Shown here: positions 1 through 64,000 of the stretch, in pieces
Numbering within the stretch: the first letter of the stretch is position 1
Layout: each line of letters opens with the position of its first letter
Source: Escherichia coli
GTDB taxonomy: Bacteria > Pseudomonadota > Gammaproteobacteria > Enterobacterales > Enterobacteriaceae
Reading direction: 5' to 3' (one strand)
NCBI RefSeq assembly: GCF_002854065.1
Contig: NZ_CP024147.1
Length of the DNA stretch: 64,000 nt
Translations under genes and position numbers: made by a program
The notes under the pieces: generated by a model
What the model was told of the DNA's origin: nothing
Seen by the model: only the letters and a program-made list of their open reading frames with translations
Databases searched by the model: none

Positions 1-2969
1 TGTATATTGAGGTGAAGGATAATTACGGCAACGGAGTACCCCAGCAGGAGGTAACCCTCAGAGTATCACCAAGTGAAGGCGTGACCCTCAGTAATAACGC
101 TATATATACTACCAACCACGACGGCAATTTTTACGCAAGCTTTACCGCTACAAAAGCCGGGGTTTATCAAGTGACGGCAACCCTCGACAATGGCGATTCG
201 ATGCAACAAACAGTGACCTATGTGCCGAACGTCGCGAATGCTGAAATCACGCTGGCAGCCTCGAAGGATCCGGTGATTGCCGACAATAACGATCTCACGA
301 CACTAACAGCAACAGTCGCTGATACAGAGGGCAATGCGATAGCCAACACTGAGGTAACATTTACTCTGCCGGAAGATGTGAGGACGAACTTCACGCTGAG
401 CGATGGCGGTAAAGCGGTTACTGATGCCAATGGCAAAGCGAAAGTCACGCTGAAAGGTACAAAAGCAGGCGCTCATACTGTTACAGCATCGATAACTGGC
501 GGTAAGAGTGAGCAGTTGGTGGTGAACTTTACTGCGGATACGCTCACTGCGCAGGTTAATCTTAACGTTACCGAGGACAATTTTATCGCTAATAACGTCG
601 GGATGACCAGGCTGCAGGCAACAGTGACTGATGGAAACGGCAACCCGTTAGCCAATGAGGCGGTGACATTCACACTACCGGCAGATGTGAGCGCAAGCTT
701 TACTCTCGGACAAGGCGGTTCCGCCATTACTGACATCAACGGCAAGGCTGAAGTTACACTGAGCGGTACAAAATCCGGCACCTATCCCGTGACAGTTAGC
801 GTGAACAGTTACGGTGTCAGTGATACGAAGCCGGTGACTTTGATTGCCGATGCTGGTACCGCTAAACTGGCTGGTTTTACCGCATCATCGGGCTCATTTA
901 CCGCGAGCACAACCGAGGGCGCGACCCTGACGGCAAGCGTCACAGACGCTTACGGCAACCCGCTAGAAGGCATCATGGTCAATTTCCGCGGCCCCGCCAC
1001 CACGCTGAGTAACACCAGTGTCGAAACGGATGCTCAGGGTAAGGCAGAAATCCTTGTGACAAGCACCATTGCTGGAACGAAAGTAGTTACAGCTAATTTG
1101 GCAATCGCACCTACCGAAGCCGCCATTCGAATTTTAACTGTCAACGCAGATGTTGATTCTGCGACGATCACCAGTCTGGAAATGCCTGAAGGTCAGGTAA
1201 TAATCAGAGAACCCATAGCGGTTAAAGCACACGTCGACGACCAGTTTGGCAATCCAGTTGCTGACCAACTTGTGACATTCAGTGCAGAGCCGTCAAGTTT
1301 TAACATGGTCATTAGTCAGAATACGGTTTCTACGAATAGCCAGGGTATAGCTGAGGTCACCATGACGCCCGAAAGATACGGTTCGTATACTGTGAAAGCA
1401 TCCCTGGCGAATGGCTCCTCTTATGAGAAGGACCTGGTGGTAATCGATCTAAGACTAACACTCACGGCATCAAGTCAACTTATCGGCGTCAATGACCCAT
1501 CGGGAGCAACTCTGACTGTAAGGTTAACTCATGCAAACGGGGCTCCATTGAGCCATGAACTCGTTACCTTTAGCGTAACGCCCGAAGGTGCAACGTTAAG
1601 TAGCCAAACAGCGACAACCAACACTTCAGGTGAGGCACAAGTCGTTCTGACCAGCAATAAAGTCGGTACATATGCGGTGACAGCATCGATCCATAGCGGC
1701 GTAATTATTCAGACACAGACAACCGTGAAGGTTACTGGCAACCCAAGCACCGCACATGTTGCTAGTTTTATCGCTGATCCGTCGACTATCACGGCCAACA
1801 ATAGTGATATCAGCACGCTAAAGGCTACTGTTGAGGATGGCAGTGGTAACCTGGTCGAAGGGGTCAATGTAAACTTCGTCTTAAAAAGCGGCTCTGCCAC
1901 ATTGACGTCATTAACAGCGGTGACCGATCAAAACGGACTCGCGACAACGAGCGTTAGAGGAGCTATGACGGGGAGCGTCGCGGTAAGCGCAGAAACGAGC
2001 TATGGTGGAGCGCAAACAGTAGATATAACGCTGGTGGCAGGCCCGGCAGACGCTTCGCTGTCCGTCCTTAAGAACAACCGGTCATCACTGAAGGGGGACT
2101 TTACCGAAAGTGCTGAACTACATCTTGTTCTGCACGATCTATCAGGCCATCCGATCAATGTTTCTGAAGGGATGGAATTTGTGCAATCAGGTACCAACGT
2201 GCCCTATGTGCAAGTTAGTGCAATTGACTACAGCAAAAATTTCTCCGGCGAGTACAAAGCCACTGTTACAGGCGGCGGAGAGGGTATCGCAACGCTGATC
2301 CCCGTGTTGAATGGTGTTCACCAGGCAGGTCTGAATACCACGATAGAATTCATTAGCGCGGAAGCCAGACCAATGACCGGTACAGTGTCAGTCAATGGTG
2401 CGACCCTACCGGCAGCTTCATTCCCTTCGCAGGGATTTACCGGGGCGTATTATCAGTTGAATAATGACAACTTTGCACCAGGAAAAACGGCGGCTGATTA
2501 TGCGTTTTCAAGCACTGCCTCCTGGGTTGATGTTGATACTTCCGGTAAGGTGACATTCAAAAATGTCGGAGATAGAAATGCTGTAATAATCACGGCGACC
2601 CCAAGATCAGGTGGCGCTATTTACCAAACGCAAGTACGGGTGAAGGGCTGGTGGGTGAATCACGGTAATAACCTCATGCAATTAAGCCAGGCTGAAAACT
2701 ACTGCAGCAACCAGGTCGGTAATGGCTACAACCTTCCCCGCGCGGACCTTTTAAGCAATGGACACATGCGGCGCGAAATAGGGTCACTGTATGGTGAATG
2801 GGGAGATATGGGAAATTACATGAACGAAGCTGATTTTTATTCAATGGTATATTGGTCATCTAATTCTGCAGGCGCAGGCCAACAATACATTGTCTCCCTG
2901 GAAACAGGGACGCAAAACACTTATCAAACGCATGAATTTTTTTATGGGGCGTGTTATAAACAGATTTAA
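1..2969 (+). CDS. yeeJ: Large Ig-like (Big_1 repeat) adhesin, C-terminal ~985 aa; gene begins upstream of window
   Basis: Open frame runs from window start; tandem ~100-aa Ig-like repeats (motifs like VTATLDNG, TDANGKAKVTL); synteny with shiA/amn. The M at 12 is internal, not the start. Confidence 0.8.
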   Translation, partial: YIEVKDNYGNGVPQQEVTLRVSPSEGVTLSNNAIYTTNHDGNFYASFTATKAGVYQVTATLDNGDSMQQTVTYVPNVANAEITLAASKDPVIADNNDLTTLTATVADTEGNAIANTEVTFTLPEDVRTNFTLSDGGKAVTDANGKAKVTLKGTKAGAHTVTASITGGKSEQLVVNFTADTLTAQVNLNVTEDNFIANNVGMTRLQATVTDGNGNPLANEAVTFTLPADVSASFTLGQGGSAITDINGKAEVTLSGTKSGTYPVTVSVNSYGVSDTKPVTLIADAGTAKLAGFTASSGSFTASTTEGATLTASVTDAYGNPLEGIMVNFRGPATTLSNTSVETDAQGKAEILVTSTIAGTKVVTANLAIAPTEAAIRILTVNADVDSATITSLEMPEGQVIIREPIAVKAHVDDQFGNPVADQLVTFSAEPSSFNMVISQNTVSTNSQGIAEVTMTPERYGSYTVKASLANGSSYEKDLVVIDLRLTLTASSQLIGVNDPSGATLTVRLTHANGAPLSHELVTFSVTPEGATLSSQTATTNTSGEAQVVLTSNKVGTYAVTASIHSGVIIQTQTTVKVTGNPSTAHVASFIADPSTITANNSDISTLKATVEDGSGNLVEGVNVNFVLKSGSATLTSLTAVTDQNGLATTSVRGAMTGSVAVSAETSYGGAQTVDITLVAGPADASLSVLKNNRSSLKGDFTESAELHLVLHDLSGHPINVSEGMEFVQSGTNVPYVQVSAIDYSKNFSGEYKATVTGGGEGIATLIPVLNGVHQAGLNTTIEFISAEARPMTGTVSVNGATLPAASFPSQGFTGAYYQLNNDNFAPGKTAADYAFSSTASWVDVDTSGKVTFKNVGDRNAVIITATPRSGGAIYQTQVRVKGWWVNHGNNLMQLSQAENYCSNQVGNGYNLPRADLLSNGHMRREIGSLYGEWGDMGNYMNEADFYSMVYWSSNSAGAGQQYIVSLETGTQNTYQTHEFFYGACYKQI

Positions 2970-2989
2970 TTTTTCGTTATAATTTCTTA

Positions 2990-3023
2990 AAGAGTGCTCC
3001 ATTCGGGGCACTCTTTTTTACAT
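2990..3023 (+). terminator. Rho-independent terminator after yeeJ
   Basis: Inverted repeat agagtgctcc...ggggcactct followed by a T-run, just after the yeeJ stop codon. Confidence 0.55.
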
Positions 3024-3230
3024 TCCCTCTATAGAGCTTGCTCTTCTCTCACCGAAAATGAATAAATAAAAATGCGATACCGCCAGATTCGCGTTCGGTG
3101 TGACTATGATCGTATCCGGTGAGTACAGCTTTGATCCAAAGGCTGGTTTTCTGTGATGATTGACCAGCCTCAGAGTATTGATGACACCACCGTTCATAAC
3201 AGATCGGCATTACTATGCATAAGTACTGTC

Positions 3231-4283
3231 TCATATTCTCGCCAAAACACTTTTTAATGCCTTTGCGAATTCATCCAGACTTATATTGTCAATTTTTTGC
3301 CCAACGACGACTGACTCCGAAACATCGGCCATTGCGGGCCATCGCGTTTTGTAATCAGCATAAATTGCAACAACGGGGGTATTATAGGCACTTGCCATAT
3401 GTAATATTGAGGTGTCAGGAGTTATTGCGATATAAGCATCTTTTATGATTGCTGCTGAACGTTTAATCGAGGGTGATAAGGATAAACGGTAGACATTATT
3501 ATAACAATCCACTAATACCCTGGCTTTATCTTCCCCTTTTGGTCCATGAACGATCACTATTGGTATATCTGTTTCACTTTGAATTTTTTCTATTAGATTT
3601 TCTGCAATCGATAGTGAAAATGTACGATCCTGCGAGCTACCTTCTAAATTAAGCGCAATGTAAGATCCTAACGATCGCATTTCCTCGCGCACCTCATCGA
3701 GTACATCCTCACTTAGTGGCAATTCATATATTGGCCTGACTGCTGGAAAACCCGCCTCACGCATCATAAATGCCCATGTCATGGGTACGGGAGCCCGGAG
3801 ATTCTGATCCATCCGGGACGCGTTCTTACACACAGGGGAATAGCACTTCATGGTTAAACCAACAACCTGAAAATTCGTTTTTGCTTTCAACTGACTGATA
3901 AATAACATCGTTTTCAGGTTCTTTTTACGCATCGCCTCTATACAAAGATCCGGAGTACCGTATTGCTGTGTTATGTTCTTCGCTAAATCTTTTATTTCTT
4001 TTAATGTTGCGTGATCCTGCATAGTCATTGTGACTAATGTTAATTTAGTCTGTTCAAGTTTGAGCGCATTAAAGACTTCTAAATTAATTATCGACGTAAC
4101 AATTAGTAGATGCTTAATTTTATGCAATTCAAGCGCCCGAATAACAGGAAAGATGGCCATAGCATCGCCAATCTGATCGGGAATATGGATGACAACAAAG
4201 TCTGTTTTTTCAATATTGAAATTATAAGCTTTATAATCGTAGTAACTAAATGCAATACGTCTCAACAATGATACTAAAAACAT
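3231..4283 (-). CDS. yeeL: Glycosyltransferase family 9 (heptosyltransferase-like), apparently intact
   Basis: 371-aa ORF; start placed at internal ATG (4283) with GAGG-type RBS upstream; GT9-like C-terminal region; position between yeeJ and shiA. Confidence 0.65.
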   Translation of the reverse strand: MFLVSLLRRIAFSYYDYKAYNFNIEKTDFVVIHIPDQIGDAMAIFPVIRALELHKIKHLLIVTSIINLEVFNALKLEQTKLTLVTMTMQDHATLKEIKDLAKNITQQYGTPDLCIEAMRKKNLKTMLFISQLKAKTNFQVVGLTMKCYSPVCKNASRMDQNLRAPVPMTWAFMMREAGFPAVRPIYELPLSEDVLDEVREEMRSLGSYIALNLEGSSQDRTFSLSIAENLIEKIQSETDIPIVIVHGPKGEDKARVLVDCYNNVYRLSLSPSIKRSAAIIKDAYIAITPDTSILHMASAYNTPVVAIYADYKTRWPAMADVSESVVVGQKIDNISLDEFAKALKSVLARI

Positions 4284-4597
4284 AACTAACCTCGCCTCCC
4301 TACTGGTTATAATGCAATGCAGTCTATCAGAATCATCAGGGTGCAATTTTGTGCATATGCGGACTTTTATGTTTCATATCTCGAACCTGTGGGTCCTCTG
4401 CTTAATCCTTAAACAACACCAGCAACTCCCGCGCTTTCATCTTCCAGCGAATTTTTCATGTTGCCGCTAATCAGCCATAAAATCATTTGCAGATGCGCTC
4501 TGTCGAGGTAGTCTCATAAGGTTCGTTTATAGATCGACGGCAATGTGAGTTACCTTTTCCATACTAATTATAAAAAGACAGTACAAACAGGATCATT

Positions 4598-5914
4598 ATG
4601 GACTCCACGCTCATCTCCACTCGTCCCGATGAAAGGACGGTTTCGTTAAGTCGCGCCCGACGAGCTGCGTTAGGCAGTTTCGCTGGTGCCGTCGTCGACT
4701 GGTATGATTTTTTACTCTATGGCATCACCGCCGCACTGGTGTTTAATCGCGAGTTTTTCCCGCAAGTAAGCCCGGCGATGGGAACGCTCGCCGCATTTGC
4801 TACCTTTGGCGTCGGATTCCTTTTCCGTCCGCTCGGCGGTGTCATTTTCGGTCACTTTGGCGACCGACTGGGACGTAAGCGCATGTTAATGCTGACCGTC
4901 TGGATGATGGGCATCGCGACAGCCTTGATTGGTATTCTTCCTTCATTCTCGACCATTGGGTGGTGGGCACCTATTTTGCTGGTGACGCTGCGTGCCATTC
5001 AGGGATTTGCCGTCGGCGGCGAATGGGGAGGCGCGGCGTTGCTTTCCGTTGAAAGTGCACCGAAAAATAAAAAAGCCTTTTACAGTAGCGGTGTACAAGT
5101 TGGCTACGGTGTAGGTTTACTGCTTTCAACCGGACTGGTTTCATTGATCAGTATGATGACGACTGACGAACAGTTTTTAAGCTGGGGCTGGCGTATTCCT
5201 TTCCTGTTTAGCATCGTACTGGTACTGGGAGCATTGTGGGTGCGCAATGGCATGGAGGAGTCTGCGGAATTTGAACAACAGCAACATAATCAAGCGGCCG
5301 CGAAAAAACGCATCCCGGTTATCGAAGCGCTGTTACGACATCCCGGTGCTTTCCTGAAGATTATTGCGCTACGACTGTGCGAGTTGCTGACAATGTACAT
5401 CGTTACCGCGTTTGCACTTAATTATTCAACTCAGAATATGGGGTTACCGCGCGAACTTTTCCTTAATATTGGTTTGCTGGTAGGTGGATTAAGCTGCCTG
5501 ACAATTCCCTGTTTTGCCTGGCTTGCCGATCGTTTTGGTCGCCGCAGGGTTTATATCACAGGTGCGTTAATCGGAACGTTGAGCGCATTTCCTTTCTTTA
5601 TGGCGCTTGAAGCACAATCTATTTTCTGGATAGTTTTCTTCTCCATAATGCTGGCAAACATTGCGCATGACATGGTGGTGTGTGTGCAACAACCGATGTT
5701 TACCGAAATGTTTGGTGCCAGTTATCGCTATAGTGGCGCTGGAGTCGGTTATCAGGTTGCCAGTGTGGTTGGTGGTGGATTTACACCTTTTATTGCCGCT
5801 GCACTCATCACTTACTTTGCCGGGAACTGGCATAGCGTCGCCATTTATTTGCTGGCTGGATGCCTGATTTCCGCAATAACCGCTTTGTTGATGAAAGACA
5901 ATCAACGCGCTTGA
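4598..5914 (+). CDS. shiA: Shikimate transporter (MFS)
   Basis: 438-aa ORF with MFS sugar-transporter signature (GDRLGRKR), recognised as ShiA. Confidence 0.9.
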   Translation: MDSTLISTRPDERTVSLSRARRAALGSFAGAVVDWYDFLLYGITAALVFNREFFPQVSPAMGTLAAFATFGVGFLFRPLGGVIFGHFGDRLGRKRMLMLTVWMMGIATALIGILPSFSTIGWWAPILLVTLRAIQGFAVGGEWGGAALLSVESAPKNKKAFYSSGVQVGYGVGLLLSTGLVSLISMMTTDEQFLSWGWRIPFLFSIVLVLGALWVRNGMEESAEFEQQQHNQAAAKKRIPVIEALLRHPGAFLKIIALRLCELLTMYIVTAFALNYSTQNMGLPRELFLNIGLLVGGLSCLTIPCFAWLADRFGRRRVYITGALIGTLSAFPFFMALEAQSIFWIVFFSIMLANIAHDMVVCVQQPMFTEMFGASYRYSGAGVGYQVASVVGGGFTPFIAAALITYFAGNWHSVAIYLLAGCLISAITALLMKDNQRA

Positions 5915-6015
5915 TAGTCTGGCGAAGATCATCCGATCTTCGCCTTGCACTTTTGTTTCACATTTCTGTGACATACTATCGGATGTGCGGTAATTGTATG
6001 GAACAGGAGACACAC

Positions 6016-7470
6016 ATGAATAATAAGGGCTCCGGTCTGACCCCAGCTCAGGCACTGGATAAACTCGACGCGCTGTATGAGCAATCTGTAGTCGCATTAC
6101 GCAACGCCATTGGCAACTATATTACAAGTGGCGAATTACCTGATGAAAACGCCCGCAAACAAGGTCTTTTTGTCTATCCATCTCTGACCGTAACCTGGGA
6201 CGGTAGCACAACCAATCCCCCTAAAACGCGCGCATTTGGTCGTTTTACTCACGCAGGCAGCTACACCACCACGATTACTCGCCCTACTCTCTTTCGTTCG
6301 TATCTCAATGAACAACTTACGTTGCTGTATCAGGATTATGGTGCGCATATCTCGGTGCAACCCTCGCAGCATGAAATCCCTTATCCTTATGTCATCGATG
6401 GCTCTGAATTGACACTTGATCGCTCAATGAGCGCTGGGTTAACTCGCTACTTCCCGACAACAGAACTGGCGCAAATTGGCGATGAAACTGCAGACGGCAT
6501 TTATCATCCAACTGAATTCTCCCCGCTATCGCATTTTGATGCGCGCCGCGTCGATTTTTCCCTCGCACGGTTGCGCCATTATACCGGTACGCCAGTTGAA
6601 CATTTTCAGCCGTTCGTCTTGTTTACCAACTACACACGTTATGTGGATGAATTCGTTCGTTGGGGATGCAGCCAGATCCTCGATCCTGATAGTCCCTACA
6701 TTGCCCTTTCTTGTGCTGGCGGGAACTGGATCACCGCCGAAACCGAAGCGCCAGAAGAAGCCATTTCCGACCTTGCATGGAAAAAACACCAGATGCCAGC
6801 ATGGCATTTAATTACCGCCGATGGTCAGGGTATTACTCTGGTGAATATTGGCGTGGGACCGTCAAATGCTAAAACCATCTGCGATCATCTGGCAGTGCTA
6901 CGCCCGGATGTCTGGTTGATGATTGGTCACTGTGGCGGATTACGTGAAAGTCAGGCCATTGGCGATTATGTACTTGCACACGCTTATTTACGCGATGACC
7001 ACGTTCTTGATGCGGTTCTGCCGCCCGATATTCCTATTCCGAGCATTGCTGAAGTGCAACGTGCGCTTTATGACGCCACCAAGCTGGTGAGCGGCAGGCC
7101 CGGTGAGGAAGTTAAACAGCGGCTACGTACTGGCACTGTAGTAACCACTGATGACAGGAACTGGGAATTACGTTACTCAGCTTCTGCACTTCGTTTTAAC
7201 TTAAGCCGGGCCGTAGCAATTGATATGGAAAGTGCAACCATTGCCGCGCAAGGATATCGTTTCCGCGTGCCATACGGGACACTACTGTGTGTTTCAGATA
7301 AACCGTTGCATGGCGAGATTAAACTTCCCGGCCAGGCTAACCGTTTTTATGAAGGTGCTATTTCCGAACACCTGCAAATTGGCATTAGGGCGATCGATTT
7401 GCTGCGCGCAGAAGGCGACCGACTGCATTCACGTAAATTACGAACCTTTAATGAGCCGCCGTTCCGATAA
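6016..7470 (+). CDS. amn: AMP nucleosidase
   Basis: Start at internal ATG 6016 (MNNKGSGLTPAQALDKL...), giving 484 aa; the upstream part of the 5860 ORF is read-through. Confidence 0.9.
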   Translation: MNNKGSGLTPAQALDKLDALYEQSVVALRNAIGNYITSGELPDENARKQGLFVYPSLTVTWDGSTTNPPKTRAFGRFTHAGSYTTTITRPTLFRSYLNEQLTLLYQDYGAHISVQPSQHEIPYPYVIDGSELTLDRSMSAGLTRYFPTTELAQIGDETADGIYHPTEFSPLSHFDARRVDFSLARLRHYTGTPVEHFQPFVLFTNYTRYVDEFVRWGCSQILDPDSPYIALSCAGGNWITAETEAPEEAISDLAWKKHQMPAWHLITADGQGITLVNIGVGPSNAKTICDHLAVLRPDVWLMIGHCGGLRESQAIGDYVLAHAYLRDDHVLDAVLPPDIPIPSIAEVQRALYDATKLVSGRPGEEVKQRLRTGTVVTTDDRNWELRYSASALRFNLSRAVAIDMESATIAAQGYRFRVPYGTLLCVSDKPLHGEIKLPGQANRFYEGAISEHLQIGIRAIDLLRAEGDRLHSRKLRTFNEPPFR

Positions 7471-7531
7471 TAAGTTCTGAACCTTCTTATCAAAAATAGA
7501 TGTGAAGGATTAAGTAAGACATCTGGCAAAT

Positions 7532-7560
7532 AGCCCGCAATAAACGCGGGCTGTTTGCTT
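7532..7560 (+). terminator. Terminator after amn
   Basis: Hairpin agcccgc-aataaac-gcgggct followed by a T-rich stretch. Confidence 0.55.
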
Positions 7561-7812
7561 CCTTGGGCGGATACGAGTTTTATTATCGTCTTAATGATTT
7601 CCACATATTAAAAGCAAGTATGCTTTCAAAACACAATTATAAAAAATCCCACCAACAATATAAGTTTTTATAAAATTAAATATAAGATTATGACTTTAGA
7701 ATATTTTTATTTCTAATAGACGAGATTTTTCCTGTTATGATATAATATGCCGAATTAACACATGTTAACGATTTACCAGTAATGTAAATAAATTTTCGAG
7801 GAGATCATTCCA

Positions 7813-8529
7813 GTGGGACGTAAATGGGCCAATATTGTTGCTAAAAAAACGGCTAAAGACGGTGCAACGTCTAAAATTTATGCAAAATTCGGTGTAGAAA
7901 TCTATGCTGCTGCTAAACAAGGTGAACCCGATCCAGAATTAAACACATCTTTAAAATTCGTTATTGAACGTGCAAAACAGGCACAAGTTCCAAAGCACGT
8001 TATTGATAAAGCAATTGATAAAGCCAAAGGCGGCGGAGATGAAACATTCGTGCAGGGCCGTTATGAAGGCTTTGGCCCTAATGGCTCAATGATTATCGCC
8101 GAGACATTGACTTCAAATGTTAACCGTACGATTGCTAACGTTCGCACAATTTTCAATAAAAAAGGCGGCAATATCGGAGCGGCAGGTTCTGTCAGCTATA
8201 TGTTTGACAATACGGGTGTGATTGTATTTAAAGGATCAGACCCTGACCATATTTTTGAAATTTTACTTGAAGCTGAAGTTGATGTTCGTGATGTGACTGA
8301 AGAAGAAGGTAACATTGTTATTTATACTGAACCTACTGACCTTCATAAAGGAATCGCGGCTCTAAAAGCAGCTGGAATCACTGAGTTCTCAACAACAGAA
8401 TTAGAAATGATTGCTCAATCTGAAGTTGAGCTTTCCCCAGAAGATTTAGAAATCTTTGAAGGGCTTGTTGATGCCCTTGAAGATGACGACGATGTACAAA
8501 AAGTTTATCATAACGTCGCAAATCTCTAA
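7813..8529 (+). CDS. yeeN: YebC/PmpR-family transcriptional regulator
   Basis: 238-aa ORF starting [12 protein letters not shown] from GTG at 7813; GAGGAG RBS upstream. Confidence 0.85.
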
Positions 8530-8538
8530 TTATATTTT

Positions 8539-8575
8539 AAAGAAATCTGTCTTTATGGCAGATTTCTTTAATCTC
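8539..8575 (+). terminator. Terminator after yeeN
   Basis: Inverted repeat aaagaaatctg / cagatttcttt with T-rich tail. Confidence 0.55.
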
Positions 8576-8649
8576 ATATAATCCTTATAAAAAATATAAT
8601 GTTTAACTCGTCATATTGCTTATAAAAAATCCCCGGTAATGACTCCAAC

Positions 8650-9153
8650 TTATTGATAGTGTTTTATGTTCAGATAATGCCCGATGACTTTGTCATGCAG
8701 CTCCACCGATTTTGAGAACGACAGCGACTTCCGTCCCAGCCGTGCCAGGTGCTGCCTCAGATTCAGGTTATGCCGCTCAATTCGCTGCGTATATCGCTTG
8801 CTGATTACGTGCAGCTTTCCCTTCAGGCGGGATTCATACAGCGGCCAGCCATCCGTCATCCATATCACCACGTCAAAGGGTGACAGCAGGCTCATAAGAC
8901 GCCCCAGCGTCGCCATAGTGCGTTCACCGAATACGTGCGCAACAACCGTCTTCCGGAGCCTGTCATACGCGTAAAACAGCCAGCGCTGGCGCGATTTAGC
9001 CCCGACGTATCCCCACTGTTCGTCCATTTCCGCGCAGACGATGACGTCACTGCCCGGCTGTATGCGCGAGGTTACCGACTGCGGCCTGAGTTTTTTAAAT
9101 GGCGGAAAATCGTGTTGAGGCCAACGCCCATAATGCGGGCGGTTGCCCGGCAT
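8650..9153 (-). CDS. insB: IS1 transposase InsB
   Basis: 167-aa [19 protein letters not shown]... Confidence 0.9.
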
Positions 9154-9347
9154 CCAACGCCATTCATGGCCATATCAATGATTTTCTGGTGCGTACCGGG
9201 TTGAGAAGCGGTGTAAGTGAACTGCAGTTGCCATGTTTTACGGCAGTGAGAGCAGAGATAGCGCTGATGTCCGGCAGTGCTTTTGCCGTTACGCACCACC
9301 CCGTCAGTAGCTGAACAGGAGGGACAGCTGATAGAAACAGAAGCCAC
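9072..9347 (-). CDS. insA: IS1 InsA
   Basis: 91-aa [21 protein letters not shown]...; A6C frameshift motif before insB. Confidence 0.9.
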
Positions 9348-9660
9348 TGGAGCACCTCAAAAACACCATCATACACTAAATCAGTAAGTTGGCAGCATCA
9401 CCAAAATCCCCGTTCTCAGAGAAATAATATTTATTAAAATGGCAGGTCTTCTTTTTCTGATTACCGAAGACAAAGTGGCAATTACGTATAGTTTCCCGAT
9501 AAAGACACGACAGCAACATCCCGCATAAGGCATTGTTCTCTTTATCTTTGTACGGTACTTCATGGAACAGAGATTTTGACCTTGCGAATCGTGATGTCTG
9601 TTGGGGGCAATTTGCTCACTGAAGCGTGAGACTCGATTAAACGCACGAAACACAGAAATC

Positions 9661-9700
9661 AAAAAACCCGGCCACTTTTTTACAAAGTGACCGGGTAAAA
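9661..9700 (-). terminator. Terminator downstream of tRNA-Asn (minus strand)
   Basis: Near-perfect hairpin cccggccactt...aagtgaccggg flanked by A/T runs. Confidence 0.5.
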
Positions 9701-9757
9701 ATAATTTTTATTTTTTAACTGCCTTGAGACTCATAGAGATGTCTCAAAACTAAAATT

Positions 9758-9833
9758 TGGCTCCTCTGACTGGACTCGAACCAGTGACATACGGATTAAC
9801 AGTCCGCCGTTCTACCGACTGAACTACAGAGGA
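9758..9833 (-). tRNA. asnW: tRNA-Asn (GUU)
   Basis: Reverse complement of TCCTCTGTAGTTCAGTCGGTAGAACGGCGGACTGTTAATCCG...GGAGCCA; anticodon loop CUGUUAA; name by synteny. Confidence 0.9.
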
Positions 9834-9933
9834 ATCGTGAGAACGAGGCGAATATTAGCGATGCCCACCCACAATGTCAAAGCCTGTTTTTTAAATTTGA
9901 AATCGTTTGCTGAAATAATCTGCATTTTGTCGT

Positions 9934-11577
9934 TTATTCCGACACAGCTGGCTTTTTTTCACACTTTTGCGGTTCGGGTCGAGGGTATTTCCACAGCCAA
10001 CGTCCAGTAACCATTCGCCAGTAAAACAGCACGGCCCGCACAGCCCAGTCGGCAAACATTCCCATCCAGACACCAACCACACCCCAGCCAAGCATGATGC
10101 CCAGCACATAACCGACGACAACCCGGCAACCCCACATGCTCAACATAGAAACCCACATAGCGTAACGGGCGTCACGAGCCCCCTTAAATCCAGCGGGTAG
10201 CACCCATGAAGCGGACCAAATAGGCATAAATAAAGCATTTAGCCAAACCAGAATCACAACGACATGTTTAACCTGTGGATCCTGGGTGTAAAACGATGCC
10301 ATAACCCCGGCAAAGGGAGCCGTTAGCCAGGCGATGGCCGTTAATCCAAGAGTGGAAAGCCAGAACACATGCCGCAACTGAATCTCTGCTTGCGCTATCT
10401 GCCCTACCCCCAACCTTCGGCCTGTAATGATCGTAGAAGCAGAGCCGAGCGCACTTCCGGGTAAGTTGATAAGAGCCGCAATTGAAAACGCGATAAAATT
10501 TCCGGCAATAACACTGGTCCCCATCCCGGCAACGAACATTTGGGTTAATAACCGACCACTGGTAAATAACACTGATTCGACACTCGCTGGAATACCAATC
10601 CCCATGACTTCCCAGATAATGCTAAAATTCAGCGGTTTAAAATAGCTCTTTAACGAAATCCTTAGCGCAGGATTAAAACCAATCGCCAACACCCACAAAA
10701 TTGCAACTGCGCCAATATAACGAGAAATGGTTAAACCCAACCCAGCCCCGACAAATCCCAGTCCCGGCCAGGAGAAAAGGCCGTAAATCAATATGCCGCT
10801 AATAATAATATTAAGAATATTCAGGCTACCGTTAATCAGTAGCGGTATTTTCGTATTCCCTGCACCACGAAGTGCCCCGCTACCAATTAGAGTGATGGCA
10901 GCTGCTGGATAACTGAGTACCGTCAGCTCCAGATAAGTCAACGCCAGTGCTTTAACTTCTGTCGTGGCATCACCCGCGACGAAATCAATAATTTGCTCGC
11001 CAAAATGATGAATAAGCGTTGCCAACAGTACGGCAAACAACGTCATGATCACCAATGACTGCCGCGTCGCCACCCTCGCTCGTCGTCGATCCCGCTTACC
11101 GAGACTAAATGCCACAACGACAGTAGTACCAAGATCGATAGCAGCAAAAAAAGCCATAATGACCATATTGAAGCTGTCCGCCAATCCCACGCCGGCCATC
11201 GCATCTTTTCCCAGCCAGCTGACCAGAAAAGTGCTCAGAACCCCCATCAACAGGACACAGGCATTCTCCATGAAGATAGGAACAGCAAGCGGGGTTATCT
11301 CGCGCCAGAACAACACTTTGTAGCTCTTGCGTTTAGCGTGCCAGCGAGTGCCGTGAACAACCTGGCGTAAAGCAGAGGAGATATTCAAAGCCGACCTTAA
11401 TTGCAGAAAGTGAAACCACATTTCAAATAATGAGGGAGAATCAGCAAAGCTGCAAAGATTTTCGCCAACAAATTGTCTGCAAATGCAACAAACTGTTGAT
11501 AGAAACGGCAAACAGTTGGGGAATTTAAAAATCGGGTTTGACAAAAGATTTTTCGCCGTTAAGATGTGCCTCAACAA
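9934..11577 (-). CDS. yeeO: MATE-family efflux transporter; start codon uncertain (may be downstream ATG)
   Basis: 547-aa ORF, multi-pass membrane protein with MATE-like hydrophobic profile; lies between two tRNA-Asn genes. Confidence 0.8.
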   Translation of the reverse strand: MLRHILTAKNLLSNPIFKFPNCLPFLSTVCCICRQFVGENLCSFADSPSLFEMWFHFLQLRSALNISSALRQVVHGTRWHAKRKSYKVLFWREITPLAVPIFMENACVLLMGVLSTFLVSWLGKDAMAGVGLADSFNMVIMAFFAAIDLGTTVVVAFSLGKRDRRRARVATRQSLVIMTLFAVLLATLIHHFGEQIIDFVAGDATTEVKALALTYLELTVLSYPAAAITLIGSGALRGAGNTKIPLLINGSLNILNIIISGILIYGLFSWPGLGFVGAGLGLTISRYIGAVAILWVLAIGFNPALRISLKSYFKPLNFSIIWEVMGIGIPASVESVLFTSGRLLTQMFVAGMGTSVIAGNFIAFSIAALINLPGSALGSASTIITGRRLGVGQIAQAEIQLRHVFWLSTLGLTAIAWLTAPFAGVMASFYTQDPQVKHVVVILVWLNALFMPIWSASWVLPAGFKGARDARYAMWVSMLSMWGCRVVVGYVLGIMLGWGVVGVWMGMFADWAVRAVLFYWRMVTGRWLWKYPRPEPQKCEKKPAVSE

Positions 11578-11581
11578 CGAT

Positions 11582-11657
11582 TCCTCTGTAGTTCAGTCGG
11601 TAGAACGGCGGACTGTTAATCCGTATGTCACTGGTTCGAGTCCAGTCAGAGGAGCCA
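11582..11657 (+). tRNA. asnU: tRNA-Asn (GUU)
   Basis: 76-nt sequence identical to the other two tRNA-Asn copies, ends CCA. Confidence 0.9.
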
Positions 11658-11665
11658 AATTCCTG

Positions 11666-11694
11666 AAAAGCCCGCTTTTATAGCGGGATTTTTG
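11666..11694. terminator. Bidirectional terminator between asnU and cbl
   Basis: Hairpin aaagcccgct-ttta-tagcgggattttt. Confidence 0.55.
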
Positions 11695-12645
11695 CTATAT
11701 CTGATAATCAATTTCCTCTTCACTGCTTTCCATCACCTGCCGCTTGATATCCTCAACTGACAGTCCTGCATTACAAAGTTCCAGAAAGCGCCAGACATAG
11801 TTACGCTGAAGTTGTCCTCGCTTCAGTCCCAACCAGACAGTATTAGCATCAAAAAGATGCCGCGTATCCAGGCGGATTAAATTCTCTTCCTCTTGTTCGC
11901 CACTGGATTGCTCGGCAACTAATCCGATCCCAAGCCCAAGAGCAACATAGGTTTTAATGACATCAGAATCCTGCGCACTTAATACAATATCTGCCAGCAA
12001 ACCTTTGCGGGCAAATGCGTCATCAATACGTGAGCGCCCCGTAATCCCCTGTCGGTAAGTGATTAACGGCCACTTCGCTATTGATTCCAGCGTCAATGGT
12101 GAAATTTGCGTCAAGGGATGATCGTGTGGAACAAGCAAACTATGGTGCCAACGAAACCACGGGAAGGCGACGAGCTGCGGGTCATTACTCAAACGCTCGC
12201 TGGCGATACCAATATCAGCTTCGCCATTTTGCAACAATGTCGCAATTTCCTGTGGCGTCCCCTGGATTAGCTCGAGCCGAACCTCCGGGAAAAGTTCGCG
12301 AAAAGCTTTAATGACCTCTGGCAAGCTATAACGTGCCTGAGTATGCGTCGTTGCAATAGTGAGAACGCCAGACGTATCGTTGGTAAACAGGTCTGCAAGC
12401 CGACGAACATTACTGGCTTCATTCAGAATACGTTCTGCAATGACCAGTAATGCTTTGCCCGGTTCAGTCATGCCCAGCAGTCGCTTACCTCGTCGAACAA
12501 ATATTTCGATGCCAAGTTCATCCTCCAGTTCCCGAATATGACGGCTGACGCCTGACTGTGAGGTAAAAAGCATATTCGCAACCTCTGTCAGGTTGTAATC
12601 CTGACGTGCAGCCTCGCGGATTATCTTTAGTTGTTGGAAATTCAC
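11695..12645 (-). CDS. cbl: LysR-family regulator Cbl
   Basis: 316-aa ORF with LysR N-terminal HTH (MNFQQLKIIREAARQ...). Confidence 0.85.
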   Translation of the reverse strand: MNFQQLKIIREAARQDYNLTEVANMLFTSQSGVSRHIRELEDELGIEIFVRRGKRLLGMTEPGKALLVIAERILNEASNVRRLADLFTNDTSGVLTIATTHTQARYSLPEVIKAFRELFPEVRLELIQGTPQEIATLLQNGEADIGIASERLSNDPQLVAFPWFRWHHSLLVPHDHPLTQISPLTLESIAKWPLITYRQGITGRSRIDDAFARKGLLADIVLSAQDSDVIKTYVALGLGIGLVAEQSSGEQEEENLIRLDTRHLFDANTVWLGLKRGQLQRNYVWRFLELCNAGLSVEDIKRQVMESSEEEIDYQI

Positions 12646-12746
12646 GGTAAACTCCGGGCAGTTCAGATTTCCCGTTATTGTTAAAGTCTAATGCCCGGCA
12701 TAACAAATAATAAAAACCCGCATCTTATTCCATCCCGATATAACAC

Positions 12747-13664
12747 TTAGCTCACCAATTGCCACTGCCTTTTTTCCATCACTGGAGAACTAATCACTGA
12801 CATTAACAACTCTTTCACTGCCTGTGCCTGTGGCGATAAGTTCGCTCTGGCGGGTAAATTTAATGACAAAGAGAGACTCATGGAAGGAGTGGTAATGCGT
12901 GACATCCACCCATTTACTGCGCCACATAACGAACGCGCGGCCGATTCGGGTAATACTGCAACGCCCATGCCGCTGGCAATCGCTGCGGTAAGCGTGGCAA
13001 TAGACTCAATTTCACCAATAACTTTTGCCGTGAGTCGCCGTAGGGAAAAAGCCTCATCAACACGAAGTCTAATAGCACTGTAATCACTGGGGAGAAAGAG
13101 GTTCATTTGCGCAATAGCATTCACATCAACGCTTTGCCCCGGGCAATCTTGAGTTCCTACCAGAAAAAGATCTTCTTTCAGCAAAGCCTGACTGGATACA
13201 CCAGCCACAGGGGAATGCTCATAAATCACCGCCATATCGAGTTGGTGATTTATCAATTTTTCGTTAAGCACTGCACCACTATTTTCATGAAGATAGATAA
13301 CGATCTCCGGAAATTCAGCGCGAACCGCCTGTAATAAGGGCATGGTGATGGATGACGCAGCGGTTCCTGGTGCAAAGCCAATCGAGACTTGCCCCGATAA
13401 TGCCTGACCAACGTTATGCACCGCCAGTTGGGCCTGTTCACACTGACGTAAAATGGCCCGCGCATGGGTATAGAGAATTTTTCCGGCGTCTGTTGGTGTA
13501 ACGCCCCGCTTTGTACGGATCAAAAGTTGTTGATTTAACTCACCTTCCAGTGTGGCAACCTGCTGGCTGAGCGCTGGTTGTGCGATATGCAATACTTCAG
13601 CAGCCTGGGTCAGGCTACCAATATCTACAATTTTTACGAAGTATTTCAGGCGTCTGAAGTTCAT
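12747..13664 (-). CDS. nac: Nitrogen assimilation control protein Nac (LysR family)
   Basis: Start at internal ATG (MNFRRLKYFVKIV...), 305 aa; sigma-54 promoter upstream. Confidence 0.85.
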   Translation of the reverse strand: MNFRRLKYFVKIVDIGSLTQAAEVLHIAQPALSQQVATLEGELNQQLLIRTKRGVTPTDAGKILYTHARAILRQCEQAQLAVHNVGQALSGQVSIGFAPGTAASSITMPLLQAVRAEFPEIVIYLHENSGAVLNEKLINHQLDMAVIYEHSPVAGVSSQALLKEDLFLVGTQDCPGQSVDVNAIAQMNLFLPSDYSAIRLRVDEAFSLRRLTAKVIGEIESIATLTAAIASGMGVAVLPESAARSLCGAVNGWMSRITTPSMSLSLSLNLPARANLSPQAQAVKELLMSVISSPVMEKRQWQLVS

Positions 13665-13719
13665 GTTGCCTCCGGTTTTTAAGAATCGGCCCAAGCGCCG
13701 CCATTACTTACAACCAGAT

Positions 13720-13735
13720 TGCAAGATGCTTGCCA
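13720..13735 (-). promoter_or_regulatory. Sigma-54 (-24/-12) promoter of nac
   Basis: Minus-strand sequence TGGCAAGCATCTTGCA matches TGGCAC-N5-TTGCA; ~55 nt upstream of nac start. Confidence 0.7.
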
Positions 13736-13990
13736 GTTTTATTTTGGTGTTGATGTACAAGCTAACCAACTGTCAAATAAGAGATTATGATAGATTCGTC
13801 ATTTGCTCCTTTAATCAGCTGTCGCGTTCCCCTGCCCTATAAAAGGAGGGTATGCACCACGATGGTTCATTACCCAATAAGATTGAAAGCTCACCACTTT
13901 GTTGAAATTGACAGCAAACAAACAAAAAAATGCATTTCACCCTTTGACATCACCATGCACTGCCATTAATATGCGCCCCGTTCACACGAT

Positions 13991-14066
13991 TCCTCTGTAG
14001 TTCAGTCGGTAGAACGGCGGACTGTTAATCCGTATGTCACTGGTTCGAGTCCAGTCAGAGGAGCCA
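13991..14066 (+). tRNA. asnV: tRNA-Asn (GUU)
   Basis: Third identical 76-nt tRNA-Asn copy; followed by hairpin terminator 14070-14100. Confidence 0.9.
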
Positions 14067-14121
14067 AATTCAAAAAAGCCTGCTTTCTAGCAGGCTTTTT
14101 GCTTTCTAATTACCAACGCTC

Positions 14122-15057
14122 TTAAAACATCTGTCTTGAACCAGAACTAATTTGCACAGGCATTCCCGATCGACGTTGCAACGCAGCATTTGCGCGATTT
14201 ACATCAACTTCTTGCCCGTTGATAAACGCCCGCAAAGATGGGGTTACCGGCAATGGCACTTTTCGGTCAGACTCATATTCTGCACGATTGCGCGACAACG
14301 GCTCATGAACTTCCAGCCAGTTCGAGCCATCTGGTTCAGTGGTGTATTTTACTGGCTGGTCGATAATTTGCACACGCGTCCCAACAGGAACATTATCAAA
14401 CAGATATTTGATATCGTCATTGCGCAGACGAATACAGCCCTGACTTACCCGGAGCCCAATACCAAAATTGGCATTGGTACCATGGATGGCATACAACCTG
14501 CCAATATAAATCGCGTACAGCCCCATGGGATTATCGGGGCCCGCAGGAACAAATGCGGGCAAACTCTCCCCTCGTTTCGCATATTCGCGCCGAGTGTTCG
14601 GCGTTGGCGTCCAGGTTGGAGCTTCTTGTTTACGTTCAACGGTAGTCACCCAGTTACGCGGGGTTTCTCGCCCAGCCTGGCCGATACCAATAGGAAAGAC
14701 TTCCACAGTATTACTGTCTGGTGGGTAGTAATAAAGACGCATCTCAGCGACGTTAACAACAATCCCTTTACGAACAGTGTCGGGCAAAATCAGTTGCTGC
14801 GGAATGGTGAGTTGCGAGCCAGACTTCGGCAAAAAAACATCAGCGCCCGGGTTCGCTTCCAGCATGTTACTTAACCCTTGCCCGTATTGTGCGGCAAAAG
14901 TCTCCAGCGGCTGGGTATTGTGATCAGGAACAGTTACAGTAAACGACTGCCCCACTAAACGGCTACCCTCTGGAGGTAATGGATAAGTTACCGCCAGGCT
15001 AGTATGGCTGGCAAAAAGCAGAGCAAATGAGCAAAGAATATTTACACGACGCATCAT
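14122..15057 (-). CDS. ldtA: L,D-transpeptidase (ErfK/YkuD family); start may be the second ATG (15054)
   Basis: 311-aa ORF with signal peptide and YkuD-type catalytic region (...[20 protein letters not shown]). Confidence 0.85.
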
Positions 15058-15118
15058 GTCCCTTTCCTATGTCGCGAAAGCTATCCGTTAAGTATAGCTT
15101 TTATCAGACTTTTCGTTT

Positions 15119-16198
15119 TTAACTGTTCAAATCAGAAGTCGTATTCCCCGGTAGAACAATATTACTGGCAGCAAGTTCGCCCATGTTGTTGTATATCGCA
15201 CAGGCAGCTTCGATGATGGGCATCGCCAGAGCTGCGCCACTCCCCTCACCTAAACGCATCTCCATATTGAGATAAGGCTCCAGCCCCAAATGCGAGAGCG
15301 CTATACGCGCGCCTTTTTCTGCCGACAGGTGAGAAGGAATGAGATACGGTTTTATCGCAGGAGACATCTGGCAGGCTGCGAGCGCAGCAGCATAAGAAAG
15401 AAATCCATCCAGCAACACGGGTAAACCGCAGGAAGCAGCACCTAACATCACTCCAGCTATTCCGACCAAATCAAATCCACCCACTTTTGCCAGGACATCA
15501 ACACCATCCTGAGGATTTGGTTGATTCAACGTAATCGCCCGACGCACAACATCAATTTTATTAGCCAGTTTATCTGTCGGCAGGTTTGCGCCAATCCCAA
15601 CCACTTCTTCAGGATCCCGGCCAGTGATTGTGCTGACTATTGCTGCTGCCGGTGTCGTGTTTGCCATCCCCAGTTCACCTACACCAAACAGCGTGACACC
15701 GTTTTTTGCCAGCTCCTGCGTATAACATATGACGTCCAAAAGCAACTTTTCAGCCTGACGGCGACTCATTGCCGGAGCTGAAGCAATATTGCTGCTACCT
15801 CGTGCGACACGCATGTTGATAAGCCCGGGGATAGGCTCAGCAGTATCAATACCAACATCAATTACGTGGACGTTAGCGCCCGCTTGTTCTGCCAGCACAC
15901 ACACGCCGGTTGTTCCACGGGTCATATTTTCAGCCTGTATGGCTGTCACTTCTTTTGGAGAAATAGCGACCCCTTCCTCCCAGACGCCGTGATCGGCACA
16001 CATAACCAGTACCGCTTTTTTGCCCACATGCGGTATGCCATTCAACCCCGGCATTCCTGCCAGTTGTATGGCAAGCACCTCCAGCTTTCCCAGGCTACCA
16101 ACAGGTTTGAGTAACCCGTCAATATGCCGTTGTGCACGCGACATAGCGGTAGAATCGATGGCTGGGATCGTATTCAGTAAATCGGCAAGTATTTGCAT
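15119..16198 (-). CDS. cobT: Nicotinate-nucleotide--dimethylbenzimidazole phosphoribosyltransferase
   Basis: 359-aa ORF recognised as CobT. Confidence 0.9.
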
Positions 16199-16209
16199 CT
16201 CACGTCTCT

Positions 16210-16953
16210 TTATAGCAGTGCCAGCAGGAAGACCAGTTCACCAAGCTCTATGGCTGCTCCCAGCGTATCGCCCGTTTGCCCGCCCAGCGTACGTTTGAGA
16301 AGCTGACCGAGGATGAAAATCGCCACCATCGTCACCACCATAGCAGCCACACCATGCATACCCGGCAATAATACGGCAGCAAAAATAGCGGCTAAGCCGA
16401 GTGTGACGCAGGTTTGTCGCCCATCAATTTTGCCAATGAACACATTGCCAAGCCCTTCTTCCCGCGCATAACGATGACGATACATCAATAATGCGGCAGT
16501 CCCGCGGCTGACCGCACATGCTGCCGCCAGCGATGCAAGGATCGATTCGCCACGCAGAGCCAACTCGCTTAACACCAGAATCTTTGCCAGTACCACAAAA
16601 ATCAATGCCAGACCGCCGTGGGTGCCTAAACGGCTATCACGCATGATTTCCAACATGCGATCGCGGCTACGTGCAGAAAATACGCCATCACAGGTATCAG
16701 CGAGGCCGTCCAGATGGAATCCCCCGGTCATCAGCACCAGCACAAGTACGCTAAACAGTGCCGCCAGTGGTGCGCCACACCATGCCTGCAGCACCATGAA
16801 GACCAGCCCGCTAATCGCGCCAAGCAATAATCCAATCAAAGGAAAAGTAATAATACCGCGAGAATAATGCTCGAAATCCAGTCCCTGGGACCAGCGACGC
16901 GGTACAGGCAGACGCGTAATAAATGAGAGCATCGCCCAAAATAATTTACTCAT
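16210..16953 (-). CDS. cobS: Cobalamin (5'-phosphate) synthase
   Basis: Start at internal ATG (MSKLFWAML...); membrane protein; 4-nt overlap with cobU stop. Confidence 0.85.
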
Positions 16954-17495
16954 TTGATTTTTACTCCAATACCCGAAACCACCAGCCATACTTCATTTGC
17001 CGCAGCGGCCAACTGCTGATTTACCCGCCCGGCAATATCACGAAAATGTCGTGCCAGACGACTCTCCGGCACAATCCCCATTCCCACTTCGTTAGTCACT
17101 AATACAACCTTTGCGGGGCAACGTTGGCAGGCAGCAATCAACGACTGAATCTCAGCATTAATCGCCTGTTCCATCGCCTGATAATCCCATTCATCAGGGT
17201 CTTTATCGCCGCCATAATCAAACAACAGATTAGTCACCATTGTGGTAACGCATTCAAGCAACACAACCTCATTCGGGTTAATGTCTGCATGAATTAATTC
17301 ATCAAGATGTTGCCAGCGCTCCACTGTGCGCCAGTGCTCCGGGCGGCCTTGCCGATGATGTTCTATCCGTGCAGCCATCTCATCATCAAGGATTTGCGAG
17401 GTAGCGATATACAGAACCTGTGAAGAGTCCCCAATAAGCGCCTCTGCGTGGCGACTCTTCCCGCTCCGTGCGCCCCCCGTCACCAAAATCATCAT
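16950..17495 (-). CDS. cobU: Adenosylcobinamide kinase/adenosylcobinamide-phosphate guanylyltransferase
   Basis: 181-aa ORF with P-loop GGARSGKS. Confidence 0.9.
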
Positions 17496-18520
17496 ACCGA
17501 CTCCTGATTCAAATGTATGATGGTATTCATTGAACAGAACAATGGATCCCCCACCGTTGCTGACCGCAAAACATTTACGCGATTAATACTGCGCGTAATA
17601 TAATTAAAAATCCAGCATTCTCAATCCATTACGAAATAAGATGGCATTACGGAATAGCCAGACTTTCTCGTGTTAACGTCCGACAAAATGCGTCATTGAC
17701 AGCGGTTTCTGTGGATTGACACATTTCATTCAGATAATGAATTAATGCTACTGCCGGAACAACCAGCAAACGGGCATTGTGTTCTGAAATCCAGGCTATT
17801 GATTCAACGTCAGCGACAGATCTGCGCTGTAAAAGAACTTGTAAAACAACGTAATAGAATTATCCGGAATGGTGGCGACTATGCACTAGAACACCACAAT
17901 TTCGCTCTCTCGGTAAGGCACTGTCACAGCATTCAACAGAATGTGACTTGCCAGATTTATTAGCGCCACCAGATGTTTAACCGGGTAACCACGACCCAGT
18001 CGGGGATATATTCCATCTTCTCGCTGACATCATCAAGAATAAAAAGGTTTATCACACTCAGAGCAACGTTCTTCAGCAGGCGGGATAATTCTTCAACATT
18101 TAGAAGATGTGTTATTAAAGGCATACAAACTGGACGTATTGTATTTTCTTTTGGTGGTTGACCTAAGGTAGCAGTTTATCCTGATGCGCTGAGATTTCTG
18201 TAATATCTACGTCAACATTCTCCTCGAATAGAAAATGCAGCCCCGGCAAGTGATTCACATTTTTTAACAAAACGTTGTTAGCGTGCCATTTTCAGAAGCT
18301 CTCCAAGAAAGCGAATTCTTTTCTCAAATTCTGCATTCTCAGACACAGCTTTCTACTCCATGGTAATGGCCCAAATACGAAGTTGCTCAGGATCATTAGT
18401 GGTGCTGAGAAGTTAAATAACCATGCGGAGTACCACTCGTCATCACGTATTTATATATCATGAAGCTATTGTTGTGTTTTGTACATCAGTAGATATATTC
18501 TGATATACTCCTTTTGCTAG

Positions 18521-19715
<1,195 letters not shown>

Positions 19716-19819
19716 CTAATTTCGATAGGTTCTCAGATGAGAATGATGACGGTGATACACAGATAAGAATCAATGAGCAATGAGGGTTGCCGGGCAACCC
19801 TCATTGAATAAAACAGGAA

Positions 19820-20149
19820 TTACTTCGCTTCGCCGTTTTTCATTTCGCCCATAGCTTTCAGCTTTTTGGAGATATCGCGGCGTTCTTTGGAGAGCTCGGC
19901 ATTTTTGATGATGTAATCGTCAACGCGATCTTCATAGTCACCTTTCATGCTGGCGATGATGCCCTGGATTGCTTCAACGCTCATCCCGGGCTTGATGTAA
20001 TCGCTCAGGTTGTCCAGCAACAGGACGCGCTTCTGGTTGTCACGGATCTTTTTCTCAACGTCCTGAATTTCACGTTGCAGTTTGTTCTTACGACGGAACA
20101 GACGAACAAATTCCAGTACGTCCTGGAATGAAGGCTTGGTAGTTTCCAT
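19820..20149 (-). CDS. yeeX: DUF496-family protein YeeX
   Basis: Start at internal ATG ([14 protein letters not shown]...), 109 aa. Confidence 0.8.
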
Positions 20150-20320
20150 TTTTATACCCCTGATAATGTGAGAGTCGGATTCGTTTAAGCAACCGCTATT
20201 CGTTAGGGCCAACATTACTCATAGCTGCCGCAGATGACAATGCTTTTATCCCTTTTCACTATCATACCCTTTATCCTTGCTGAATCGAAGCAGCAGCAAG
20301 ATGATTCTGAAGTTCAGGAA

Positions 20321-21379
20321 TTATTTGCGCAAGGCCCGGCAAATCAGATTCGATAGCAACTCAAGCTGATGTGCCGTTTCCATGTTCAGCCACACATAAC
20401 CATAGATTGGTGTTTCCACAACCTTCAGGTCATGGTGGTTATTCAGCAACTGACGCAGCTCTTCCACAGCATCGTTCAATTTTTCCGTATTGGCAAAAAC
20501 CGGCTGCGGATTACCTTCGTACAGCGCATGAACAAGGCTCAGCAGTATTTGCTGCATCATGTGCTGGGTATCACGAAGTTTTTGCGCGTTCAATAACACG
20601 AAATGGCTGGGGCGCGTGGCCCAGTATGCATTGATTTGCAACTCCAGCATACAAACCAGATTGCGGTTAATGGTCTGGATACCTTCATATATCGATTTTG
20701 GAATTCGAGTTTCTTTGCTGGCGGGCGCAATCAGCCCACGCATTTTCACGGCATCGGTCAGGAGTTTTTGTAGATGGCTTTCCAGACGTGGGCGTTCGAG
20801 TAAGTTTGGTGAGAATGCAGATTGATAAACCCGATTATACTCGGTCAGACTTTTCGCCAGTTGAATGCGCCAGTGGATGAACGCCCGTTGTGGCCAGATA
20901 CCGGTAAACAACATTGCCAGTAAAGAGCCGAGGATCACATCGCCGCTTCGCCATAACGCCGTATCAATTTCACCTGTCGGGGAACCCACAACAATTGCCA
21001 GCGTCACCCCAATCAATAATCCTTGATACGGTTTCTTGCCCAGTGCCAGCCAACCGCAAAGAAACATAGCCGCCGCGCACCAGACTAACATCAGCGGTAA
21101 CGAAATTAACTCCAGTTGCAGAGCGATAAGACCTAAAATCGAACCCAACACCGTACCGCCAATACGTTCGAAGGCGCGAGGAACAACGTTACCCCAGAAC
21201 GAGATTGGCCCCATAATCACCACCATGGTGACCAGCGGCCAGGTGCTTTCAGGGATAGTAAACAGGCGGATAATGAGAAAAGTGAGCAGGAATGCCAGCG
21301 CGACCCGAGTACCATGCACAATGCGGTAATGGCGGTATACCCGGATTTCAAACGGGCTTAATGACTTATCGGCACGCAC
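20321..21379 (-). CDS. yeeA: Inner-membrane protein YeeA (FUSC-like putative transporter)
   Basis: 352-aa ORF with N-terminal transmembrane segments; synteny. Confidence 0.8.
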   Translation of the reverse strand: MRADKSLSPFEIRVYRHYRIVHGTRVALAFLLTFLIIRLFTIPESTWPLVTMVVIMGPISFWGNVVPRAFERIGGTVLGSILGLIALQLELISLPLMLVWCAAAMFLCGWLALGKKPYQGLLIGVTLAIVVGSPTGEIDTALWRSGDVILGSLLAMLFTGIWPQRAFIHWRIQLAKSLTEYNRVYQSAFSPNLLERPRLESHLQKLLTDAVKMRGLIAPASKETRIPKSIYEGIQTINRNLVCMLELQINAYWATRPSHFVLLNAQKLRDTQHMMQQILLSLVHALYEGNPQPVFANTEKLNDAVEELRQLLNNHHDLKVVETPIYGYVWLNMETAHQLELLSNLICRALRK

Positions 21380-21576
21380 GCAAAAACTCCGTAATGAAGA
21401 TTAAAAGCGCTCATAACTCATCTGTCGGCCAGAAGGCGCGCCTCTGAATTATCCGACGGACAAACCGGGAACAGTGTAATTTCCCGGCAGGAGCGAAAAA
21501 ATTGAAAGGCGCATCTTACTCTTTTCGCTTTCAAAAAAAGAGTGGTCATCGCGTTAACACACCGCCCTGAGATGAA

Positions 21577-22041
21577 TTAGTGATGTTTTGGCTGCACCGC
21601 AACATACATTTCGATATCCCAGTACCCATCTTCCGCGCCATTGTTCAAATAAACCTCGAAGCAGGGCTTTGGTAACATTTCATAAGCACTGTCCTGCAAG
21701 AGGCTATTAAAGAACTGATACCAGGGTTTAGCAAAATCATCACCGACTACACGAGCCACCGCCACCGCATACTGACCACCTGAAATTTCTGTCAGAATGA
21801 CGCCCTCACTGTTTTCGGGAAGCGTAAAGTTATTCGGTACCGTCACAACGGTGTCGCAGCGTAATTTTTCGGCGGGTCTTTCATCTGGATTGTCGTAATA
21901 GACAGCAACCCACTCAATATTTTTGTTATCTACCCACATCATCAACTGCTCAAAGCCTTTCTTTACCGTCTGTTCCCACGGGCCAACGAGATGGAAACCT
22001 GCAACGGTACGTTTCTCTTCCTGCTTAATCTCGTAGTTCAT
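21577..22041 (-). CDS. sbmC: DNA gyrase inhibitor SbmC (GyrI)
   Basis: 154-aa [27 protein letters not shown]... Confidence 0.85.
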
Positions 22042-22159
22042 GACGCCTCCATTAACACTGTTTTTATATACAGTATAGTTGCAAAATTAAAACCACAAGG
22101 AATGAGTGTTGATTATGCGAGCAGACTCGCACTCCTGCCAGTCTGCTGCAAAAGAAAGG

Positions 22160-23332
22160 TCAGGCCTTATGGTGGAAATAATCACTCAGGCGGGAAAACA
22201 TGCCGCCTTCCCCGACAGATTCCAGGGTAACCAGCGGCCAGTGCGCCACCTGTTTATCACGGTCGTAAAGTTCAATTTCCCCTACCCGCTGATGGGCGCT
22301 AATTGGCGCGGTGAGCTCTTTACCATCAAGGGTATATTTGGCTTTGATATGTGGAATTTCGGCTTTCGGTAGCACCATCCAGAACTCTTGTTCCGTTCCC
22401 AGGTCGATATTTTCTTTATCGCCATACCAGATGCGTTCCGTTCCGACCTTTTTCCCACGGTGCAAAATTTGCACCGTAGTAAAGTTTTGTTGCCCCCAAC
22501 GCAGTAATTTTCTTGCCTCTTCCTCACGACCTTTTGCACTGTCAGCCCCCATTACCACTGCAATGAGACGACGCTGCCCATCTACAGCCGAAGCAATGAG
22601 ATTAAACCCGGCACCAGAAGTATGACCCGTTTTCAGGCCGTCAACATTCATGGTTTTATCCCACAACAACCCGTTACGGTTTTGCTGGGTGATACCGTTC
22701 CAGGTGAGACTTTTCTCACTGTACATATGATAAAACTCGGGCTCGCCGTGGATGATAGCGCGAGAAAGCACAGCTAAATCATAAGCCGAGCTATGCTGGC
22801 CAGGTGCATCCAGACCATGCACTGTTTCAAAATGCGTATCCTTGAGATGCAGCTTCTCGGCATAGTTGTTCATCATTTCAACAAACTGCCGTTGCCCACC
22901 GGCAATATAGTCAGCCAGAGCAACACAAGCGTCATTTCCGGAATCCACAATTAAACCACGGCTTAAATCACGTACCGATACGCGATCGCCCTCTTTCAAA
23001 AACATCAGTGAAGAACCGACAAACACCGGATTATCTTTCGCCCACGCATCGCGCCCCACGGTGACAATATCGTCTGGCGTAATGCGATGACTATCGATAG
23101 CGCGATCCACGACATAACCCGTCATCAGCTTTGTCAGGCTGGCGGGATTGCGCTGTTGATGCTCATTACCCGCGGTGAGGATCTGTCCGGTGGTGTAATC
23201 CATCAGTACCCAGGACCCGGCTTGAATCTGTGGAGGCTGAGGTGAAAAAGGAATGTTTTCCGCCGCAAAACCAGACGATAAGTTAAAAACGAACAAAGAA
23301 GCAGCAATAATAAGACGGCGTTTCAACAGCAA
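22160..23332 (-). CDS. dacD: D-alanyl-D-alanine carboxypeptidase (PBP6b)
   Basis: 390-aa ORF with signal peptide and SxxK motif (ASLTK). Confidence 0.85.
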   Translation of the reverse strand: MLLKRRLIIAASLFVFNLSSGFAAENIPFSPQPPQIQAGSWVLMDYTTGQILTAGNEHQQRNPASLTKLMTGYVVDRAIDSHRITPDDIVTVGRDAWAKDNPVFVGSSLMFLKEGDRVSVRDLSRGLIVDSGNDACVALADYIAGGQRQFVEMMNNYAEKLHLKDTHFETVHGLDAPGQHSSAYDLAVLSRAIIHGEPEFYHMYSEKSLTWNGITQQNRNGLLWDKTMNVDGLKTGHTSGAGFNLIASAVDGQRRLIAVVMGADSAKGREEEARKLLRWGQQNFTTVQILHRGKKVGTERIWYGDKENIDLGTEQEFWMVLPKAEIPHIKAKYTLDGKELTAPISAHQRVGEIELYDRDKQVAHWPLVTLESVGEGGMFSRLSDYFHHKA

Positions 23333-23534
23333 ACCCTCAGGAGTTTCAAATAGCTGTTCTTTTTACGGAAATACTTATGAACTGGCTGGAATAAAGTGCA
23401 AGAAAATGTGACTACCCTAGCATTTTTATCTGACATGATCTGTTGCCACTCGCTGCCAAATTGTGGCGCTAAAGCTGATTAGCACGGTGATATTTGATAC
23501 TCTGGCAGACAGCAGAAATAACGGATTTAACCTA

Positions 23535-23588
23535 ATGATGAATGACGGTAAGCAACAATCTACCTTTTTGTTTCACGATTACGCGCAA
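23535..23588 (+). pseudogene. sbcB: Orphaned native 5' end of sbcB (MMNDGKQQSTFLFHDY...) left at prophage attL; reads into phage DNA and stops after 17 codons
   Basis: Sequence atgatgaatgacggtaagcaacaatctacctttttgtttcacgattacg; shares the 13-bp core tttcacgattacg with the start of intact sbcB at 38811-38823. Confidence 0.7.
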
Positions 23589-23637
23589 CACCCCTGAGAA
23601 CCGCCATGAATAAGGGTTTCATGATTTGTGATTTTAG

Positions 23638-23660
23638 TTTGGTACGCAATTTGGTACACA
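23638..23660. repeat. Direct repeats TTTGGTAC(G/A)C x2, putative integrase arm-type sites (attL side)
   Basis: tttggtacgc 23638-23647 and tttggtacac 23651-23660, same orientation as repeats near int. Confidence 0.5.
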
Positions 23661-24081
23661 ACACAATTTTCACTTCAGCGGGTAGTCATCAAACTCACCA
23701 TAACGAGCATCGTTGATGATGTATGTGATCACCACAAATATCACATCTGGACTAGTTCCGTCTTCATGCGCAGGTATCTGTTCACGCCTCCCTTTCTGCA
23801 AATCCTAAAGATGAGATTTTGGGGTTTTGGGATATCTTTTTATCCTCAGTTCTCTATCCATTCTACAAAGCAGTAATGAACCATCACTATGTGATAGTGA
23901 GGCATCCGCTACATTAAGCGCAGAGAAATGATGCAGTGGTGGTCGGACTGGATTGATGAAAAGGTGTGATCGGTTAGCGCAAGACGAATCACCACCCTCG
24001 CCAGTTTTGAGTTGTTTTGCGCTAATTTTTTACCCCACCTCTGCCCCATCAAAAGAAAACCCGCTCTAGCGGGTTCATGTC

Positions 24082-25152
24082 TCAGGCCTCTTTGCCCTTC
24101 TCTATCGCTGAGGGCTTGTCAGGAAGCAATGCGCTTATACGTCCCTTAAGGTACTTGTACATTCTGACGTCGATGAATGCTGCGTATAAATACGCTAGCA
24201 CTATCGAGACAGCAATCATTTTTACCGCCCCCATAAATGGATCTCCCTCAACAATACCGGTAATCATCACAGGGAAATGGAGAAGGTACAGAGGGAAGCT
24301 GATAAACCCTAAAAACTGGACTGGTGCAGAGTAAAGGAACCGTTTAACCAGGGACTCATCATTCATGTAATCGACAGTTAGCAGGGGAAGAAATGCCACC
24401 ATGTAGAAATAATCCATCCTGTTGGTATGCGAAGGTTGAGCATAGAGCCCGGCAAAGCATACAAACAGACACATAGCCAAAAAAACATTCTTTTGAGGTA
24501 GTTTAGTGAAACTCTCGTACCATTTTAATTTTATGATCGAGTACATACCCGATCCCATCAAAAGACATGATGATGCAAAAACAAAATTGTACATCCCGAA
24601 AAGCTCTGGACTACCGAGCCCTCTGGCAGAAACAACAGCCAGATAAATAAATGCCAAAATAGAAATACATAACCTTGAAAGCGGCCCCATTCTCAAGAAC
24701 AGAACTGGAATCAACATGGACGCCCAAAATTCTATGCTGACACTCCACGAAGGTTCATTTATCAAATTGAATGATAATGGGGTAGACCCATGTATAAATG
24801 CTAAATTCGCTACCCATGTCCTGATACTAAATACGTAATCACCTGGCACATAACCACCATTAAGGCTATTTACGTAGTAAATGATTACCATTATCACTGA
24901 TGATATAAAGGTAAGAGGCCACAGTCTTGCCAGTCTATTCAAAAAATATGACGGGATAGACGCCCCATTTCTTACTGAGTGGGTAAGCACAAATCCCGAT
25001 ATGATGAAAAAATATGCAACAGCCAAGTGAGGGCCGTTGAATGGCCCATCATTTTTCCAACCAGTAACAGCATTGATGGCGTGATTTAGGAGCACTGCGC
25101 ATGCAAAAAGGCCGCGCAAACCATCAACAGCATAGAAGCGTTTAATTTCCAT
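24082..25152 (-). CDS. Acyltransferase family 3 membrane protein (OafA/Oac-like); candidate lysogenic-conversion O-acetyltransferase
   Basis: 356-aa multi-pass membrane ORF, N-terminal motif YAVDGLRGLFACAVLLNH typical of acyltransferase-3; AT-rich; sits at prophage end after the tail fibre gene; hairpin terminator 24057-24076. Confidence 0.7.
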   Translation of the reverse strand: MEIKRFYAVDGLRGLFACAVLLNHAINAVTGWKNDGPFNGPHLAVAYFFIISGFVLTHSVRNGASIPSYFLNRLARLWPLTFISSVIMVIIYYVNSLNGGYVPGDYVFSIRTWVANLAFIHGSTPLSFNLINEPSWSVSIEFWASMLIPVLFLRMGPLSRLCISILAFIYLAVVSARGLGSPELFGMYNFVFASSCLLMGSGMYSIIKLKWYESFTKLPQKNVFLAMCLFVCFAGLYAQPSHTNRMDYFYMVAFLPLLTVDYMNDESLVKRFLYSAPVQFLGFISFPLYLLHFPVMITGIVEGDPFMGAVKMIAVSIVLAYLYAAFIDVRMYKYLKGRISALLPDKPSAIEKGKEA

Positions 25153-25271
25153 AACAATTTATTTAAAAAAAGAAAAATTATACTAGAAATATATCATCAA
25201 CATCTATGCCATTGATGATTAAGTGATGGTTGTCACGGTTTTGTGTTTCTGGCTGGAATGCTGGCAGTGCT

Positions 25272-25460
25272 TTACTCGCTTGACTCAGGATCGGTGAATA
25301 CTCCATCTTCATAAATCCATCCAATTCTGCATGGTATTCCGTCTATTTTAACAACCTGATAATCATCAAAAATATGCCCCTCACCATCCCATATAACAAT
25401 ATTTACAACTATTCCATCTGTAATTAATGCATATCTCATGCAAACTCCTCCACAAGACAA
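25272..25460 (-). CDS. Small hypothetical phage protein downstream of tail fibre gene (possible tail-fibre assembly remnant)
   Basis: 62-aa ORF only; position where a tail-fibre chaperone is expected. Confidence 0.3.
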
Positions 25461-26362
25461 ATACCATCAGCACCTTCACCACCATAAAAACGCGTGGAGA
25501 AGACCTGCGTGTCATATGCGCCAGCGCCGCCACCGCCAGGGACTAATGCTTTCGCAATTCTCGGTGAATATACAGTACACTGCCCCGCTCTTCGGCTGCC
25601 ACCCCAAAAGCTTGAACCGCCGTACCCATTAAGGAACCTAGTATTATTTTGGCCATCTCCGCCATCTCCGCCGGCTAGATTTACATCACCACCAGACCCG
25701 GCAACTCCAACGCCGCCTGATGCATATACAGTGGAAGCAGTGGACGGGTTTCCGCCTGTGGCAACCATCCCACTAAATGTTGAGTTACCGCCTTTTGTTG
25801 CCTCAGTTCCGCCAGCACCGATAACCACGGCAAAGTTTGTGATGTCAGCAATATTGAACCATTTGATACCTGTAGCGCCTGCAGCCCCCCCAGCACCGGA
25901 AAAGTTATCGGTTGGGGAACCACTATTAAAAGCGCCACCTCCGCCACCACCCCCTCCCGTTAGAGTTACTTTGATGCGCTTCGTCAGCGGGTTTAGCGTT
26001 ACTGTTTTTGATGAGGTGATCCACTGCTCGGCAATCTTCCTACCTACGTATCCGTTGGTATCTCCCAAATCAAGGTTTGCGAGAGCCGTTTTCACCGTGC
26101 CATCCGATTTGATATCGCCAAACGGATTCTTGCGGCTTAACAGCAGAGCACGAAGCGCGGTAAGCAACTGGTCGTGCCGCGCCTTCTCCAGACTGGCACC
26201 AGATGCCTCAACAACGCTACAAAGTTCTTCCTGCAACATGTCAAAGTAGTCATCATCCAGATCGGTGGCAGGCGTGCCAGTCTGGGGGTTACCACGGGTA
26301 AAACCGTTCTTACCCGCGCCGAACTTATCCTTCTGCGCGGTTTTCGTGTCTATACGATGCAT
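25436..26362 (-). CDS. Phage tail fibre protein, glycine-rich
   Basis: 308-aa ORF with poly-Gly/GGxGG repeats and conserved tail-fibre N-terminus; follows baseplate genes. Confidence 0.65.
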
Positions 26363-26365
26363 GGA

Positions 26366-26950
26366 TTACTCCGGATATTTAAAAATTACGTAGGTATGCG
26401 ACGGGCAGAGTTTGTTAAGCACACACTCGACAACGGTGTCGCCCCAGATACGCAGTGCGGAATCACAGGGATCGCCACATGTCATCCAGGTGGTGTTGGT
26501 GGTGGTTGGCATGTTGACATGCCAGTAATACCGCCATTCCGGCGCATTCACCGCGTCAGTACAGGCCGATGAGCAGGTGAACGTGCTTTTGTCGTATCGC
26601 GTGATGGTGGCATCTGGTCTGCCCAGGGCAGCAAGCTGTGCAAGATAAAAATCCTCGTTGATGCCGCCCGCCAGGTTAACCTTCGCATCCAGCCGTTGCT
26701 GACGCTGGCGAAGGGTCTGCGTTCCCGCCGGAATACATTCATCCGGCAGACCGCACAGACGCTCCCAGCGGTTTATCAGTTCAGTGGTGGTGCGCGGATC
26801 CAGCTCCCGCATCAGGGCATCCGCACGCTGATGAACACGGGTTAATGACGGTGCCGCACCGGCAATCGCCGGATCGCTGGCTGACCACGCCGGACCGGGC
26901 GGCAACAGTGCCGATAACAGGCGGATGTAATCATCGTTTGTCACGTCCAT
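26366..26950 (-). CDS. Phage tail protein (Mu gp48 / YmfQ-like, DUF2313)
   Basis: 194-aa ORF in tail module between baseplate J and tail fibre. Confidence 0.5.
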
Positions 26951-27999
26951 GAAATCGTCCCCAGTACCGCCAGTTCGTTTTTCGCAATGGAGATATTGTC
27001 CACCGGTGCAAGCAACTGATGGCTGTATTCCCCGTTCGCACCGGAAATCGCCTCACTGATACGCGACACCTTCAGTTCTCCCTGCGGATAACCATCACGC
27101 AGCAGGAACGAACGCAACTCCGCGGTGATGGCAGCCCGTATTTCCGGTGTATCCGGCGTCACGCGGATATGAAAATCCACCGTATGTGCCACCGGCCTGA
27201 ACACATACAAGTCAGAACCTGCCACCGGGGCCAGTGGCCCGATATGTTGTATTGCCGCCGTTTCCGTTGATTCTTCCGGAATGGGATTAATCAGGTCACT
27301 GCTGGCAATCATCACACCGACAGTTCCCGTTCCCATCCAGTGACGGTATGTCCATGCGCGGGTAATGCCGGGCACTTCTTTAGCCCAGACGACATAGTCC
27401 CCGTCAGCCCCGCCCTGCGGCGTCCAGTAATACCGCTCAATGACGCGGGCGCGCCACGTTTCCAGATCTTCAGTATCGAATCCGCCAGTCAGGGTATCTG
27501 CAACACCGGAAGACGGCAGACCATTCACCGGCGTGACTAGGATTAATGCCGTACCGTCGTCAGCGTTACCGACCGCGCCTGCATTTGAGCAAGTGATCGG
27601 CACACGCAGGACACCACCGGAGCTGGTTGCATCGGCAGTTGCCGTGTACTGAACCAGGTCATCGCGCTGAATCACGCTCCCGGCAGTCACCTTCAGGCCA
27701 TCGCTGACACCTTCCCAGCGCATATACCCGCTGGCAGCCGTGGCCCCCTTGCGCGGACACCGTTTCATCGCAGCATGTCGCGCCAGCCAGGACTCATCGC
27801 ACAGGTCAGGCAGCATATTCATTGCCAGATAATCGATGTACCCGTAGACCGTATGCAGCGCCGCCGCATACACCTTTGCCCGCACGTCTTCATCCATGCG
27901 CCGGAGCGTGTTGCTGACGTCCAGCCTGGCGAATAAATCGTTACGGAGCATACTGATATTTTCTGCCAGCGTCGGGCGCTGAAATTCACTGTCCGCCAT
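26941..27999 (-). CDS. Baseplate J-like protein (Mu gp47-like)
   Basis: 352-aa ORF, position and size in Mu-like baseplate module. Confidence 0.55.
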
Positions 28000-28414
28000 G
28001 CGTTATCGCACTCCACAGATCATCAAAAGAAATCATTACCGGTCCGTCACGACGCCAGAGAGTGATACTGTTACCCAGTTCATTAATCCCGGTACGGCGG
28101 ATATCCAGATCAATACGGGACACCACGCCGTCATCAATCATCCATTGCAGGCATTCGCGGATATATCCCCTTACCGTCTGCACCAGCTGATTGGTCAGTT
28201 TGCTGCGCTGAAGCAGCCACAGTCGGGAGCCGTAACGGTCATTCTGTACCGCAGGCCAGGTATCCCCCCACCATCCCATCGGGACGTCGGCGTTGTCATC
28301 AGGCTCCGCCCGCCGCCAGGTAAACAGGGAAATCACCACGGCGCGGGTCAGCGGATCCAGCGGTGCGCTGGCGCAGGTGCGTTTACCGTTCACCGTCAGC
28401 CACAGTTCCATCAT
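27986..28414 (-). CDS. Phage baseplate protein (Mu gp46-like)
   Basis: 142-aa ORF overlapping neighbours, as in Mu-like baseplate operons. Confidence 0.5.
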   Translation of the reverse strand: MMELWLTVNGKRTCASAPLDPLTRAVVISLFTWRRAEPDDNADVPMGWWGDTWPAVQNDRYGSRLWLLQRSKLTNQLVQTVRGYIRECLQWMIDDGVVSRIDLDIRRTGINELGNSITLWRRDGPVMISFDDLWSAITHGGQ

Positions 28415-28959
28415 GCCTCCATCGCTTTATCAGGTTTGTCGGTGTTACTGCCCTGACCGTTCTCTCTGTGACGATGCCCGTTATAGGCAAGCCGCATCGC
28501 TGACATGGTGGTGCCGCCGGAGTCGCACAGGTCTTTCACCTGTCCGGTCACTTCCAGGTCCATTTCAAAACGTGCTTTAGGTGAATTGCGAAACGTGATC
28601 GTTTTACCTGCACCGTCCACCACGATCCCCTCCCGGGTCAGCGTCACGGACTGCCCCTGATCGTCATAGACAGCCACCTCACCCGTCTGCAGCCCTTTCA
28701 GGCGGTAGCGCCGGTCCGACACCGTAACAACCACCGCATGAGAACGGTCGCCATCCGGAAACAACACCACCGCTTCCGCACCGCTGTTTGCCCTTGCGGT
28801 AAAACCGTAGGGTTCAAGATGTTCAACCCCGGCTTTGGGTTCACCGGCAATCAGGGACACATCCACGGTCTGACATTTCGTGGCGGCACTGATGCTTTTC
28901 ACCACGGCCCGCCCAATCAGGCCGAGGAGTTGTCGCTGCATGGCTTCAATCGTCCTCAT
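28411..28959 (-). CDS. Baseplate assembly protein V / spike (Mu gp45-like)
   Basis: 182-aa ORF; position in module. Confidence 0.5.
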   Translation of the reverse strand: MRTIEAMQRQLLGLIGRAVVKSISAATKCQTVDVSLIAGEPKAGVEHLEPYGFTARANSGAEAVVLFPDGDRSHAVVVTVSDRRYRLKGLQTGEVAVYDDQGQSVTLTREGIVVDGAGKTITFRNSPKARFEMDLEVTGQVKDLCDSGGTTMSAMRLAYNGHRHRENGQGSNTDKPDKAMEA

Positions 28960-30038
28960 CAGAACGGGTCCTCCTGTACTCTGGCTTTTTTCTTTTTCCG
29001 CGCGCCGGGGGCTTCGGGTTCAGGCAGATAAGCATCAGGTGGGCCGACACGGATTTCCGTCAGGGTGCCGTTCTGGTCCTGAGTAAACGTGACTTCCGAA
29101 ACAAGCAGTTCGGTATTGTCGAAACCACAGACCGGATCAAAGACAATCACCCGCTGGTTGGGCTGCCACAGCGTACCGTTACACTGTCGCCAGCCCTGCA
29201 CCACATAGGTGGTTTCATCCGTCCGCGCCGCCCGTTGTCTGGCTTCAAAGTCCGCACGGGCAATACAGCCTGCCCCCGTAGCCTGCCCTGTCTGCCTGAT
29301 ATACATCGGACGGTAACGGGCAATAAATGCGTCCTCTGTGCGGGCCCGCAGCGCGGTGGTGGTGGCCTCACCGAAATCATCGTCGTTTCCGGCACGCTGC
29401 CCCGCCACCTGGTAAACAGAAAACCGCTCCCGGATACTCTTCTCCGTATCGCAGGAAAGGATGTTTTCCCCGAGTACCAGCGCAGTATGTGCCCGAGTTG
29501 AGCCAATACCGCCAATCACCAGCCTGCCGTGCGGGTCGTCGTAAGCCAGTGCCTGCTGCTGACCGAGTATTTTGTTGATTACCTCAATCACCGTTTCACC
29601 GTGATCAGGCTGAACATCAGGAATAACACCCGACGGCGCACCGCTGTTCACCACCTCAATGCCGAAAGGCGCAGCAAGCGCCTGCGCAATCTGCACCAGC
29701 GAGCGTCCGTTAAACTGTGTCGGTTCGGCTGCACAGTCAATCAGGTCAGCCGTCAGACTACGTCCGACAATACCGGTGCTGACCGAACGGGAATCGTAAC
29801 GAACGGGCGTCGCCTCCACCCAGCCGGTGATCACCAGCTCATCACCAATCAGCACTTCCACTTTTGAACCGTTTTTAATGCGCGGCTGAAGCGTGGTGAT
29901 ACCCTCATCTCCCGGCCACTGGCGGGTGATCTCCACACTGAAATCCCGCGCCAGCCGTTCAATACCGGCACCGATGCGCACCGATGTCCAGCCATTCCAC
30001 TCCCGGCCATTTACCCGTAGCGTGACATTGTCGTTCAT
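28959..30038 (-). CDS. Phage tail protein (Mu gp44 / P2 gpD-like)
   Basis: 359-aa ORF; position between DNA-circulation and baseplate genes. Confidence 0.5.
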   Translation of the reverse strand: MNDNVTLRVNGREWNGWTSVRIGAGIERLARDFSVEITRQWPGDEGITTLQPRIKNGSKVEVLIGDELVITGWVEATPVRYDSRSVSTGIVGRSLTADLIDCAAEPTQFNGRSLVQIAQALAAPFGIEVVNSGAPSGVIPDVQPDHGETVIEVINKILGQQQALAYDDPHGRLVIGGIGSTRAHTALVLGENILSCDTEKSIRERFSVYQVAGQRAGNDDDFGEATTTALRARTEDAFIARYRPMYIRQTGQATGAGCIARADFEARQRAARTDETTYVVQGWRQCNGTLWQPNQRVIVFDPVCGFDNTELLVSEVTFTQDQNGTLTEIRVGPPDAYLPEPEAPGARKKKKARVQEDPF

Positions 30039-31375
30039 TGCACTGGCACCTTCAGAGGGATCACCGGCACAAAGCCGGGATGCGTAATGGCATTACGCCG
30101 GATAATGTCCGCGTCACGCGCCGCGTTATCAAACCAGGTCGCCGCCAGCACCAGCGCGGGTAAAACCTCATCCGGTGTGCGCTGAATGATCCGTGCAGAC
30201 TGTTCAAGGCGCGTGTTGATATCCGCATTCAGATCTGCTTTCACCCGGCGCAGCGCCAGAAACAGCGCATCACTGGTTGTACGGGACAACTCCTTATCAA
30301 TTGCCGTATTCAGTGTGTCGCGAATGTCAGTCAGTTCTTCCCACGTCGGCAGGTCAACCGTGTTTTTCACCGCCGGTGCATTGTTCAGTGCCGGATGCGT
30401 GACGGAAGGCCAGCCAGTGCTCTGCGCGGGTGTTGTTGCCTGCCCCACTGCGGCATTCTGCATCACCGCGGAAGTTGTTGGCGCAGGCAATCGGGTGACG
30501 GCATACGCCGCTTCGCTGATTGCGGTCGTACGAAGGGTGCTGGCAACCACGTTACGCTGCTGCGTCGCCGTGGCGGTGGTTTTACTGTCCGTTTTCCAGA
30601 CGCCGCGCGGTTGCAGATCGCTGCCGAGGCTGACACCGGAAAGCGTTTTGATCATGGTGACCAGGTCGCTGGCGTTACCATAAAGGCGTTTCCCGGTACG
30701 CCACATTTTCTGCACCTGCTCAACGAAATTTTTGCCTGACGATGGCGGCGGCAGAAGTACCGAGATATCCCCCTGCAACAGCCTGGCGGCATCCGATACG
30801 GCAGAATCCACCACTTTCATCGCATCAGAAACATACCCCAGCATTATGCTGGCATTACCGATAACGTCGTTCTGCACGAAATCCGCAACACCATCGATAC
30901 TGAAACCGCTGAAGCTGTCACTGATGCAGTCATCCAGTGCAGAACAGGATGACATCAGCGTCTGCGCCGTCGCCGCACCTGATGTGGGGTAAGAGAGTTC
31001 TCCTGCTTCGACAAACTTCAGGTCAAAGCGGACAATACGCCCTTCACTTTTCGATGTGCTGACCCGAACTTCCCCGTCAACACAGACTTTCAGCTCACCA
31101 TATGTCGGGTGGACAAGCGTGCCTGGACCGGGTTTATTCAGCGCGTCAATCAGGCGATCGCGCTGGTCAAAGCAGTCATCTCCCACCACATAAGCTGTGA
31201 TGGACGGGCGGAAAGTGATTTTCCCCAGGTCTTCGGTATAGGGTTTGTCGCGGTTTGGGTATTCATGCGTTTCAACCCGACGTCCTACCGGGGCCCCTTC
31301 ATCTTCTACCTTGAACGGAACGCCGCGAAACGACGCTTCAACCAGTCTGTCTTTCCACGCCATTGTCTGCACCAA
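30035..31375 (-). CDS. Phage DNA circulation protein (Mu gp43 / N-like)
   Basis: 446-aa ORF; the expected upstream tape-measure/sheath/head genes are missing, replaced by IS1. Confidence 0.5.
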   Translation of the reverse strand: MVQTMAWKDRLVEASFRGVPFKVEDEGAPVGRRVETHEYPNRDKPYTEDLGKITFRPSITAYVVGDDCFDQRDRLIDALNKPGPGTLVHPTYGELKVCVDGEVRVSTSKSEGRIVRFDLKFVEAGELSYPTSGAATAQTLMSSCSALDDCISDSFSGFSIDGVADFVQNDVIGNASIMLGYVSDAMKVVDSAVSDAARLLQGDISVLLPPPSSGKNFVEQVQKMWRTGKRLYGNASDLVTMIKTLSGVSLGSDLQPRGVWKTDSKTTATATQQRNVVASTLRTTAISEAAYAVTRLPAPTTSAVMQNAAVGQATTPAQSTGWPSVTHPALNNAPAVKNTVDLPTWEELTDIRDTLNTAIDKELSRTTSDALFLALRRVKADLNADINTRLEQSARIIQRTPDEVLPALVLAATWFDNAARDADIIRRNAITHPGFVPVIPLKVPVQ

Positions 31376-31534
31376 TATGATTTGTTATAAGCTACTCTGT
31401 TTCAGACGCTTCTTTCGAAGCGCCAGAGAACATTTACCTTTAAGGAGAGGTATAAATGGAAATGTTTTTGCCGTTAATACTGGGTTTGTTGCTAGCCGTT
31501 TTCATAGGACGGTGGGCTTGGTAATGACTCCAAC

Positions 31535-32038
31535 TTATTGATAGTGTTTTATGTTCAGATAATGCCCGATGACTTTGTCATGCAGCTCCACCGATTTTGA
31601 GAACGACAGCGACTTCCGTCCCAGCCGTGCCAGGTGCTGCCTCAGATTCAGGTTATGCCGCTCAATTCGCTGCGTATATCGCTTGCTGATTACGTGCAGC
31701 TTTCCCTTCAGGCGGGATTCATACAGCGGCCAGCCATCCGTCATCCATATCACCACGTCAAAGGGTGACAGCAGGCTCATAAGACGCCCCAGCGTCGCCA
31801 TAGTGCGTTCACCGAATACGTGCGCAACAACCGTCTTCCGGAGCCTGTCATACGCATAAAACAGCCAGCGCTGGCGCGATTTAGCCCCGACATAGCCCCA
31901 CTGTTCGTCCATTTCCGCGCAGACGATGACGTCACTGCCCGGCTGTATGCGCGAGGTTACCGACTGCGGCCTGAGTTTTTTAAGTGACGTAAAATCGTGT
32001 TGAGGCCAACGCCCATAATGCGGGCAGTTGCCCGGCAT
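31535..32038 (-). CDS. insB: IS1 transposase InsB
   Basis: 167-aa ORF. Confidence 0.9.
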
Positions 32039-32232
32039 CCAACGCCATTCATGGCCATATCAATGATTTTCTGGTGCGTACCGGGTTGAGAAGCGGTGTA
32101 AGTGAACTGCAGTTGCCATGTTTTACGGCAGTGAGAGCAGAGATAGCGCTGATGTCCGGCGGTGCTTTTGCCGTTACGCACCACCCCGTCAGTAGCTGAA
32201 CAGGAGGGACAGCTGATAGAAACAGAAGCCAC
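31957..32232 (-). CDS. insA: IS1 InsA
   Basis: 91-aa ORF. Confidence 0.9.
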
Positions 32233-32327
32233 TGGAGCACCTCAAAAACACCATCATACACTAAATCAGTAAGTTGGCAGCATCACCCGTCAGATGAAAG
32301 AATTAATCGGTAACGAAGGAGATATTC

Positions 32328-32498
32328 ATGTCACTTGCAACCACAGTGAAGGAGAGCAAGTTACAGAGACGCATGTACACGCAGAAAGCTCTCTGGTATC
32401 GCCATAATGGCGACCGCGAAGGAATGCGGGTATGCCTTAATTTGTCCCGAGTCGAAGTATTAAATCAGCGTTATTTCCTTGGGCCGTGTCCATTCTGA
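32328..32498 (+). CDS. Small hypothetical phage protein (56 aa), not in ORF track
   Basis: ATG at 32328 preceded by GAAGGAG RBS; translated by hand MSLATTVKESKLQRRMYTQKALWYRHNGDREGMRVCLNLSRVEVLNQRYFLGPCPF; directly upstream of recombination genes. Confidence 0.4.
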   Translation: MSLATTVKESKLQRRMYTQKALWYRHNGDREGMRVCLNLSRVEVLNQRYFLGPCPF

Positions 32499-32506
32499 GG
32501 TGAATT

Positions 32507-33214
32507 ATGGATTTGAATAAATTCGATGAGCCATTCAGCCCTGAAGATATCGAATGGCGAATACAGCAAAGCGGTAAAACACGCGATGGCAAGGTGTGGG
32601 CTATGGTGCTGGCTTATGTAACGAACCGGGCAATCATGAAACGCCTGAACGATGTTTGCGGCAAAGCAGGATGGCGCAATGAATACCGCGATATTCCCAA
32701 CAACGGCGGAGTTGAATGCGGCATATCAATCAGGATTGATTCCGAATGGGTAACCAAATGGGATGCTGCTGAAAACACGCAGGTAGAAGCCGTCAAAGGT
32801 GGTCGTTCCGGCGCAATGAAGCGCGCTGCCGTTCAATGGGGAATCGGTCGGTATCTGTATAACCTTGAGGAAGGTTTCGCACAAACATCTCTCGATAAAA
32901 AGCAGGGGTGGCACAGGGCAAAACTGAAGGATGGAACAGGATTTTACTGGCTCCCTCCATCGCTGCCGGGATGGGCAATACCAGCATCAGATAACAAACC
33001 ATCACCAGAAAATACCAACCAGAAATCTCCATCGGTTGACTGCGAACAAATCCTGAAAGACTTCAGCGATTATGCATCAACAGAAACTGACAAGAAAAAA
33101 CTCATCGAGCGTTATCAGCGTGACTGGCAATTAATGGCTGGCAACGAGGAGGCGCAGGCTAAATGCGTTCAGGTAATGAGCATCAGAGTTAACGAACTAA
33201 AACAGGCGGCATAA
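32507..33214 (+). CDS. Rad52/Rad22-type single-strand annealing protein (phage recombinase)
   Basis: 235-aa ORF immediately upstream of a phage SSB gene; sequence resembles Rad52-family phage proteins. Confidence 0.55.
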   Translation: MDLNKFDEPFSPEDIEWRIQQSGKTRDGKVWAMVLAYVTNRAIMKRLNDVCGKAGWRNEYRDIPNNGGVECGISIRIDSEWVTKWDAAENTQVEAVKGGRSGAMKRAAVQWGIGRYLYNLEEGFAQTSLDKKQGWHRAKLKDGTGFYWLPPSLPGWAIPASDNKPSPENTNQKSPSVDCEQILKDFSDYASTETDKKKLIERYQRDWQLMAGNEEAQAKCVQVMSIRVNELKQAA

Positions 33215-33721
33215 ATGGCAAGCAGAGGCGTAAATAAGGTGATTATCCTTGGTCGGGTAGGACAAGACCCGGAAGTTCGATACTCACCATCAGGAACAGC
33301 GTTCGCTAACCTGACAATAGCCACGTCAGAACAATGGCGAGATAAAAATACTGGCGAGCAAAAGGAATTGACTGAATGGCATCGTGTTGCTGTATCCGGG
33401 AAACTGGCTGAGGTCGTGGGGCAGTATGTGAAAAAAGGTGATCAGATTTATTTCGAGGGAATGCTGAGAACCAGAAAGTGGAAAGACCAGTCAGGGCAAG
33501 ACCGTTACACAACCGAGGTTCATGTCGGAATTAATGGCGTGATGCAAATGCTTGGCGGCATTGGCGACAGCAAACAACAAGCAGCCAGCAGGCAATCACA
33601 GAAGCCACAGCAGCAATCATCACCAGCACAACACAACGAACCTCCGATGGATTTTGACGACGATATACCCTTTGCACCAGTAACTCTCCCCTTCCCTCGT
33701 CACGCTATTCACGCAATTTAA
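33215..33721 (+). CDS. ssb: Single-stranded DNA-binding protein (phage SSB)
   Basis: 168-aa ORF with OB-fold N-terminus ([18 protein letters not shown]...) and acidic C-terminal tail DFDDDIPF. Confidence 0.85.
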
Positions 33722-33734
33722 TCAGGAGAAAATC

Positions 33735-34031
33735 ATGCCAGCGCCTCTGTATGGTGCGGATGACGCGCGCCGCTGTTCCGGCAATTCCGTATCGGAGGTG
33801 CTGGATAAATTCAGGAAAAACTACAACCGGATAATGTCGCTACCGCAGGAAACGAAAGAGGAAAAGGAATTTCGCCACTGTATATGGCTTGCAGAGAAAG
33901 AAGAACGCGAGCGAATTTACCAGACATCAATCCGACCATTCCGCAAAGCCACATATACCCACTTCCCTGAATATATCGACCCGCGCCTGCGTAATTACCG
34001 CTCACGCTATGGCGCTATCAGTAATGACTGA
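33735..34031 (+). CDS. Hypothetical phage protein
   Basis: 98-aa ORF in co-oriented phage early-gene string. Confidence 0.4.
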
Positions 34032-34040
34032 GGAATTTAC

Positions 34041-34205
34041 CATGAGAGGACTTGCATACAATCCCGGAATTCTTCCGGCAGAAATGATTATTCGCCAACG
34101 CGTAAAGCCAATGCCATCGAGAGAGGAATTGCTTAAGAGAAAGAGTTTCGGTTCTGTTAATGACAACAAATATCTGAATGCGATGTGGCTGAGTGGGAAG
34201 AAATG
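34041..34205 (+). CDS. Hypothetical small phage protein
   Basis: 54-aa in-frame segment from ATG 34041 within ORF 33889-34206; start uncertain. Confidence 0.3.
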
Positions 34206-34685
34206 AAACAAATGACACTAATTGAGATGGATGGATTTCTGAAAGGTAAATGCATCCCATGTGATTTAAAGGTTAACGAAACAAACGCTGAATATCTTGT
34301 GCGTAAGTTCGGTGAACTTGAATCAAAACTAGAAACGGCGTTGCGGGAGTGTAGTTCTGCTGGAATCACGATTGATAACCTTGAGGCCAAGTGCGCGAAG
34401 ATGGCTGCTGAAAATACCTCGCTTAAGCAATCTGAGAAGGAATTTAATGACTTTTGTCGTGAGGAGTTTAGCGAATGGGAAGATGATGTTACTGAAACCC
34501 CAGCCACCGATGCTTTCCTGGCTGAAGTACGGGCGCAGGGGGTAGAGATGTACGCAGATAACCTCGACAACGGAGCAGACGACGCAGAACGAGGTGGTTT
34601 TGATTATGCCGCTAAGTTTCTACGCGGTGAGGCGTCTAGTGTACGCTTGTTCGCCGACCAGCTTCGCAAAGGAGGCAACCAGTGA
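34185..34685 (+). CDS. Ead/Ea22-like phage protein (start may be ATG 34203)
   Basis: 166-aa ORF with coiled-coil/acidic features typical of lambdoid Ea22-like proteins. Confidence 0.5.
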
Positions 34686-35161
34686 GCAAGATTAACTATC
34701 AGGCACTGCGTGAGGCGGCGGAACGTGCAATTCCAGCAATGGAACGCCTGTTAATGTTGCCAGTTGATGATGATTTGTTAAGTGAACAGGAACTTAAAGA
34801 TTACGGTGTGGATATTGATGCGCTCAACGCCTTCAAATTTCTGACCGGACCAGAAACCGTGCTGGCGCTGCTGGATGAGCTGGAAAGAAAACAGCAATAC
34901 ATCAAATCCCGAGACCAGGAGAACGAGGATATTGCGCTAACGGTAGGGAAGCTGCGCGTTGAGCTGGAAGCCGCAGAGAAGCGCATTGCTGAGCTGGAGT
35001 TGCGGGAGGTTGTGCTTCCGCAATGCTATAGCATGTTGCATCGCGTCGATTTTGACGAGCCTTACCACACTGAAATGGTTTACAGGCAGCATCAGGTTCT
35101 TGAGGCACTGCACAACGCTGGAATAAACGTCACCGAAGCAGGTAAAGGAGAGGCATCATGA
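34682..35161 (+). CDS. Ead/Ea22-like phage protein
   Basis: 159-aa ORF, coiled-coil region (LRVELEAAEKRIAELELRE); overlaps neighbours by 4 nt. Confidence 0.5.
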   Translation: MSKINYQALREAAERAIPAMERLLMLPVDDDLLSEQELKDYGVDIDALNAFKFLTGPETVLALLDELERKQQYIKSRDQENEDIALTVGKLRVELEAAEKRIAELELREVVLPQCYSMLHRVDFDEPYHTEMVYRQHQVLEALHNAGINVTEAGKGEAS

Positions 35162-35670
35162 GCACTATCACAAGAGAATGGCTGCAGCAGGCTATCAACG
35201 ATTATGAAAGCGTTCGTGATGAGCTTCCTTTCGGGCTTGATGATTACCAGGGGAATATCCTGGCTGCCCTGCGTATCGCACTGGCATCGCTGGAAGCAGA
35301 GCCGGTGGCGTGGAAGGTAACATTCACGCAAATTGACCGTGAATATAACACGTTCACTGGTATGTATTCTGACAAAGCAGAAGTCGAACGGTGGGTGCGG
35401 CTGCATAAAGCATGTAATTTTCGGGCAGATATAACACCGCTTTATACCGCCAAGCCAGTGCCGGTAACTCCGGATGGTTGGATAAGCTGTAGTGAGCGAA
35501 TGCCAGAGGACGGTCAGCACGTAATTATTTTATGTGATGGCGCATTCGTTCTTTATGCGCAATATCGAGACGGAGAGTTTTTCGATATTGTCCGCAATGG
35601 TGATGAATTTTTCGAAACACAGAGTCGCAATGTAACCGACTGGATGCAACTACCAGAACCTCCCCTTTGA
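35158..35670 (+). CDS. DUF551-type phage protein
   Basis: 170-aa ORF; C-terminal region (PDGWISCSERMPEDGQHVIILCDG) resembles DUF551. Confidence 0.5.
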   Translation: MSTITREWLQQAINDYESVRDELPFGLDDYQGNILAALRIALASLEAEPVAWKVTFTQIDREYNTFTGMYSDKAEVERWVRLHKACNFRADITPLYTAKPVPVTPDGWISCSERMPEDGQHVIILCDGAFVLYAQYRDGEFFDIVRNGDEFFETQSRNVTDWMQLPEPPL

Positions 35671-35766
35671 TAGCTAAGCTTATACATATCTTTTACATCA
35701 GCAATCTATTGTTAATCTCCAATCAATGTTACGTTGTCATCTCTCTCATGCTTTGGAGGTAGTGAT

Positions 35767-35958
35767 ATGTCTTGTCCAAAATGCGGTTCTGGAAATATTG
35801 CAAAAGAAAAAACAATGCGTGGATGGTCTGATGATTATGTGTGCTGCGATTGCGGATACAACGACTCTAAAGACGCATTTGGAGAGCGTGGTAAAAACGA
35901 GTTTGTCAAAATTAATAAAGAACGCGAAGGCGGTGATGCTGCCAACTTACTGATTTAG
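35767..35958 (+). pseudogene. Phage zinc-ribbon protein with C-terminus altered by IS1 insertion (native end ...EREGNEKS reconstructed across the IS)
   Basis: CxxC...CxxC motif (MSCPKCGSG...YVCCDCGY); GGAGGT RBS 6 nt upstream of ATG 35767; reading frame runs into the IS1 terminal repeat. Confidence 0.55.
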
Positions 35959-35986
35959 TGTATGATGGTGTTTTTGAGGTGCTCCA

Positions 35987-36262
35987 GTGGCTTCTGTTTC
36001 TATCAGCTGTCCCTCCTGTTCAGCTACTGACGGGGTGGTGCGTAACGGCAAAAGCACTGCCGGACATCAGCGCTATCTCTGCTCTCACTGCCGTAAAACA
36101 TGGCAACTGCAGTTCACTTACACCGCTTCTCAACCCGGTACGCACCAGAAAATCATTGATATGGCCATGAATGGCGTTGGATGCCGGGCAACCGCCCGCA
36201 TTATGGGCGTTGGCCTCAACACGATTTTCCGCCATTTAAAAAACTCAGGCCGCAGTCGGTAA
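35987..36262 (+). CDS. insA: IS1 InsA
   Basis: 91-aa ORF. Confidence 0.9.
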
Positions 36263-36684
36263 CCTCGCGCATACAGCCGGGCAGTGACGTCATCGTCTGC
36301 GCGGAAATGGACGAACAGTGGGGATACGTCGGGGCTAAATCGCGCCAGCGCTGGCTGTTTTACGCGTATGACAGGCTCCGGAAGACGGTTGTTGCGCACG
36401 TATTCGGTGAACGCACTATGGCGACGCTGGGGCGTCTTATGAGCCTGCTGTCACCCTTTGACGTGGTGATATGGATGACGGATGGCTGGCCGCTGTATGA
36501 ATCCCGCCTGAAGGGAAAGCTGCACGTAATCAGCAAGCGATATACGCAGCGAATTGAGCGGCATAACCTGAATCTGAGGCAGCACTTGGCACGGCTGGGA
36601 CGGAAGTCGCTGTCGTTCTCAAAATCGGTGGAGCTGCATGACAAAGTCATCGGGCATTATCTGAACATAAAACACTATCAATAA
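36181..36684 (+). CDS. insB: IS1 transposase InsB
   Basis: 167-aa ORF. Confidence 0.9.
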
Positions 36685-36823
36685 GTTGGAGTCATTACCC
36701 GCGAAGGCAACGAAAAAAGCTAATTTATTTATTCATATATGAAAACAATGTAATAAATATTCGAATTGAAGAATTGAAAGAACACCAAGCCGCCTGATGG
36801 CGGTTTTTTATTGGAGACAAGAA

Positions 36824-37168
36824 ATGTCAGATTTGGCTATGAAGGTTTTGAAATGGCAATCGACTGGCGATGTCGGCATCAGTAGCGCAACTCTTGCCTC
36901 AATCGCATGTGGCCTGAAAAAGAATATCTATGGTCATCACTTCGGCGCTCCCCATGACGCAGCAGACTTTCGGCGATGCGTTGCACTTGTTGAGCAGATT
37001 CCAGAAATCAGAGATTCATTCGACAAGGTTGCAAAGCGCGTTCCGGCATTCAAAGGAATCCTCAACGAATGGGATTCACTCGTTGCTCTGTTGAAGTCTG
37101 AAATGAAGACGTACGGGAACAAAGCACCAGAGACTTACAGAAGAATCAGCGAGCTACGCAAGGACTAA
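36824..37168 (+). CDS. Hypothetical phage protein (moron-like unit bracketed by hairpin/T-run elements)
   Basis: Start at ATG 36824 (MSDLAMKVLKWQ...) with GGAGA RBS; GC hairpin plus T-run at 36789-36809 and a similar element at 37209-37229. Confidence 0.45.
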   Translation: MSDLAMKVLKWQSTGDVGISSATLASIACGLKKNIYGHHFGAPHDAADFRRCVALVEQIPEIRDSFDKVAKRVPAFKGILNEWDSLVALLKSEMKTYGNKAPETYRRISELRKD

Positions 37169-37245
37169 CGCCTCACACTCGATGAGGCCTGTACATATCT
37201 GATAGATCCGCTATATGGCGGTTTATTTTTGCCTGGAGAATTAAG

Positions 37246-37437
37246 ATGACCGATACCAGCCTGATTCCTGAGAAAGAAGTGATGAACAAGCTCGGTGTTT
37301 CATCACGTCAGACAATCTGGAACTATACCAAACGGCACGGATTTCCGAAGCCAGTCAGAACCCACCCCAAATCATACCTTCGTGAAGCTGTTGAAGGGTG
37401 GATTCTTAACGGTGGCGTTAATCAGAAATGCTCCTGA
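37246..37437 (+). CDS. alpA: AlpA-family phage transcriptional regulator / excisionase-like
   Basis: 63-aa ORF with HTH (VSSRQTIWNYTKRHGFPKP), convergent with and adjacent to integrase. Confidence 0.7.
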   Translation: MTDTSLIPEKEVMNKLGVSSRQTIWNYTKRHGFPKPVRTHPKSYLREAVEGWILNGGVNQKCS

Positions 37438-38596
37438 TGTGCCAGAACAATTTATCAGCGTGAAGCTCATACGCTTTGCGCTGAGCCTCTATCCAGTCGT
37501 GTTTATTGTATACGGACATTATCCCGCCAAGTTCATGACCGAGCATTCGCTCAGTAACATGAGGCTCGACATTCATCTCGGACAGACGTGTAACAAGCGT
37601 TCTTCTGAAATCGTGTGTTCGCCAGTAACCTAGATCCATCCCTCCCCTTATTCTATTTACGAATCGGTTGGCTGCAGCGATGCTGATCGGTTTGTTTATG
37701 TCTTCTCCAGGGAAAAGAACATCATTGTACGTTGTCATGGCCTTTTCGAGGAAAGGCTTAATTTGTTCGAAGATTGGACGGCGGATAACATTACCCATCT
37801 TGCTATGCTCTTTCGGTACGGTCCATACGTTTTCCAGCAGGTCAAATTCTGTCTTTTTTGCCAGCCTAAGCTCTGAGAGCCTCGCCCCCCACAGCATAAG
37901 CATCTGATGAAGTAGCTTATTTGACGTAGACGCACGGCTTCTTTCAATAGCAAGCCAAATCTTAGCCAGTTCGTGATACGACAGTACCCGATCCCCTACC
38001 TCAGCGCGGGAGCCGAAGTCCCTTGGTTGGATGCTCATAATTGCGCAACTATCTATCAACTGACGCCGCATGCACCAACTTATTGCTGATCTTAGTTGAC
38101 TTAGCACCTGCCTTGCTCGGCGTGGATTATCTCTTTCTTCTTCGGTAAGCAGGTCAACCCATTGCTTAACCGTGATAGAAGATGCCGGACGATTAGGAAA
38201 GGCGTCATGCATGCGCTTCATAACCGTTGATCGGTAAAGTGCCTGGGTCTTTTCTCTGAGAGTTGTAGAGACGTAGTTGTCGAACCAGTAGTCGAGACAC
38301 TGGGCGACCGTCATGGAGTTCTCCACCTTCTCTTCAAAATAAGTGCGTGGATCCGTTCCTGAGAAATAGAGCTTTCGCAAGTCAGCAGTGATCTGTCTGG
38401 CATCCTTCAAAGACAGGGATGGGTATCGACCAAGCCCAAGTCGATTAGGCTTGCCATGCCAGCGATAGCGGTACTGGAACTGGATGACCCCCTTCGGTGA
38501 AATTCGTACGCTGAGGCCATCGGCATCAGCCACTTCTTGTGGGCCCGAATATGGTTTACCATAAATACTACGCAGTTTTGTGTCGCTTATAGCCAT
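37418..38596 (-). CDS. int: Tyrosine-type phage integrase (P4-type, N-terminal arm-binding domain)
   Basis: 392-aa ORF with integrase catalytic region (HDFRRT...LGH...Y); adjacent to attR. Confidence 0.85.
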   Translation of the reverse strand: MAISDTKLRSIYGKPYSGPQEVADADGLSVRISPKGVIQFQYRYRWHGKPNRLGLGRYPSLSLKDARQITADLRKLYFSGTDPRTYFEEKVENSMTVAQCLDYWFDNYVSTTLREKTQALYRSTVMKRMHDAFPNRPASSITVKQWVDLLTEEERDNPRRARQVLSQLRSAISWCMRRQLIDSCAIMSIQPRDFGSRAEVGDRVLSYHELAKIWLAIERSRASTSNKLLHQMLMLWGARLSELRLAKKTEFDLLENVWTVPKEHSKMGNVIRRPIFEQIKPFLEKAMTTYNDVLFPGEDINKPISIAAANRFVNRIRGGMDLGYWRTHDFRRTLVTRLSEMNVEPHVTERMLGHELGGIMSVYNKHDWIEAQRKAYELHADKLFWHIRSISD

Positions 38597-38605
38597 AAAT
38601 AATAT

Positions 38606-38648
38606 TTGGTACGCTCAGAAATAATGGTTTGGTACACATCTGGTACAC
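38606..38648. repeat. Direct repeats TTTGGTAC(G/A)C x3, putative integrase arm-type sites (attR side)
   Basis: tttggtacgc 38606-38615, tttggtacac 38628-38637, ctggtacac 38640-38648; matching pair on attL side at 23638-23660. Confidence 0.5.
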
Positions 38649-38777
38649 AATATCACATGGACAACAGCGCACAGTAAACAACTATATTTGACGTTCGTAG
38701 ACATACTCAGGTGAAAAAATGGTTGTTTTTCGAGTTATAACAGACAGTTAATTAACTACAGTGGACAATGCTAGACA

Positions 38778-40202
38778 ATGACAGACGCAGATAAACAACC
38801 TACCTTCCTCTTTCACGATTACGAAACCTTTGGCACGCACCCCGCGTTAGATCGCCCTGCACAGTTCGCAGCCATTCGCACCGATAGCGAATTCAATGTC
38901 ATCGGAGAACCCGAAGTCTTTTACTGCAAGCCCGCTGATGACTATTTACCCCAGCCAGGAGCAGTATTAATTACCGGTATTACCCCGCAGGAAGCACGGG
39001 CGAAAGGAGAAAACGAAGCCGCGTTTGCCGCCCGTATTCACTTGCTTTTTACCGTACCGAAGACCTGTATTCTGGGCTACAACAATGTGCGTTTCGACGA
39101 CGAAGTCACACGCAACATTTTTTATCGTAATTTCTACGATCCTTACGCCTGGAGCTGGCAAAACCGCAATTCGCGCTGGGATCTGCTTGACGTGATGCGC
39201 GCCTGCTATGCCCTGCGCCCGGACGGCATCAACTGGCCGGAAAACGACGACGGTCTGCCGAGCTTCCGCCTGGAACATCTCACCAAGGCCAACGGTATTG
39301 AACACAGTAACGCCCATGATGCGATGGCCGACGTTTACGCGACCATCGCCATGGCGAAGCTGGTGAAGGCCCAACAGCCAAAGCTGTTTGATTATCTGTA
39401 TGCCTACCGGGGCAAAAACAAGCTGATGACGCTGATTGACGTCCCGCAGATGAAGCCACTGGTGCATGTCTCGGGAATGTTTGGCGCCTGGCGCGGAAAC
39501 ACCAGCTGGATTGCGCCGCTGGCCTGGCATCCGGATAACCGTAATGCGGTGATCATGGTCGACCTGGCGGGCGACATCGCCCCGCTGCTCGAGCTGGATG
39601 CCGATACGCTGCGCGAGCGCCTGTATACGCCGAAGGCCGAGCTCGGCGACAGTTCGCCGGTGCCGATTAAGCTGGTGCATCTGAATAAGTGCCCGGTGCT
39701 GGCGCAGGCCAATACCCTGCGCCCAGAAGACGCTGACCGTTTAGGCATTAACCGACAGCACTGCCTGGATAACCTGAAACTGCTGCGCGATAACCCGCAG
39801 GTGCGCGAGAAGGTGGTGGCGATTTTTGCTGAAGCCGAGCCGTTTGTCGCATCGGACAACGTCGACGCCCAGCTTTATAACGGTTTCTTTAGCGACGCCG
39901 ACCGCGCGGCGATGAAAATCGTGCTGGAGACCGAGCCGCGCAATCTGCCGGCGCTGGACATTACCTTCGCCGACCCGCGTATTGAGAAGCTGCTGTTTAA
40001 CTTCCGCGCGCGCAACTTCCCCGGCACGCTGGATGAAAACGAGCAACAGCGCTGGCTGGAACACCGTCGGCAGATCTTCACCCCGGAATTTTTACAGGCC
40101 TACGCCCAGCAACTGGAGATGTTGTACGGTCAGTATGAGGGGAATAACGAGAAGCTATCGCTGCTGAAGGCGCTGTATCAGTACGTGCAGGAGATTGTTT
40201 AA
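38778..40202 (+). CDS. sbcB: Exodeoxyribonuclease I, with phage-supplied promoter and first ~11 codons (MTDADKQPTFLF...)
   Basis: 474-aa ORF with DnaQ-like exonuclease N-terminus (FLFHDYETFG); hairpin terminator 40211-40241 downstream. Confidence 0.9.
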   Translation: MTDADKQPTFLFHDYETFGTHPALDRPAQFAAIRTDSEFNVIGEPEVFYCKPADDYLPQPGAVLITGITPQEARAKGENEAAFAARIHLLFTVPKTCILGYNNVRFDDEVTRNIFYRNFYDPYAWSWQNRNSRWDLLDVMRACYALRPDGINWPENDDGLPSFRLEHLTKANGIEHSNAHDAMADVYATIAMAKLVKAQQPKLFDYLYAYRGKNKLMTLIDVPQMKPLVHVSGMFGAWRGNTSWIAPLAWHPDNRNAVIMVDLAGDIAPLLELDADTLRERLYTPKAELGDSSPVPIKLVHLNKCPVLAQANTLRPEDADRLGINRQHCLDNLKLLRDNPQVREKVVAIFAEAEPFVASDNVDAQLYNGFFSDADRAAMKIVLETEPRNLPALDITFADPRIEKLLFNFRARNFPGTLDENEQQRWLEHRRQIFTPEFLQAYAQQLEMLYGQYEGNNEKLSLLKALYQYVQEIV

Positions 40203-40255
40203 TTCAACGCAGCGACGCCGGAAAATCTTCCCGGCGTCGCTTGATGCCTGGGGCA

Positions 40256-40480
40256 TTATTTCTGTACGGTGATGGTCCACGCCGCATCGCCAGACTGCTG
40301 ATAGTCCGTGACCGTAAAGCCCTCTTCCGCCGCCCACTGCGGGATGGCTTCCGTCGCCTGAGTACAGTCGAACTCAATCACCAGCTGGTCGCCGCTGGCC
40401 AGTTCCGCCATCGCCGCCTTCGCTTCAATTAACGGGAACGGGCAAACCTGCGTGACTACGTCCAGTTTCTTCACAACCAT
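40256..40480 (-). CDS. yeeD: TusA-like sulfurtransferase
   Basis: 74-aa ORF with CPxP motif (VCPFPLIEAK). Confidence 0.85.
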   Translation of the reverse strand: MVVKKLDVVTQVCPFPLIEAKAAMAELASGDQLVIEFDCTQATEAIPQWAAEEGFTVTDYQQSGDAAWTITVQK

Positions 40481-40525
40481 TTTTTCTACTCCTTAAGCCG
40501 TTGCGGTTTTCAGTTTTGCTTTCCG

Positions 40526-41494
40526 CTACGGGCGAACATACAACATCCACGACGCGCACCACACGCCGAGAATCATAAATACCAGGCCAATCCAGCCCTG
40601 CCAGGTCATCATCGCCGTCATCACCAAACCGTTGCCGATCGAGCAGCCGCCGGCAATGCTGGCACCGAAGCCCATCAGTACGCCGCCACCCGCGCTACGC
40701 AGCGTGGTGCTGGCATCGGCAGCGCGGACGCGGAATTCACGGCTGGCTTTCGCGGCAATAAACGAACCGATAAAGATTCCCAGCACCAGGAAGACGCCCC
40801 AGTTGAGGTACTTGCTGTCACCCCCCACCAGGAACTGCAGGATATTGGCGGTCGGCGAGGTAATGCCAAGGCCAAACATACGTCCGGTGGCCTCACTCAG
40901 CGGCCAGGCCAGCAGGGCGATAAGGCCAATCAGCACGGCGGTCACAAACGGATGCCAACGCTTTTCAAACAGCAGATGCGCCAGGCCAGTGCGGCGCGGC
41001 GGCAGAGAAGCTACTTTGAGCTTTGGTTTGCTCAGCTCTTTGCGAACAAACCACAGGGTCACCGCCACCAGCAGAACGATAAGTGGCCAGACGGAGATAT
41101 TCAGGGTTTCGGCAATGCCGTTGTGAGTGGTCGTGTGTTGACCGAGGAATTTGTTAAGCCCAGCCGCGTGCGGTGAACGCATGATCGCGCTCATCACCAT
41201 ATAGGTGACCAGTGCAATCCAGCTGCCAATCAGCCCTTCCCCGGCACGATACCAGGTGCCGGTGGCGCAGCCTCCCGCATAAACGATACCGATACCAAAA
41301 ACAAATCCACCCACCACGGTGCCAAGCCACGGGAACGCGCCTGCATCGTACTGCACCAGGCCAAGCTGGATCAGGGCGAACACGCCGATACTCTGGATAC
41401 AGATAGCAATCAACAGTGCGTAAAACATGCGGTTATTTTTGGTGATATACATATCGCGAAAGCCACCCGTCAGGCAGAAACGACCGCGCTGCAT
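40526..41494 (-). pseudogene. yeeE: YeeE/YedE-family transporter, 5' end severed by IS1 (first ~14 codons lie beyond the IS at ~42283-42330)
   Basis: 322-aa membrane ORF abutting the IS1 end; minus-strand sequence after the IS encodes MIISGMICGAL..., completing the native N-terminus across the 9-bp duplication. Confidence 0.75.
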
Positions 41495-41560
41495 AACGAA
41501 TCCCAGGTGATGCTGCCAACTTACTGATTTAGTGTATGATGGTGTTTTTGAGGTGCTCCA

Positions 41561-41836
41561 GTGGCTTCTGTTTCTATCAGCTGTCCCTCCTGTTCAGCTA
41601 CTGACGGGGTGGTGCGTAACGGCAAAAGCACCGCCGGACATCAGCGCTATCTCTGCTCTCACTGCCGTAAAACATGGCAACTGCAGTTCACTTACACCGC
41701 TTCTCAACCCGGTACGCACCAGAAAATCATTGATATGGCCATGAATGGCGTTGGATGCCGGGCAACTGCCCGCATTATGGGCGTTGGCCTCAACACGATT
41801 TTACGTCACTTAAAAAACTCAGGCCGCAGTCGGTAA
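41561..41836 (+). CDS. insA: IS1 InsA
   Basis: 91-aa ORF. Confidence 0.9.
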
Positions 41837-42258
41837 CCTCGCGCATACAGCCGGGCAGTGACGTCATCGTCTGCGCGGAAATGGACGAACAGTGGGGCTA
41901 TGTCGGGGCTAAATCGCGCCAGCGCTGGCTGTTTTACGCGTATGACAGTCTCCGGAAGACGGTTGTTGCGCACGTATTCGGTGAACGCACTATGGCGACG
42001 CTGGGGCGTCTTATGAGCCTGCTGTCACCCTTTGACGTGGTGATATGGATGACGGATGGCTGGCCGCTGTATGAATCCCGCCTGAAGGGAAAGCTGCACG
42101 TAATCAGCAAGCGATATACGCAGCGAATTGAGCGGCATAACCTGAATCTGAGGCAGCACCTGGCACGGCTGGGACGGAAGTCGCTGTCGTTCTCAAAATC
42201 GGTGGAGCTGCATGACAAAGTCATCGGGCATTATCTGAACATAAAACACTATCAATAA
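41755..42258 (+). CDS. insB: IS1 transposase InsB
   Basis: 167-aa ORF (FTSLKK variant). Confidence 0.9.
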
Positions 42259-42460
42259 GTTGGAGTCATTACCCGAATCCCAGTAAAGCCCCGCAAATCA
42301 TGCCACTTATTATCATGTGCAACATAAGAATCAATTAACTCAATATTATCAGTCTTAAAATTATTCCTGACCCCGCCGGACGGCTCCAATAACCAAAAGC
42401 TCTATATTATTCCCGACGGTTATTAATATTGATTTTTTAATCACCCCACAAACTTAAGAC

Positions 42461-42490
42461 AAAAAAAACCGGAGGCCCAGACCTCCGGTT
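42461..42490 (-). terminator. Terminator downstream of plaP
   Basis: Hairpin ccggaggcccagacctccgg with A-run on plus strand (T-run on minus). Confidence 0.6.
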
Positions 42491-42515
42491 TTGCAACCAT
42501 CGTTTTTAAATTCAG

Positions 42516-43874
42516 TTATGCAACATCTTCGTACTGCGGAACCGGGTTGCGGAAGCTTTTGGTCACACAGGCCAGGTAGATCAGACCGATACCGGCCCAG
42601 ATCAGGCCCAGAACCATAGAGCTCTCTTCCAGGTTCACCCACAGTGCGCCAACGGTCAGCGCGCCGCAGATTGGCAGGAACAGGTACTGGAAGTGATCTT
42701 TCAGCGTCTTATTACGCTTCTCACGGATCCAGAACTGAGAGATAACGGACAGGTTCACGAAGGTGAACGCCACCAGCGCACCGAAGTTAATCAGCGCCGT
42801 TGCCATCACCAGGTCGAAGTTAATCGCCAGCAGCGCAATCGCGCCAACCAGGATGATGTTCATCGCCGGGGTGCGCCAGGTTGGATGCACGTAGCCGAAG
42901 AAGCTTTTCGGGAACACGCCATCACGGCCCATCACGTACATCAGACGCGCCACACCCGCATGCGCCGCCATACCGGAAGCCAGCACGGTAATGGTGGAGA
43001 AGATCAGCGCGCCAACCTGGAAGGCTTTACCCGCCACGTACAGCATGATTTCAGGCTGTGAGGCGTCCGGATCTTTGAAGCGAGAGATATCCGGGAAGTA
43101 GAGCTGCAGGAAATAGGTGGAGAAGATAAAGATCAGGCCACCAATCAGCGCCGTCAGGAAGATAGCACGCGGAATCACACGCTCAGCGTCTTTGGTTTCT
43201 TCAGACAGGTTGCTGATACCGTCAAAACCGGTAAAGGAGAAGCACAGAATCGTGGCCCCGGTAATCATAGGGATCACGTGCGCATCACCCGACCAGAACG
43301 GACGGTTGCTTGCCAGCGTACCGGCACCTTCGCCGTGCGCCACGCCATAAATCACCATACCTAGGATCACGGCAATCAGTACCACCTGGAACACCACGAT
43401 CACGGTGTTAAAGTTGGCGACAGATTTGATGCTGCGCAGGTTAAAGGCGGTCATAAAGGCAACCAGTGCAATCACGAATACCCATGACGGTATCGACGGC
43501 ACCAGCGCTTCGAAATAGATTTTTGCCAGCAGAATGTTGATCATCGGCGCGAACAGATAATCGAGCAGCGAAGACCAACCCACCATAAAGCCAACGGTCG
43601 GGCTGATGGATTTCTGGGCATAAGTGTAGGCAGAGCCCGCCGAAGGATAACGGCGCACCAGCTTACCGTAGCTCAGCGCGGTGAACAGAATTGCCACCAG
43701 AGCGAAGGCATAAGCTGTTGGCACGTGACCATCGGTCATGCCAGATACGATACCGAACGTATCAAACAGCGTCATCGGCTGCATATAGGCCAGGCCCATC
43801 ATAACAACCGGAATAAGCGTAAGCGTTTTACGTAATTCCACGCGAGAGGTGTTTGGAGTAACGTTATGCGACAC
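42516..43874 (-). CDS. plaP: Amino acid/polyamine permease (putrescine importer PlaP)
   Basis: 452-aa 12-TM APC-family ORF; synteny. Confidence 0.85.
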
Positions 43875-44221
43875 GGTCAGTCTCCATTACGGCGATGGCC
43901 GGCGCAAAATTGAAAAATTGCCCCATTTTTTTTCTGTTTCCTCAGCGACAACGACTGTCGTTTTTTAAGTAAGTATCTATCCGGTACGAAGCCCGGCCTC
44001 TTTAATTTGATGGTTGTTTTGATGTAAAAAAAATAACCGACGCGGCAAGCACGTCGGTTAATCTCAATTTTTTACATTCGACATATTTTGCCCCAAACGG
44101 TAGCAAAAAGACAAGCCGCTGAGAGCATAATCAGCACGCCTTCTCGTCTAAACGACTGATAATTCAGCAACTCCCGAATCATAAATCTCATCAATAGCAC
44201 TATTTGCTAAAACAGCGGCGA

Positions 44222-45043
44222 TTATTCCATCGGCATACGTAACGGGTCAGGATACTGATACTCAAAGCCGAGCTCGCGGCAAATGAGATTACCGTCGATG
44301 ATTTTGCCTTTTCCATTACCGCTGTCGCTAAAGCTCGGAACCGCTAACCCCAGCTCACGCGCCATTTGCGGATAGAAAATACCGCGAGCGGGATGCAACG
44401 GCGCACAAATGTTATAAATGTGTCCACCCTTCGGCGCCTGTAATAAAAGCGTAATAGCAGAGACAACATCTTCCAGATGGACGAGATTCACGCCGTGCTG
44501 ACCATCCGGCGCGGATTTACCTGCGAAGAAACGTCCCGGATGCCGATCCGGCCCCACCAGCCCCGCCAGACGCAGAATATCCACCGACGTCCCCGGCAAT
44601 TGATGAAGCCAGTCTTCCAGCTCTTTTAATACTCTGCCGCTAGCGGTAACCGGTTCACGCGGCGTGCTCTCTTTTACCAGCCCTTCTTCTTTACCGTAGA
44701 CCGAAGTGGAGCTGGTAAAGATAATGCGCGGAATCTGGTACGCCAGCGCGGTGTCCACAATCTCCTGCACCGCCTGATGATAGAAATCTTCGCCCGGACC
44801 GCTGCGGCGCGCGGGGAGCGTAATGACCAGCGCGTCAACATTCATTAAAGCATCAAGGTCATCAGCCTCACAGACCAGCTGCGGATCGAGCCGCAACGGA
44901 TAGCTATCAATCCCGCACATCCGTGCGGCTTCCACGCCATCCTCTGTCGTTTTACTGCCCGTTACCTGCCAGCCGCGCGCCATCAACGACAGCGCCAGCG
45001 GCATACCCAGCCACCCTAAACCGACAATTGCCACCTTCTTCAT
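44222..45043 (-). CDS. yeeZ: NAD-dependent epimerase/dehydratase family protein
   Basis: Start at internal ATG (MKKVAIVGLGWLG Rossmann motif) with AGGAGA RBS; 274 aa. Confidence 0.8.
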   Translation of the reverse strand: MKKVAIVGLGWLGMPLALSLMARGWQVTGSKTTEDGVEAARMCGIDSYPLRLDPQLVCEADDLDALMNVDALVITLPARRSGPGEDFYHQAVQEIVDTALAYQIPRIIFTSSTSVYGKEEGLVKESTPREPVTASGRVLKELEDWLHQLPGTSVDILRLAGLVGPDRHPGRFFAGKSAPDGQHGVNLVHLEDVVSAITLLLQAPKGGHIYNICAPLHPARGIFYPQMARELGLAVPSFSDSGNGKGKIIDGNLICRELGFEYQYPDPLRMPME

Positions 45044-45149
45044 TGCGCTATCTCCTGGTTCATCCTGCACTCCTCTCATAAGGCTACGCCACAGCGAGAA
45101 AACTGACAATTTATAGTGGTAACATGAATTGATTTAATGAATGAAAAAA

Positions 45150-45190
45150 GCGCTTGCGCTCAACGACAAAAGTGGTTTAGGTTAAAAGAC
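45150..45190 (+). promoter_or_regulatory. his operon promoter region (approximate)
   Basis: Location upstream of hisL; TAGGTTAAAAG -10-like element as remembered for the enterobacterial his promoter. Confidence 0.4.
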
Positions 45191-45221
45191 ATCAAGTGAA
45201 TAGTCATTCAACGAGAAATTT

Positions 45222-45272
45222 ATGAGCCGCGTTCAATTTAAACACCACCATCATCACCATCATCCTGACTAG
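45222..45272 (+). CDS. hisL: his operon leader peptide (7 consecutive His codons)
   Basis: atg agc cgc gtt caa ttt aaa cac cac cat cat cac cat cat cct gac tag = [16 protein letters not shown]. Confidence 0.95.
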
Positions 45273-45369
45273 TCTTTCAGGCGATGTGTGCTGGGAGACA
45301 TTCAGATCTTCCAGTGGTGCATGAACGCAAGAGAGCCCCCGGAAGATCATCTTCCGGGGGCTTTTTTTT
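45273..45369 (+). promoter_or_regulatory. his attenuator with terminator hairpin 45335-45369
   Basis: Perfect 13-bp stem gcccccggaagat/atcttccgggggc followed by T8, between hisL and hisG. Confidence 0.9.
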
Positions 45370-45403
45370 GAACCAAATTCAGCAGGGTAATGAGGAATAC
45401 AGA

Positions 45404-46303
45404 ATGTTAGATAACAGCCGTTTACGCATAGCTATTCAGAAATCAGGCCGCCTGAGCGATGATTCACGCGAATTACTGGCCCGTTGTGGTATCAAAATCA
45501 ATCTCCACACCCAGCGCCTGATCGCGATGGCGGAGAACATGCCGATCGATATCCTGCGCGTTCGCGATGACGATATTCCGGGGTTGATTATGGATGGCGT
45601 GGTCGATCTCGGCATTATCGGTGAAAACGTTCTGGAAGAAGAGCTGCTGAGCCGCCGCGCGCAAGGCGAAGACCCGCGCTACTTTACCCTGCGTCGTCTG
45701 GACTTCGGCGGCTGCCGTCTGTCGCTGGCGACCCCGGCGGATGAAGCCTGGAACGGCCCGGCTGCGCTCGACGGCAAACGTATTGCCACCTCTTACCCAC
45801 ACCTGCTCAAACGTTATCTCGACCAGAAAGGCATCAGCTTTAAATCCTGCCTGCTGAACGGCTCTGTTGAAGTGGCCCCGCGTGCCGGTCTGGCCGACGC
45901 CATCTGCGACCTGGTATCAACCGGCGCGACGCTGGAAGCCAACGGCCTGCGTGAAGTAGAAGTGATGTTCCGCTCTAAAGCCTGCCTGATTCAACGCGAC
46001 GGCGAGATGAGCGACACCAAGCAGCAGTTGATTGACCGTCTGTTAACCCGTATTCAGGGCGTGATTCAGGCGCGCGAATCGAAATACATCATGATGCACG
46101 CGCCAACCGAACGCCTGGAAGAAGTGATTGCCCTGCTGCCGGGTGCCGAGCGCCCAACCATTCTGCCGCTGGCGGGCGACCAGCAGCGCGTGGCGATGCA
46201 CATGGTCAGCAGCGAAACCCTGTTCTGGGAAACCATGGAAAAACTGAAGTCCCTGGGTGCCAGCTCGATTCTGGTACTGCCGATTGAGAAGATGATGGAG
46301 TAA
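45404..46303 (+). CDS. hisG: ATP phosphoribosyltransferase
   Basis: Start at ATG 45404 ([17 protein letters not shown]...), 299 aa. Confidence 0.9.
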
Positions 46304-46308
46304 GCGCC

Positions 46309-51813
<5,505 letters not shown>

Positions 51814-51820
<7 letters not shown>

Positions 51821-52413
51821 CTGAACAACTGGACTGGCAAAAAACCGACGGACTGATGCCCGCCATTATCCAACACGCGGTATCCGGTGAAGTGCTGATG
51901 CTGGGCTATATGAACGAGGAAGCGCTGGCCAAAACGCAGGAAACGGGCAAAGTGACCTTTTTCTCGCGCACCAAACAGCGCCTGTGGACCAAGGGTGAAA
52001 CCTCCGGCCACTTCCTCAATGTGGTAAGCATCGCGCCCGACTGCGACAATGACACTCTGCTGGTGCTGGTTAACCCGATTGGCCCGACCTGCCATAAAGG
52101 CACCTCAAGCTGCTTCGGCGACACCAGCCACCAGTGGCTGTTCCTGTATCAGCTTGAGCAGCTGCTGGCCGAGCGTAAAAACGCTGACCCGGCAAGTTCA
52201 TACACCGCTAAGCTGTACGCCAGCGGCACCAAGCGTATCGCGCAGAAAGTGGGTGAAGAAGGCGTGGAAACCGCGCTGGCCGCCACGGTGCACGATAAGT
52301 TTGAGCTGAAGAATGAGGCGTCGGATTTGATGTATCACCTGCTGGTGCTATTGCAGGATCAGGAGCTGGATTTGACGGCGGTGATTGAGAATTTGCGGGA
52401 ACGGCATAAGTAA
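51814..52413 (+). CDS. hisI: Bifunctional phosphoribosyl-AMP cyclohydrolase / phosphoribosyl-ATP pyrophosphatase
   Basis: 199-aa ORF; last gene of his operon. Confidence 0.9.
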
Positions 52414-52423
52414 CGGATAAATT

Positions 52424-52452
52424 TGAGCCCGGCGATAACACCGGGCTTTATT
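52424..52452. terminator. Bidirectional terminator between hisI and ugd
   Basis: Hairpin gcccggcgataacaccgggc flanked by T/A runs. Confidence 0.6.
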
Positions 52453-52469
52453 ATTGCTGCACGAACCTG

Positions 52470-53636
52470 TCAATCATTACCAAACAGATCGCGGGTATAC
52501 ACCTTCTCTTTCACATCAGCCAATTCTTCCGCCATTCGGTTAGAAATGATGACATCCGCTTCTTGCTTAAATGCATCCAAATCGCGTACAACGCGGGAAT
52601 TAAAGAATTCATCTTCTTTCATCGCAGGTTCATACACAATCACTGGAATGCCTTTCGCTTTGATTCGTATCATAATCCCTTGAATCGAAGATGCGCGGAA
52701 ATTGTCGGATCCTGACTTCATGACGAGGCGATATACCCCAACCACTTTCGGCTTGCGGGCCAGGATGGAATCGGCAATAAAATCCTTGCGGGTACGGTTA
52801 GCGTCAACAATCGCACCGACGATGTTATTTGGCACAGACGCATAATTTGCCAGCAGTTGTTTAGTATCTTTCGGGAGGCAATATCCACCATAACCAAAAG
52901 ATGGATTGTTATAGTGATTACCGATGCGCGGGTCCAGGCACACGCCTTCAATAATCTGGCGGGAGTTCAGGCCCAGGCTTTCCGCATAGCTATCCAGCTC
53001 GTTGAAATAAGCCACGCGCATCGCGAGGTAGGTGTTCGCGAATAGCTTGATAGCTTCGGCTTCGGTCGAGTCGGTGAACAGCGTCGGGATATCCTTCTTC
53101 ACTGCCCCTTCCTGCAGCAGCGCGGCAAAACGCTCGGCACGCTCAGAACGTTCGCCGATAACGATACGCGACGGATGCAGGTTGTCGTACAGCGCACGGC
53201 CTTCGCGCAGGAATTCCGGCGAGAAGAAAATATTGTCGATACCCAGTTTTTCTTTAATCGAATTGGTAAAGCCTACCGGAATGGTAGATTTGATAACCAT
53301 CACCGCGTTGGGGTTGATTTCAACGACGTCACGGATAACAGACTCAACGCTGGACGTATTGAAATAGTTCGTTTTGGGGTCGTAATCGGTCGGAGTGGCG
53401 ATGATCACATAGTCTGCATCGCGATAAGCATCGCGCTTATCAGTGGTCGCACGGAAATTCAGCGGTTTGGTCGCCAGATACTCTTCGATCTCTTTGTCGA
53501 CGATCGGCGACTGTTTCTGATTCAGCATGTCGACCTTGGCCTGAACGATATCCAGGGCCACCACTTCGTGGTGCTGGGCGATCAGAATGCCGTTCGACAG
53601 GCCGACGTAACCTGTTCCTGAAATAGTTATCTTCAT
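52470..53636 (-). CDS. ugd: UDP-glucose 6-dehydrogenase
   Basis: 388-aa ORF ([16 protein letters not shown]...GGYCLPKD catalytic Cys motif). Confidence 0.9.
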
Positions 53637-53784
53637 TCGCTCTGTAACTTCTTCCGGTTAAACATTTGAGGGTGAATGCATCACCACCGTGGGACCCAAC
53701 GTTGTCGGATCGGCTTGCCGCCAGTATATCGCGAATTACCGCGTCGCCGCCTATCAGACCTGACTGAATGCTGTTTTCAGACAA

Positions 53785-53815
53785 TAAAAAAGCCCGGAGA
53801 TGCGCTCCGGGCCTG
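53785..53815 (-). terminator. Terminator downstream of gnd
   Basis: Hairpin gcccggagatgcgctccgggc with A-run on plus strand. Confidence 0.6.
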
Positions 53816-53839
53816 GCTTTACGGATGAACTAATTCAGA

Positions 53840-55246
53840 TTAATCCAGCCATTCGGTGTGGAACACACCTTCTTTATCAGTGCGTTTATAGGTATGCGCG
53901 CCGAAGTAGTCACGCTGAGCCTGAATCAGGTTCGCCGGCAGTACCGCAGCGCGGTAGCTATCGTAGTACGCCACTGCTGCAGAGAAGGTCGGTACCGGAA
54001 TACCGTTCTGCACAGCATAGGCCACCACGTCACGCAGCGCCTGCTGGTATTCATCAGCGATATTTTTGAAGTACGGTGCCAGCAGCAGGTTGGCGATACT
54101 CGCGTTTTCAGCGTAGGCGTCGGTGATTTTCTGCAGGAACTGTGCACGAATGATGCAGCCCGCGCGGAAGATCTTCGCGATTTCGCCGTAGTTCAGATCC
54201 CAGTTGTACTCGTCAGACGCGGCACGCAGCTGAGAGAAGCCCTGCGCGTAGGAGACGATTTTACCCAGGTACAGTGCGCGACGCACTTTCTCAACGAACT
54301 CTGCTTTATCGCCAGCCAGTTTAGCCTGCGGGCCAGTCAGCACTTTAGATGCCGCCACGCGCTGGTCTTTCAGGGAGGAGATGTAGCGCGCGAAAACAGA
54401 TTCAGTGATCAGCGACAGCGGTTCGCCCAGGTCCAGAGAGCTCTGGCTAGTCCATTTACCGGTGCCTTTGTTCGCCGCTTCGTCGAGGATCACATCAACC
54501 AGGTATTTACCGTCTTCATCTTTTTTGGTGAAGATGTCTTTGGTGATGTCGATCAGGTAGCTGCTCAGCTCGCCTTCATTCCACTCGGTGAAGGTGGTTG
54601 CCAGCTCTTCGTTAGACAGGTTCAGGCCGCCTTTCAGCAGAGAATAGGCTTCAGCAATCAGCTGCATGTCGCCGTATTCGATACCGTTGTGGACCATTTT
54701 CACGTAATGACCCGCACCGTCAGCACCGATGTAGGTTACGCAAGGCTCGCCGTCTTCAGCTACAGCAGCAATCTTGGTCAGGATAGGCGCAACCAACTCA
54801 TACGCTTCTTTCTGGCCGCCAGGCATGATAGATGGGCCCTTCAGCGCGCCCTCTTCGCCGCCGGATACGCCGGTACCGATGAAGTTAAAGCCTTCAGCAG
54901 ACAGCTCACGGTTACGACGAATGGTATCCTGGAAGAAGGTGTTACCACCATCAATGATGATGTCACCTTTATCAAGGTAAGGTTTCAGGGAATCGATGGC
55001 AGCATCGGTGCCCGCGCCTGCTTTCACCATTAACAGGATACGACGTGGGGTCTCAAGAGACTCGACGAACTCCTTGACCGTGTAGTGAGGAACCAGCTTT
55101 TTGCCTGGATTCTCAGCGACAACTTCTTCGGTTTTTTCACGGGAGCGGTTGAAGATAGAGACGGTATAACCACGGCTTTCGATGTTGAGCGCCAGGTTGC
55201 GCCCCATCACAGCCATACCGACTACGCCGATTTGTTGCTTAGACAT
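53840..55246 (-). CDS. gnd: 6-phosphogluconate dehydrogenase (decarboxylating)
   Basis: 468-aa ORF ([21 protein letters not shown]...). Confidence 0.95.
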
Positions 55247-55417
55247 TACATACTCCTGTCAGGTAGTATCTGTCTATGAACAGACAGAATTTAAGAAATT
55301 ATATATTAGGAGAACGACAAGTTGTATAAAGAAATAGATGTTTGAGTGAAATTAATAACTGTCATAAGTAACTAAAAAAACGCATAGCGACAAGCTCAGA
55401 TAAGTTGTTGCTCAATA

Positions 55418-56563
55418 TTAGAGCACTTCTTGCATTGTGAGTTTATTATAGATTTGAACGGTTTTTCGTATGACAACGGTAGATGAATACTTTTCCTCTA
55501 CTCGCTTTCTGGCATTCTGCCCCATCTTAGTGCGCTCAAGAGGATCGCTAATAAGGATACCAAGCTTCTGAGAAAATAGGTTCACATTTCCTTTAGGCAC
55601 AAGGAAACCGTTATAACCGTCAAGTATTAAACTCCCACAACCACCAGTGTCAAAACTTATAACAGGACGACCGATTGCACCGGCTTCTAAAAGAATTCGA
55701 GGAATACCTTCAGAGTAAACAGATGGCAAAGCGACTATATCCACACTTTCAATTAATTCCTTGATATCGCTACGCTTGCCCAGCCAAATGATATCACCGG
55801 AGTTATGCCACTCTTCTATCTGAGTTATACTTATAGCGTCGCGATCATTGTCAACAAGAATGCCCGCAACTAATATCTCAAATTCGATGCCTTGTAATTT
55901 TAAAATTCTACTAGCATCAATTAACGTGCGTAGCCCTTTACTCCAAAGCATGCGACTTGCAAAAAAAACTTTAACCTTGGTATTATTAGGTGGTGTACTA
56001 TAACAAAAATAGTCTATATTAATACCTGCGCCATCAATAACTTCAGTTTTATTTTTTGGAATATCTAATAGTTCAATTATTTTTTGCTGATCTTTTTTAT
56101 GTTCAAAGAGGATACAACAATCAATATTTAAGAAAAATCTTCTATACATATTAGCAATTAAGAACTTAACCATTTGGTAAATGACCTTATTGCTTTCAAA
56201 AACTCTACCTAACCCAACAAAACTATAGACCATTTTTTTGTTTCGGATTCTGGCCCATAAACAACTAATCACACCAGGTTTAATCGTGACGCTATGCACA
56301 ATATCAGGATTAATTTTATTCAATGTTCTAAATGAGCGAGTTATATCGCAAAAGAAAACAACAGGATTGATATTTTGCTCTTTTATTTTACTATCAATAC
56401 ACTTAAATCCTAAACTAGTAAAGCGATCCAGAATAGACTTGTCAGAATAATTCGCAAAAATATAGACATCATATCCTGCTTCCAGAACTGATAAGGCACG
56501 ATCTAACCAATGTAATTCGAAATACCAAGCGGAGTTCACAAAATAACATATCTTTATTTTCAT
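55418..56563 (-). CDS. Glycosyltransferase family 1 (GT4-type), O-antigen cluster
   Basis: 381-aa ORF with C-terminal GT1 motif (...EGIPRILLEAGAIGRPVISFDTGG...); AT-rich. Confidence 0.7.
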   Translation of the reverse strand: MKIKICYFVNSAWYFELHWLDRALSVLEAGYDVYIFANYSDKSILDRFTSLGFKCIDSKIKEQNINPVVFFCDITRSFRTLNKINPDIVHSVTIKPGVISCLWARIRNKKMVYSFVGLGRVFESNKVIYQMVKFLIANMYRRFFLNIDCCILFEHKKDQQKIIELLDIPKNKTEVIDGAGINIDYFCYSTPPNNTKVKVFFASRMLWSKGLRTLIDASRILKLQGIEFEILVAGILVDNDRDAISITQIEEWHNSGDIIWLGKRSDIKELIESVDIVALPSVYSEGIPRILLEAGAIGRPVISFDTGGCGSLILDGYNGFLVPKGNVNLFSQKLGILISDPLERTKMGQNARKRVEEKYSSTVVIRKTVQIYNKLTMQEVL

Positions 56564-56718
56564 ATTTAAAACTCACATCTCCTTCCTTAAGCTATTATCC
56601 TGTTAAAATTTAAAACCTCAGCACGTCATCTTATACTTCGAAGAAAATATCAGTTTTAAATAAAGCAAAACAAATCATCCCTGATTTGTTTGTGAATCAA
56701 AATAAAGACTATTACAAA

Positions 56719-58878
56719 TCACCAACACACAAGCATGTATTCATACACCAGATCACGCTCAGGCTGGAGGTGAACAAACTTGAATTGATAACCCATATTG
56801 AGATTTTCAACAAATTTCTTACATTCAAAAATTTGCTCTGGCTGCAACCACAAGTGATAAACAGAAATCAGCAACACGGGCTTGTGTTTTTTGATTGTCT
56901 CGATTGCACCATTAAGGGCATTAATCTCATAGCCTTCAATATCGAATTTAATCAAACCAACACGATCTTCAAACGTCAGACTATCAATAGTGACCGATTG
57001 AACTTTAATGTCAGACTGCTCGTCTTCAACAACACATGAGCCTACTCCATCATCCCCAACTTTCATCATCGAAAGTTCGCCAGATACATTGCTGACAGCA
57101 ACATTTAAGGGTTTAATAGTATCATTTAAATATTGATGATTACGCTCAAGATTCCGAACCATACAGTTATAATTATCAGCTACAGGTTCTAAGGCAAGTA
57201 CTTCTTTAAATCCAAAGCTAGCGAACATGATAGCTGTATCACCAACCCAAGCCCCACAATCTATAGCAACAGAGCCTTTGAATTCTTCAGTGAATCGGCC
57301 TGGAAGATACTTCAAGCCAGCTTTGAAATAGTTGGTTGCTAGAGTAACCGGTAATTCAGATAGATCAAGATGCTGAATTAATTCTTTTTCGTGACGTAAG
57401 ATTGAATCAATATTTGACAATATAACTCTATCTTCATCCGTAAATAATGTTAAAGATAAAGGTAATTCCAACTCAATGCCTTGATGTTCAAAGTATGGCA
57501 GTAATTCATAAAAACCAAATAATTTCCTCTCATTTTGAAGGCTAAATTCATCAAGGCCGCGTTTGAATTCTTCACGTAGTTTAGAGATCCGAGAGGAATT
57601 TACCTTCATGTAATAATAAAACTGGTTAGTAGGCGCTACTTTTATTAGTACAGAACCATTTTTATTCTGTCCTGAAATGACATCGACTTTATCAGTAAGT
57701 TCTTTCGACATCTTCAAAAATGAAGAATCTAACTCCTCCCGAAAATGTTTGGAAAGTAAAGATGAGGAGGAATCCATTTTTGATGAAACAGCATTAATAA
57801 TTGGTTCAATTATTAATTTGTTAGTAATAAAACGTAGTTTGGAAACGACTTTCTTTTTAATCCTGTTTCTTGTCTGAACTGTTTTTATAATCCTGTTACT
57901 CATCAACTCATTATAAATTGGAAGAACATGATTATAATAATAGTCATTTGTATCGGAGGAAAATGAAACATTAGAAGTTACTGGCTGGAAACCTTCTTCT
58001 TTAGCCTGTTCAAAAACAGCAATAGCAGCTTCCTGATATGACTTCAATCCATCGCCTCTCAAACGAGAAGAATGGAAAACTAAATCAAAAAGATGGTGAA
58101 AATAAAAATGATTCAGGTATTTTTGAAACGTTCCAACACTAAGAAGGTGTTTTTTTATAATATCATAATTATTAAAAGATATTAATGCCTTGTCAGCACT
58201 AGCACTGGATGAGCCCACGTTCATGACCCTGTAGTTATAAACAGGCACATTCAAAAGAGTTATCTTTTCTACAGAGGCATAGGTGATGAATTTAAAGGGC
58301 ATATCCTGATATGAAGCCCCAGGACTTTCATAGAAGCGAATATGATTTTCTTCAAGAAAATCTCTTCTATACAAGCCAGTCCAGATTGATGATTCAAGCA
58401 AGAAAAGCTCAACTGAATTTTCTGGTACAATTTCTGCCAAGTTATCATTATCAAATGTACATAAATGCGCAAGGGACTGAGTATTGATTACAACTTCATT
58501 ACTTATTCTATTGAAACTTGCTTTAATGACCGGATTCGGGATTTTATTATAAGCGTCTATTAGACGCTCAAACATATCAAGCTGAACCCAATCGTCTGTT
58601 TCGATGATAGAAATAAAATCGCCGCTTGCAACATCTAGCCCAGAGTTGATTGCAGCTCCGTAACCTGCGTTTTTTTTATGGATAGCAATAATTCTTGTAT
58701 CGCTCGAAGCGTATCGATCAATAATCTGAGGGCAAGCATCAGGGCTACCGTCATTGACTATTATTATTTCCAGATTCTTATATGTTTGAGACAGAACACT
58801 GTCGAGACATTGCTCTAAATAAACTTCGCCGCCGTATACAGGTAAAATAACGGAAATTTTAAAGATATCATCACCCAT
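56719..58878 (-). CDS. Fused glycosyltransferase family 2 (N-terminal) - FkbM-family methyltransferase (C-terminal)
   Basis: 719-aa ORF; N-terminus ISVILPVYGGEVYLEQCLDSVLSQTY...IVNDGS...DDW (GT2); C-terminus AIDCGAWVGDTAIMFA...FDIEGYEINAL (FkbM-type SAM methyltransferase). Confidence 0.65.
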   Translation of the reverse strand: MGDDIFKISVILPVYGGEVYLEQCLDSVLSQTYKNLEIIIVNDGSPDACPQIIDRYASSDTRIIAIHKKNAGYGAAINSGLDVASGDFISIIETDDWVQLDMFERLIDAYNKIPNPVIKASFNRISNEVVINTQSLAHLCTFDNDNLAEIVPENSVELFLLESSIWTGLYRRDFLEENHIRFYESPGASYQDMPFKFITYASVEKITLLNVPVYNYRVMNVGSSSASADKALISFNNYDIIKKHLLSVGTFQKYLNHFYFHHLFDLVFHSSRLRGDGLKSYQEAAIAVFEQAKEEGFQPVTSNVSFSSDTNDYYYNHVLPIYNELMSNRIIKTVQTRNRIKKKVVSKLRFITNKLIIEPIINAVSSKMDSSSSLLSKHFREELDSSFLKMSKELTDKVDVISGQNKNGSVLIKVAPTNQFYYYMKVNSSRISKLREEFKRGLDEFSLQNERKLFGFYELLPYFEHQGIELELPLSLTLFTDEDRVILSNIDSILRHEKELIQHLDLSELPVTLATNYFKAGLKYLPGRFTEEFKGSVAIDCGAWVGDTAIMFASFGFKEVLALEPVADNYNCMVRNLERNHQYLNDTIKPLNVAVSNVSGELSMMKVGDDGVGSCVVEDEQSDIKVQSVTIDSLTFEDRVGLIKFDIEGYEINALNGAIETIKKHKPVLLISVYHLWLQPEQIFECKKFVENLNMGYQFKFVHLQPERDLVYEYMLVCW

Positions 58879-60199
58879 TGTCTTTCAAAACCTTTCGCAA
58901 AGTGGATTGGAAATTATAGCGCTGATTAAAGTTGGCAAAGACATTTCGACTATGAGTAGCCATGTTAATGAGCTCATCTTTTTTAAGCGATGTAATGAAC
59001 TCAGCACACTTTTGCGCAGATTCGATCTGATGGTACGCTTCTGTCGACTCAATCCCTTCCATAGCAGCTTTAGTTGAAACTAATGGAACACCATAAGAAA
59101 GCGCCTCCAGACATTTAACTTTCAACCCTGAAAGTAATTCATCTGGATTGATAATTACATCGCAGGAATGGTAGAACTTATCAAGGCTCTCACAAAAACC
59201 GAGGATATTAACAAAACCAGGGTACTGTCTACCTTCAAGAGCTCCGCAAATTGTTCCTGAAATATCGAGTCTTACATTATGATCAAGTTTACTTAAGCTA
59301 TCGATAAAATTGTTGATCGCAACGACATTTGGATAGTGCCCAGAGGCCATAAAGCCAACAACGATCTTTTTATTGGATGTTGGGACATAATCAATAAAGT
59401 TTACGTCCAGAATAGGTGGCTGAACAATGACTTGGGAACTAACATTCTCCCTGAAGTAACGGCCTTCTGCTTCTTGAATAGCAAATATATAATTAGCTCT
59501 TGATAACCCAATGGTTTCTTCTTTCTTCGATGTAGAGAAATAGAATTTATCTTGTGAAATACCAATTTTTGCCATTCGAGTGTTCCTCTTAGCAAAAACA
59601 TCGTGAGTATCGATCACTGAGACTGTATTAGGTTTAAGGTATAAACACAATTTTGACAGGAAGACATAATTAACAATTGCAATCTGATAATTATTCATCG
59701 CAGAAAGTGCAGCAACAAATTGACATATTTCATCATCAAGCCAATCGTCAATTTTATTTCCATCAGGAATTATTTGCTGATTGACATCGTGTCTTAGAGT
59801 GCCGAACTTTCCGTTCCGACATTTTATATTATAAGTATAATCCCAATCAACACTATTTGAATCCCAAGGTGAATTATTGAAAACAATAGCGTGAATTGTG
59901 AATCCTAGGGATTTTAATGTCGCAATTTTTGTATCAATATTTTTCCCGACGGCATCATTTCCATAAAAAGGCATAATGACTAGCGCATTTTTATCTGAAC
60001 TTGACTTTAAAATTTTTGGAAAAACAGTAAATTCATTTGCATTTTGTTCAGCATTAACGTTCAACGCTTTAATTAATAACCGCCTTGGGTAATGAGCGTT
60101 AACCATGAGGGCAAATAATTTCCAAAGCTTACGTGCGAGCCTGGTATACCTGAATTTAACAAAAGCTTTCTTCAAAAATCTGGTGATTGTGTTTTTCAT
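58871..60199 (-). CDS. Glycosyltransferase (GT1-like C-terminal domain), O-antigen cluster
   Basis: 442-aa ORF; C-terminal region with E(x7)E-like GT1 features; overlaps neighbours by 4-8 nt. Confidence 0.5.
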   Translation of the reverse strand: MKNTITRFLKKAFVKFRYTRLARKLWKLFALMVNAHYPRRLLIKALNVNAEQNANEFTVFPKILKSSSDKNALVIMPFYGNDAVGKNIDTKIATLKSLGFTIHAIVFNNSPWDSNSVDWDYTYNIKCRNGKFGTLRHDVNQQIIPDGNKIDDWLDDEICQFVAALSAMNNYQIAIVNYVFLSKLCLYLKPNTVSVIDTHDVFAKRNTRMAKIGISQDKFYFSTSKKEETIGLSRANYIFAIQEAEGRYFRENVSSQVIVQPPILDVNFIDYVPTSNKKIVVGFMASGHYPNVVAINNFIDSLSKLDHNVRLDISGTICGALEGRQYPGFVNILGFCESLDKFYHSCDVIINPDELLSGLKVKCLEALSYGVPLVSTKAAMEGIESTEAYHQIESAQKCAEFITSLKKDELINMATHSRNVFANFNQRYNFQSTLRKVLKDNG

Positions 60200-60726
60200 A
60201 ATGGAATAGATAACAGATCAGAATAAACTGGATATGTGGCATAACCTACAGCAGGAATCTGATGGCCCGTCTCAACTAAAAAAACTCGGCCCAACCCAAA
60301 CTTTAATCCGGCTTCTACATCACCCAGTTTATCACCAACAATAAAAGATTGTTTTAAGTCAATGGAATAATCACGAGCTGCAGACTCGAACATACCCGTA
60401 TTAGGTTTGCGGCACGAACAATCACATCGATATTCAGGGACAATTCCATCTGGATGATGAGGGCAATAATAGATATCTAATATATCGATACCCTGTGATT
60501 TCAAGATACCCCTATACCACTTTGTCAATTTATCATAATCAGATAAGGTGTAATATCCTTTGGCAATTCCGGCCTGATTTGTCACAATGATTATTTTATA
60601 ACCATGAGCAATAAATCTTTTCATGCCACTGATACAGTTTTTGGTAAATTCAAAATCTTCAATTTTATATAGATAATTGACTTCCTTATTAATTACACCA
60701 TCGCGATCAAGAAATGCCACTTTCAT
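60196..60726 (-). CDS. gmhB: D-glycero-D-manno-heptose 1,7-bisphosphate phosphatase (HAD family)
   Basis: 176-aa ORF with HAD motif FLDRDGVIN and zinc-binding C..H.H..C..C signature typical of GmhB. Confidence 0.75.
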   Translation of the reverse strand: MKVAFLDRDGVINKEVNYLYKIEDFEFTKNCISGMKRFIAHGYKIIIVTNQAGIAKGYYTLSDYDKLTKWYRGILKSQGIDILDIYYCPHHPDGIVPEYRCDCSCRKPNTGMFESAARDYSIDLKQSFIVGDKLGDVEAGLKFGLGRVFLVETGHQIPAVGYATYPVYSDLLSIPL

Positions 60727-61400
60727 TTAAATCTCTCACATGCAATGAAATAATCTTCAGGAATTCCTATATCGATAAAATATGAGGAATTAACGTAGGC
60801 CTTAAACTCTCCTTTGAATTTAGGCAAAAAATCAGATTCAAAAGAAAATTTATTCCCAGCAAACTTGCTCATAATTTCCTTTGAGACAATATAAATTCCA
60901 CTGTTAATAATTCCAGGGCCAGTTCTTCCCTTTTCTACCATAGCATTAACATTAGATTTCTCATCTAAATCTAAACTACCATAACGAGCGACATCATTAA
61001 CTTCGACACCAGATATTAGAAGATCTGTTCCCTTCGAAGCTTCTATGAAGTCACTATAATTAAGCTCGCAGTACGTATCACCATTAAGAACAATGAATTT
61101 ATCCGTTCTGACTTTAGAACTGGCATATTTAATTGCGCCACCAGTTCCTAGAGGTTCTTTTTCGACAACAAAGTCAACCTCACAACCAACAGGGTTGTCA
61201 TGGACAACCCTGTCGATGATATAGTCAGCTTTGTAGGATAATGATAGTATAATTCTGGTAGCTCCTTGTTTTTCAAGATACGTCATTAGACGATAAAGAA
61301 ATGGTTGCCCTGAAATATCTACCATTGGCTTAGGAAGCTCGCCACTAACACTCTTCAGACGAGTACCTAGCCCTCCTGCCAAAATAACTACATCATACAT
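60723..61400 (-). CDS. hddC: D-glycero-alpha-D-manno-heptose 1-phosphate guanylyltransferase
   Basis: 225-aa ORF with nucleotidyltransferase motif ILAGGLGTRL; sits within gmhA/hddA/gmhB set. Confidence 0.7.
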   Translation of the reverse strand: MYDVVILAGGLGTRLKSVSGELPKPMVDISGQPFLYRLMTYLEKQGATRIILSLSYKADYIIDRVVHDNPVGCEVDFVVEKEPLGTGGAIKYASSKVRTDKFIVLNGDTYCELNYSDFIEASKGTDLLISGVEVNDVARYGSLDLDEKSNVNAMVEKGRTGPGIINSGIYIVSKEIMSKFAGNKFSFESDFLPKFKGEFKAYVNSSYFIDIGIPEDYFIACERFK

Positions 61401-61402
61401 AA

Positions 61403-61993
61403 TTATTTATCTTCTGGTTTGAAAATGGCACGTTCAACAATTGCGCAGATCATATGACCAATGCAAATATGGCATTCTTGAATGTATGGTGTAATTTTAG
61501 AAGGTACATTAATTGAATAGTCTACCAAATCTTTAAGCTTACCTGCTTCACCACATAGCGCCACGCTTGTCACACCCAGTTCTTTTGCCAGTTCCATCGC
61601 GTTAATGATATTAACGGAGTTACCTGAAGTACTGATGCCAATGAAAACATCACCTGGCTTGCTTTGAGCTTGCAGTTGTCTTGCAAATAGTTTATCAAAT
61701 CCGTAGTCATTGCCGATAGCCGTTAGCATCGAGGTATCAGTGGTGATAGCAATGGCTGGTAATCCTGGTCTATCGAAAAAGAAGCGACTGACGAACTCAG
61801 CCGCGATATGCTGAGAATCAGCAGCACTACCACCATTCCCGGCAAGAATTACTTTATTCCCGTTTTTATATGCATTGATAATCAAATCTGCAACTAAAGA
61901 GATTTGGCTCAATACACTGTCAGATTCCTGAAGCAATTTTTTTACTGCAATGCTGTCATCAAGATATGCTTTAATATAATTTACATTGTCCAT
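61403..61993 (-). CDS. gmhA: Phosphoheptose isomerase (SIS domain)
   Basis: 196-aa ORF with SIS motifs (ILAGNGGSAADSQH, ISTSGNS). Confidence 0.8.
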   Translation of the reverse strand: MDNVNYIKAYLDDSIAVKKLLQESDSVLSQISLVADLIINAYKNGNKVILAGNGGSAADSQHIAAEFVSRFFFDRPGLPAIAITTDTSMLTAIGNDYGFDKLFARQLQAQSKPGDVFIGISTSGNSVNIINAMELAKELGVTSVALCGEAGKLKDLVDYSINVPSKITPYIQECHICIGHMICAIVERAIFKPEDK

Positions 61994-63009
61994 GAATATG
62001 CTCCATCCTCGACAAATTGGAATTTATAGACTTCGCCACCAAACTCTTGTAGTTTACGTTCGATCAACTGTTTTCGCTCCGGTTCAACGAATAGCATCAT
62101 AAAACCACCGCCACCGGCACCTGAAACTTTCATTGACTTAACACCGATACTAAACACTTCCTTCTCGATTTTCTCAATCATCGGATTACTGATTGACGAT
62201 GAGGTGTTTTTCTTACTTTCCCATGCATCCAGGAATGTCGCGGCCATAGCATCGATATCAGATTTGAGTAAGTGTTCTTTAATCTGATATGCTGATTCTT
62301 TAACTTTATGCATAGCCATCAGTTTAGACTCTTTGTCACTCTCTAAAGATCTAATCTGGTCATCAATAATTTTCGCAGAGTCTCTCGAAGCCCCTGTAAA
62401 ATAAAGAATCAGGGATGACTCTAACTCATTTATTATATATCTACGAATTCTAAGTGGGTTAACAATAACGCGATTACCTTCATAAAACTCCATGAAATTA
62501 AAACCACCAAATGTTGCAGCATACTGATCTTGTTTACCACCTGATAAACCACAGTCTACTCGCTCAATCTTGAATGCTAACTGGGCCAGATCATATTCTC
62601 CAAGAGGCAGAGAATACATTTGCCGTAGTCCTTCAAGCATTGAAACAACAACCGTCGATGATGACCCCAAACCGCTACCTGCAGGAGCGTCAGAATGAGT
62701 AATGATACGAACCGGTTTTAATTCGCCGTCAAAATAATCATTCATGACTCGAAGGTAAACTGCTCGATGCAGTTTTAGCTTCCCTTCAATCGTTACACCA
62801 TTGGTAAGATCAATCTCTTCTCTGATATTAAGGTCGGTTGCCTCAAAAATAACTTTACTACCTTCAAGCTCATCATCAATGTAAGCATACGCATACATAT
62901 TGATGGTCGCATTCAGTACACACCCACCGAATGTATCGCTATAAGGTGAAACATCTGTCCCACCTCCTGCAATGCCTAAACGTAGAGGCGCTTTGCTTCT
63001 AACTTTCAT
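61981..63009 (-). CDS. hddA: D-glycero-alpha-D-manno-heptose 7-phosphate kinase (GHMP kinase)
   Basis: 342-aa ORF with GHMP kinase motif PAGSGLGSSS. Confidence 0.75.
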   Translation of the reverse strand: MKVRSKAPLRLGIAGGGTDVSPYSDTFGGCVLNATINMYAYAYIDDELEGSKVIFEATDLNIREEIDLTNGVTIEGKLKLHRAVYLRVMNDYFDGELKPVRIITHSDAPAGSGLGSSSTVVVSMLEGLRQMYSLPLGEYDLAQLAFKIERVDCGLSGGKQDQYAATFGGFNFMEFYEGNRVIVNPLRIRRYIINELESSLILYFTGASRDSAKIIDDQIRSLESDKESKLMAMHKVKESAYQIKEHLLKSDIDAMAATFLDAWESKKNTSSSISNPMIEKIEKEVFSIGVKSMKVSGAGGGGFMMLFVEPERKQLIERKLQEFGGEVYKFQFVEDGAYSWTM

Positions 63010-63025
63010 AACAAAAGAATCCCTA

Positions 63026-64000
63026 TTAACGATTCAGAGGAATGCGGCCAGATGCGATTTCTTTTCTCCAGTGCTGGAGTAAATCACGAAACATATCTGT
63101 CGCTTTTATTTCTGGTTTCCAGTCAATGAAATTCCTGATTTTAGTATTATCAAACATTTGGTAATCGGCATCAATTGGACGCAGGCGATCTGTATCTGTA
63201 ACAACTTCAATATCGTCACGAGTGCTAAAGCTCAGTAAAAGGTCTATAACCTCAGGAAGTTTGAATGCTTCTTCACCTGCAATATTAAATGCTTCGCCGA
63301 AAGGAACATTCCCTTTTTCGCTCTCCAGAGCTAATAAATAGTATGCACGCACAGCGTCTCTAGCATCTTGGAAAGTACGTACGCTTGCTAAATTGCCAAC
63401 TTTTAATTTTGGTTCCTGATGTCCAGCTTCGATCAAGGCAATCTGCTTGGCAACAGTACTTTCGAAAAATACATCACTACGGCGTGGGCCTGTATGTGTG
63501 CCCATGCGAGTGATAAATGTACGCAACCCATATGCCTCGCCATAAAAACGCCCTAAATAATCGGTACCAATTTTACTAATGCTGTAAGGGCTAGCGCCAT
63601 GGAACTGCGTATCTTCGTTTAAAGCTTCACCTACTTTTGCTCTACCATAAACTTCACTAGAAGAACAAACATGAACAACAGGATCATAACCATCTTGTTG
63701 TTTTAGTTTTTTAATGCATTCCAACAGATTGGCAGTACCAATAATATTGGTCTGCAAGGTCTCGATCGGAATATCGAATGAGGTGCGGGGAAATGACTGC
63801 GCAGCAAGGTGGAAAATGAATTTTGGACGCTTCGCTTCAATTAAGTTATACATGGAAGTATAGTCATTAAGGTCTGCGTATTGGATGAATACTCTATCCT
63901 TTTTATTAATCCGGTCTGTTAAATGATAGATATTATCCATTGGCTCTTGCCAACGCATCATTCCAATTACTGTGTCGGTTGTATTCTCTAAAATATAATC
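63026..64000 (-). CDS. NAD-dependent epimerase/dehydratase (Gmd/Rmd-like): probable GDP-heptose 4,6-dehydratase or 4-reductase; N-terminus lies beyond window end
   Basis: 311+ aa SDR-family ORF with catalytic S..YxxxK (SSSEVYG...YSISK); frame stays open to the window edge. Confidence 0.65.
   Translation of the reverse strand, partial: DYILENTTDTVIGMMRWQEPMDNIYHLTDRINKKDRVFIQYADLNDYTSMYNLIEAKRPKFIFHLAAQSFPRTSFDIPIETLQTNIIGTANLLECIKKLKQQDGYDPVVHVCSSSEVYGRAKVGEALNEDTQFHGASPYSISKIGTDYLGRFYGEAYGLRTFITRMGTHTGPRRSDVFFESTVAKQIALIEAGHQEPKLKVGNLASVRTFQDARDAVRAYYLLALESEKGNVPFGEAFNIAGEEAFKLPEVIDLLLSFSTRDDIEVVTDTDRLRPIDADYQMFDNTKIRNFIDWKPEIKATDMFRDLLQHWRKEIASGRIPLNR

Follow-up and report, generated by a model that had tools for sequence, protein, structure and literature searches.

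O-antigen switching in E. coli by homologous recombination in the flanking regions is said, from the work of Nelson and Selander in 1994 and that of Milkman, to drag gnd and his along. In the hitch-hiking of E. coli rfb and gnd, intergeneric gnd alleles included, neighbouring housekeeping genes are carried along just as they are at the locus described here. However, the block we describe is unusually long (~67 kb) and uniformly foreign (72-87% identity to the recipient) with sharp junctions, and gene content (yeeY, yefM-yoeB, wzzB) has changed besides alleles. The other close parallel is provided by the Klebsiella-derived capsule and O-antigen regions of E. coli, which are rare, were imported between genera at the yegH-his polysaccharide locus and closely match sequences of another genus (PMC6128206). 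Like these loci (group 1 capsule and the O8/O9-type clusters beside his), the present one is an intergeneric import at yegH-his, but the donor is Kluyvera, plain homologous crossovers in sbcB and mdtA take the place of bracketing IS elements, and the colanic acid cluster was swapped for its Kluyvera-type orthologue rather than lost. One E. coli genome in the same dataset, LZYWN_4, carries a Klebsiella-type plaP-LysR-yeeZ-his allele, in which plaP and yeeZ are still separated by a LysR gene; in the Kluyvera type they are not. Intergeneric replacement at the his/O-antigen hotspot is a known kind of event, to which Kluyvera is here added as a donor.

The features of the window, i.e. the whole stretch of 64,000 nucleotides that was analysed, are as follows (a dot marks features without strand).

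8635-9405: IS1 copy in the E. coli-like part
23584-38793: lambdoid prophage in the 5' end of sbcB
38778-40202, plus: sbcB, mosaic; first codons from the prophage end, 38794-39137 E. coli-like, 39161 onward Kluyvera-like
39138-39160, dot: left crossover, 23 nt without diagnostic sites (three-way alignment)
40256-40480, minus: tsuB (yeeD), Kluyvera-type; NCBIfam NF041048, 160 bits; protein identical to that of K. georgiana
40493-42325, minus: tsuA (yeeE), Kluyvera-type, inactivated by IS1 (41507-42273) and a nonsense codon
42516-43874, minus: plaP, putrescine/H+ symporter, Kluyvera-type; 96% amino acid identity to K-12 PlaP
43864-43926, minus: yoeI-like ORF of 20 codons overlapping the plaP start; 12/20 residues identical to K-12 YoeI (tblastn, E=1e-4)
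44025-44101, minus: putative STnc240 sRNA homologue; Rfam RF02074, 60 bits (gathering score 55)
44148-44213, minus: relic of the yeeY 3' end, from alignment with yeeY-bearing relatives
44222-45043, minus: yeeZ, SDR-family epimerase-like, 273 aa, intact, Kluyvera-type by protein identities
45044-45221, dot: yeeZ-hisL spacer with the his promoter region (blastn against K-12)
45222-45272, plus: hisL leader peptide (reading and tblastn)
45248-45369, plus: His operon leader (attenuator) RNA; Rfam RF00514, 123 bits, full length
45404-52413, plus: hisGDCBHAF-IE operon, Kluyvera-type alleles (identity windows; annotation of near-identical genomes)
52470-55246, minus: ugd and gnd, Kluyvera-type alleles by identity to K. 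georgiana
55418-64000, minus: 3' half of an O52-type, ABC-transporter-dependent O-antigen cluster, 99.95% identical to strain 100416; GT4, FkbM-GT, GT, gmhB, hddC, gmhA, hddA and dmhA', the cluster running past the window end

The first-pass annotation had drawn attention to the compactness of the plaP-yeeZ-hisL region, estimating ~350 bp between plaP and yeeZ and ~180 bp between the yeeZ start and hisL; the measured distances are 347 and 178 bp. The K-12 arrangement that it gave agrees with NC_000913.3, where the order reads plaP-yoeI-yeeY-yeeZ-yoeB-yefM-hisL. As it had suggested, we used K-12 YeeY, YefM and YoeB as tblastn queries against the six frames of the window (E<=10, word size 2), and no coding match to any of the three was found in the 64 kb, the only hits being noise and LysR paralogues (cbl and nac, at 12.2-13.6 kb). 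Control queries were recovered by tblastn, namely PlaP (96%), YeeZ (82%), HisL (15/16) and the 20-aa YoeI-like ORF. Between yeeZ and plaP there is no YeeY-type ORF (~300 aa with a LysR HTH and a substrate-binding domain). An adjacent YefM/YoeB ORF pair was not found in the window at E<=10 either, the yeeZ-hisL spacer being too small for one. The yefM-yoeB module of K-12 sits in this same yeeZ-hisL slot, and here it is missing without a relic, either in the 178-bp spacer or elsewhere in the window at the same threshold. In blastn against the K-12 locus (L002), positions 44219-45114 correspond to 10302-11194 and those from 45144 onward to 11919 onward; the slot measures 29 bp (45115-45143) here versus 724 bp with yoeB-yefM in K-12.

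The absence of yeeY stood up equally well as regards the gene, with a short part of its 3' end left behind. The relic begins 8 nt past the yeeZ stop and translates as AVLANSAIDEIYDS..., which aligns with ...ILANSAIAGVY... of K-12 and ...AVLANSAIAAVY... of Pseudocitrobacter, leaving a remnant of ~11-21 C-terminal codons. Judging from these alignments, it is the scar of a deletion of roughly 0.9 kb. The junction is identical in the window, in four Kluyvera species and in a metagenome contig (L102). Such a deletion would have removed yeeY long ago in the donor clade, leaving its final codons as a scar, and would be the reason why the gene is absent here.

The synteny comparison that the first-pass annotation had also proposed showed that the compact order and the yeeY deletion junction are the native arrangement of Kluyvera. 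All four Kluyvera genomes (4/4) have the compact plaP-yeeZ-hisL order without yeeY or yefM-yoeB, as does a metagenome contig that sequence similarity and shared synteny alone would place in the Kluyvera clade, and the Kluyvera-clade loci are collinear with the window, with two gap openings only over 6.8 kb. At this site, yefM-yoeB was found in 0/80 non-coli species loci, E. albertii included; E. albertii and Escherichia sp. MOD1-EC7003 have ~208 bp of unrelated filler instead. The cassette would be an insertion peculiar to E. coli; no Kluyvera locus that we examined has it there, which would explain why it is missing here. A cryptic Escherichia clade was considered as the source and rejected, as the E. 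albertii and Escherichia sp. loci retain yeeY and their proteins are 93-99% K-12-like; they are also far from the window allele (YeeZ identity 81-82%).

Identity follows the same division along the window. Leaving out the prophage and the IS1 copy at 8635-9405, positions 1-39137 are 93-100% identical to K-12, and 39161-55264 are 72-87% identical; at ~39 kb the GC content jumps from 47-50% to 52-59%. The imported stretch (the rest of sbcB, tsuBA, plaP, yeeZ, hisG-I, ugd and gnd) is 88.5-95% identical to Kluyvera georgiana ATCC 51603 (about 94%) and 84-86% to three other Kluyvera species; for the loci of the remaining 76 Enterobacteriaceae species the value is 84% at most. Gene by gene, plaP DNA is 97-99% identical to K. 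georgiana versus 81-89% to K-12, and YeeZ shares 97% of its residues with K. georgiana, 92-93% with the three other Kluyvera species and 82% with K-12. In windows of 400 nt the his operon is 87-99% identical to K. georgiana versus 77-87% to K-12, and ugd-gnd 90.2% versus 73-86%. Furthermore, wzzB is absent between hisIE and ugd, as in Kluyvera-clade loci. Taken with the synteny, we consider it very probable that the compact region is the native Kluyvera gene order, brought into E. coli by a large homologous-recombination replacement.

The left end of this replacement can be located within sbcB, where sliding identity to K-12 is at least 98% up to ~39150 and then falls to ~75%, with 93-95% to K. 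georgiana. In the three-way alignment the switch is clean, the last E. coli-type site being 39137 and the first Kluyvera-type site 39161, and across it EC24 (L095), CP142552.1 (L094) and SY3626 (L097) are 99-100% identical to the window. The right junction lies beyond the window and was seen in a sister genome only, that of strain 100416, which matches the window at 99.95% identity over 21.7 kb. Its foreign block measures ~67 kb and ends inside mdtA, where identity to K-12 changes within the gene from 98-100% to 63-83%; after the O52 cluster it contains galF, the colanic acid cluster, yegH, asmA, dcd, udk, dgcE, alkA and yegD. The left flank of strain 100416 is 98.8% identical to the K-12-like part of the window, and its right flank 98-100% identical to K-12 over at least 40 kb. 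By this reading the block would extend over ~67 kb, from the crossover in sbcB (39137-39161) to one in mdtA, and would carry tsuBA, plaP, yeeZ, the his operon, ugd and gnd, followed by the O52 O-antigen cluster.

Affinity switches abruptly within conserved genes at the ends, the block is nearer to the donor than to the recipient, and the gene order and indels of the donor are carried, as in allelic replacement. The ends are in-frame crossovers in orthologous genes, without the att sites, direct repeats, IS bounds or integrase of its own that are the hallmarks of a mobile island. The sbcB prophage and the IS1 copies are elements in their own right that vary from strain to strain: the prophage is absent in EC24 and CP142552.1, and the IS1 in tsuA is absent in CUWW06 and strain 100416.

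The first-pass annotation had read the missing genes as strain-level accessory variation next to the his/O-antigen hotspot. The absence and the position hold, but the gene-by-gene loss from an E. coli backbone that this reading implied does not, given that the flanking core genes are foreign (72-87% to K-12 versus ~94% to K. georgiana). Local deletions of yeeY and of yefM-yoeB as ordinary accessory variation would fit the absence of three genes beside a known recombination hotspot, and yefM-yoeB is indeed variable in the species, with 4217 of the 5426 complete E. coli genomes carrying it and 1209 (22%) lacking it. Yet yeeY is present in 5417 of the same 5426 genomes and missing in only 9, its junction here is the one found in four Kluyvera species, and the neighbours that were kept are not E. 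coli alleles (72.7% identity to K-12 for yeeZ and 82.7% for plaP, versus 92-99% to K. georgiana for both), making independent deletions highly improbable. Thus, yeeY and yefM-yoeB were lost through allelic replacement by a block of tens of kb, not by local deletions.

As half of the non-prophage window is Kluyvera-like, one might instead suppose that the DNA comes from another organism, either a Kluyvera or some hybrid species, or from a chimeric assembly, with the E. coli-like left part as the foreign or artefactual one. We hold this to be extremely unlikely. The Kluyvera-type plaP-yeeZ segment is rare, with 5/5426 complete E. coli genomes carrying it, but these are five complete RefSeq genomes, and CP142552.1 and the EC24 assembly, retrieved as exact-protein matches, are 99.7-100% identical across the sbcB crossover. 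The related genomes that are complete comprise 100416, CUWW06, EC24, MEI4BO-21 and SY3626. The junction is common to independent assemblies from Gambia, Thailand and elsewhere; an assembly artefact is therefore improbable. Moreover, the left 39 kb of the window and both flanks of strain 100416 are E. coli-like, and RefSeq lists the related records as E. coli. Delivery or mobilisation of the block by the sbcB prophage, through specialised or lateral transduction from a Kluyvera lysogen, is suggested by the proximity of the prophage (~345 bp from the left crossover) and by an integrase gene beside sbcB in CUWW06 and SY3626, truncated in strain 100416. Lambdoid phage heads hold less than 67 kb of DNA, however, and we rejected this route, to which we give little credence, because E. 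coli-type sequence (38794-39137) stands between the att core and the crossover, which lies ~345 bp into sbcB and recurs in identical form in the prophage-free EC24 and CP142552.1. For the replacement by homologous recombination, the DNA would plausibly have arrived by conjugation or transduction and been integrated through RecA crossovers in conserved genes; the new O antigen may have been the selective driver.

With regard to the O-antigen cluster itself, strain 100416 has wzm and wzt annotated as O52 family, and its O-antigen part is 99.95% identical to that of the window. The O52 cluster, of the ABC-transporter type with 6-deoxy-D-manno-heptose and D-Fucf, is listed with gmhA, gmhB, hddA, hddC, dmhA and an FkbM-GT gene (PMC7685785), all of which the window shares; where the cluster or its flanks came from is not discussed in that review. 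The O-antigen part of the window (GC 36-43%) is collinear with, and 87.4% identical to, a Kluyvera-clade contig (L101), on which the O52-like cluster lies in the same context and identity is uniformly ~87% across the his genes, ugd, gnd, the O-antigen cluster and the colanic acid genes. No O52-like cluster was found next to gnd in the K. georgiana type strain, and the genomes matched via the K. georgiana Gnd protein have unrelated clusters of the Wzx/Wzy type. The Kluyvera clade is likely the source of the O52 cluster, and we lean towards its arrival in E. coli in a single en-bloc import of ~67 kb, from sbcB to mdtA, which also replaced the his operon and the whole colanic acid cluster. If so, Kluyvera would join Klebsiella as a donor genus for the diversity of E. 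coli surface polysaccharides, one that had not been recognised before. Our literature search found no paper naming both Kluyvera and O52, and a broader one on Kluyvera, recombination and colanic acid returned nothing relevant.

What looked like a pair of small gene losses is evidence that a very large piece of chromosome was replaced between genera, illustrating that gene-content differences near the O-antigen locus can be by-products of the import of a whole foreign block. As side effects of such blocks, the presence or absence of yeeY, yefM-yoeB and wzzB in pangenomes can be misread as independent events. On a practical level, Kluyvera is a donor genus to look for at the his/O-antigen hotspot, and the exact mosaic junctions in sbcB and mdtA can be used for lineage tracing. 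The hybrid SbcB and MdtA proteins, together with the colanic acid and his swaps, also offer a natural test of core-gene exchange between genera at ~80% DNA identity.

Among the sampled Kluyvera genomes, none is more than 98% identical to the window, i.e. none is close enough to be the actual donor, and the O-antigen cluster of K. georgiana differs from that of the window. The promoter scan of the spacers gave no excess of matches over shuffled sequence. The His leader match covers model positions 1-126 of RF00514 and overlaps hisL, which has seven consecutive His codons. The candidate STnc240 homologue is a full-length match above the Rfam gathering threshold, with a predicted intrinsic terminator (stem 44060-44034 followed by a T-run). 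It occupies this same place upstream of yoeI-plaP in K-12, Salmonella, Pseudocitrobacter and K. georgiana; the gene preceding it is yeeY in relatives and yeeZ here. Finally, in addition to its IS1 insertion, tsuA of the window strain carries a CAG>TAG nonsense change at 40526-40528; CUWW06 and strain 100416 have intact copies of the gene.

The compact plaP-yeeZ-hisL region is real and is explained by a Kluyvera-derived replacement block that natively lacks yeeY and yefM-yoeB. We located its features by listing ORFs and inspecting the sequence directly, supplemented by Rfam and tblastn:

Features of the plaP-hisG region
42516-43874, minus strand: plaP
43864-43926, minus strand: YoeI-like ORF of 20 codons (tblastn with K-12 YoeI)
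44025-44101, minus strand: STnc240 sRNA homologue and strong terminator (Rfam, 60 bits against a gathering score of 55)
44222-45043, minus strand: yeeZ, an SDR/epimerase gene of 273 codons
45222-45272, plus strand: hisL
45248-45369, plus strand: full-length His leader RNA (Rfam RF00514, 123 bits)
from 45404, plus strand: hisG, after hisL and the His leader RNA

The gap between plaP and yeeZ measures 347 bp and that from the yeeZ start to hisL 178 bp, matching the approximate 350 and 180 bp of the first-pass annotation, whose K-12 gene order also agrees with the K-12 record (plaP-yoeI-yeeY-yeeZ-yoeB-yefM-hisL). Searching the whole window with K-12 proteins (tblastn, E<=10) recovered PlaP (96%), YeeZ (82%), HisL and the YoeI-like ORF; YeeY hit nothing but its LysR paralogues cbl and nac at 12-13.6 kb, and YefM and YoeB returned only noise, so the proposed absence of these genes is borne out. 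The accompanying interpretation, strain-level accessory variation, holds for the absence itself and for the position at a hotspot, but not as a separate gene loss in an E. coli backbone, since the flanks are Kluyvera-type alleles. Ordinary by themselves, these local gene absences nevertheless expose a rare intergeneric import of about 67 kb (5/5426 genomes).

Indeed, plaP, yeeZ, his and their neighbours in the block are non-E. coli alleles. Alignment to K-12 divides the window as follows:

Composition of the window and identity to K-12
1-23583: E. coli-like DNA, 93-100%
23584-38793: prophage, without K-12 counterpart
sbcB-tsuA: 77.8%
plaP: 82.7%
yeeZ: 72.7%
his operon: about 82%
ugd: 72.7%
gnd: 86%
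right end of the window: gmhA, gmhB, hddA, hddC, dmhA and a gene for a 719-aa FkbM-glycosyltransferase

Up to about 39 kb the GC content is 47-50%; it then climbs to 52-59% before dropping to 36-43% in the O-antigen genes. When 42400-45500 was compared by megablast with 5426 complete E. coli genomes, strains 100416, CUWW06, EC24 and MEI4BO-21 matched at 99.9% or more and SY3626 was a fifth genome with the allele (98%); the remaining genomes reached only 80-90%, with plaP alone aligned. In SY3626 the Kluyvera-type sbcB'-tsuBA-plaP-yeeZ allele (99-100% to the window) gives way at the yeeZ-hisL spacer (window ~45200) to another foreign his operon, about 82% identical to K-12 and 76-88% to the window; in this strain, the compact spacer itself is the site of a second recombination breakpoint.

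Comparison with one genome per bacterial species identified the closest YeeZ in Kluyvera georgiana ATCC 51603 (97% amino acid identity), followed at 93% by both K. cryocrescens and Kluyvera genomosp. 1 and at 92% by a gut Enterobacteriaceae isolate that groups with them; all other genera had at most 88%, E. albertii 82%. As DNA, 42274-49043 forms one 6.8-kb alignment with K. georgiana (95.1%, two gap openings), and a longer K. georgiana locus gives 88.5% over sbcB-tsuA, 94.0% from plaP to hisI (10.1 kb) and 90.2% over ugd-gnd. Throughout 39.2-55.2 kb each 400-nt window is nearer to K. georgiana (80-99%) than to K-12 (67-89%), and K. georgiana (93.8%) heads the ranking of 80 species loci, ahead of the other three Kluyvera (84-86%) and the rest (<=84%). 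These identities therefore mark the donor as a Kluyvera close to, but distinct from, the K. georgiana type strain.

The synteny comparison places the compact arrangement in the same clade. The order dacD-sbcB-tsuB-tsuA-plaP-yeeZ-hisL-hisG was found at four Kluyvera species loci, on more K. georgiana-like contigs and on a 126-kb Kluyvera-clade metagenome contig (Ga0133256_132309); yeeY and yefM-yoeB, present in the K-12 record, occur in none of these, nor in the window. In an alignment of the plaP-yeeZ spacer with yeeY-bearing Pseudocitrobacter, Salmonella, Yokenella and K-12, homology breaks 2-10 nt past the yeeZ stop codon and restarts in the final codons of yeeY: the window's minus strand from 44213 reads AVLANSAIDEIYDS, with the C-terminal counterparts AVLANSAIAAVY in Pseudocitrobacter and ILANSAIAGVY in K-12 YeeY. 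Thus about 0.9 kb, nearly all of yeeY, was deleted, leaving a scar. K. georgiana, K. cryocrescens, Kluyvera genomosp. 1, the gut isolate and the metagenome contig all share this exact junction, and Superficieibacter, Kosakonia and Phytobacter have a resembling one; the deletion is therefore old and a trait of the donor clade rather than of E. coli. Beyond the scar, the window retains the STnc240 module, the yoeI-like ORF and the leader of plaP, placed relative to one another as they are in K-12, Salmonella and Pseudocitrobacter. STnc240 is a Salmonella sRNA candidate; its homologue follows yeeY in relatives and stands directly after yeeZ here, so its terminator probably now ends yeeZ transcription.

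For yefM-yoeB, the alignment has 29 bp (45115-45143) where K-12 has 724 bp. The pair lies between yeeZ and hisG in 0/80 non-coli species loci and is present in 4217/5426 complete E. coli genomes; E. albertii (type strain) and Escherichia sp. MOD1-EC7003 lack it and have about 208 bp of unrelated filler instead, between yeeZ-hisL flanks that are 97-98% K-12-like. yefM-yoeB is thus an insertion variably present within the E. coli lineage and found at none of the Kluyvera loci examined, and the two filler spacers would be useful for dating it within Escherichia. With yeeY present in 5417/5426 genomes, its absence is a rarer signal than that of yefM-yoeB, and this import accounts for most cases.

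At diagnostic sites in a three-way sbcB alignment (window, K-12, K. georgiana), the sequence is almost unbroken E. coli-type to 39137 and almost all Kluyvera-type from 39161; the left crossover therefore lies inside sbcB, in this 23-nt interval. Because the window stops at 64000 within the O-antigen cluster, the right end was sought in strain 100416, which is 99.95% identical to 42274-64000 (11 mismatches in 21.7 kb). Its divergent DNA extends through an O52-family wzm/wzt cluster, galF, all of the colanic acid genes (about 78% identical to K-12), yegH, asmA, dcd, udk, dgcE, alkA and yegD, and ends inside mdtA, where K-12 identity steps up from 63-83% to 98-100% and remains high over the following 40 kb. 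The block is thus about 67 kb in this strain, from which we infer an equal extent in the window's own genome. About 8 kb past the right crossover, in the baeS/mdtD region (31.9-32.8 kb of the 100416 locus), K-12 identity dips to 87-89% amid 98-100%, which may be a separate small recombination patch.

Both ends are in-frame crossovers in orthologous genes, sbcB and, in strain 100416, mdtA, without integrase, tRNA or insertion-sequence boundaries of the block's own, and the his attenuator, yeeZ and plaP are intact. A long Kluyvera fragment could have arrived by conjugative mobilisation or large-capacity generalised transduction, with RecA-dependent crossovers at short identical stretches (23 nt on the left) despite about 20% divergence; the selected trait would probably have been the new O antigen, with neighbouring genes carried along. 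The prophage in sbcB was considered as the vehicle and rejected: prophage-free EC24 and CP142552.1 have the identical crossover, and E. coli-type sequence parts the att core from it. Both intergeneric gnd alleles and hitch-hiking around rfb are long established; the present case is new in its donor genus, in how long and clean the block is, and in the gene-content changes that came as side effects. Klebsiella-derived capsule and O-antigen regions in E. coli are a known parallel, being rare imports at the yegH-his polysaccharide locus that closely match another genus (PMC6128206). E. coli LZYWN_4 has a Klebsiella-type allele that keeps a LysR gene, unlike the window's Kluyvera type; its region (fusA-arsR-plaP-LysR-yeeZ-his), with Klebsiella-like protein accessions and a different left flank, represents a further intergeneric import at this locus.

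The cluster genes of the window and of its sister genomes, which add wzm and wzt annotated as O52 family, agree with the published O52 gene content (PMC7685785). Among 5.8 billion clustered proteins, the FkbM-glycosyltransferase has a single close non-coli relative (86% identity), on Ga0133256_132309. This contig, nearest to K. cryocrescens (87%), carries, between galF and gnd, the entire O52-like cluster with its gene order preserved, as well as the Kluyvera-type compact plaP-yeeZ-his with the identical yeeY scar. It is uniformly about 87% identical to window 47101-64000 (his, ugd-gnd and part of the O-antigen genes) and, in one 14.6-kb alignment, to strain 100416 over the remainder of the cluster, galF and the colanic acid end. 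As divergence is uniform over housekeeping and O-antigen genes, these alignments suggest that the O52-like cluster is native to the Kluyvera clade and that it reached E. coli along with its flanks; the 67-kb import probably founded the O52 locus, and would then be the origin of serogroup O52. A literature search, with the original O52 paper beyond its reach, found no paper linking Kluyvera with O52. Between hisIE and ugd (52414-52469) there is no wzzB, the O-antigen chain-length regulator gene present in K-12, and K. georgiana has epimerase and acyltransferase genes at this position; the absence is consistent with an O antigen of ABC-transporter type and with the layout of the Kluyvera clade.

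The lambdoid prophage (23584-38793) lies in the sbcB 5' end with an att duplication of about 30 bp and gives SbcB a new N-terminus, with MTDADKQP replacing MMNDGKQQS; a deletion beside an IS1 has removed most of the prophage in strain 100416. With four IS1 copies in 64 kb (8635-9405, two in the prophage at 31520-32287 and 35931-36701, and 41507-42273), the source strain is rich in IS1; several IS1B copies also lie near this region in strain 100416. The last of the four interrupts tsuA (yeeE, thiosulfate transporter) near codon 15, with target duplication GAATCCCAG, and a nonsense codon (CAG>TAG, 40526-40528) lies 11 codons ahead of the normal stop, so that tsuA is doubly inactivated in this strain; it is intact in CUWW06 and strain 100416.

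Follow-up and report, generated by a model that had tools for sequence, protein, structure and literature searches.

A hisI-ugd junction without wzzB in a foreign-type region of Escherichia coli that carries an O52-type O-antigen cluster

Why is wzzB, the gene for the regulator of O-antigen chain length, missing from its place next to hisI, and what does this say about the O antigen of the strain? In Escherichia coli K-12 MG1655, the 981-bp wzzB lies between hisI and ugd, flanked by spacers of 95 and 145 bp, which agrees with the original prediction that wzzB belongs at this position. In the window (the whole 64-kb stretch of DNA that was analysed), the last gene of the his operon is hisIE (51814..52413, + strand, 199 aa), identified from the list of open reading frames and annotated as hisIE in the identical locus of E. 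coli CUWW06. Its TAA stop codon could be read at 52411-52413 in the raw sequence. The convergent ugd gene (52470..53636, - strand, 388 aa), which encodes an intact UDP-glucose 6-dehydrogenase according to the ORF list and the CUWW06 annotation, ends with the reverse complement of TGA at 52470-52472. Raw sequence and ORF coordinates together leave an intergenic region of exactly 56 bp (52414..52469), as had been predicted, at the place that corresponds to that of wzzB in K-12.

The gene order (his operon, ugd, gnd, O-antigen cluster, galF, wca) and orientation are those of K-12 and of typical E. coli. In contrast to K-12, a single 56-bp spacer replaces the 95, 981 and 145 bp found there, and the genes flanking the junction are only 73-86% identical to their K-12 counterparts. 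By eye, the 56-bp spacer appeared unrelated to either of the two K-12 spacers. HisIE of the window is a 199-aa form and not the 203-aa form of E. coli and Citrobacter. When K-12 WzzB was compared with all six frames of the 64-kb window by tblastn, no wzz remnant was identified; the one match was noise (E = 7), and the predicted lack of wzzB between hisI and ugd was thereby confirmed.

The same junction was found at 99.9-100% identity in four independent complete E. coli genomes and is therefore not an assembly artefact. A relative with 93-95% identity is present in a second group of six further complete E. coli genomes (ET76, TOE17 and four others), in which the hisI end, the hairpin described below, ugd and gnd are all related to those of the window. 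Direct abutment of hisI and ugd of the window type is rare and was observed in 10 complete E. coli genomes.

The spacer contains a G+C-rich hairpin with a T-rich tail (52425..52448, + strand; eight pairs, six of them G-C), which was detected in a terminator scan. With TATTATTGCT after it on the + strand, the hairpin satisfies the consensus used in the scan. It also folds on the - strand, but there CAAATTTATCC comes after it, the T-run is missing and no terminator was called. The 76-nt hairpin context folds with -18.2 kcal/mol (+) and -22.2 kcal/mol (-). Thus, of the bidirectional terminator that had been proposed, the + strand half is supported by the scan, while the - strand half is not. The hairpin is likely the intrinsic terminator of the his operon, and ugd transcripts could also be ended by it. 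It is kept in the ET76 group with one change at the stem end and one in the loop.

Over 21.7 kb, from 42274 to 64000, the window and E. coli CUWW06 (NZ_CP182139.1) share 99.98% identity. Downstream of the junction, gnd (6-phosphogluconate dehydrogenase; 53840..55246, - strand; ORF list and CUWW06 annotation) is 86% identical to K-12 gnd and adjoins an O-antigen cluster that is closed by galF in CUWW06, which places the cluster between galF and gnd. All genes of the cluster that lie in the window are on the - strand. The last gene of the O52 cluster encodes a GT4-family glycosyltransferase (55418..56563; CUWW06 annotation, NCBIfam and Pfam scans). It is preceded by a gene for a 719-aa fusion of a GT2 glycosyltransferase and an FkbM methyltransferase (56719..58878; Pfam, NCBIfam and PDB matches) and by one for a 442-aa glycosyltransferase (58871..60199; ORF list, CUWW06 annotation, NCBIfam and Pfam scans). 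Then follow gmhB, hddC, gmhA and hddA of the GDP-D-glycero-D-manno-heptose pathway (60196..63009), assigned by NCBIfam matches of which the GmhB subfamily model scored over its curated cut-off and HddC, GmhA and HddA scored under their equivalog cut-offs. The window ends within dmhA (63026..64000), which encodes a GDP-mannose-4,6-dehydratase-like protein (ORF list, NCBIfam and Pfam scans). The scans of the window agreed with the CUWW06 assignments, with only the GmhB subfamily and fkbM_fam models over a curated cut-off.

The window thus covers only sugar-pathway and transferase genes of the cluster; wzm, wzt and the dTDP-fucofuranose genes lie beyond its end, and their presence is expected from the near-identical CUWW06. 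There, the gnd side of the cluster is annotated with the GT4 enzyme, the 719-aa FkbM methyltransferase, the glycosyltransferase, gmhB, a nucleotidyltransferase (hddC), gmhA and a kinase (hddA). Onward to galF, the genes for the GDP-mannose-4,6-dehydratase-like protein and a reductase-like protein (dmhB-like), wzt, wzm, a glycosyltransferase gene, a gene for a glf-like mutase, fcf1, rfbA and rfbB were identified. Hence the genes for 6-deoxy-D-manno-heptose comprise gmhB, hddC, gmhA, hddA and a partial dmhA at 60196..64000 in the window, with the full dmhA and the dmhB-like gene in CUWW06. The RefSeq label of both wzt and wzm in CUWW06 is 'O52 family O-antigen export ABC transporter', so that O52-specific wzm/wzt were found in this genome as a proxy for that of the window. 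Neither wzx nor wzy is present in the annotated full galF-gnd cluster of CUWW06.

These genes are those expected for serogroup O52. Among E. coli O antigens, 6-deoxy-D-manno-heptose and D-fucofuranose are restricted to O52, the heptose genes of which are dmhAB, hddAC and gmhAB, and its O antigen is made by the ABC-transporter pathway (PMC7685785). O52 is also listed among eleven ABC-transporter-dependent clusters (PMC4732683). The suggestion that the missing wzzB reflects a Wzz-independent O antigen exported by an ABC transporter is therefore supported by the O52 cluster, by wzm/wzt without wzx/wzy in CUWW06 and by the published class of O52. Feng et al. in 2004 (J Bacteriol 186:4510) reportedly claimed already in their title that the O52 O antigen depends on wzm/wzt.

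A strain with such a cluster might still be rough, with the cluster and the missing wzzB both decaying remnants and no O antigen made. The high IS load of the window and the CUWW06 pseudogenes dgcE, in the foreign block described below, and mdtD, just outside it, would fit such decay. However, all ORFs of the O52 cluster in the window are full length and uninterrupted, the cluster carries no pseudogene flags in CUWW06, and it is conserved at 99.9-100% in four genomes from different sources, which makes this explanation exceedingly improbable. The dgcE pseudogene of CUWW06 consists of fragments.

The original prediction had also allowed for a wzz located elsewhere. Such a wzzB-type regulator, in another part of the genome or on a plasmid, might still regulate the O antigen, and indeed wzz(fepE), adjoining entF, and wzzE, adjoining wecA, are both intact in CUWW06. 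FepE and WzzE act on Wzy-dependent polymers and enterobacterial common antigen: fepE determines the very-long-chain Wzy-dependent mode, wzzE belongs to enterobacterial common antigen. Both genes occupy their standard loci, as in K-12, and the cluster contains no wzy for any Wzz; their presence is no evidence against the ABC-pathway reading. The genome-wide search for wzzB covered relatives of the genome of the window at the DNA level. In sensitive blastn searches, K-12 wzzB matched 4789 of 5426 complete E. coli genomes, leaving 637 (about 12%) with no blastn-detectable wzzB. A chimeric query, composed of 2982 nt of O52-specific DNA (56719..59700) and K-12 wzzB, matched 4793 genomes, exactly four above the number for wzzB alone. 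The O52 part was matched in CUWW06, 100416, EC24 and MEI4BO-21, in a single place in each. Since the count rose by exactly four and each O52 genome was matched in one place only, wzzB was undetectable on every replicon of the four complete O52 genomes (0/4; blastn at the DNA level, roughly at least 65-70% identity). A wzzB elsewhere is thus extremely unlikely, and this part of the prediction was not borne out at the DNA level.

The association was also seen outside O52. In a second chimeric query, all six ET76-type genomes, ES1 and one 'O92 family' genome were without wzzB, so that 12 of 13 genomes with an ABC-type cluster lack it, compared with 12% of all complete E. coli genomes. The O cluster of the ET76 group is of a different ABC-transporter type and about 75% related to the 'O92 family' cluster. 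The remaining genome, 720632 (NZ_CP025842.1), has an ABC-type O cluster between galF and gnd. Its second chimeric-query match can be attributed only to the wzzB part of the query, the inspected region of this genome ending inside ugd. Because a genome with a related ABC-type cluster shows a wzzB match, the sequence comparisons suggest that absence of wzzB accompanies the ABC pathway as something permitted and not required. Several IS elements are located between gnd and ugd of 720632.

How was the junction without wzzB acquired? The window from 38778 to 64000, with sbcB, his, ugd, gnd and the O52 cluster, belongs to a larger block, about 66 kb long, that is not of E. coli type and continues to yegD. 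In CUWW06 this block extends from 2,899,892 to about 2,966,400, and its DNA identity to K-12 is 67-86%. By comparison, the left flank yeeA-sbmC-dacD is 98.4% and the right flank ibs-mdtABCD 95.6% identical to K-12. Within the left part of the block, identities to K-12 are 77.8% for sbcB-tsuA, 82.7% for plaP and 72.7% for yeeZ, followed by 81.8% for the his operon, 72.7% for ugd and 86% for gnd. Beyond the window, CUWW06 is 80% identical to K-12 in galF, 71% in wcaM-wcaK, 78% in the remaining colanic-acid cluster and yegH, and 67-78% in asmA, dcd, udk, alkA and yegD. The block does not contain yeeY, yoeI and yefM-yoeB and holds a complete foreign-type colanic-acid cluster.

At its left side, the block borders on a prophage remnant (23584..38793; integrase 37418..38596) that is inserted at the 5' end of sbcB. 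The two ends of the prophage share the core TTTCACGATTACG. With the left copy of the core come 49 bp of sbcB of the E. coli type that match K-12 exactly, and the right copy starts a complete foreign-type sbcB; therefore, the left edge of the foreign block coincides with the prophage. Upstream of 37170, the window and CUWW06 carry different prophage content. Because of such differences in IS and prophage content, 80% or more of the stretch 30000-45000 was covered by none of the complete E. coli genomes. Parts of the block also circulate separately, since E. coli SY3626_hybrid (NZ_CP059283.1) carries foreign-type sbcB-plaP-yeeZ at 99.3% identity and is missing from the set of genomes that share the hisI-ugd junction.

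Alternatively, wzzB could have been deleted recently, for example by an IS element, from a normal hisI-wzzB-ugd locus, leaving an unregulated or degenerate O antigen. The window is rich in IS elements, with four copies of IS1 (8635..9402, 31520..32287, 35932..36700 and 41506..42274; 98.8-100% mutually identical) and, as the only copy in the 64 kb, one IS5 (18512..19720). Moreover, in the ET76 group an IS3-family transposase remnant lies exactly in the hisI-ugd intergenic region, just after the hisIE stop (20615..21983 in the ET76 locus L083). There, however, the hairpin is intact beside ugd and next to the IS element, and the IS therefore entered a junction that was already without wzz. A deletion is also hard to reconcile with a locus that is itself not of E. 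coli type, identity to K-12 being about 82% for the his operon with its hisI and 72.7% for ugd. Finally, the tblastn search of the window gave no wzz remnant, and the gap is a tidy terminator between convergent genes, an architecture that recurs in Citrobacter. A recent deletion is, in view of this, highly unlikely. The IS1 copy at 41506..42274 is absent from CUWW06 and breaks the 5' end of tsuA (yeeE), leaving an ORF of 322 aa. In the ET76 group, the start of the foreign DNA seems to fall within the his operon.

In Citrobacter youngae CCUG 30791, Citrobacter sp. Cu233 and wls619, hisI and ugd are likewise convergent, separated by about 50 bp with one hairpin and no wzz, and followed by gnd. 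Citrobacter commonly has an ABC-type O-antigen cluster between galF and gnd; ten of seventeen newly sequenced O-antigen clusters of the genus were of the wzm/wzt type (PMC6240886). The ET76 group, the ABC-type genomes without wzzB and the Citrobacter junctions together show that the wzz-less junction belongs to the foreign DNA. As the flanking hisI and ugd are foreign and the junction is common to other lineages, it is concluded that wzzB was not lost locally but that the region was replaced. Recombination with foreign DNA would have exchanged the native sbcB-yegD segment for one that already had hisIE and ugd facing each other across a common hairpin and lacked wzz at this place. The reading preferred here, that the window derives from an E. 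coli strain of serogroup O52 with an ABC-exported O antigen, and that the wzz-less junction was imported with the foreign block, is given a probability of roughly 90%.

The three Citrobacter strains could be rejected as donors: the hairpin sequence differs, their HisI is of the 203-aa form and Ugd is only 82-83% identical at the protein level. Among the matches listed, HisD has 95% protein identity to Citrobacter werkmanii and C. portucalensis (species representatives), while at the DNA level the best values were 85% for the his operon (Pseudocitrobacter), 82% for ugd and about 90% for gnd. For WcaM, Kluyvera is the closest named relative with 84% protein identity, other protein clusters reaching 86-90%. 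Every HisIE relative of at least 94% identity for which a source is named bears the label E. coli. A metagenome contig with a 93% identical HisIE was rejected as well; its DNA identity is only 79% and it ends before the junction. The affinities of the donor are thus mixed, with Citrobacter and Pseudocitrobacter for his and Kluyvera for wcaM, at no more than 90% DNA and 84-95% protein identity among the matches listed. We infer that the block was transferred into E. coli. More tentatively, and with somewhat less than even confidence, the junction may mark an undescribed import, en bloc, of about 66 kb (sbcB to yegD) from an Enterobacteriaceae lineage outside the sequenced species representatives. 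If this were true, O52 strains would hold an inter-genus graft far larger than the O-antigen cluster, and related grafts would have seeded the second group of ABC-type O antigens.

How could the length of the O antigen be controlled without Wzz? The O52 repeat is a disaccharide of D-fucofuranose and 6-deoxy-D-manno-heptose, and the chain is polymerised at the cytoplasmic face of the inner membrane before export by Wzm/Wzt. The ABC pathway has no Wzy polymerase for Wzz to act on, which, together with the proposed control of chain length inside the cell, makes wzzB dispensable. By analogy with WbdD of O8/O9a, the length would be fixed when the non-reducing end receives a terminating modification. 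For this step the proposed enzyme is the 719-aa GT2-FkbM protein (56719..58878), the methyltransferase domain of which may cap the O52 chain and so set its length in place of Wzz. A putative methyltransferase of O52 has been proposed as chain terminator before (PMC7685785).

In the 719-aa protein, Pfam identified Glycos_transf_2 at residues 8-136 (E 3.5e-31), extending to about residue 227 in NCBIfam, and Methyltransf_21 at residues 539-678 (E 2.1e-16), with the FkbM domain overall at about 537-678. The NCBIfam model fkbM_fam scored 93 bits versus a cutoff of 37.7. PDB matches were to GT2 enzymes and to the FkbM structure 2py6, and WbdD, the structure of which has been solved (PMC3482155), was not among the PDB matches of the protein. 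The O52 Wzt of CUWW06, which is encoded outside the window (locus L001, 33169..34143), has 323 aa and matched only ABC_tran in Pfam (residues 30-161). No Pfam match to the Wzt_C module was obtained in its C-terminal tail, and a coupling of export to the cap is therefore without sequence support in this protein.

The wzz-less O52 locus is ordinary and explained by what is already known of O52 and of ABC transporters. Only the size and the foreign nature of the surrounding block are mildly new, and in kind they resemble the known transfers of O8/O9 from Klebsiella to E. coli. The published descriptions of the O52 cluster that were consulted pass over the hisI-ugd junction and the surrounding 66 kb of foreign DNA without comment. 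A genome without wzzB beside hisI can quickly be flagged as one whose O antigen probably follows the ABC route, where an intracellular terminator enzyme takes the place of Wzz in length control; the association is strong and not absolute. This is of use for serotype prediction, the interpretation of LPS profiles and correct annotation, and of little consequence beyond these. The block further illustrates that recombination at the O-antigen hotspot can exchange far more than the cluster, here about 66 kb that are as diverged from K-12 as another genus.

Compared with the published E. coli O52 cluster, the dTDP-fucofuranose genes, wzm/wzt, dmhAB, hddAC, gmhAB, three glycosyltransferases and the methyltransferase domain all match, as does the position between galF and gnd, and no difference was detected in the cluster itself. 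Absence of wzz has also long been known from other E. coli. Isolates with group 1 capsules were described as lacking it (PMC2897883), and for O8/O9 a Klebsiella-like arrangement is known, with the cluster between gnd and hisI (PMC7685785). The O52 cluster differs from these by its location between galF and gnd. Group 1 capsule isolates carry ABC-type O8/O9 antigens, and it was reportedly Dodgson et al. in 1996 who found group 1 capsule E. coli without wzz. The O8/O9/O9a polymannose system resembles that of O52 in using the ABC-transporter pathway, and chain length is set there by terminal modification and not by Wzz. In O9a, WbdD caps the non-reducing end and controls length, and a carbohydrate-binding module of Wzt recognises the cap (PMC3482155). 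O52 Wzt differs in that it has no recognisable Wzt_C for this recognition. The terminating enzymes are also built differently: WbdD is a stand-alone methyltransferase or kinase-methyltransferase, whereas in the O52 candidate an FkbM-type methyltransferase and a GT2 glycosyltransferase form one fusion protein.

Follow-up and report, generated by a model that had tools for sequence, protein, structure and literature searches.

The DNA between positions 55418 and 64000 of the window (the whole 64,000-nucleotide stretch of Escherichia coli contig NZ_CP024147.1 that was analyzed) is the half of the E. coli O52 O-antigen gene cluster closest to gnd, a reading to which we assign a probability of about 95%. 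All genes in this segment were read as open reading frames on the minus strand, and the set consists of a GT4 glycosyltransferase gene, wbrX, wbrW, gmhB, hddC, gmhA, hddA and dmhA. The O52 cluster has been described before (Feng et al. 2004; reviewed in PMC7685785). The initial annotation had described a GDP-heptose/6-deoxyheptose O-antigen locus beside gnd and named O52 as a candidate, which the exact matches to O52 proteins bear out. Its open reading frames are all present as described, and the NCBIfam, Pfam and PDB family assignments agree with its labels.

The HddC, GmhA, HddA and DmhA proteins are identical in sequence to the UniProt O52 entries Q6E7E3, Q6E7E4, Q6E7E5 and Q6E7E6, and DmhB and Fcf2, whose genes lie beyond the window, are exact matches to Q6E7E7 and FCF2_ECOLX. 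WbrW and WbrX share 90% clusters with the UniProt entries Q6E7E1 and Q6E7E0, respectively, being at least 90% identical to the reference proteins. Because proteins match database entries exactly, the identity of the locus is far beyond chance. Compared with the O52 reference cluster (Feng et al. 2004, J Bacteriol 186:4510, as cited in PMC7685785), the galF-gnd position and the gene order are the same and there is no substantive difference; only the gnd-proximal half is inside the window, whose end cuts dmhA. What this analysis observed directly is the gene content and order, the family assignments and the sequence identity with O52 proteins already published.

The cluster DNA was found at 99.9–100% identity in 4 of 5426 complete E. 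coli genomes, and NZ_CP182139.1 is 100% identical to the cluster in the window over the shared 8751 bases (~8.75 kb). It is improbable that the cluster is present but silent in this strain, which would then be rough or O-non-typeable through a lesion beyond the window. At least four IS1 copies are located in the window, one of them interrupting tsuA, and half of the cluster is outside view; however, the eight window genes are all intact and identical or nearly so to reference proteins, and alignment of the window with CUWW06 gives 99.98% identity over 42274–64000 with no insertion.

From galF to gnd the O52 order is rmlB-rmlA-fcf1-fcf2-GT-wzm-wzt-dmhB-dmhA-hddA-gmhA-hddC-gmhB-wbrW-wbrX-GT, the window half having been read directly and the rest in NZ_CP182139.1. 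Extension toward galF in the matching genomes showed that the cluster continues beyond dmhA with dmhB, wzt, wzm, a GT2 gene, glf/fcf2, fcf1, rfbA (rmlA) and rfbB (rmlB), followed by a JUMPstart element with an ops motif upstream of rfbB and by galF itself. No transporter or fucofuranose gene lies inside the window; for this strain they are inferred from the genomes that match it at 100% over the 8.75 kb in common. The window had been taken to stop inside the cluster, and wzm and wzt are indeed just past its edge in the matching genomes; of the two transporter systems considered at that time, those genomes carry wzm/wzt and not wzx/wzy. Both genes are annotated as ‘O52 family’ by RefSeq in the identical-cluster genome, and an NCBIfam scan gave generic ABC matches only.

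The window genes would constitute the downstream part of one long minus-strand operon running from the JUMPstart/ops region after galF to gnd. Four-nucleotide ATGA overlaps are found at gmhB/hddC and wbrW/gmhB, hddA and gmhA overlap by 13 nt, wbrX and wbrW overlap by 8 nt, and gmhA and hddC are separated by 2 nt. No convincing intrinsic terminator was found on the minus strand inside the cluster. At the downstream edge the O-antigen locus is flanked by gnd (53840–55246, minus strand; NF006765, 769 bits), and ugd (52470–53636, minus strand; NF011631, 786 bits) directly abuts hisIE. There is no wzzB between ugd and hisIE, and tblastn with E. coli WzzB returned no match in the window. GC content is 0.32–0.42 in the cluster, 0.50–0.55 in ugd/gnd and 0.55–0.63 in his. 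The AT-richness of the locus relative to his/gnd thus stands as initially noted (0.32–0.42 versus 0.50–0.63), yet his/gnd does not serve as a native baseline, since this flank is itself Kluyvera-type foreign DNA.

Four heptose-pathway enzyme families are all present in the window, each as the top NCBIfam match (TIGR00441, NF049969, TIGR00213 and NF049965). The gene gmhA (61403–61993, minus strand), for sedoheptulose-7-phosphate isomerase, matches TIGR00441 at 1.1e-56 and 191.2 bits (cut-off 209.45) and is an additional copy that serves the O antigen specifically; its product would carry out the isomerase step. The C1 kinase step would fall to HddA, a GHMP-family D-glycero-D-manno-heptose-7-phosphate 1-kinase (61981–63009, minus strand; NF049969, 5e-115, 384.5 bits, cut-off 600), which matches the PDB heptose kinases 4usm, 3k85 and 4n3o with E values of 1e-105 to 4e-88. 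GmhB (60196–60726, minus strand; TIGR00213, 169.8 bits, cut-off 149.6) is the D-glycero-D-manno-heptose-1,7-bisphosphate 7-phosphatase and would catalyze that step; RefSeq names it the alpha-anomer phosphatase in a 100%-identical genome. HddC (60723–61400, minus strand) would act as the guanylyltransferase, with NF049965 HddC as its best NCBIfam model (1.9e-55, 187.9 bits, equivalog cut-off 300). Among the four pathway enzymes only GmhB reached its NCBIfam equivalog cut-off, with HddA, HddC and GmhA, and also DmhA, scoring below theirs. Because of these scores, the names of HddA, HddC, GmhA and DmhA are based on which model scores best, on PDB homologues and on identity with named proteins. 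As the models were built on distant (Campylobacter-type) members, the missed cut-offs lower the formal call and not the functional inference.

The remaining enzyme gene, dmhA, codes for a Gmd-like SDR and occupies 63026–64000 on the minus strand, where its frame reaches the window end without a stop codon and continues past it. In a 100%-identical genome dmhA has 342 codons (342 aa), the first 18 of which lie beyond position 64000. DmhA is 77.7% identical to PDB 7US5, a solved heptose-specific 4,6-dehydratase (E 3e-181), and the best GDP-mannose dehydratase (Gmd) structures are matched at only about 1e-28 to 1e-32, placing it much closer to the characterized heptose dehydratases (DmhA/WcbK/DdahA) than to GDP-mannose dehydratases. 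It would remove water across C4/C6. DmhB, of 277 aa, is short and RmlD-like, resembling only RmlD-type reductases, and these weakly, with weak similarity to solved reductases. According to PMC7685785, 6d-D-manHep is found only in O52, its GDP derivative is made by dmhAB, hddAC and gmhAB, and the DmhA and DmhB of O52 lack biochemical confirmation; the activities of the two proteins in E. coli are predicted ones.

That the locus instead makes a non-6-deoxy D-glycero-D-manno-heptose chain, with the SDR being inactive or belonging to a hexose pathway (GDP-mannose to D-rhamnose), is very unlikely. A non-deoxy variant does exist, in that clusters of the Kluyvera genomosp. 3 type have lost dmhB and most of dmhA while keeping hddA, gmhA, hddC, gmhB and glycosyltransferases, and DmhA scores just 153 bits against the gmd equivalog model (cut-off 415). 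In the window, however, dmhA is intact as far as it extends and encodes exactly the O52 protein sequence, 6d-D-manHep is the sugar published for O52, and neither manB nor manC is present in the cluster, as read through a matching genome. The hexose alternative, which the initial annotation had raised for both SDR and kinase, fails on the similarity of the SDR to a heptose 4,6-dehydratase (77.7%) and of the kinase to heptose kinases (E 1e-105). The dehydratase of the Campylobacter jejuni capsule pathway (WcbK/DdahA; 7US5, Xiang et al. 2022, as cited in PMC10680097) is the one that is 77.7% identical to DmhA. Unlike in that capsule pathway, the O52 product enters an ABC-transporter-dependent O antigen and is paired with D-fucofuranose, the reductase is the short RmlD-like DmhB, and the O52 functions are predicted.

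Three glycosyltransferases had been placed near gnd. Two of these, wbrW and the GT4 gene, hold as plain glycosyltransferases, but the middle one, WbrX, is a GT2–FkbM methyltransferase fusion by Pfam. The last O52 gene, which adjoins gnd, encodes the GT4-family protein (55418–56563, minus strand; open reading frame of 381 aa, RefSeq start at 56539 giving 373 aa). It has NCBIfam GT4 matches only, far under equivalog cut-offs, is named ‘glycosyltransferase family 4 protein’ by RefSeq in a 100%-identical genome, and its exact sequence is present in the database. The wbrW gene (58871–60199, minus strand) encodes a 442-aa GT-B glycosyltransferase with a GT1/GT4-like C-terminal domain (PF13692, residues 280–400, 6.8e-11), and its RefSeq start is 8 codons later. 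Between these two lies wbrX (56719–58878, minus strand; 719 aa), the product of which has an N-terminal GT2 domain of GT-A fold (PF00535, residues 9–137, 3.5e-31), a helical linker and a C-terminal FkbM-type methyltransferase domain (PF05050, residues 540–679, 2.1e-16; TIGR01444, 93.3 bits, above the cut-off of 37.7). The AF2 model of WbrX has a pLDDT of 80.9, with GT2 enzymes as its top Foldseek matches.

Elongation is probably stopped by the FkbM domain of WbrX, through methylation of the non-reducing end. A minor 3-O-methyl-6-deoxyhexose is reportedly mentioned in the abstract of the 2004 work by Feng and colleagues. For O52, the review PMC7685785 proposes a putative methyltransferase as chain terminator and predicts a bifunctional WbrX. 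The O8/O9a polymannose of E. coli with WbdD is likewise assembled in the cytoplasm and exported by Wzm/Wzt, with a methyltransferase proposed as the non-reducing-end cap. In contrast to WbdD, a separate kinase/methyltransferase protein, the methyltransferase of WbrX is FkbM-type and fused to a GT2 domain, and the O52 polymer is a heterodisaccharide. WbrX is also without a confidently predicted coiled-coil ruler in the AF2 monomer, in which the two long helices at 334–370 and 377–402 have pLDDT values of 45–60. With the linker helices of such low confidence, nothing in the model supports length control of the ruler type.

Sugar composition and ABC-transporter dependence of O52 are taken from the literature, in which the O chain consists of D-Fucf and 6d-D-manHep and a heterodisaccharide unit is combined with wzm/wzt (PMC7685785). 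The heptose-derived sugar would be joined with dTDP-D-fucofuranose, supplied by rmlB, rmlA, fcf1 and fcf2 (none of them in the window; for O52 the route through Fcf1/Fcf2 has been characterized), into a disaccharide-repeat O chain. This chain would grow on undecaprenyl diphosphate at the cytoplasmic face and be exported when finished by Wzm/Wzt. The GT2 protein encoded outside the window, WbrW, the GT2 domain of WbrX and the GT4 protein are the candidate chain builders, any assignment of them to linkages being predictive. Such GDP-heptose pathways are best known from capsules (Campylobacter, Burkholderia), and the solved structures nearest to DmhA and HddA are from systems of this kind, but a capsule (K antigen) is scarcely credible here. 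The locus occupies the O-antigen position between galF and gnd, preceded by a JUMPstart element; its wzm/wzt genes are of the O-antigen ABC-2 type and carry the annotation ‘O52 family’; the sole nearby wza/wzb/wzc form part of a separate colanic acid cluster; and in the literature the locus is the O52 O antigen.

The O52 cluster sits in a block of ~67 kb, from sbcB to yegD and including the his operon and colanic acid genes, that is 66–86% identical to ordinary E. coli versus 94–99% to Kluyvera chromosomes. Starting at the 5' end of sbcB, the block takes in tsuBA, plaP, yeeZ, the complete his operon, ugd, gnd, the O52 cluster, galF, the complete colanic acid cluster, yegH, asmA, dcd, udk and alkA and ends at yegD; wzzB is absent from it. 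Its in-window part (38794–64000; sbcB, tsuBA, plaP, yeeZ, the his operon, ugd, gnd and the O52 cluster) is 73–86% identical to E. coli C41, and the his operon is 81.4–81.9% identical to that of 5420 complete E. coli genomes. Identity to Kluyvera genomosp. 3 is 97.0% over 42274–62426, and to other Kluyvera chromosomes 94.4–99.3% over 38805–45300. For gnd the values are 85.6% to E. coli C41 versus 98.2% to Kluyvera genomosp. 3, and for ugd 73% versus 98.3%. We therefore consider it highly likely that the O52 lineage underwent a contiguous ~67-kb chromosomal replacement by syntenic Kluyvera DNA, in the direction from Kluyvera to E. coli. If this is true, serogroup O52 of E. coli amounts to an O antigen of Kluyvera. 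Our literature search found no paper linking O52 and Kluyvera. Between-genus exchange of such loci is a known phenomenon in general, and a precedent is the import of the Klebsiella O3 locus into E. coli as the O9a O-antigen locus together with his-linked DNA (Sugiyama et al. 1998, as cited).

Kluyvera genomosp. 3 (CP022114.1) has the same gene order, with 98–99.9% identity in the outer genes and the his/ugd/gnd flank, whereas its central genes are only 92–94.5% identical and dmhB and most of dmhA have been lost. Kluyvera versions in which dmhAB is deleted should produce a non-deoxy heptose polymer. Enterobacter roggenkampii (CP116249.1) has the complete fcf1-to-GT4 gene set at 99.2–100% nucleotide identity but within its own flanks (ugd 79%, hisIE 83%), and the O52 cluster has probably also moved into this species without its flanks.

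The cluster at window 55418-64000 is the Escherichia coli O52 O-antigen cluster itself and not a relative of it, and as such is already known. Exact-sequence look-up in UniProt returned Q6E7E3 for HddC, Q6E7E4 for GmhA, Q6E7E5 for HddA and Q6E7E6 for full-length DmhA, and the neighbouring genes beyond the window correspond to Q6E7E7 (DmhB) and FCF2_ECOLX. Clusters of at least 90% identity join the 719-aa protein to Q6E7E0 (WbrX) and the 442-aa protein to Q6E7E1 (WbrW). These entries belong to the O52 cluster of Feng et al. 2004, which is summarised in a review on O antigens of E. coli from 2019 (PMC7685785). The initial annotation had named O52 as a possible match, which these identical protein sequences uphold, placing the strain in serogroup O52. 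The serogroup is rare, as megablast of 55250-64000 found full-length matches at 99.9-100% in only four of 5426 complete E. coli genomes.

According to the same review, E. coli O antigens contain no heptose except 6-deoxy-D-manno-heptose, which is confined to O52 and whose GDP form is made by dmhAB, hddAC and gmhAB. O52 is further described there as one of the few wzm/wzt serogroups, with a heterodisaccharide repeat, one glycosyltransferase more than expected, a predicted bifunctional WbrX and a putative methyltransferase proposed as chain terminator (PMC7685785). The fucofuranose branch, Fcf1 and Fcf2, has been enzymatically characterised.

The open reading frames and their layout were borne out as initially annotated, with all genes from 55418 to the window end on the - strand. 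A GT4 glycosyltransferase ORF (55418-56563) is followed by the 719-aa ORF wbrX (56719-58878), the 442-aa glycosyltransferase ORF wbrW (58871-60199), gmhB (60196-60726), hddC (60723-61400), gmhA (61403-61993), hddA (61981-63009) and the Gmd-like SDR gene dmhA, which runs from 63026 onward with its frame still open at base 64000. Junctions in the cluster are overlaps of 4, 8 or 13 nt or gaps of 2-16 nt, with larger spacers of 155 nt before the GT4 gene and 171 nt before gnd. The terminator scan gave no convincing intrinsic terminator on the - strand within the cluster, where promoter and terminator consensus scans stayed at background level; clear terminators follow gnd and hisIE. The three glycosyltransferase genes expected between the pathway genes and gnd are present, but one encodes a glycosyltransferase-methyltransferase fusion. 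The C-terminal domain of WbrW is of GT1/GT4 type.

Families were called with NCBIfam profiles and their curated equivalog cut-offs, and the expected family ranked first for every heptose-pathway gene. GmhB exceeded its cut-off (TIGR00213, 169.8 bits). HddC (NF049965, E 1.9e-55), GmhA (TIGR00441, E 1.1e-56), HddA (NF049969, E 5e-115) and the SDR protein, whose top family is gmd-like, stayed below theirs, and stronger evidence was therefore sought. Solved heptose kinases (4usm, 3k85, 4n3o) match HddA at E 1e-105 to 4e-88. DmhA is identical to the Campylobacter jejuni heptose 4,6-dehydratase structure 7US5 at 265 of 341 positions (77.7%; E 3e-181), whereas true GDP-mannose dehydratases reach just E 1e-28 to 1e-32, which argues against a hexose pathway. 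Such a classification was looked for and not found, and the GDP-heptose reading stands.

The O52 pathway follows the route established for Aneurinibacillus, Yersinia pseudotuberculosis O:2a and the C. jejuni capsule, as outlined in the cited literature. GmhA would isomerise sedoheptulose 7-phosphate, HddA would phosphorylate C1, GmhB would remove the 7-phosphate, and DmhA is predicted to dehydrate the sugar to a 4-keto-6-deoxy intermediate. The glycosyltransferases would then build the polymer on its lipid carrier at the cytoplasmic face, and Wzm/Wzt would export the O-chain.

Beyond the window, NZ_CP182139.1 (CUWW06) continues with an RmlD-like reductase gene, wzt, wzm, a GT2 gene, glf, fcf1, rfbA and rfbB, followed by galF and the colanic acid genes. 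In this genome the transporter genes initially noted as not visible, whether wzx/wzy or wzm/wzt, lie outside the window and are of the wzm/wzt type, being annotated as 'O52 family O-antigen export ABC transporter'. Between galF and rfbB lies a JUMPstart element (56 bits) with the ops motif GGCGGTAGCGTG. Because of this element upstream of rfbB, the 16 genes look like one RfaH-type operon. Enterobacter cloacae O23, the sole wzm/wzt serotype in PMC7198725, was considered as the same cluster and rejected, as no site in the O52-type loci matched its wzt primers with fewer than 5-8 mismatches.

WbrX (719 aa) combines a GT2 domain (residues 9-137) with an FkbM methyltransferase domain (residues 540-679), and its full-length relatives are few, the best representatives being 71% and 42% identical. 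As it is the only methyltransferase of the cluster and the repeat unit carries no methyl group, its FkbM domain is a candidate terminator of the chain. The AlphaFold model (mean pLDDT 80.9) contains a confident GT-A domain (1-330), two long helices of low confidence (334-402), a small alpha/beta region and the methyltransferase domain (537-719). Ruler helices have a precedent in WbdD and WbbB; the search for a coiled-coil ruler in the WbrX model found just the low-confidence linker helices. Foldseek with this model returned only generic GT2 enzymes and is silent on mechanism.

The cluster is AT-rich relative to his and gnd, as had been noted, with a GC content of 0.32-0.42 compared with 0.50-0.55 for ugd/gnd and 0.55-0.63 for the his operon. 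However, the GC-rich flank cannot serve as a native E. coli baseline, since it is Kluyvera-type DNA. Against E. coli C41(DE3), window 9408-23583 is 98-99.5% identical, and identity falls from about 38794 on (sbcB-tsuA 77.7%, plaP 82.7%, yeeZ 73%, his 81.4%, ugd 73%, gnd 85.6%). In CUWW06 the low identity (66-81%) extends across galF, the complete wca cluster, yegH, asmA, dcd, udk, a decayed dgcE, alkA and yegD, and at mdtA it is back at 95.5-98%. Identity thus delimits a syntenic block of about 67 kb from sbcB to yegD (window 38794-64000, continuing in NZ_CP182139.1, about 2899900-2966400), which comprises the his operon, ugd, gnd, the O52 cluster, galF and all of the colanic acid genes. Ordinary E. 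coli match the block at 66-86% identity and Kluyvera chromosomes at 94-99%; it is found in just four or five of the 5426 complete E. coli genomes, the fifth, SY3626_hybrid, having the wzc-yegD part only. Its his operon is 81.4-81.9% identical to 5420 complete genomes and reaches at least 99% solely in the four that carry the cluster.

Kluyvera species ranked highest when species-representative genomes were scanned with HisIE. Kluyvera genomosp. 3 YDC799 aligns without a break to window 42274-62426 at 97.0%, with about 98% in plaP, his, ugd, gnd and the GT4 gene, and other Kluyvera chromosomes reach 99.1-99.3% in plaP-hisL and 94.4-94.6% in sbcB-tsuA. On the far side, WcaM, WcaJ, Wzc, AlkA and MdtA fall into the same 90% clusters as proteins of Kluyvera. 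The simplest reading of these comparisons is that a single homologous replacement of the E. coli chromosome by Kluyvera DNA would have brought the O antigen in. This would be a clean, datable case of inter-genus replacement spanning about 67 kb of the core chromosome and carrying O antigen, his operon and colanic acid cluster together into E. coli. Exchange of loci of this kind between genera is generally well documented, and the Klebsiella-to-E. coli O9a transfer, referenced in PMC7685785, is a specific precedent. No Kluyvera-O52 link was found in the searchable papers, and the only part that may add to published knowledge is the derivation of these 67 kb from Kluyvera.

The YDC799-type clusters (CP022114.1 and two further loci) keep hddA, gmhA, hddC and gmhB. 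They have lost dmhB and retain dmhA as a 3' remnant of about 207 bp, the dmhAB deletion lying in the wzt-hddA interval (e.g. 7299-7718 of locus L088), and their wbrX, wbrW, gmhB, hddA and wzt are just 92-94.5% identical to O52. The E. coli copy therefore does not come from exactly that lineage. In the deletion variant, D-glycero-D-manno-heptose is predicted to take the place of the 6-deoxy sugar. As a natural variant in the donor genus, this form could be used to test how the glycosyltransferases tell 6-deoxy from normal heptose donors. Enterobacter roggenkampii (CP116249.1, 1610839-1632998) contains a complete O52-type cluster, 99.2-100% identical from fcf1 to the GT4 gene, between flanks native to this host (gnd 93.6%, ugd 79%, hisIE 83%), with an additional SDR gene between ugd and hisIE. 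Here the near-identical cluster within native flanks indicates that the cluster alone moved between genera recently.

The ugd-hisIE spacer measures 56 nt (52414-52469), HisIE has 199 aa compared with 203 aa in ordinary E. coli, and tblastn with E. coli WzzB gave no match in the window. Absence of wzzB at this junction is not specific to O52-type loci, as it is also missing there in several Kluyvera species with other clusters, and no link between wzzB and O-antigen type is therefore claimed. At 43875-44221 the window lacks yeeY, which ordinary E. coli carries between plaP and yeeZ, in agreement with the gene order of Kluyvera. In CUWW06, outside the window and within or at the edge of the block (positions 23945-26074 and 36242-37657 of locus L005), dgcE survives only as pseudogene fragments and an internal stop interrupts mdtD; this region lacks the yegI, pphC and yegL of ordinary E. 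coli.

A partly deleted prophage (22294-38600) with baseplate and tail genes and an integrase (37418-38596) separates dacD from sbcB, its position coinciding exactly with the left edge of the Kluyvera-type block. At this site CUWW06 carries a full prophage of about 38 kb, and two other O52-cluster strains carry none. Adjoining dacD, the remnant encodes an Acyl_transf_3 protein (24082-25152, - strand; PHROG O-antigen acetylase/O-acetyltransferase) with relatives at 87.5% identity in just two complete genomes, both O52-cluster strains. Since the O52 polymer is reportedly partly O-acetylated and the cluster has no acetyltransferase, this enzyme is a candidate modifier of the polymer. Four IS1 copies are present (8635-9408, 31520-32287, 35932-36704 and 41506-42274). 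Between the second and third lies a 3.6-kb stretch of unrelated early genes of lambdoid type (Erf-like, Ssb, Ea22-like), and the fourth lies inside tsuA (yeeE) near its 5' end with a target duplication of about 9 bp, tsuA being intact in CUWW06. Window 1-8624 (yeeJ-shiA-amn-yeeN) is 93.4% identical to C41(DE3) compared with 99.5% in the next 9 kb, which may reflect a second recombination tract of greater age or just variability of the region.

Follow-up and report, generated by a model that had tools for sequence, protein, structure and literature searches.

WbrX of the Escherichia coli O52 O-antigen cluster, a fused GT2 glycosyltransferase and FkbM-type methyltransferase and putative chain terminator

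The proven precedent for a terminator fused to a polymerase is ORF6 of Klebsiella pneumoniae O7, in which a terminator methyltransferase is joined via a spacer to polymerase GT2 modules and whose orthologues exist both with and without the fused GT modules (Kelly et al., 2024; PMC11231755). WbdD of E. coli O8/O9a and K. pneumoniae O5/O3 acts in ABC-transporter pathways, where a methyl cap at the non-reducing end (O8/O5) stops polymerization, and is tied to the membrane by an amphipathic helix (PMC7685785; PMC11231755). In E. coli O101/O162, an intact methyltransferase was shown to be necessary for O-methylation, capping having long been only hypothesized (PMC13168486, 2026).

WbrX, described here, is a published protein of E. 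coli O52 (Feng et al., 2004, J Bacteriol 186:4510; UniProt Q6E7E0), and both its bifunctionality and the terminator idea are earlier predictions. A review lists O52 as ABC-transporter dependent, describes WbrX as a predicted bifunctional enzyme and proposes the O52 methyltransferase as a terminator because the O52 O unit has no methyl group, yet a methyltransferase is encoded in the cluster (PMC7685785); a more recent article refers to the O52 study as its source for methyl capping of the non-reducing terminus (PMC11380512). The terminator role has been in print as a hypothesis since 2004-2019, and no experimental test of it was found in the literature searched (the primary O52 paper falls outside that scope). 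The 2004 study reportedly found a minor 6-deoxy-3-O-methylhexose, probably 3-O-methylfucose, in the O52 polysaccharide.

The O52 locus

The window, the whole stretch of 64,000 nucleotides analyzed here, carries part of the rare E. coli O52 O-antigen cluster, which was found in 4 of 5,426 complete genomes. The wbrX gene sits among co-directional polysaccharide genes in a low-GC block (32-40% GC vs 50-63% in the flanks), with the following features in the window:

52470-53636, minus strand: ugd
53840-55246, minus strand: gnd
55418..56563, minus strand: GT4-family glycosyltransferase of 381 aa (373 aa by the PGAP start), the final cluster gene before gnd
56719..58878, minus strand: wbrX, bifunctional GT2 glycosyltransferase / FkbM methyltransferase, 719 aa (ORF scan and domain searches)
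58871..60199, minus strand: wbrW, GT-B glycosyltransferase, 442 aa, Q6E7E1 (profile search and cluster look-up)
60196-60726, minus strand: gmhB (NCBIfam, PGAP)
60723-61400, minus strand: hddC (NCBIfam, PGAP)
61403-61993, minus strand: gmhA (NCBIfam, PGAP)
61981-63009, minus strand: hddA (NCBIfam, PGAP)
63026 to past the window end (64000), minus strand: dmhA, 4,6-dehydratase (NCBIfam, PGAP)

The stop of wbrW overlaps the start of wbrX by 8 nt, and wbrW is kept upstream of the wbrX-like genes in loci L002-L006, L009, and L011. The gene for WbrV adjoins an Fcf2/GLF mutase gene in all loci; neither WbrV nor WbrW has a sequence match in the PDB. The genes gmhB, hddC, gmhA, hddA, and dmhA supply the precursor GDP-6-deoxy-D-manno-heptose, a pathway assignment given in a review of E. 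coli O antigens (PMC7685785). The idea that the heptose genes define the partner sugar of WbrX was rejected, since distant WbrX-like loci are without these genes and all of them keep a GLF-family mutase.

The initial annotation had suspected an ABC-transporter system with wzzB missing, and the surroundings of the gene agree. Both wzm and wzt, annotated as "O52 family" by PGAP, lie about 1 kb past the window end (23669-25413 of locus L001, equivalent to window positions 64968-66712), and the PGAP annotation has no wzx or wzy (flippase, polymerase) between galF and gnd. K-12 carries wzzB at the corresponding ugd/hisIE position, whereas here ugd and hisIE are separated by only 56 bp and wzzB is absent between them. 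A Wzx/Wzy-dependent pathway was rejected because wzm and wzt are present and the cluster is without wzx and wzy.

Domain structure and conservation of WbrX

A single 719-aa protein combining a GT2 glycosyltransferase with an FkbM methyltransferase had been proposed at the outset, and this is borne out: the ORF is opened by an ATG start, its extent is exactly 56719..58878, and both domains were recovered. Exact-sequence cluster look-up identified the product as WbrX (Q6E7E0), the name also borne by the UniRef 90%-identity cluster. Pfam searches placed Glycos_transf_2 (PF00535) at residues 9-137 (E 3.5e-31) and Methyltransf_21/FkbM (PF05050) at residues 540-679 (E 2.1e-16) and found no kinase domain. 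Within NCBIfam, TIGR01444 (fkbM_fam) scored 93.3 bits on residues 538-673 against a curated cut-off of 37.7, and PRK10073 matched residues 5-228 (E 2e-33) under its equivalog cut-off, so that it backs GT2 membership at the family level only; the GT2 module had no equivalog-level match. A PDB sequence search matched residues 5-222 to the GT-A enzyme 3bcv (5e-35), with 5hea at 2e-26, and residues 513-708 to the FkbM structure 2py6 (5e-9). By these matches WbrX is a GT2 and FkbM-family enzyme, with glycosyl and methyl transfer as its predicted activities.

Across 10 orthologues, the GT2 motifs N42-D43-G44-S45-P46-D47 and E93-T94-D95-D96 are invariant (regions NDGSPD and ETDD(W), respectively). 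The SAM-binding residues of the C-terminal domain, on which the initial annotation had made its reading depend, are intact: the motifs A538-x-D540-C-G-A-W-V-G546-D-T, A562-L-E564-P565, and K644-F-D646-I-E648-G-Y-E651 are invariant in the same 10 orthologues and align with their counterparts in 2py6. Written as regions, the motifs of this module are AIDCGAWVGDT, ALEP, IKFDIEGYE, and KPVLLISVYH. The protein is divided as follows:

57898..58878, minus strand: residues 1-327, GT2 (GT-A) core (1-230) and helical bundle (233-327)
57784..57897, minus strand: residues 328-365, cationic amphipathic helix, net charge +9
57643..57783, minus strand: residues 366-412, poorly conserved spacer of variable length
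56722..57642, minus strand: residues 413-719, FkbM-type SAM methyltransferase module including an N-terminal extension of ~125 aa

A linker of ~250 aa had been assumed between the two domains, and this has to be revised, as most of it belongs to the catalytic modules. Although the Pfam matches are ~400 residues apart, residues 228-327 form a helical extension that is part of the conserved GT2 module and residues 413-537 are a conserved part of the methyltransferase module, leaving a real inter-module spacer of only ~85 residues (328-412). In distant relatives and in many GT2 proteins of ~715 aa, residues 1 to ~337 are conserved together as a single block, and the same methyltransferase module of ~300 aa is found both stand-alone and fused in other bacteria.

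Within the spacer, the AlphaFold2 secondary structure has a helix spanning residues 335-370, with a hydrophobic moment of 0.54 for residues 338-355. R349, K354, L355, and P359 of this region are conserved in the orthologue alignment, and distant relatives have an analogous basic segment; we infer that helix 328-365 probably lies on the membrane surface. The full-length WbrX model (10 orthologues; mean pLDDT 51.5, with low confidence in the spacer) was used for secondary-structure layout only and not for fold searching.

The 47 residues that follow (366-412) are rich in indels among orthologues. In relatives the spacer varies from ~35 to ~235 or more residues and is repeat-rich and coiled-coil-like in the distant ones, where the long spacers appear to resemble known molecular-ruler terminators. 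A crude heptad test gave no coiled-coil or heptad signal in the WbrX spacer, whose score is reached by 28% of shuffles, and gave a signal in orthologues P0004 and P0010 (0.002 and 0.018, respectively). The spacers of P0004 and P0125 fall in the range of 70 to 230 residues.

Enterobacterales, Vibrionaceae, and relatives from metagenomes keep the GT2-FkbM layout at identities from 100% down to ~35-47%. The distant wbrX-like genes sit beside wzm/wzt. The cluster was found in Escherichia, Shigella, Kluyvera, Enterobacter, Cedecea, Kosakonia, Izhakiella, Vibrio cholerae, and Salinivibrio. At locus L006, a second, stand-alone FkbM gene adjoins the fusion gene.

Proposed chain termination and alternative readings

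The reading favored here, with a probability of roughly 0.6 for the model as a whole, is that WbrX unites a polymerase GT2 module with an FkbM methyltransferase that caps the fucose end and halts the O52 chain. The N-terminal inverting GT2 module would be one of the transferases building the chain of beta-linked D-Fucf and 6-deoxy-D-manno-heptose, which would grow on undecaprenyl-PP-GlcNAc on the cytoplasmic side of the inner membrane. The cationic amphipathic helix (328-365) would keep WbrX at the membrane, and the short variable spacer would tether the C-terminal FkbM-type methyltransferase, the proposed substrate of which is the fucose at the non-reducing end. Because the added O-methyl would occupy the hydroxyl required for the next transfer, elongation would stop and chain length would be set. 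The capped chain would be exported by Wzm/Wzt, and a small beta-sandwich on Wzt may recognize the cap. Terminal methylation of the WbdD type had been suggested in the initial annotation; a terminator is indeed proposed for this locus in the literature (PMC7685785; PMC11380512), but the enzyme is FkbM-type and has no kinase domain.

The O52-type Wzt ends in an extra beta-sandwich of 87 residues (238-324; model pLDDT 88.9), in which N, Y, D, W, R, and Y positions are conserved. In fold comparison the tail comes closest to the carbohydrate-binding module CBM56, and it has no match to Pfam Wzt_C; judged from the modeled fold, it is a possible cap reader. The Wzt of distant WbrX-like loci is short and without any extra domain. 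The 343-360-aa Wzt tails, mostly of Vibrio and other marine genera, had no detectable kinship to the O52-type tail in a full-length Wzt search followed by local jackhmmer, which were used because a tail-only homologue query was uninformative (its own protein was not recovered).

The alternative that survives best, though still unlikely, is that the methyltransferase decorates internal fucose (or other) residues non-stoichiometrically, giving antigenic change and no termination, with chain length set only by the kinetics of polymerization versus export, which is the case in K. pneumoniae systems of the O1/O2 type, whose Wzt is without a CBM. Internal 3-O-methylation does occur alongside terminal methylation in P. 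syringae, but methyl is absent from the repeat unit of O52 (PMC7685785). The short Wzt of distant loci and the lack of a detectable coiled coil in WbrX would suit internal decoration, as would the second FkbM gene of L006, which suggests several methylation sites in some polymers; the O52-type Wzt, however, does carry the extra beta-sandwich. The methylated sugar is also reportedly only a minor component, and if the 3-O-methyl belongs to the sugar that the chain links through position 3, an internal place is excluded for it.

More doubtful is a dedicated two-step terminator, in which the GT2 module adds one extra terminal fucose, the fused methyltransferase methylates that same residue, and WbrV and WbrW are the polymerase. 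O52 has one glycosyltransferase beyond the need of its repeat unit (PMC7685785), but the proven precedents, K. pneumoniae O7 ORF6 and O12 WbbB, fuse polymerase GT modules to terminators (PMC11231755). At every locus WbrV neighbors the Fcf2/GLF mutase gene, as would be expected of the polymerizing furanosyltransferase, and fused capping steps would channel substrate, although the donor sugar is not readable from the WbrX sequence. Adaptor transferases, which ABC-transporter pathways need (compare WbdB/WbdC in O9a), can also explain the extra glycosyltransferase. Finally, as fused ORFs can arise through stop-codon loss, a fusion devoid of functional meaning, with one domain inactive or the genes joined recently by chance, was weighed, but nothing was found in its favor, and it is highly improbable and effectively refuted by conservation, since the layout is kept across genera and close orthologues show no change in the catalytic and SAM motifs of either module.

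If the terminator role of WbrX were confirmed, O52 would join the known ways of measuring and capping ABC-transporter-built polysaccharides as a compact variant, in which the cap is a plain methyl group and the FkbM-type enzyme is fused to a polymerase module with almost no ruler. Its Wzt would also offer a small candidate module for cap binding. Since the cluster is spread over many genera, the result would hold for many surface antigens. It would extend an established paradigm and bring no new principle; the finding is unremarkable, the prediction having been made before.

A wider reading is possible but tentative, namely that WbrX-like proteins are a distinct class of polymerase-terminator fusions made of a GT2 module, a cationic membrane helix, a variable spacer, and an FkbM module, in which polysaccharide length would be set by the spacer (~35 to 235 or more residues across relatives) and FkbM would give a plain O-methyl cap. 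In the O52 type, a new Ig-like module on Wzt, minimal in size (~87 residues) and unrelated to known Wzt_C modules, would read the cap. Were this true, the tail-less Wzt of distant relatives would imply that export need not be coupled to termination within one enzyme family.

Comparison with known systems

The protein in the window and the WbrX described for E. coli O52 in 2004 are the same, with no difference in sequence class. WbdD shares with the model for WbrX the capping of the non-reducing end in an ABC-transporter pathway, but it is a stand-alone protein: its N-terminal part is a class I methyltransferase, joined in O9a by a kinase, and its long C-terminal coiled coil serves as a ruler and recruits a separate polymerase, WbdA. 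Membership of WbrX in the WbdD family was rejected, as its methyltransferase is FkbM-type and C-terminal, its N-terminus is a GT2 module, and it has neither a kinase nor a long coiled coil. It is thus no homologue of WbdD, though it may work similarly. The O101/O162 terminator is, like WbrX, a methyltransferase encoded in the cluster of an E. coli ABC-transporter O antigen, but it has an N-terminal methyltransferase and a C-terminal coiled coil with no GT fusion.

Methylated sugars also occur in other systems. WsaE of the Geobacillus stearothermophilus S-layer glycan combines methyltransferase and rhamnosyltransferase domains and gives a 2-O-methyl-rhamnose cap in an ABC-transporter-dependent system, the O antigen of Rhizobium etli CE3 terminates in methylated fucose, and NoeI, of the FkbM family, methylates Nod-factor fucose at O-2. 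These differ from WbrX in their sugars, domain orders, and methyltransferase classes.

Like WbrX, K. pneumoniae O7 ORF6 belongs to an ABC-transporter O-antigen system and holds a methyltransferase and GT2 modules in one polypeptide with a spacer. The order in ORF6 is reversed, with the methyltransferase N-terminal and two GT2 modules C-terminal, and its methyltransferase is of another class, paired with a kinase and forming a methyl-phosphate cap, whereas that of WbrX is FkbM-type without a kinase. ORF6 also has a long coiled coil predicted by DeepCoil, in contrast to WbrX, which has one GT2 module and a spacer of only 47 residues.

The wbrX gene and its surroundings

The single reading frame proposed in the initial annotation was confirmed at exactly 56719-58878 (-), with 719 codons and an ATG start, and it lies in a block of 32-40% GC between flanks of 50-63%. 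Exact-sequence look-up placed its product in the UniRef cluster named WbrX (Q6E7E0), with WbrW (Q6E7E1, 442 aa) and WbrV (Q6E7F0, 284 aa) as neighbours; these are the gene names of the E. coli O52 cluster described by Feng et al. 2004. The 8.7 kb around wbrX is present at 99.9-100% identity in only 4 of 5,426 complete E. coli genomes. The cluster in one of these four, E. coli CUWW06 (locus L001), has the following content.

Features of the O52 cluster in CUWW06
Minus strand, part 1: galF, rfbB, rfbA, fcf1, glf-type mutase (Fcf2), GT2 (284 aa), wzm, wzt
Minus strand, part 2: dmhB-like reductase, dmhA-like dehydratase, hddA, gmhA, hddC, gmhB
Minus strand, part 3: GT (442 aa), the 719-aa gene, GT4, gnd, ugd, hisIE
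L001 23669-24643, equivalent to window 64968-65942 (outside the window): O52-type Wzt, 324 aa

The initial annotation proposed that WbrX might terminate chains or methylate sugars, and looked to wzm and wzt just past the window for support and to wzx and wzy for refutation. Both wzm and wzt are present in L001, and wzt would begin some 1 kb past the end of the window. The transporter genes bear the PGAP label 'O52 family O-antigen export ABC transporter'; the L001 cluster carries neither wzx nor wzy. The wbrW stop and wbrX start overlap by 8 nt (58871-58878) and the gmhB start and wbrW end by 4 nt (60196-60199), which suggests translational coupling in that stretch of the operon. Start codons are ambiguous for wbrW (442 vs 434 aa) and GT4 (381 vs 373 aa) in PGAP.

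The window is 96-100% identical to K-12 only as far as ~23.6 kb. From 38794 to 64000 and on, sbcB, tsuB/A, plaP, yeeZ, the his operon (58-63% GC), ugd and gnd are 73-86% identical to K-12, and wzzB, already noted as missing, is absent on comparison with K-12, as are yeeY and yoeB-yefM. Judged from this divergence and the missing genes, the O52 locus lies inside a large imported tract of inter-genus divergence, spanning at least 25 kb inside the window and >30 kb with the remainder of the cluster; Kluyvera and Enterobacter roggenkampii are candidate donor lineages. The ugd/hisIE junction occurs only in the four O52-cluster genomes. Between dacD and sbcB lies a 15-kb prophage remnant (23583-38794) without K-12 counterpart, whose matches are to baseplate/tail genes of Mu-like prophages (DNA circularization protein, baseplate J/gp47, acyltransferase). 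These matches are scattered among other E. coli genomes; even in CUWW06, which has an identical O52 cluster, only about half of the remnant has a match, elsewhere in the chromosome. In an IS5-containing segment (17886-19718) two blocks have changed places relative to K-12, whose CP4-44/agn43 region is missing. Long ORFs antisense to gnd (53858-55033, +, 391 aa) and hisB (48548-49639, -, 363 aa) are most likely codon-bias artefacts of GC-rich genes rather than genes.

Domain architecture of WbrX

A Pfam search, suggested by the initial annotation, found both expected domains in the 719-aa protein.

WbrX residues 9-137: Glycos_transf_2 (Pfam, E 3.5e-31)
WbrX residues 540-679: Methyltransf_21, FkbM (Pfam, E 2.1e-16)

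The NCBIfam model fkbM_fam scored 93.3 bits (curated cut-off 37.7). In a search of solved structures, residues 5-222 matched the GT-A enzyme 3bcv (5e-35) and residues 513-708 the FkbM structure 2py6 (5e-9; 1.3e-9 with the C-terminal module as sole query). Ten orthologues (62-100% identity; E. coli, Izhakiella, Salinivibrio, metagenomes) align from end to end, and the GT2 motifs NDGSPD (42-47) and ETDD (93-96) are invariant among them. The methyltransferase motifs AxDCGAWVGDT (538-548), A(L/I)EP (562-565), IKxDxEG(Y/F)E (643-651) and KPxLLISVYH (666-675) are conserved and line up with those of 2py6, and D540, G542, G546, E564, P565, D646, E648, G649 and E651 are invariant; the SAM-binding residues, whose absence the initial annotation would have taken as refutation, are thus present. 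By sequence, WbrX is assigned to both the GT2 and FkbM families.

The ~250-aa linker first described between the domains consists mostly of conserved module parts, leaving residues 328-412 as the true remainder. Residues 228-327 fold into a helical bundle whose conservation follows that of the GT2 core, not only among distant relatives but also in numerous unrelated multidomain GT2 proteins. The methyltransferase, for its part, has a conserved N-terminal extension (413-537). The resulting ~300-residue module (413-719) also occurs as a C-terminal fusion and on its own, in proteins 307-380 aa long; a search of 1.84 billion proteins gave 21 representatives of the module at E<1e-30 and 3,389 at E<1e-10. 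Residues 328-365 are predicted to be helical with a net charge of +9 (the two catalytic modules have -18 and -15) and include conserved R349, K354, L355 and P359; distant relatives have a similar basic segment directly after the GT2 module. This segment probably anchors the protein at the membrane surface. Among orthologues, residues 366-412 show little conservation and many indels.

Relatives with 35-47% identity and the same module order include P0121 (725 aa), P0122 (787), P0123 (776), P0125 (911), P0142 (862), P0201 (993) and P0223 (1161). The gap between the two conserved modules ranges from ~35 residues (P0002) to ~235 or more (P0125 and longer), and the long spacers are coiled-coil-like and rich in repeats: P0125 has about five 35-residue repeats, P0122 three, P0223 classic heptads, and P0010 a duplicated ASRIDNLDYELL unit. 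When heptads were scored crudely and compared with 500 shuffles, the signal was above chance for P0004 (0.002) and P0010 (0.018), marginal for P0125, P0223 and P0122 (0.04-0.07), and not above chance for the 47-residue spacer of WbrX (0.28), so that a coiled coil in the E. coli protein is not supported. Given these gaps and spacers, the family acts as if spacer length were a tunable parameter, by analogy with the coiled-coil rulers of known terminators.

Conserved partners and the Wzt tail

The full O52-type gene order is kept in Izhakiella, Salinivibrio, a Cedecea-like contig and Vibrio cholerae, and copies with at least 90% identity occur in Enterobacter roggenkampii, Kluyvera and Shigella dysenteriae. 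All four distant WbrX-like loci (L004-L007) encode a GLF-family pyranose-furanose mutase, three (L004, L005, L006) have a WbrW-like GT-B gene directly upstream of the wbrX-like gene, and wzm/wzt were seen in L004, L005 and L007, the L006 contig being too short to judge. Since L006 alone of these four has 6-deoxyheptose genes, the conserved partners are a furanose donor, WbrW and the ABC transporter, not heptose. L006, a metagenomic 6-deoxyheptose cluster, also has a second, stand-alone FkbM methyltransferase gene (10366-11502, 378 aa) directly downstream of the fusion gene, which hints at a polymer methylated more than once.

The nucleotide-binding domain of O52-type Wzt matches Aquifex Wzt over residues 25-231 (1e-46), and in the 87 residues that follow (238-324) Pfam recognised no family, Wzt_C included. 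The length of this tail is constant across all O52-type clusters and its sequence diverges much faster than the ATPase domain, with N244, N256, Y261, D263, W295, R297 and Y304 invariant. Modelled alone (14 sequences), it forms a confident 8-strand beta-sandwich (pLDDT 88.9, pTM 0.78) with CBM56 as closest fold match. It is a small separate family, unrelated in sequence to Wzt_C and to the tails of 343-360-aa Wzt proteins (mostly Vibrio, other marine genera), and the model would fit a new kind of small module that binds the cap. The tail and WbrX occur together in 5/5 assessable O52-type loci, but since the cluster is syntenic throughout, this does not count as independent evidence; Wzt in the distant loci is 213-250 aa and without tail. 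[quoted passage not shown]

Proposed role and comparison with known systems

The O52 O antigen uses the ABC-transporter pathway and has a two-residue backbone with D-Fucf and 6-deoxy-D-manno-heptose; its glycosyltransferases are one above the expected number, and WbrX is predicted to be bifunctional, 'but further investigation is needed' (PMC7685785). A passage in a 2024 Yersinia paper, citing the O52 study, states that methyl added at the non-reducing terminus stops polymerisation (PMC11380512). The gene, the prediction that its product is bifunctional and the hypothesis of a terminator are already in print, and the initial annotation therefore rediscovered a proposal that is so far a prediction; no experimental work on WbrX was found in the literature searched. 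The analogous O101/O162 methyltransferase was not shown to be needed for O-methylation until 2026 (PMC13168486). Added here, as description, are corrected domain boundaries, the cationic helix, family-wide spacer-length variation, the beta-sandwich that ends Wzt and the broad distribution of the O52-type cluster.

We consider it fairly probable (roughly 0.6) that membrane-bound WbrX polymerises through its GT2 module and caps terminal fucose through its FkbM module before export by Wzm/Wzt. The cationic helix would place WbrX on the cytoplasmic face of the inner membrane, where the GT2 module would be one of the inverting transferases making the beta-linked chain and the tethered FkbM module would methylate the terminal fucose. 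Feng et al. 2004 reportedly found a minor 6-deoxy-3-O-methylhexose, probably 3-O-methylfucose. Methylation of the terminal fucose would be at O-3, the position substituted in the O52 polymer, so that a cap there would block elongation. The capped chain would leave via Wzm/Wzt, possibly recognised by the Wzt tail. The main rival, internal and non-stoichiometric methylation without control of chain length, we regard as unlikely. Profile and solved-structure searches with WbrX, WbrV and WbrW gave no donor sugar for the WbrX GT2 module, and a variant in which this module adds a dedicated terminal residue instead of polymerising seems quite improbable. That WbrX represents a distinct FkbM-based class of polymerase-terminator, in which the spacer is tunable and Wzt carries a minimal CBM of a new kind, is a tentative suggestion.

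According to Kelly et al., a coiled-coil protein and a CBM on Wzt are found in every system with termination (PMC11231755). WbrX was rejected as a WbdD homologue, having the wrong methyltransferase class, reversed module order, no kinase and no long coiled coil. Among proven cases, the nearest in function is K. pneumoniae O7 ORF6, a single polypeptide that joins a methyltransferase-kinase to two GT2 modules and also contains a coiled coil (PMC11231755). Module order, methyltransferase class and number of GT modules are different in WbrX; its proposed cap is methyl rather than methyl phosphate, and the ruler, unlike that of O7 ORF6, is nearly absent.
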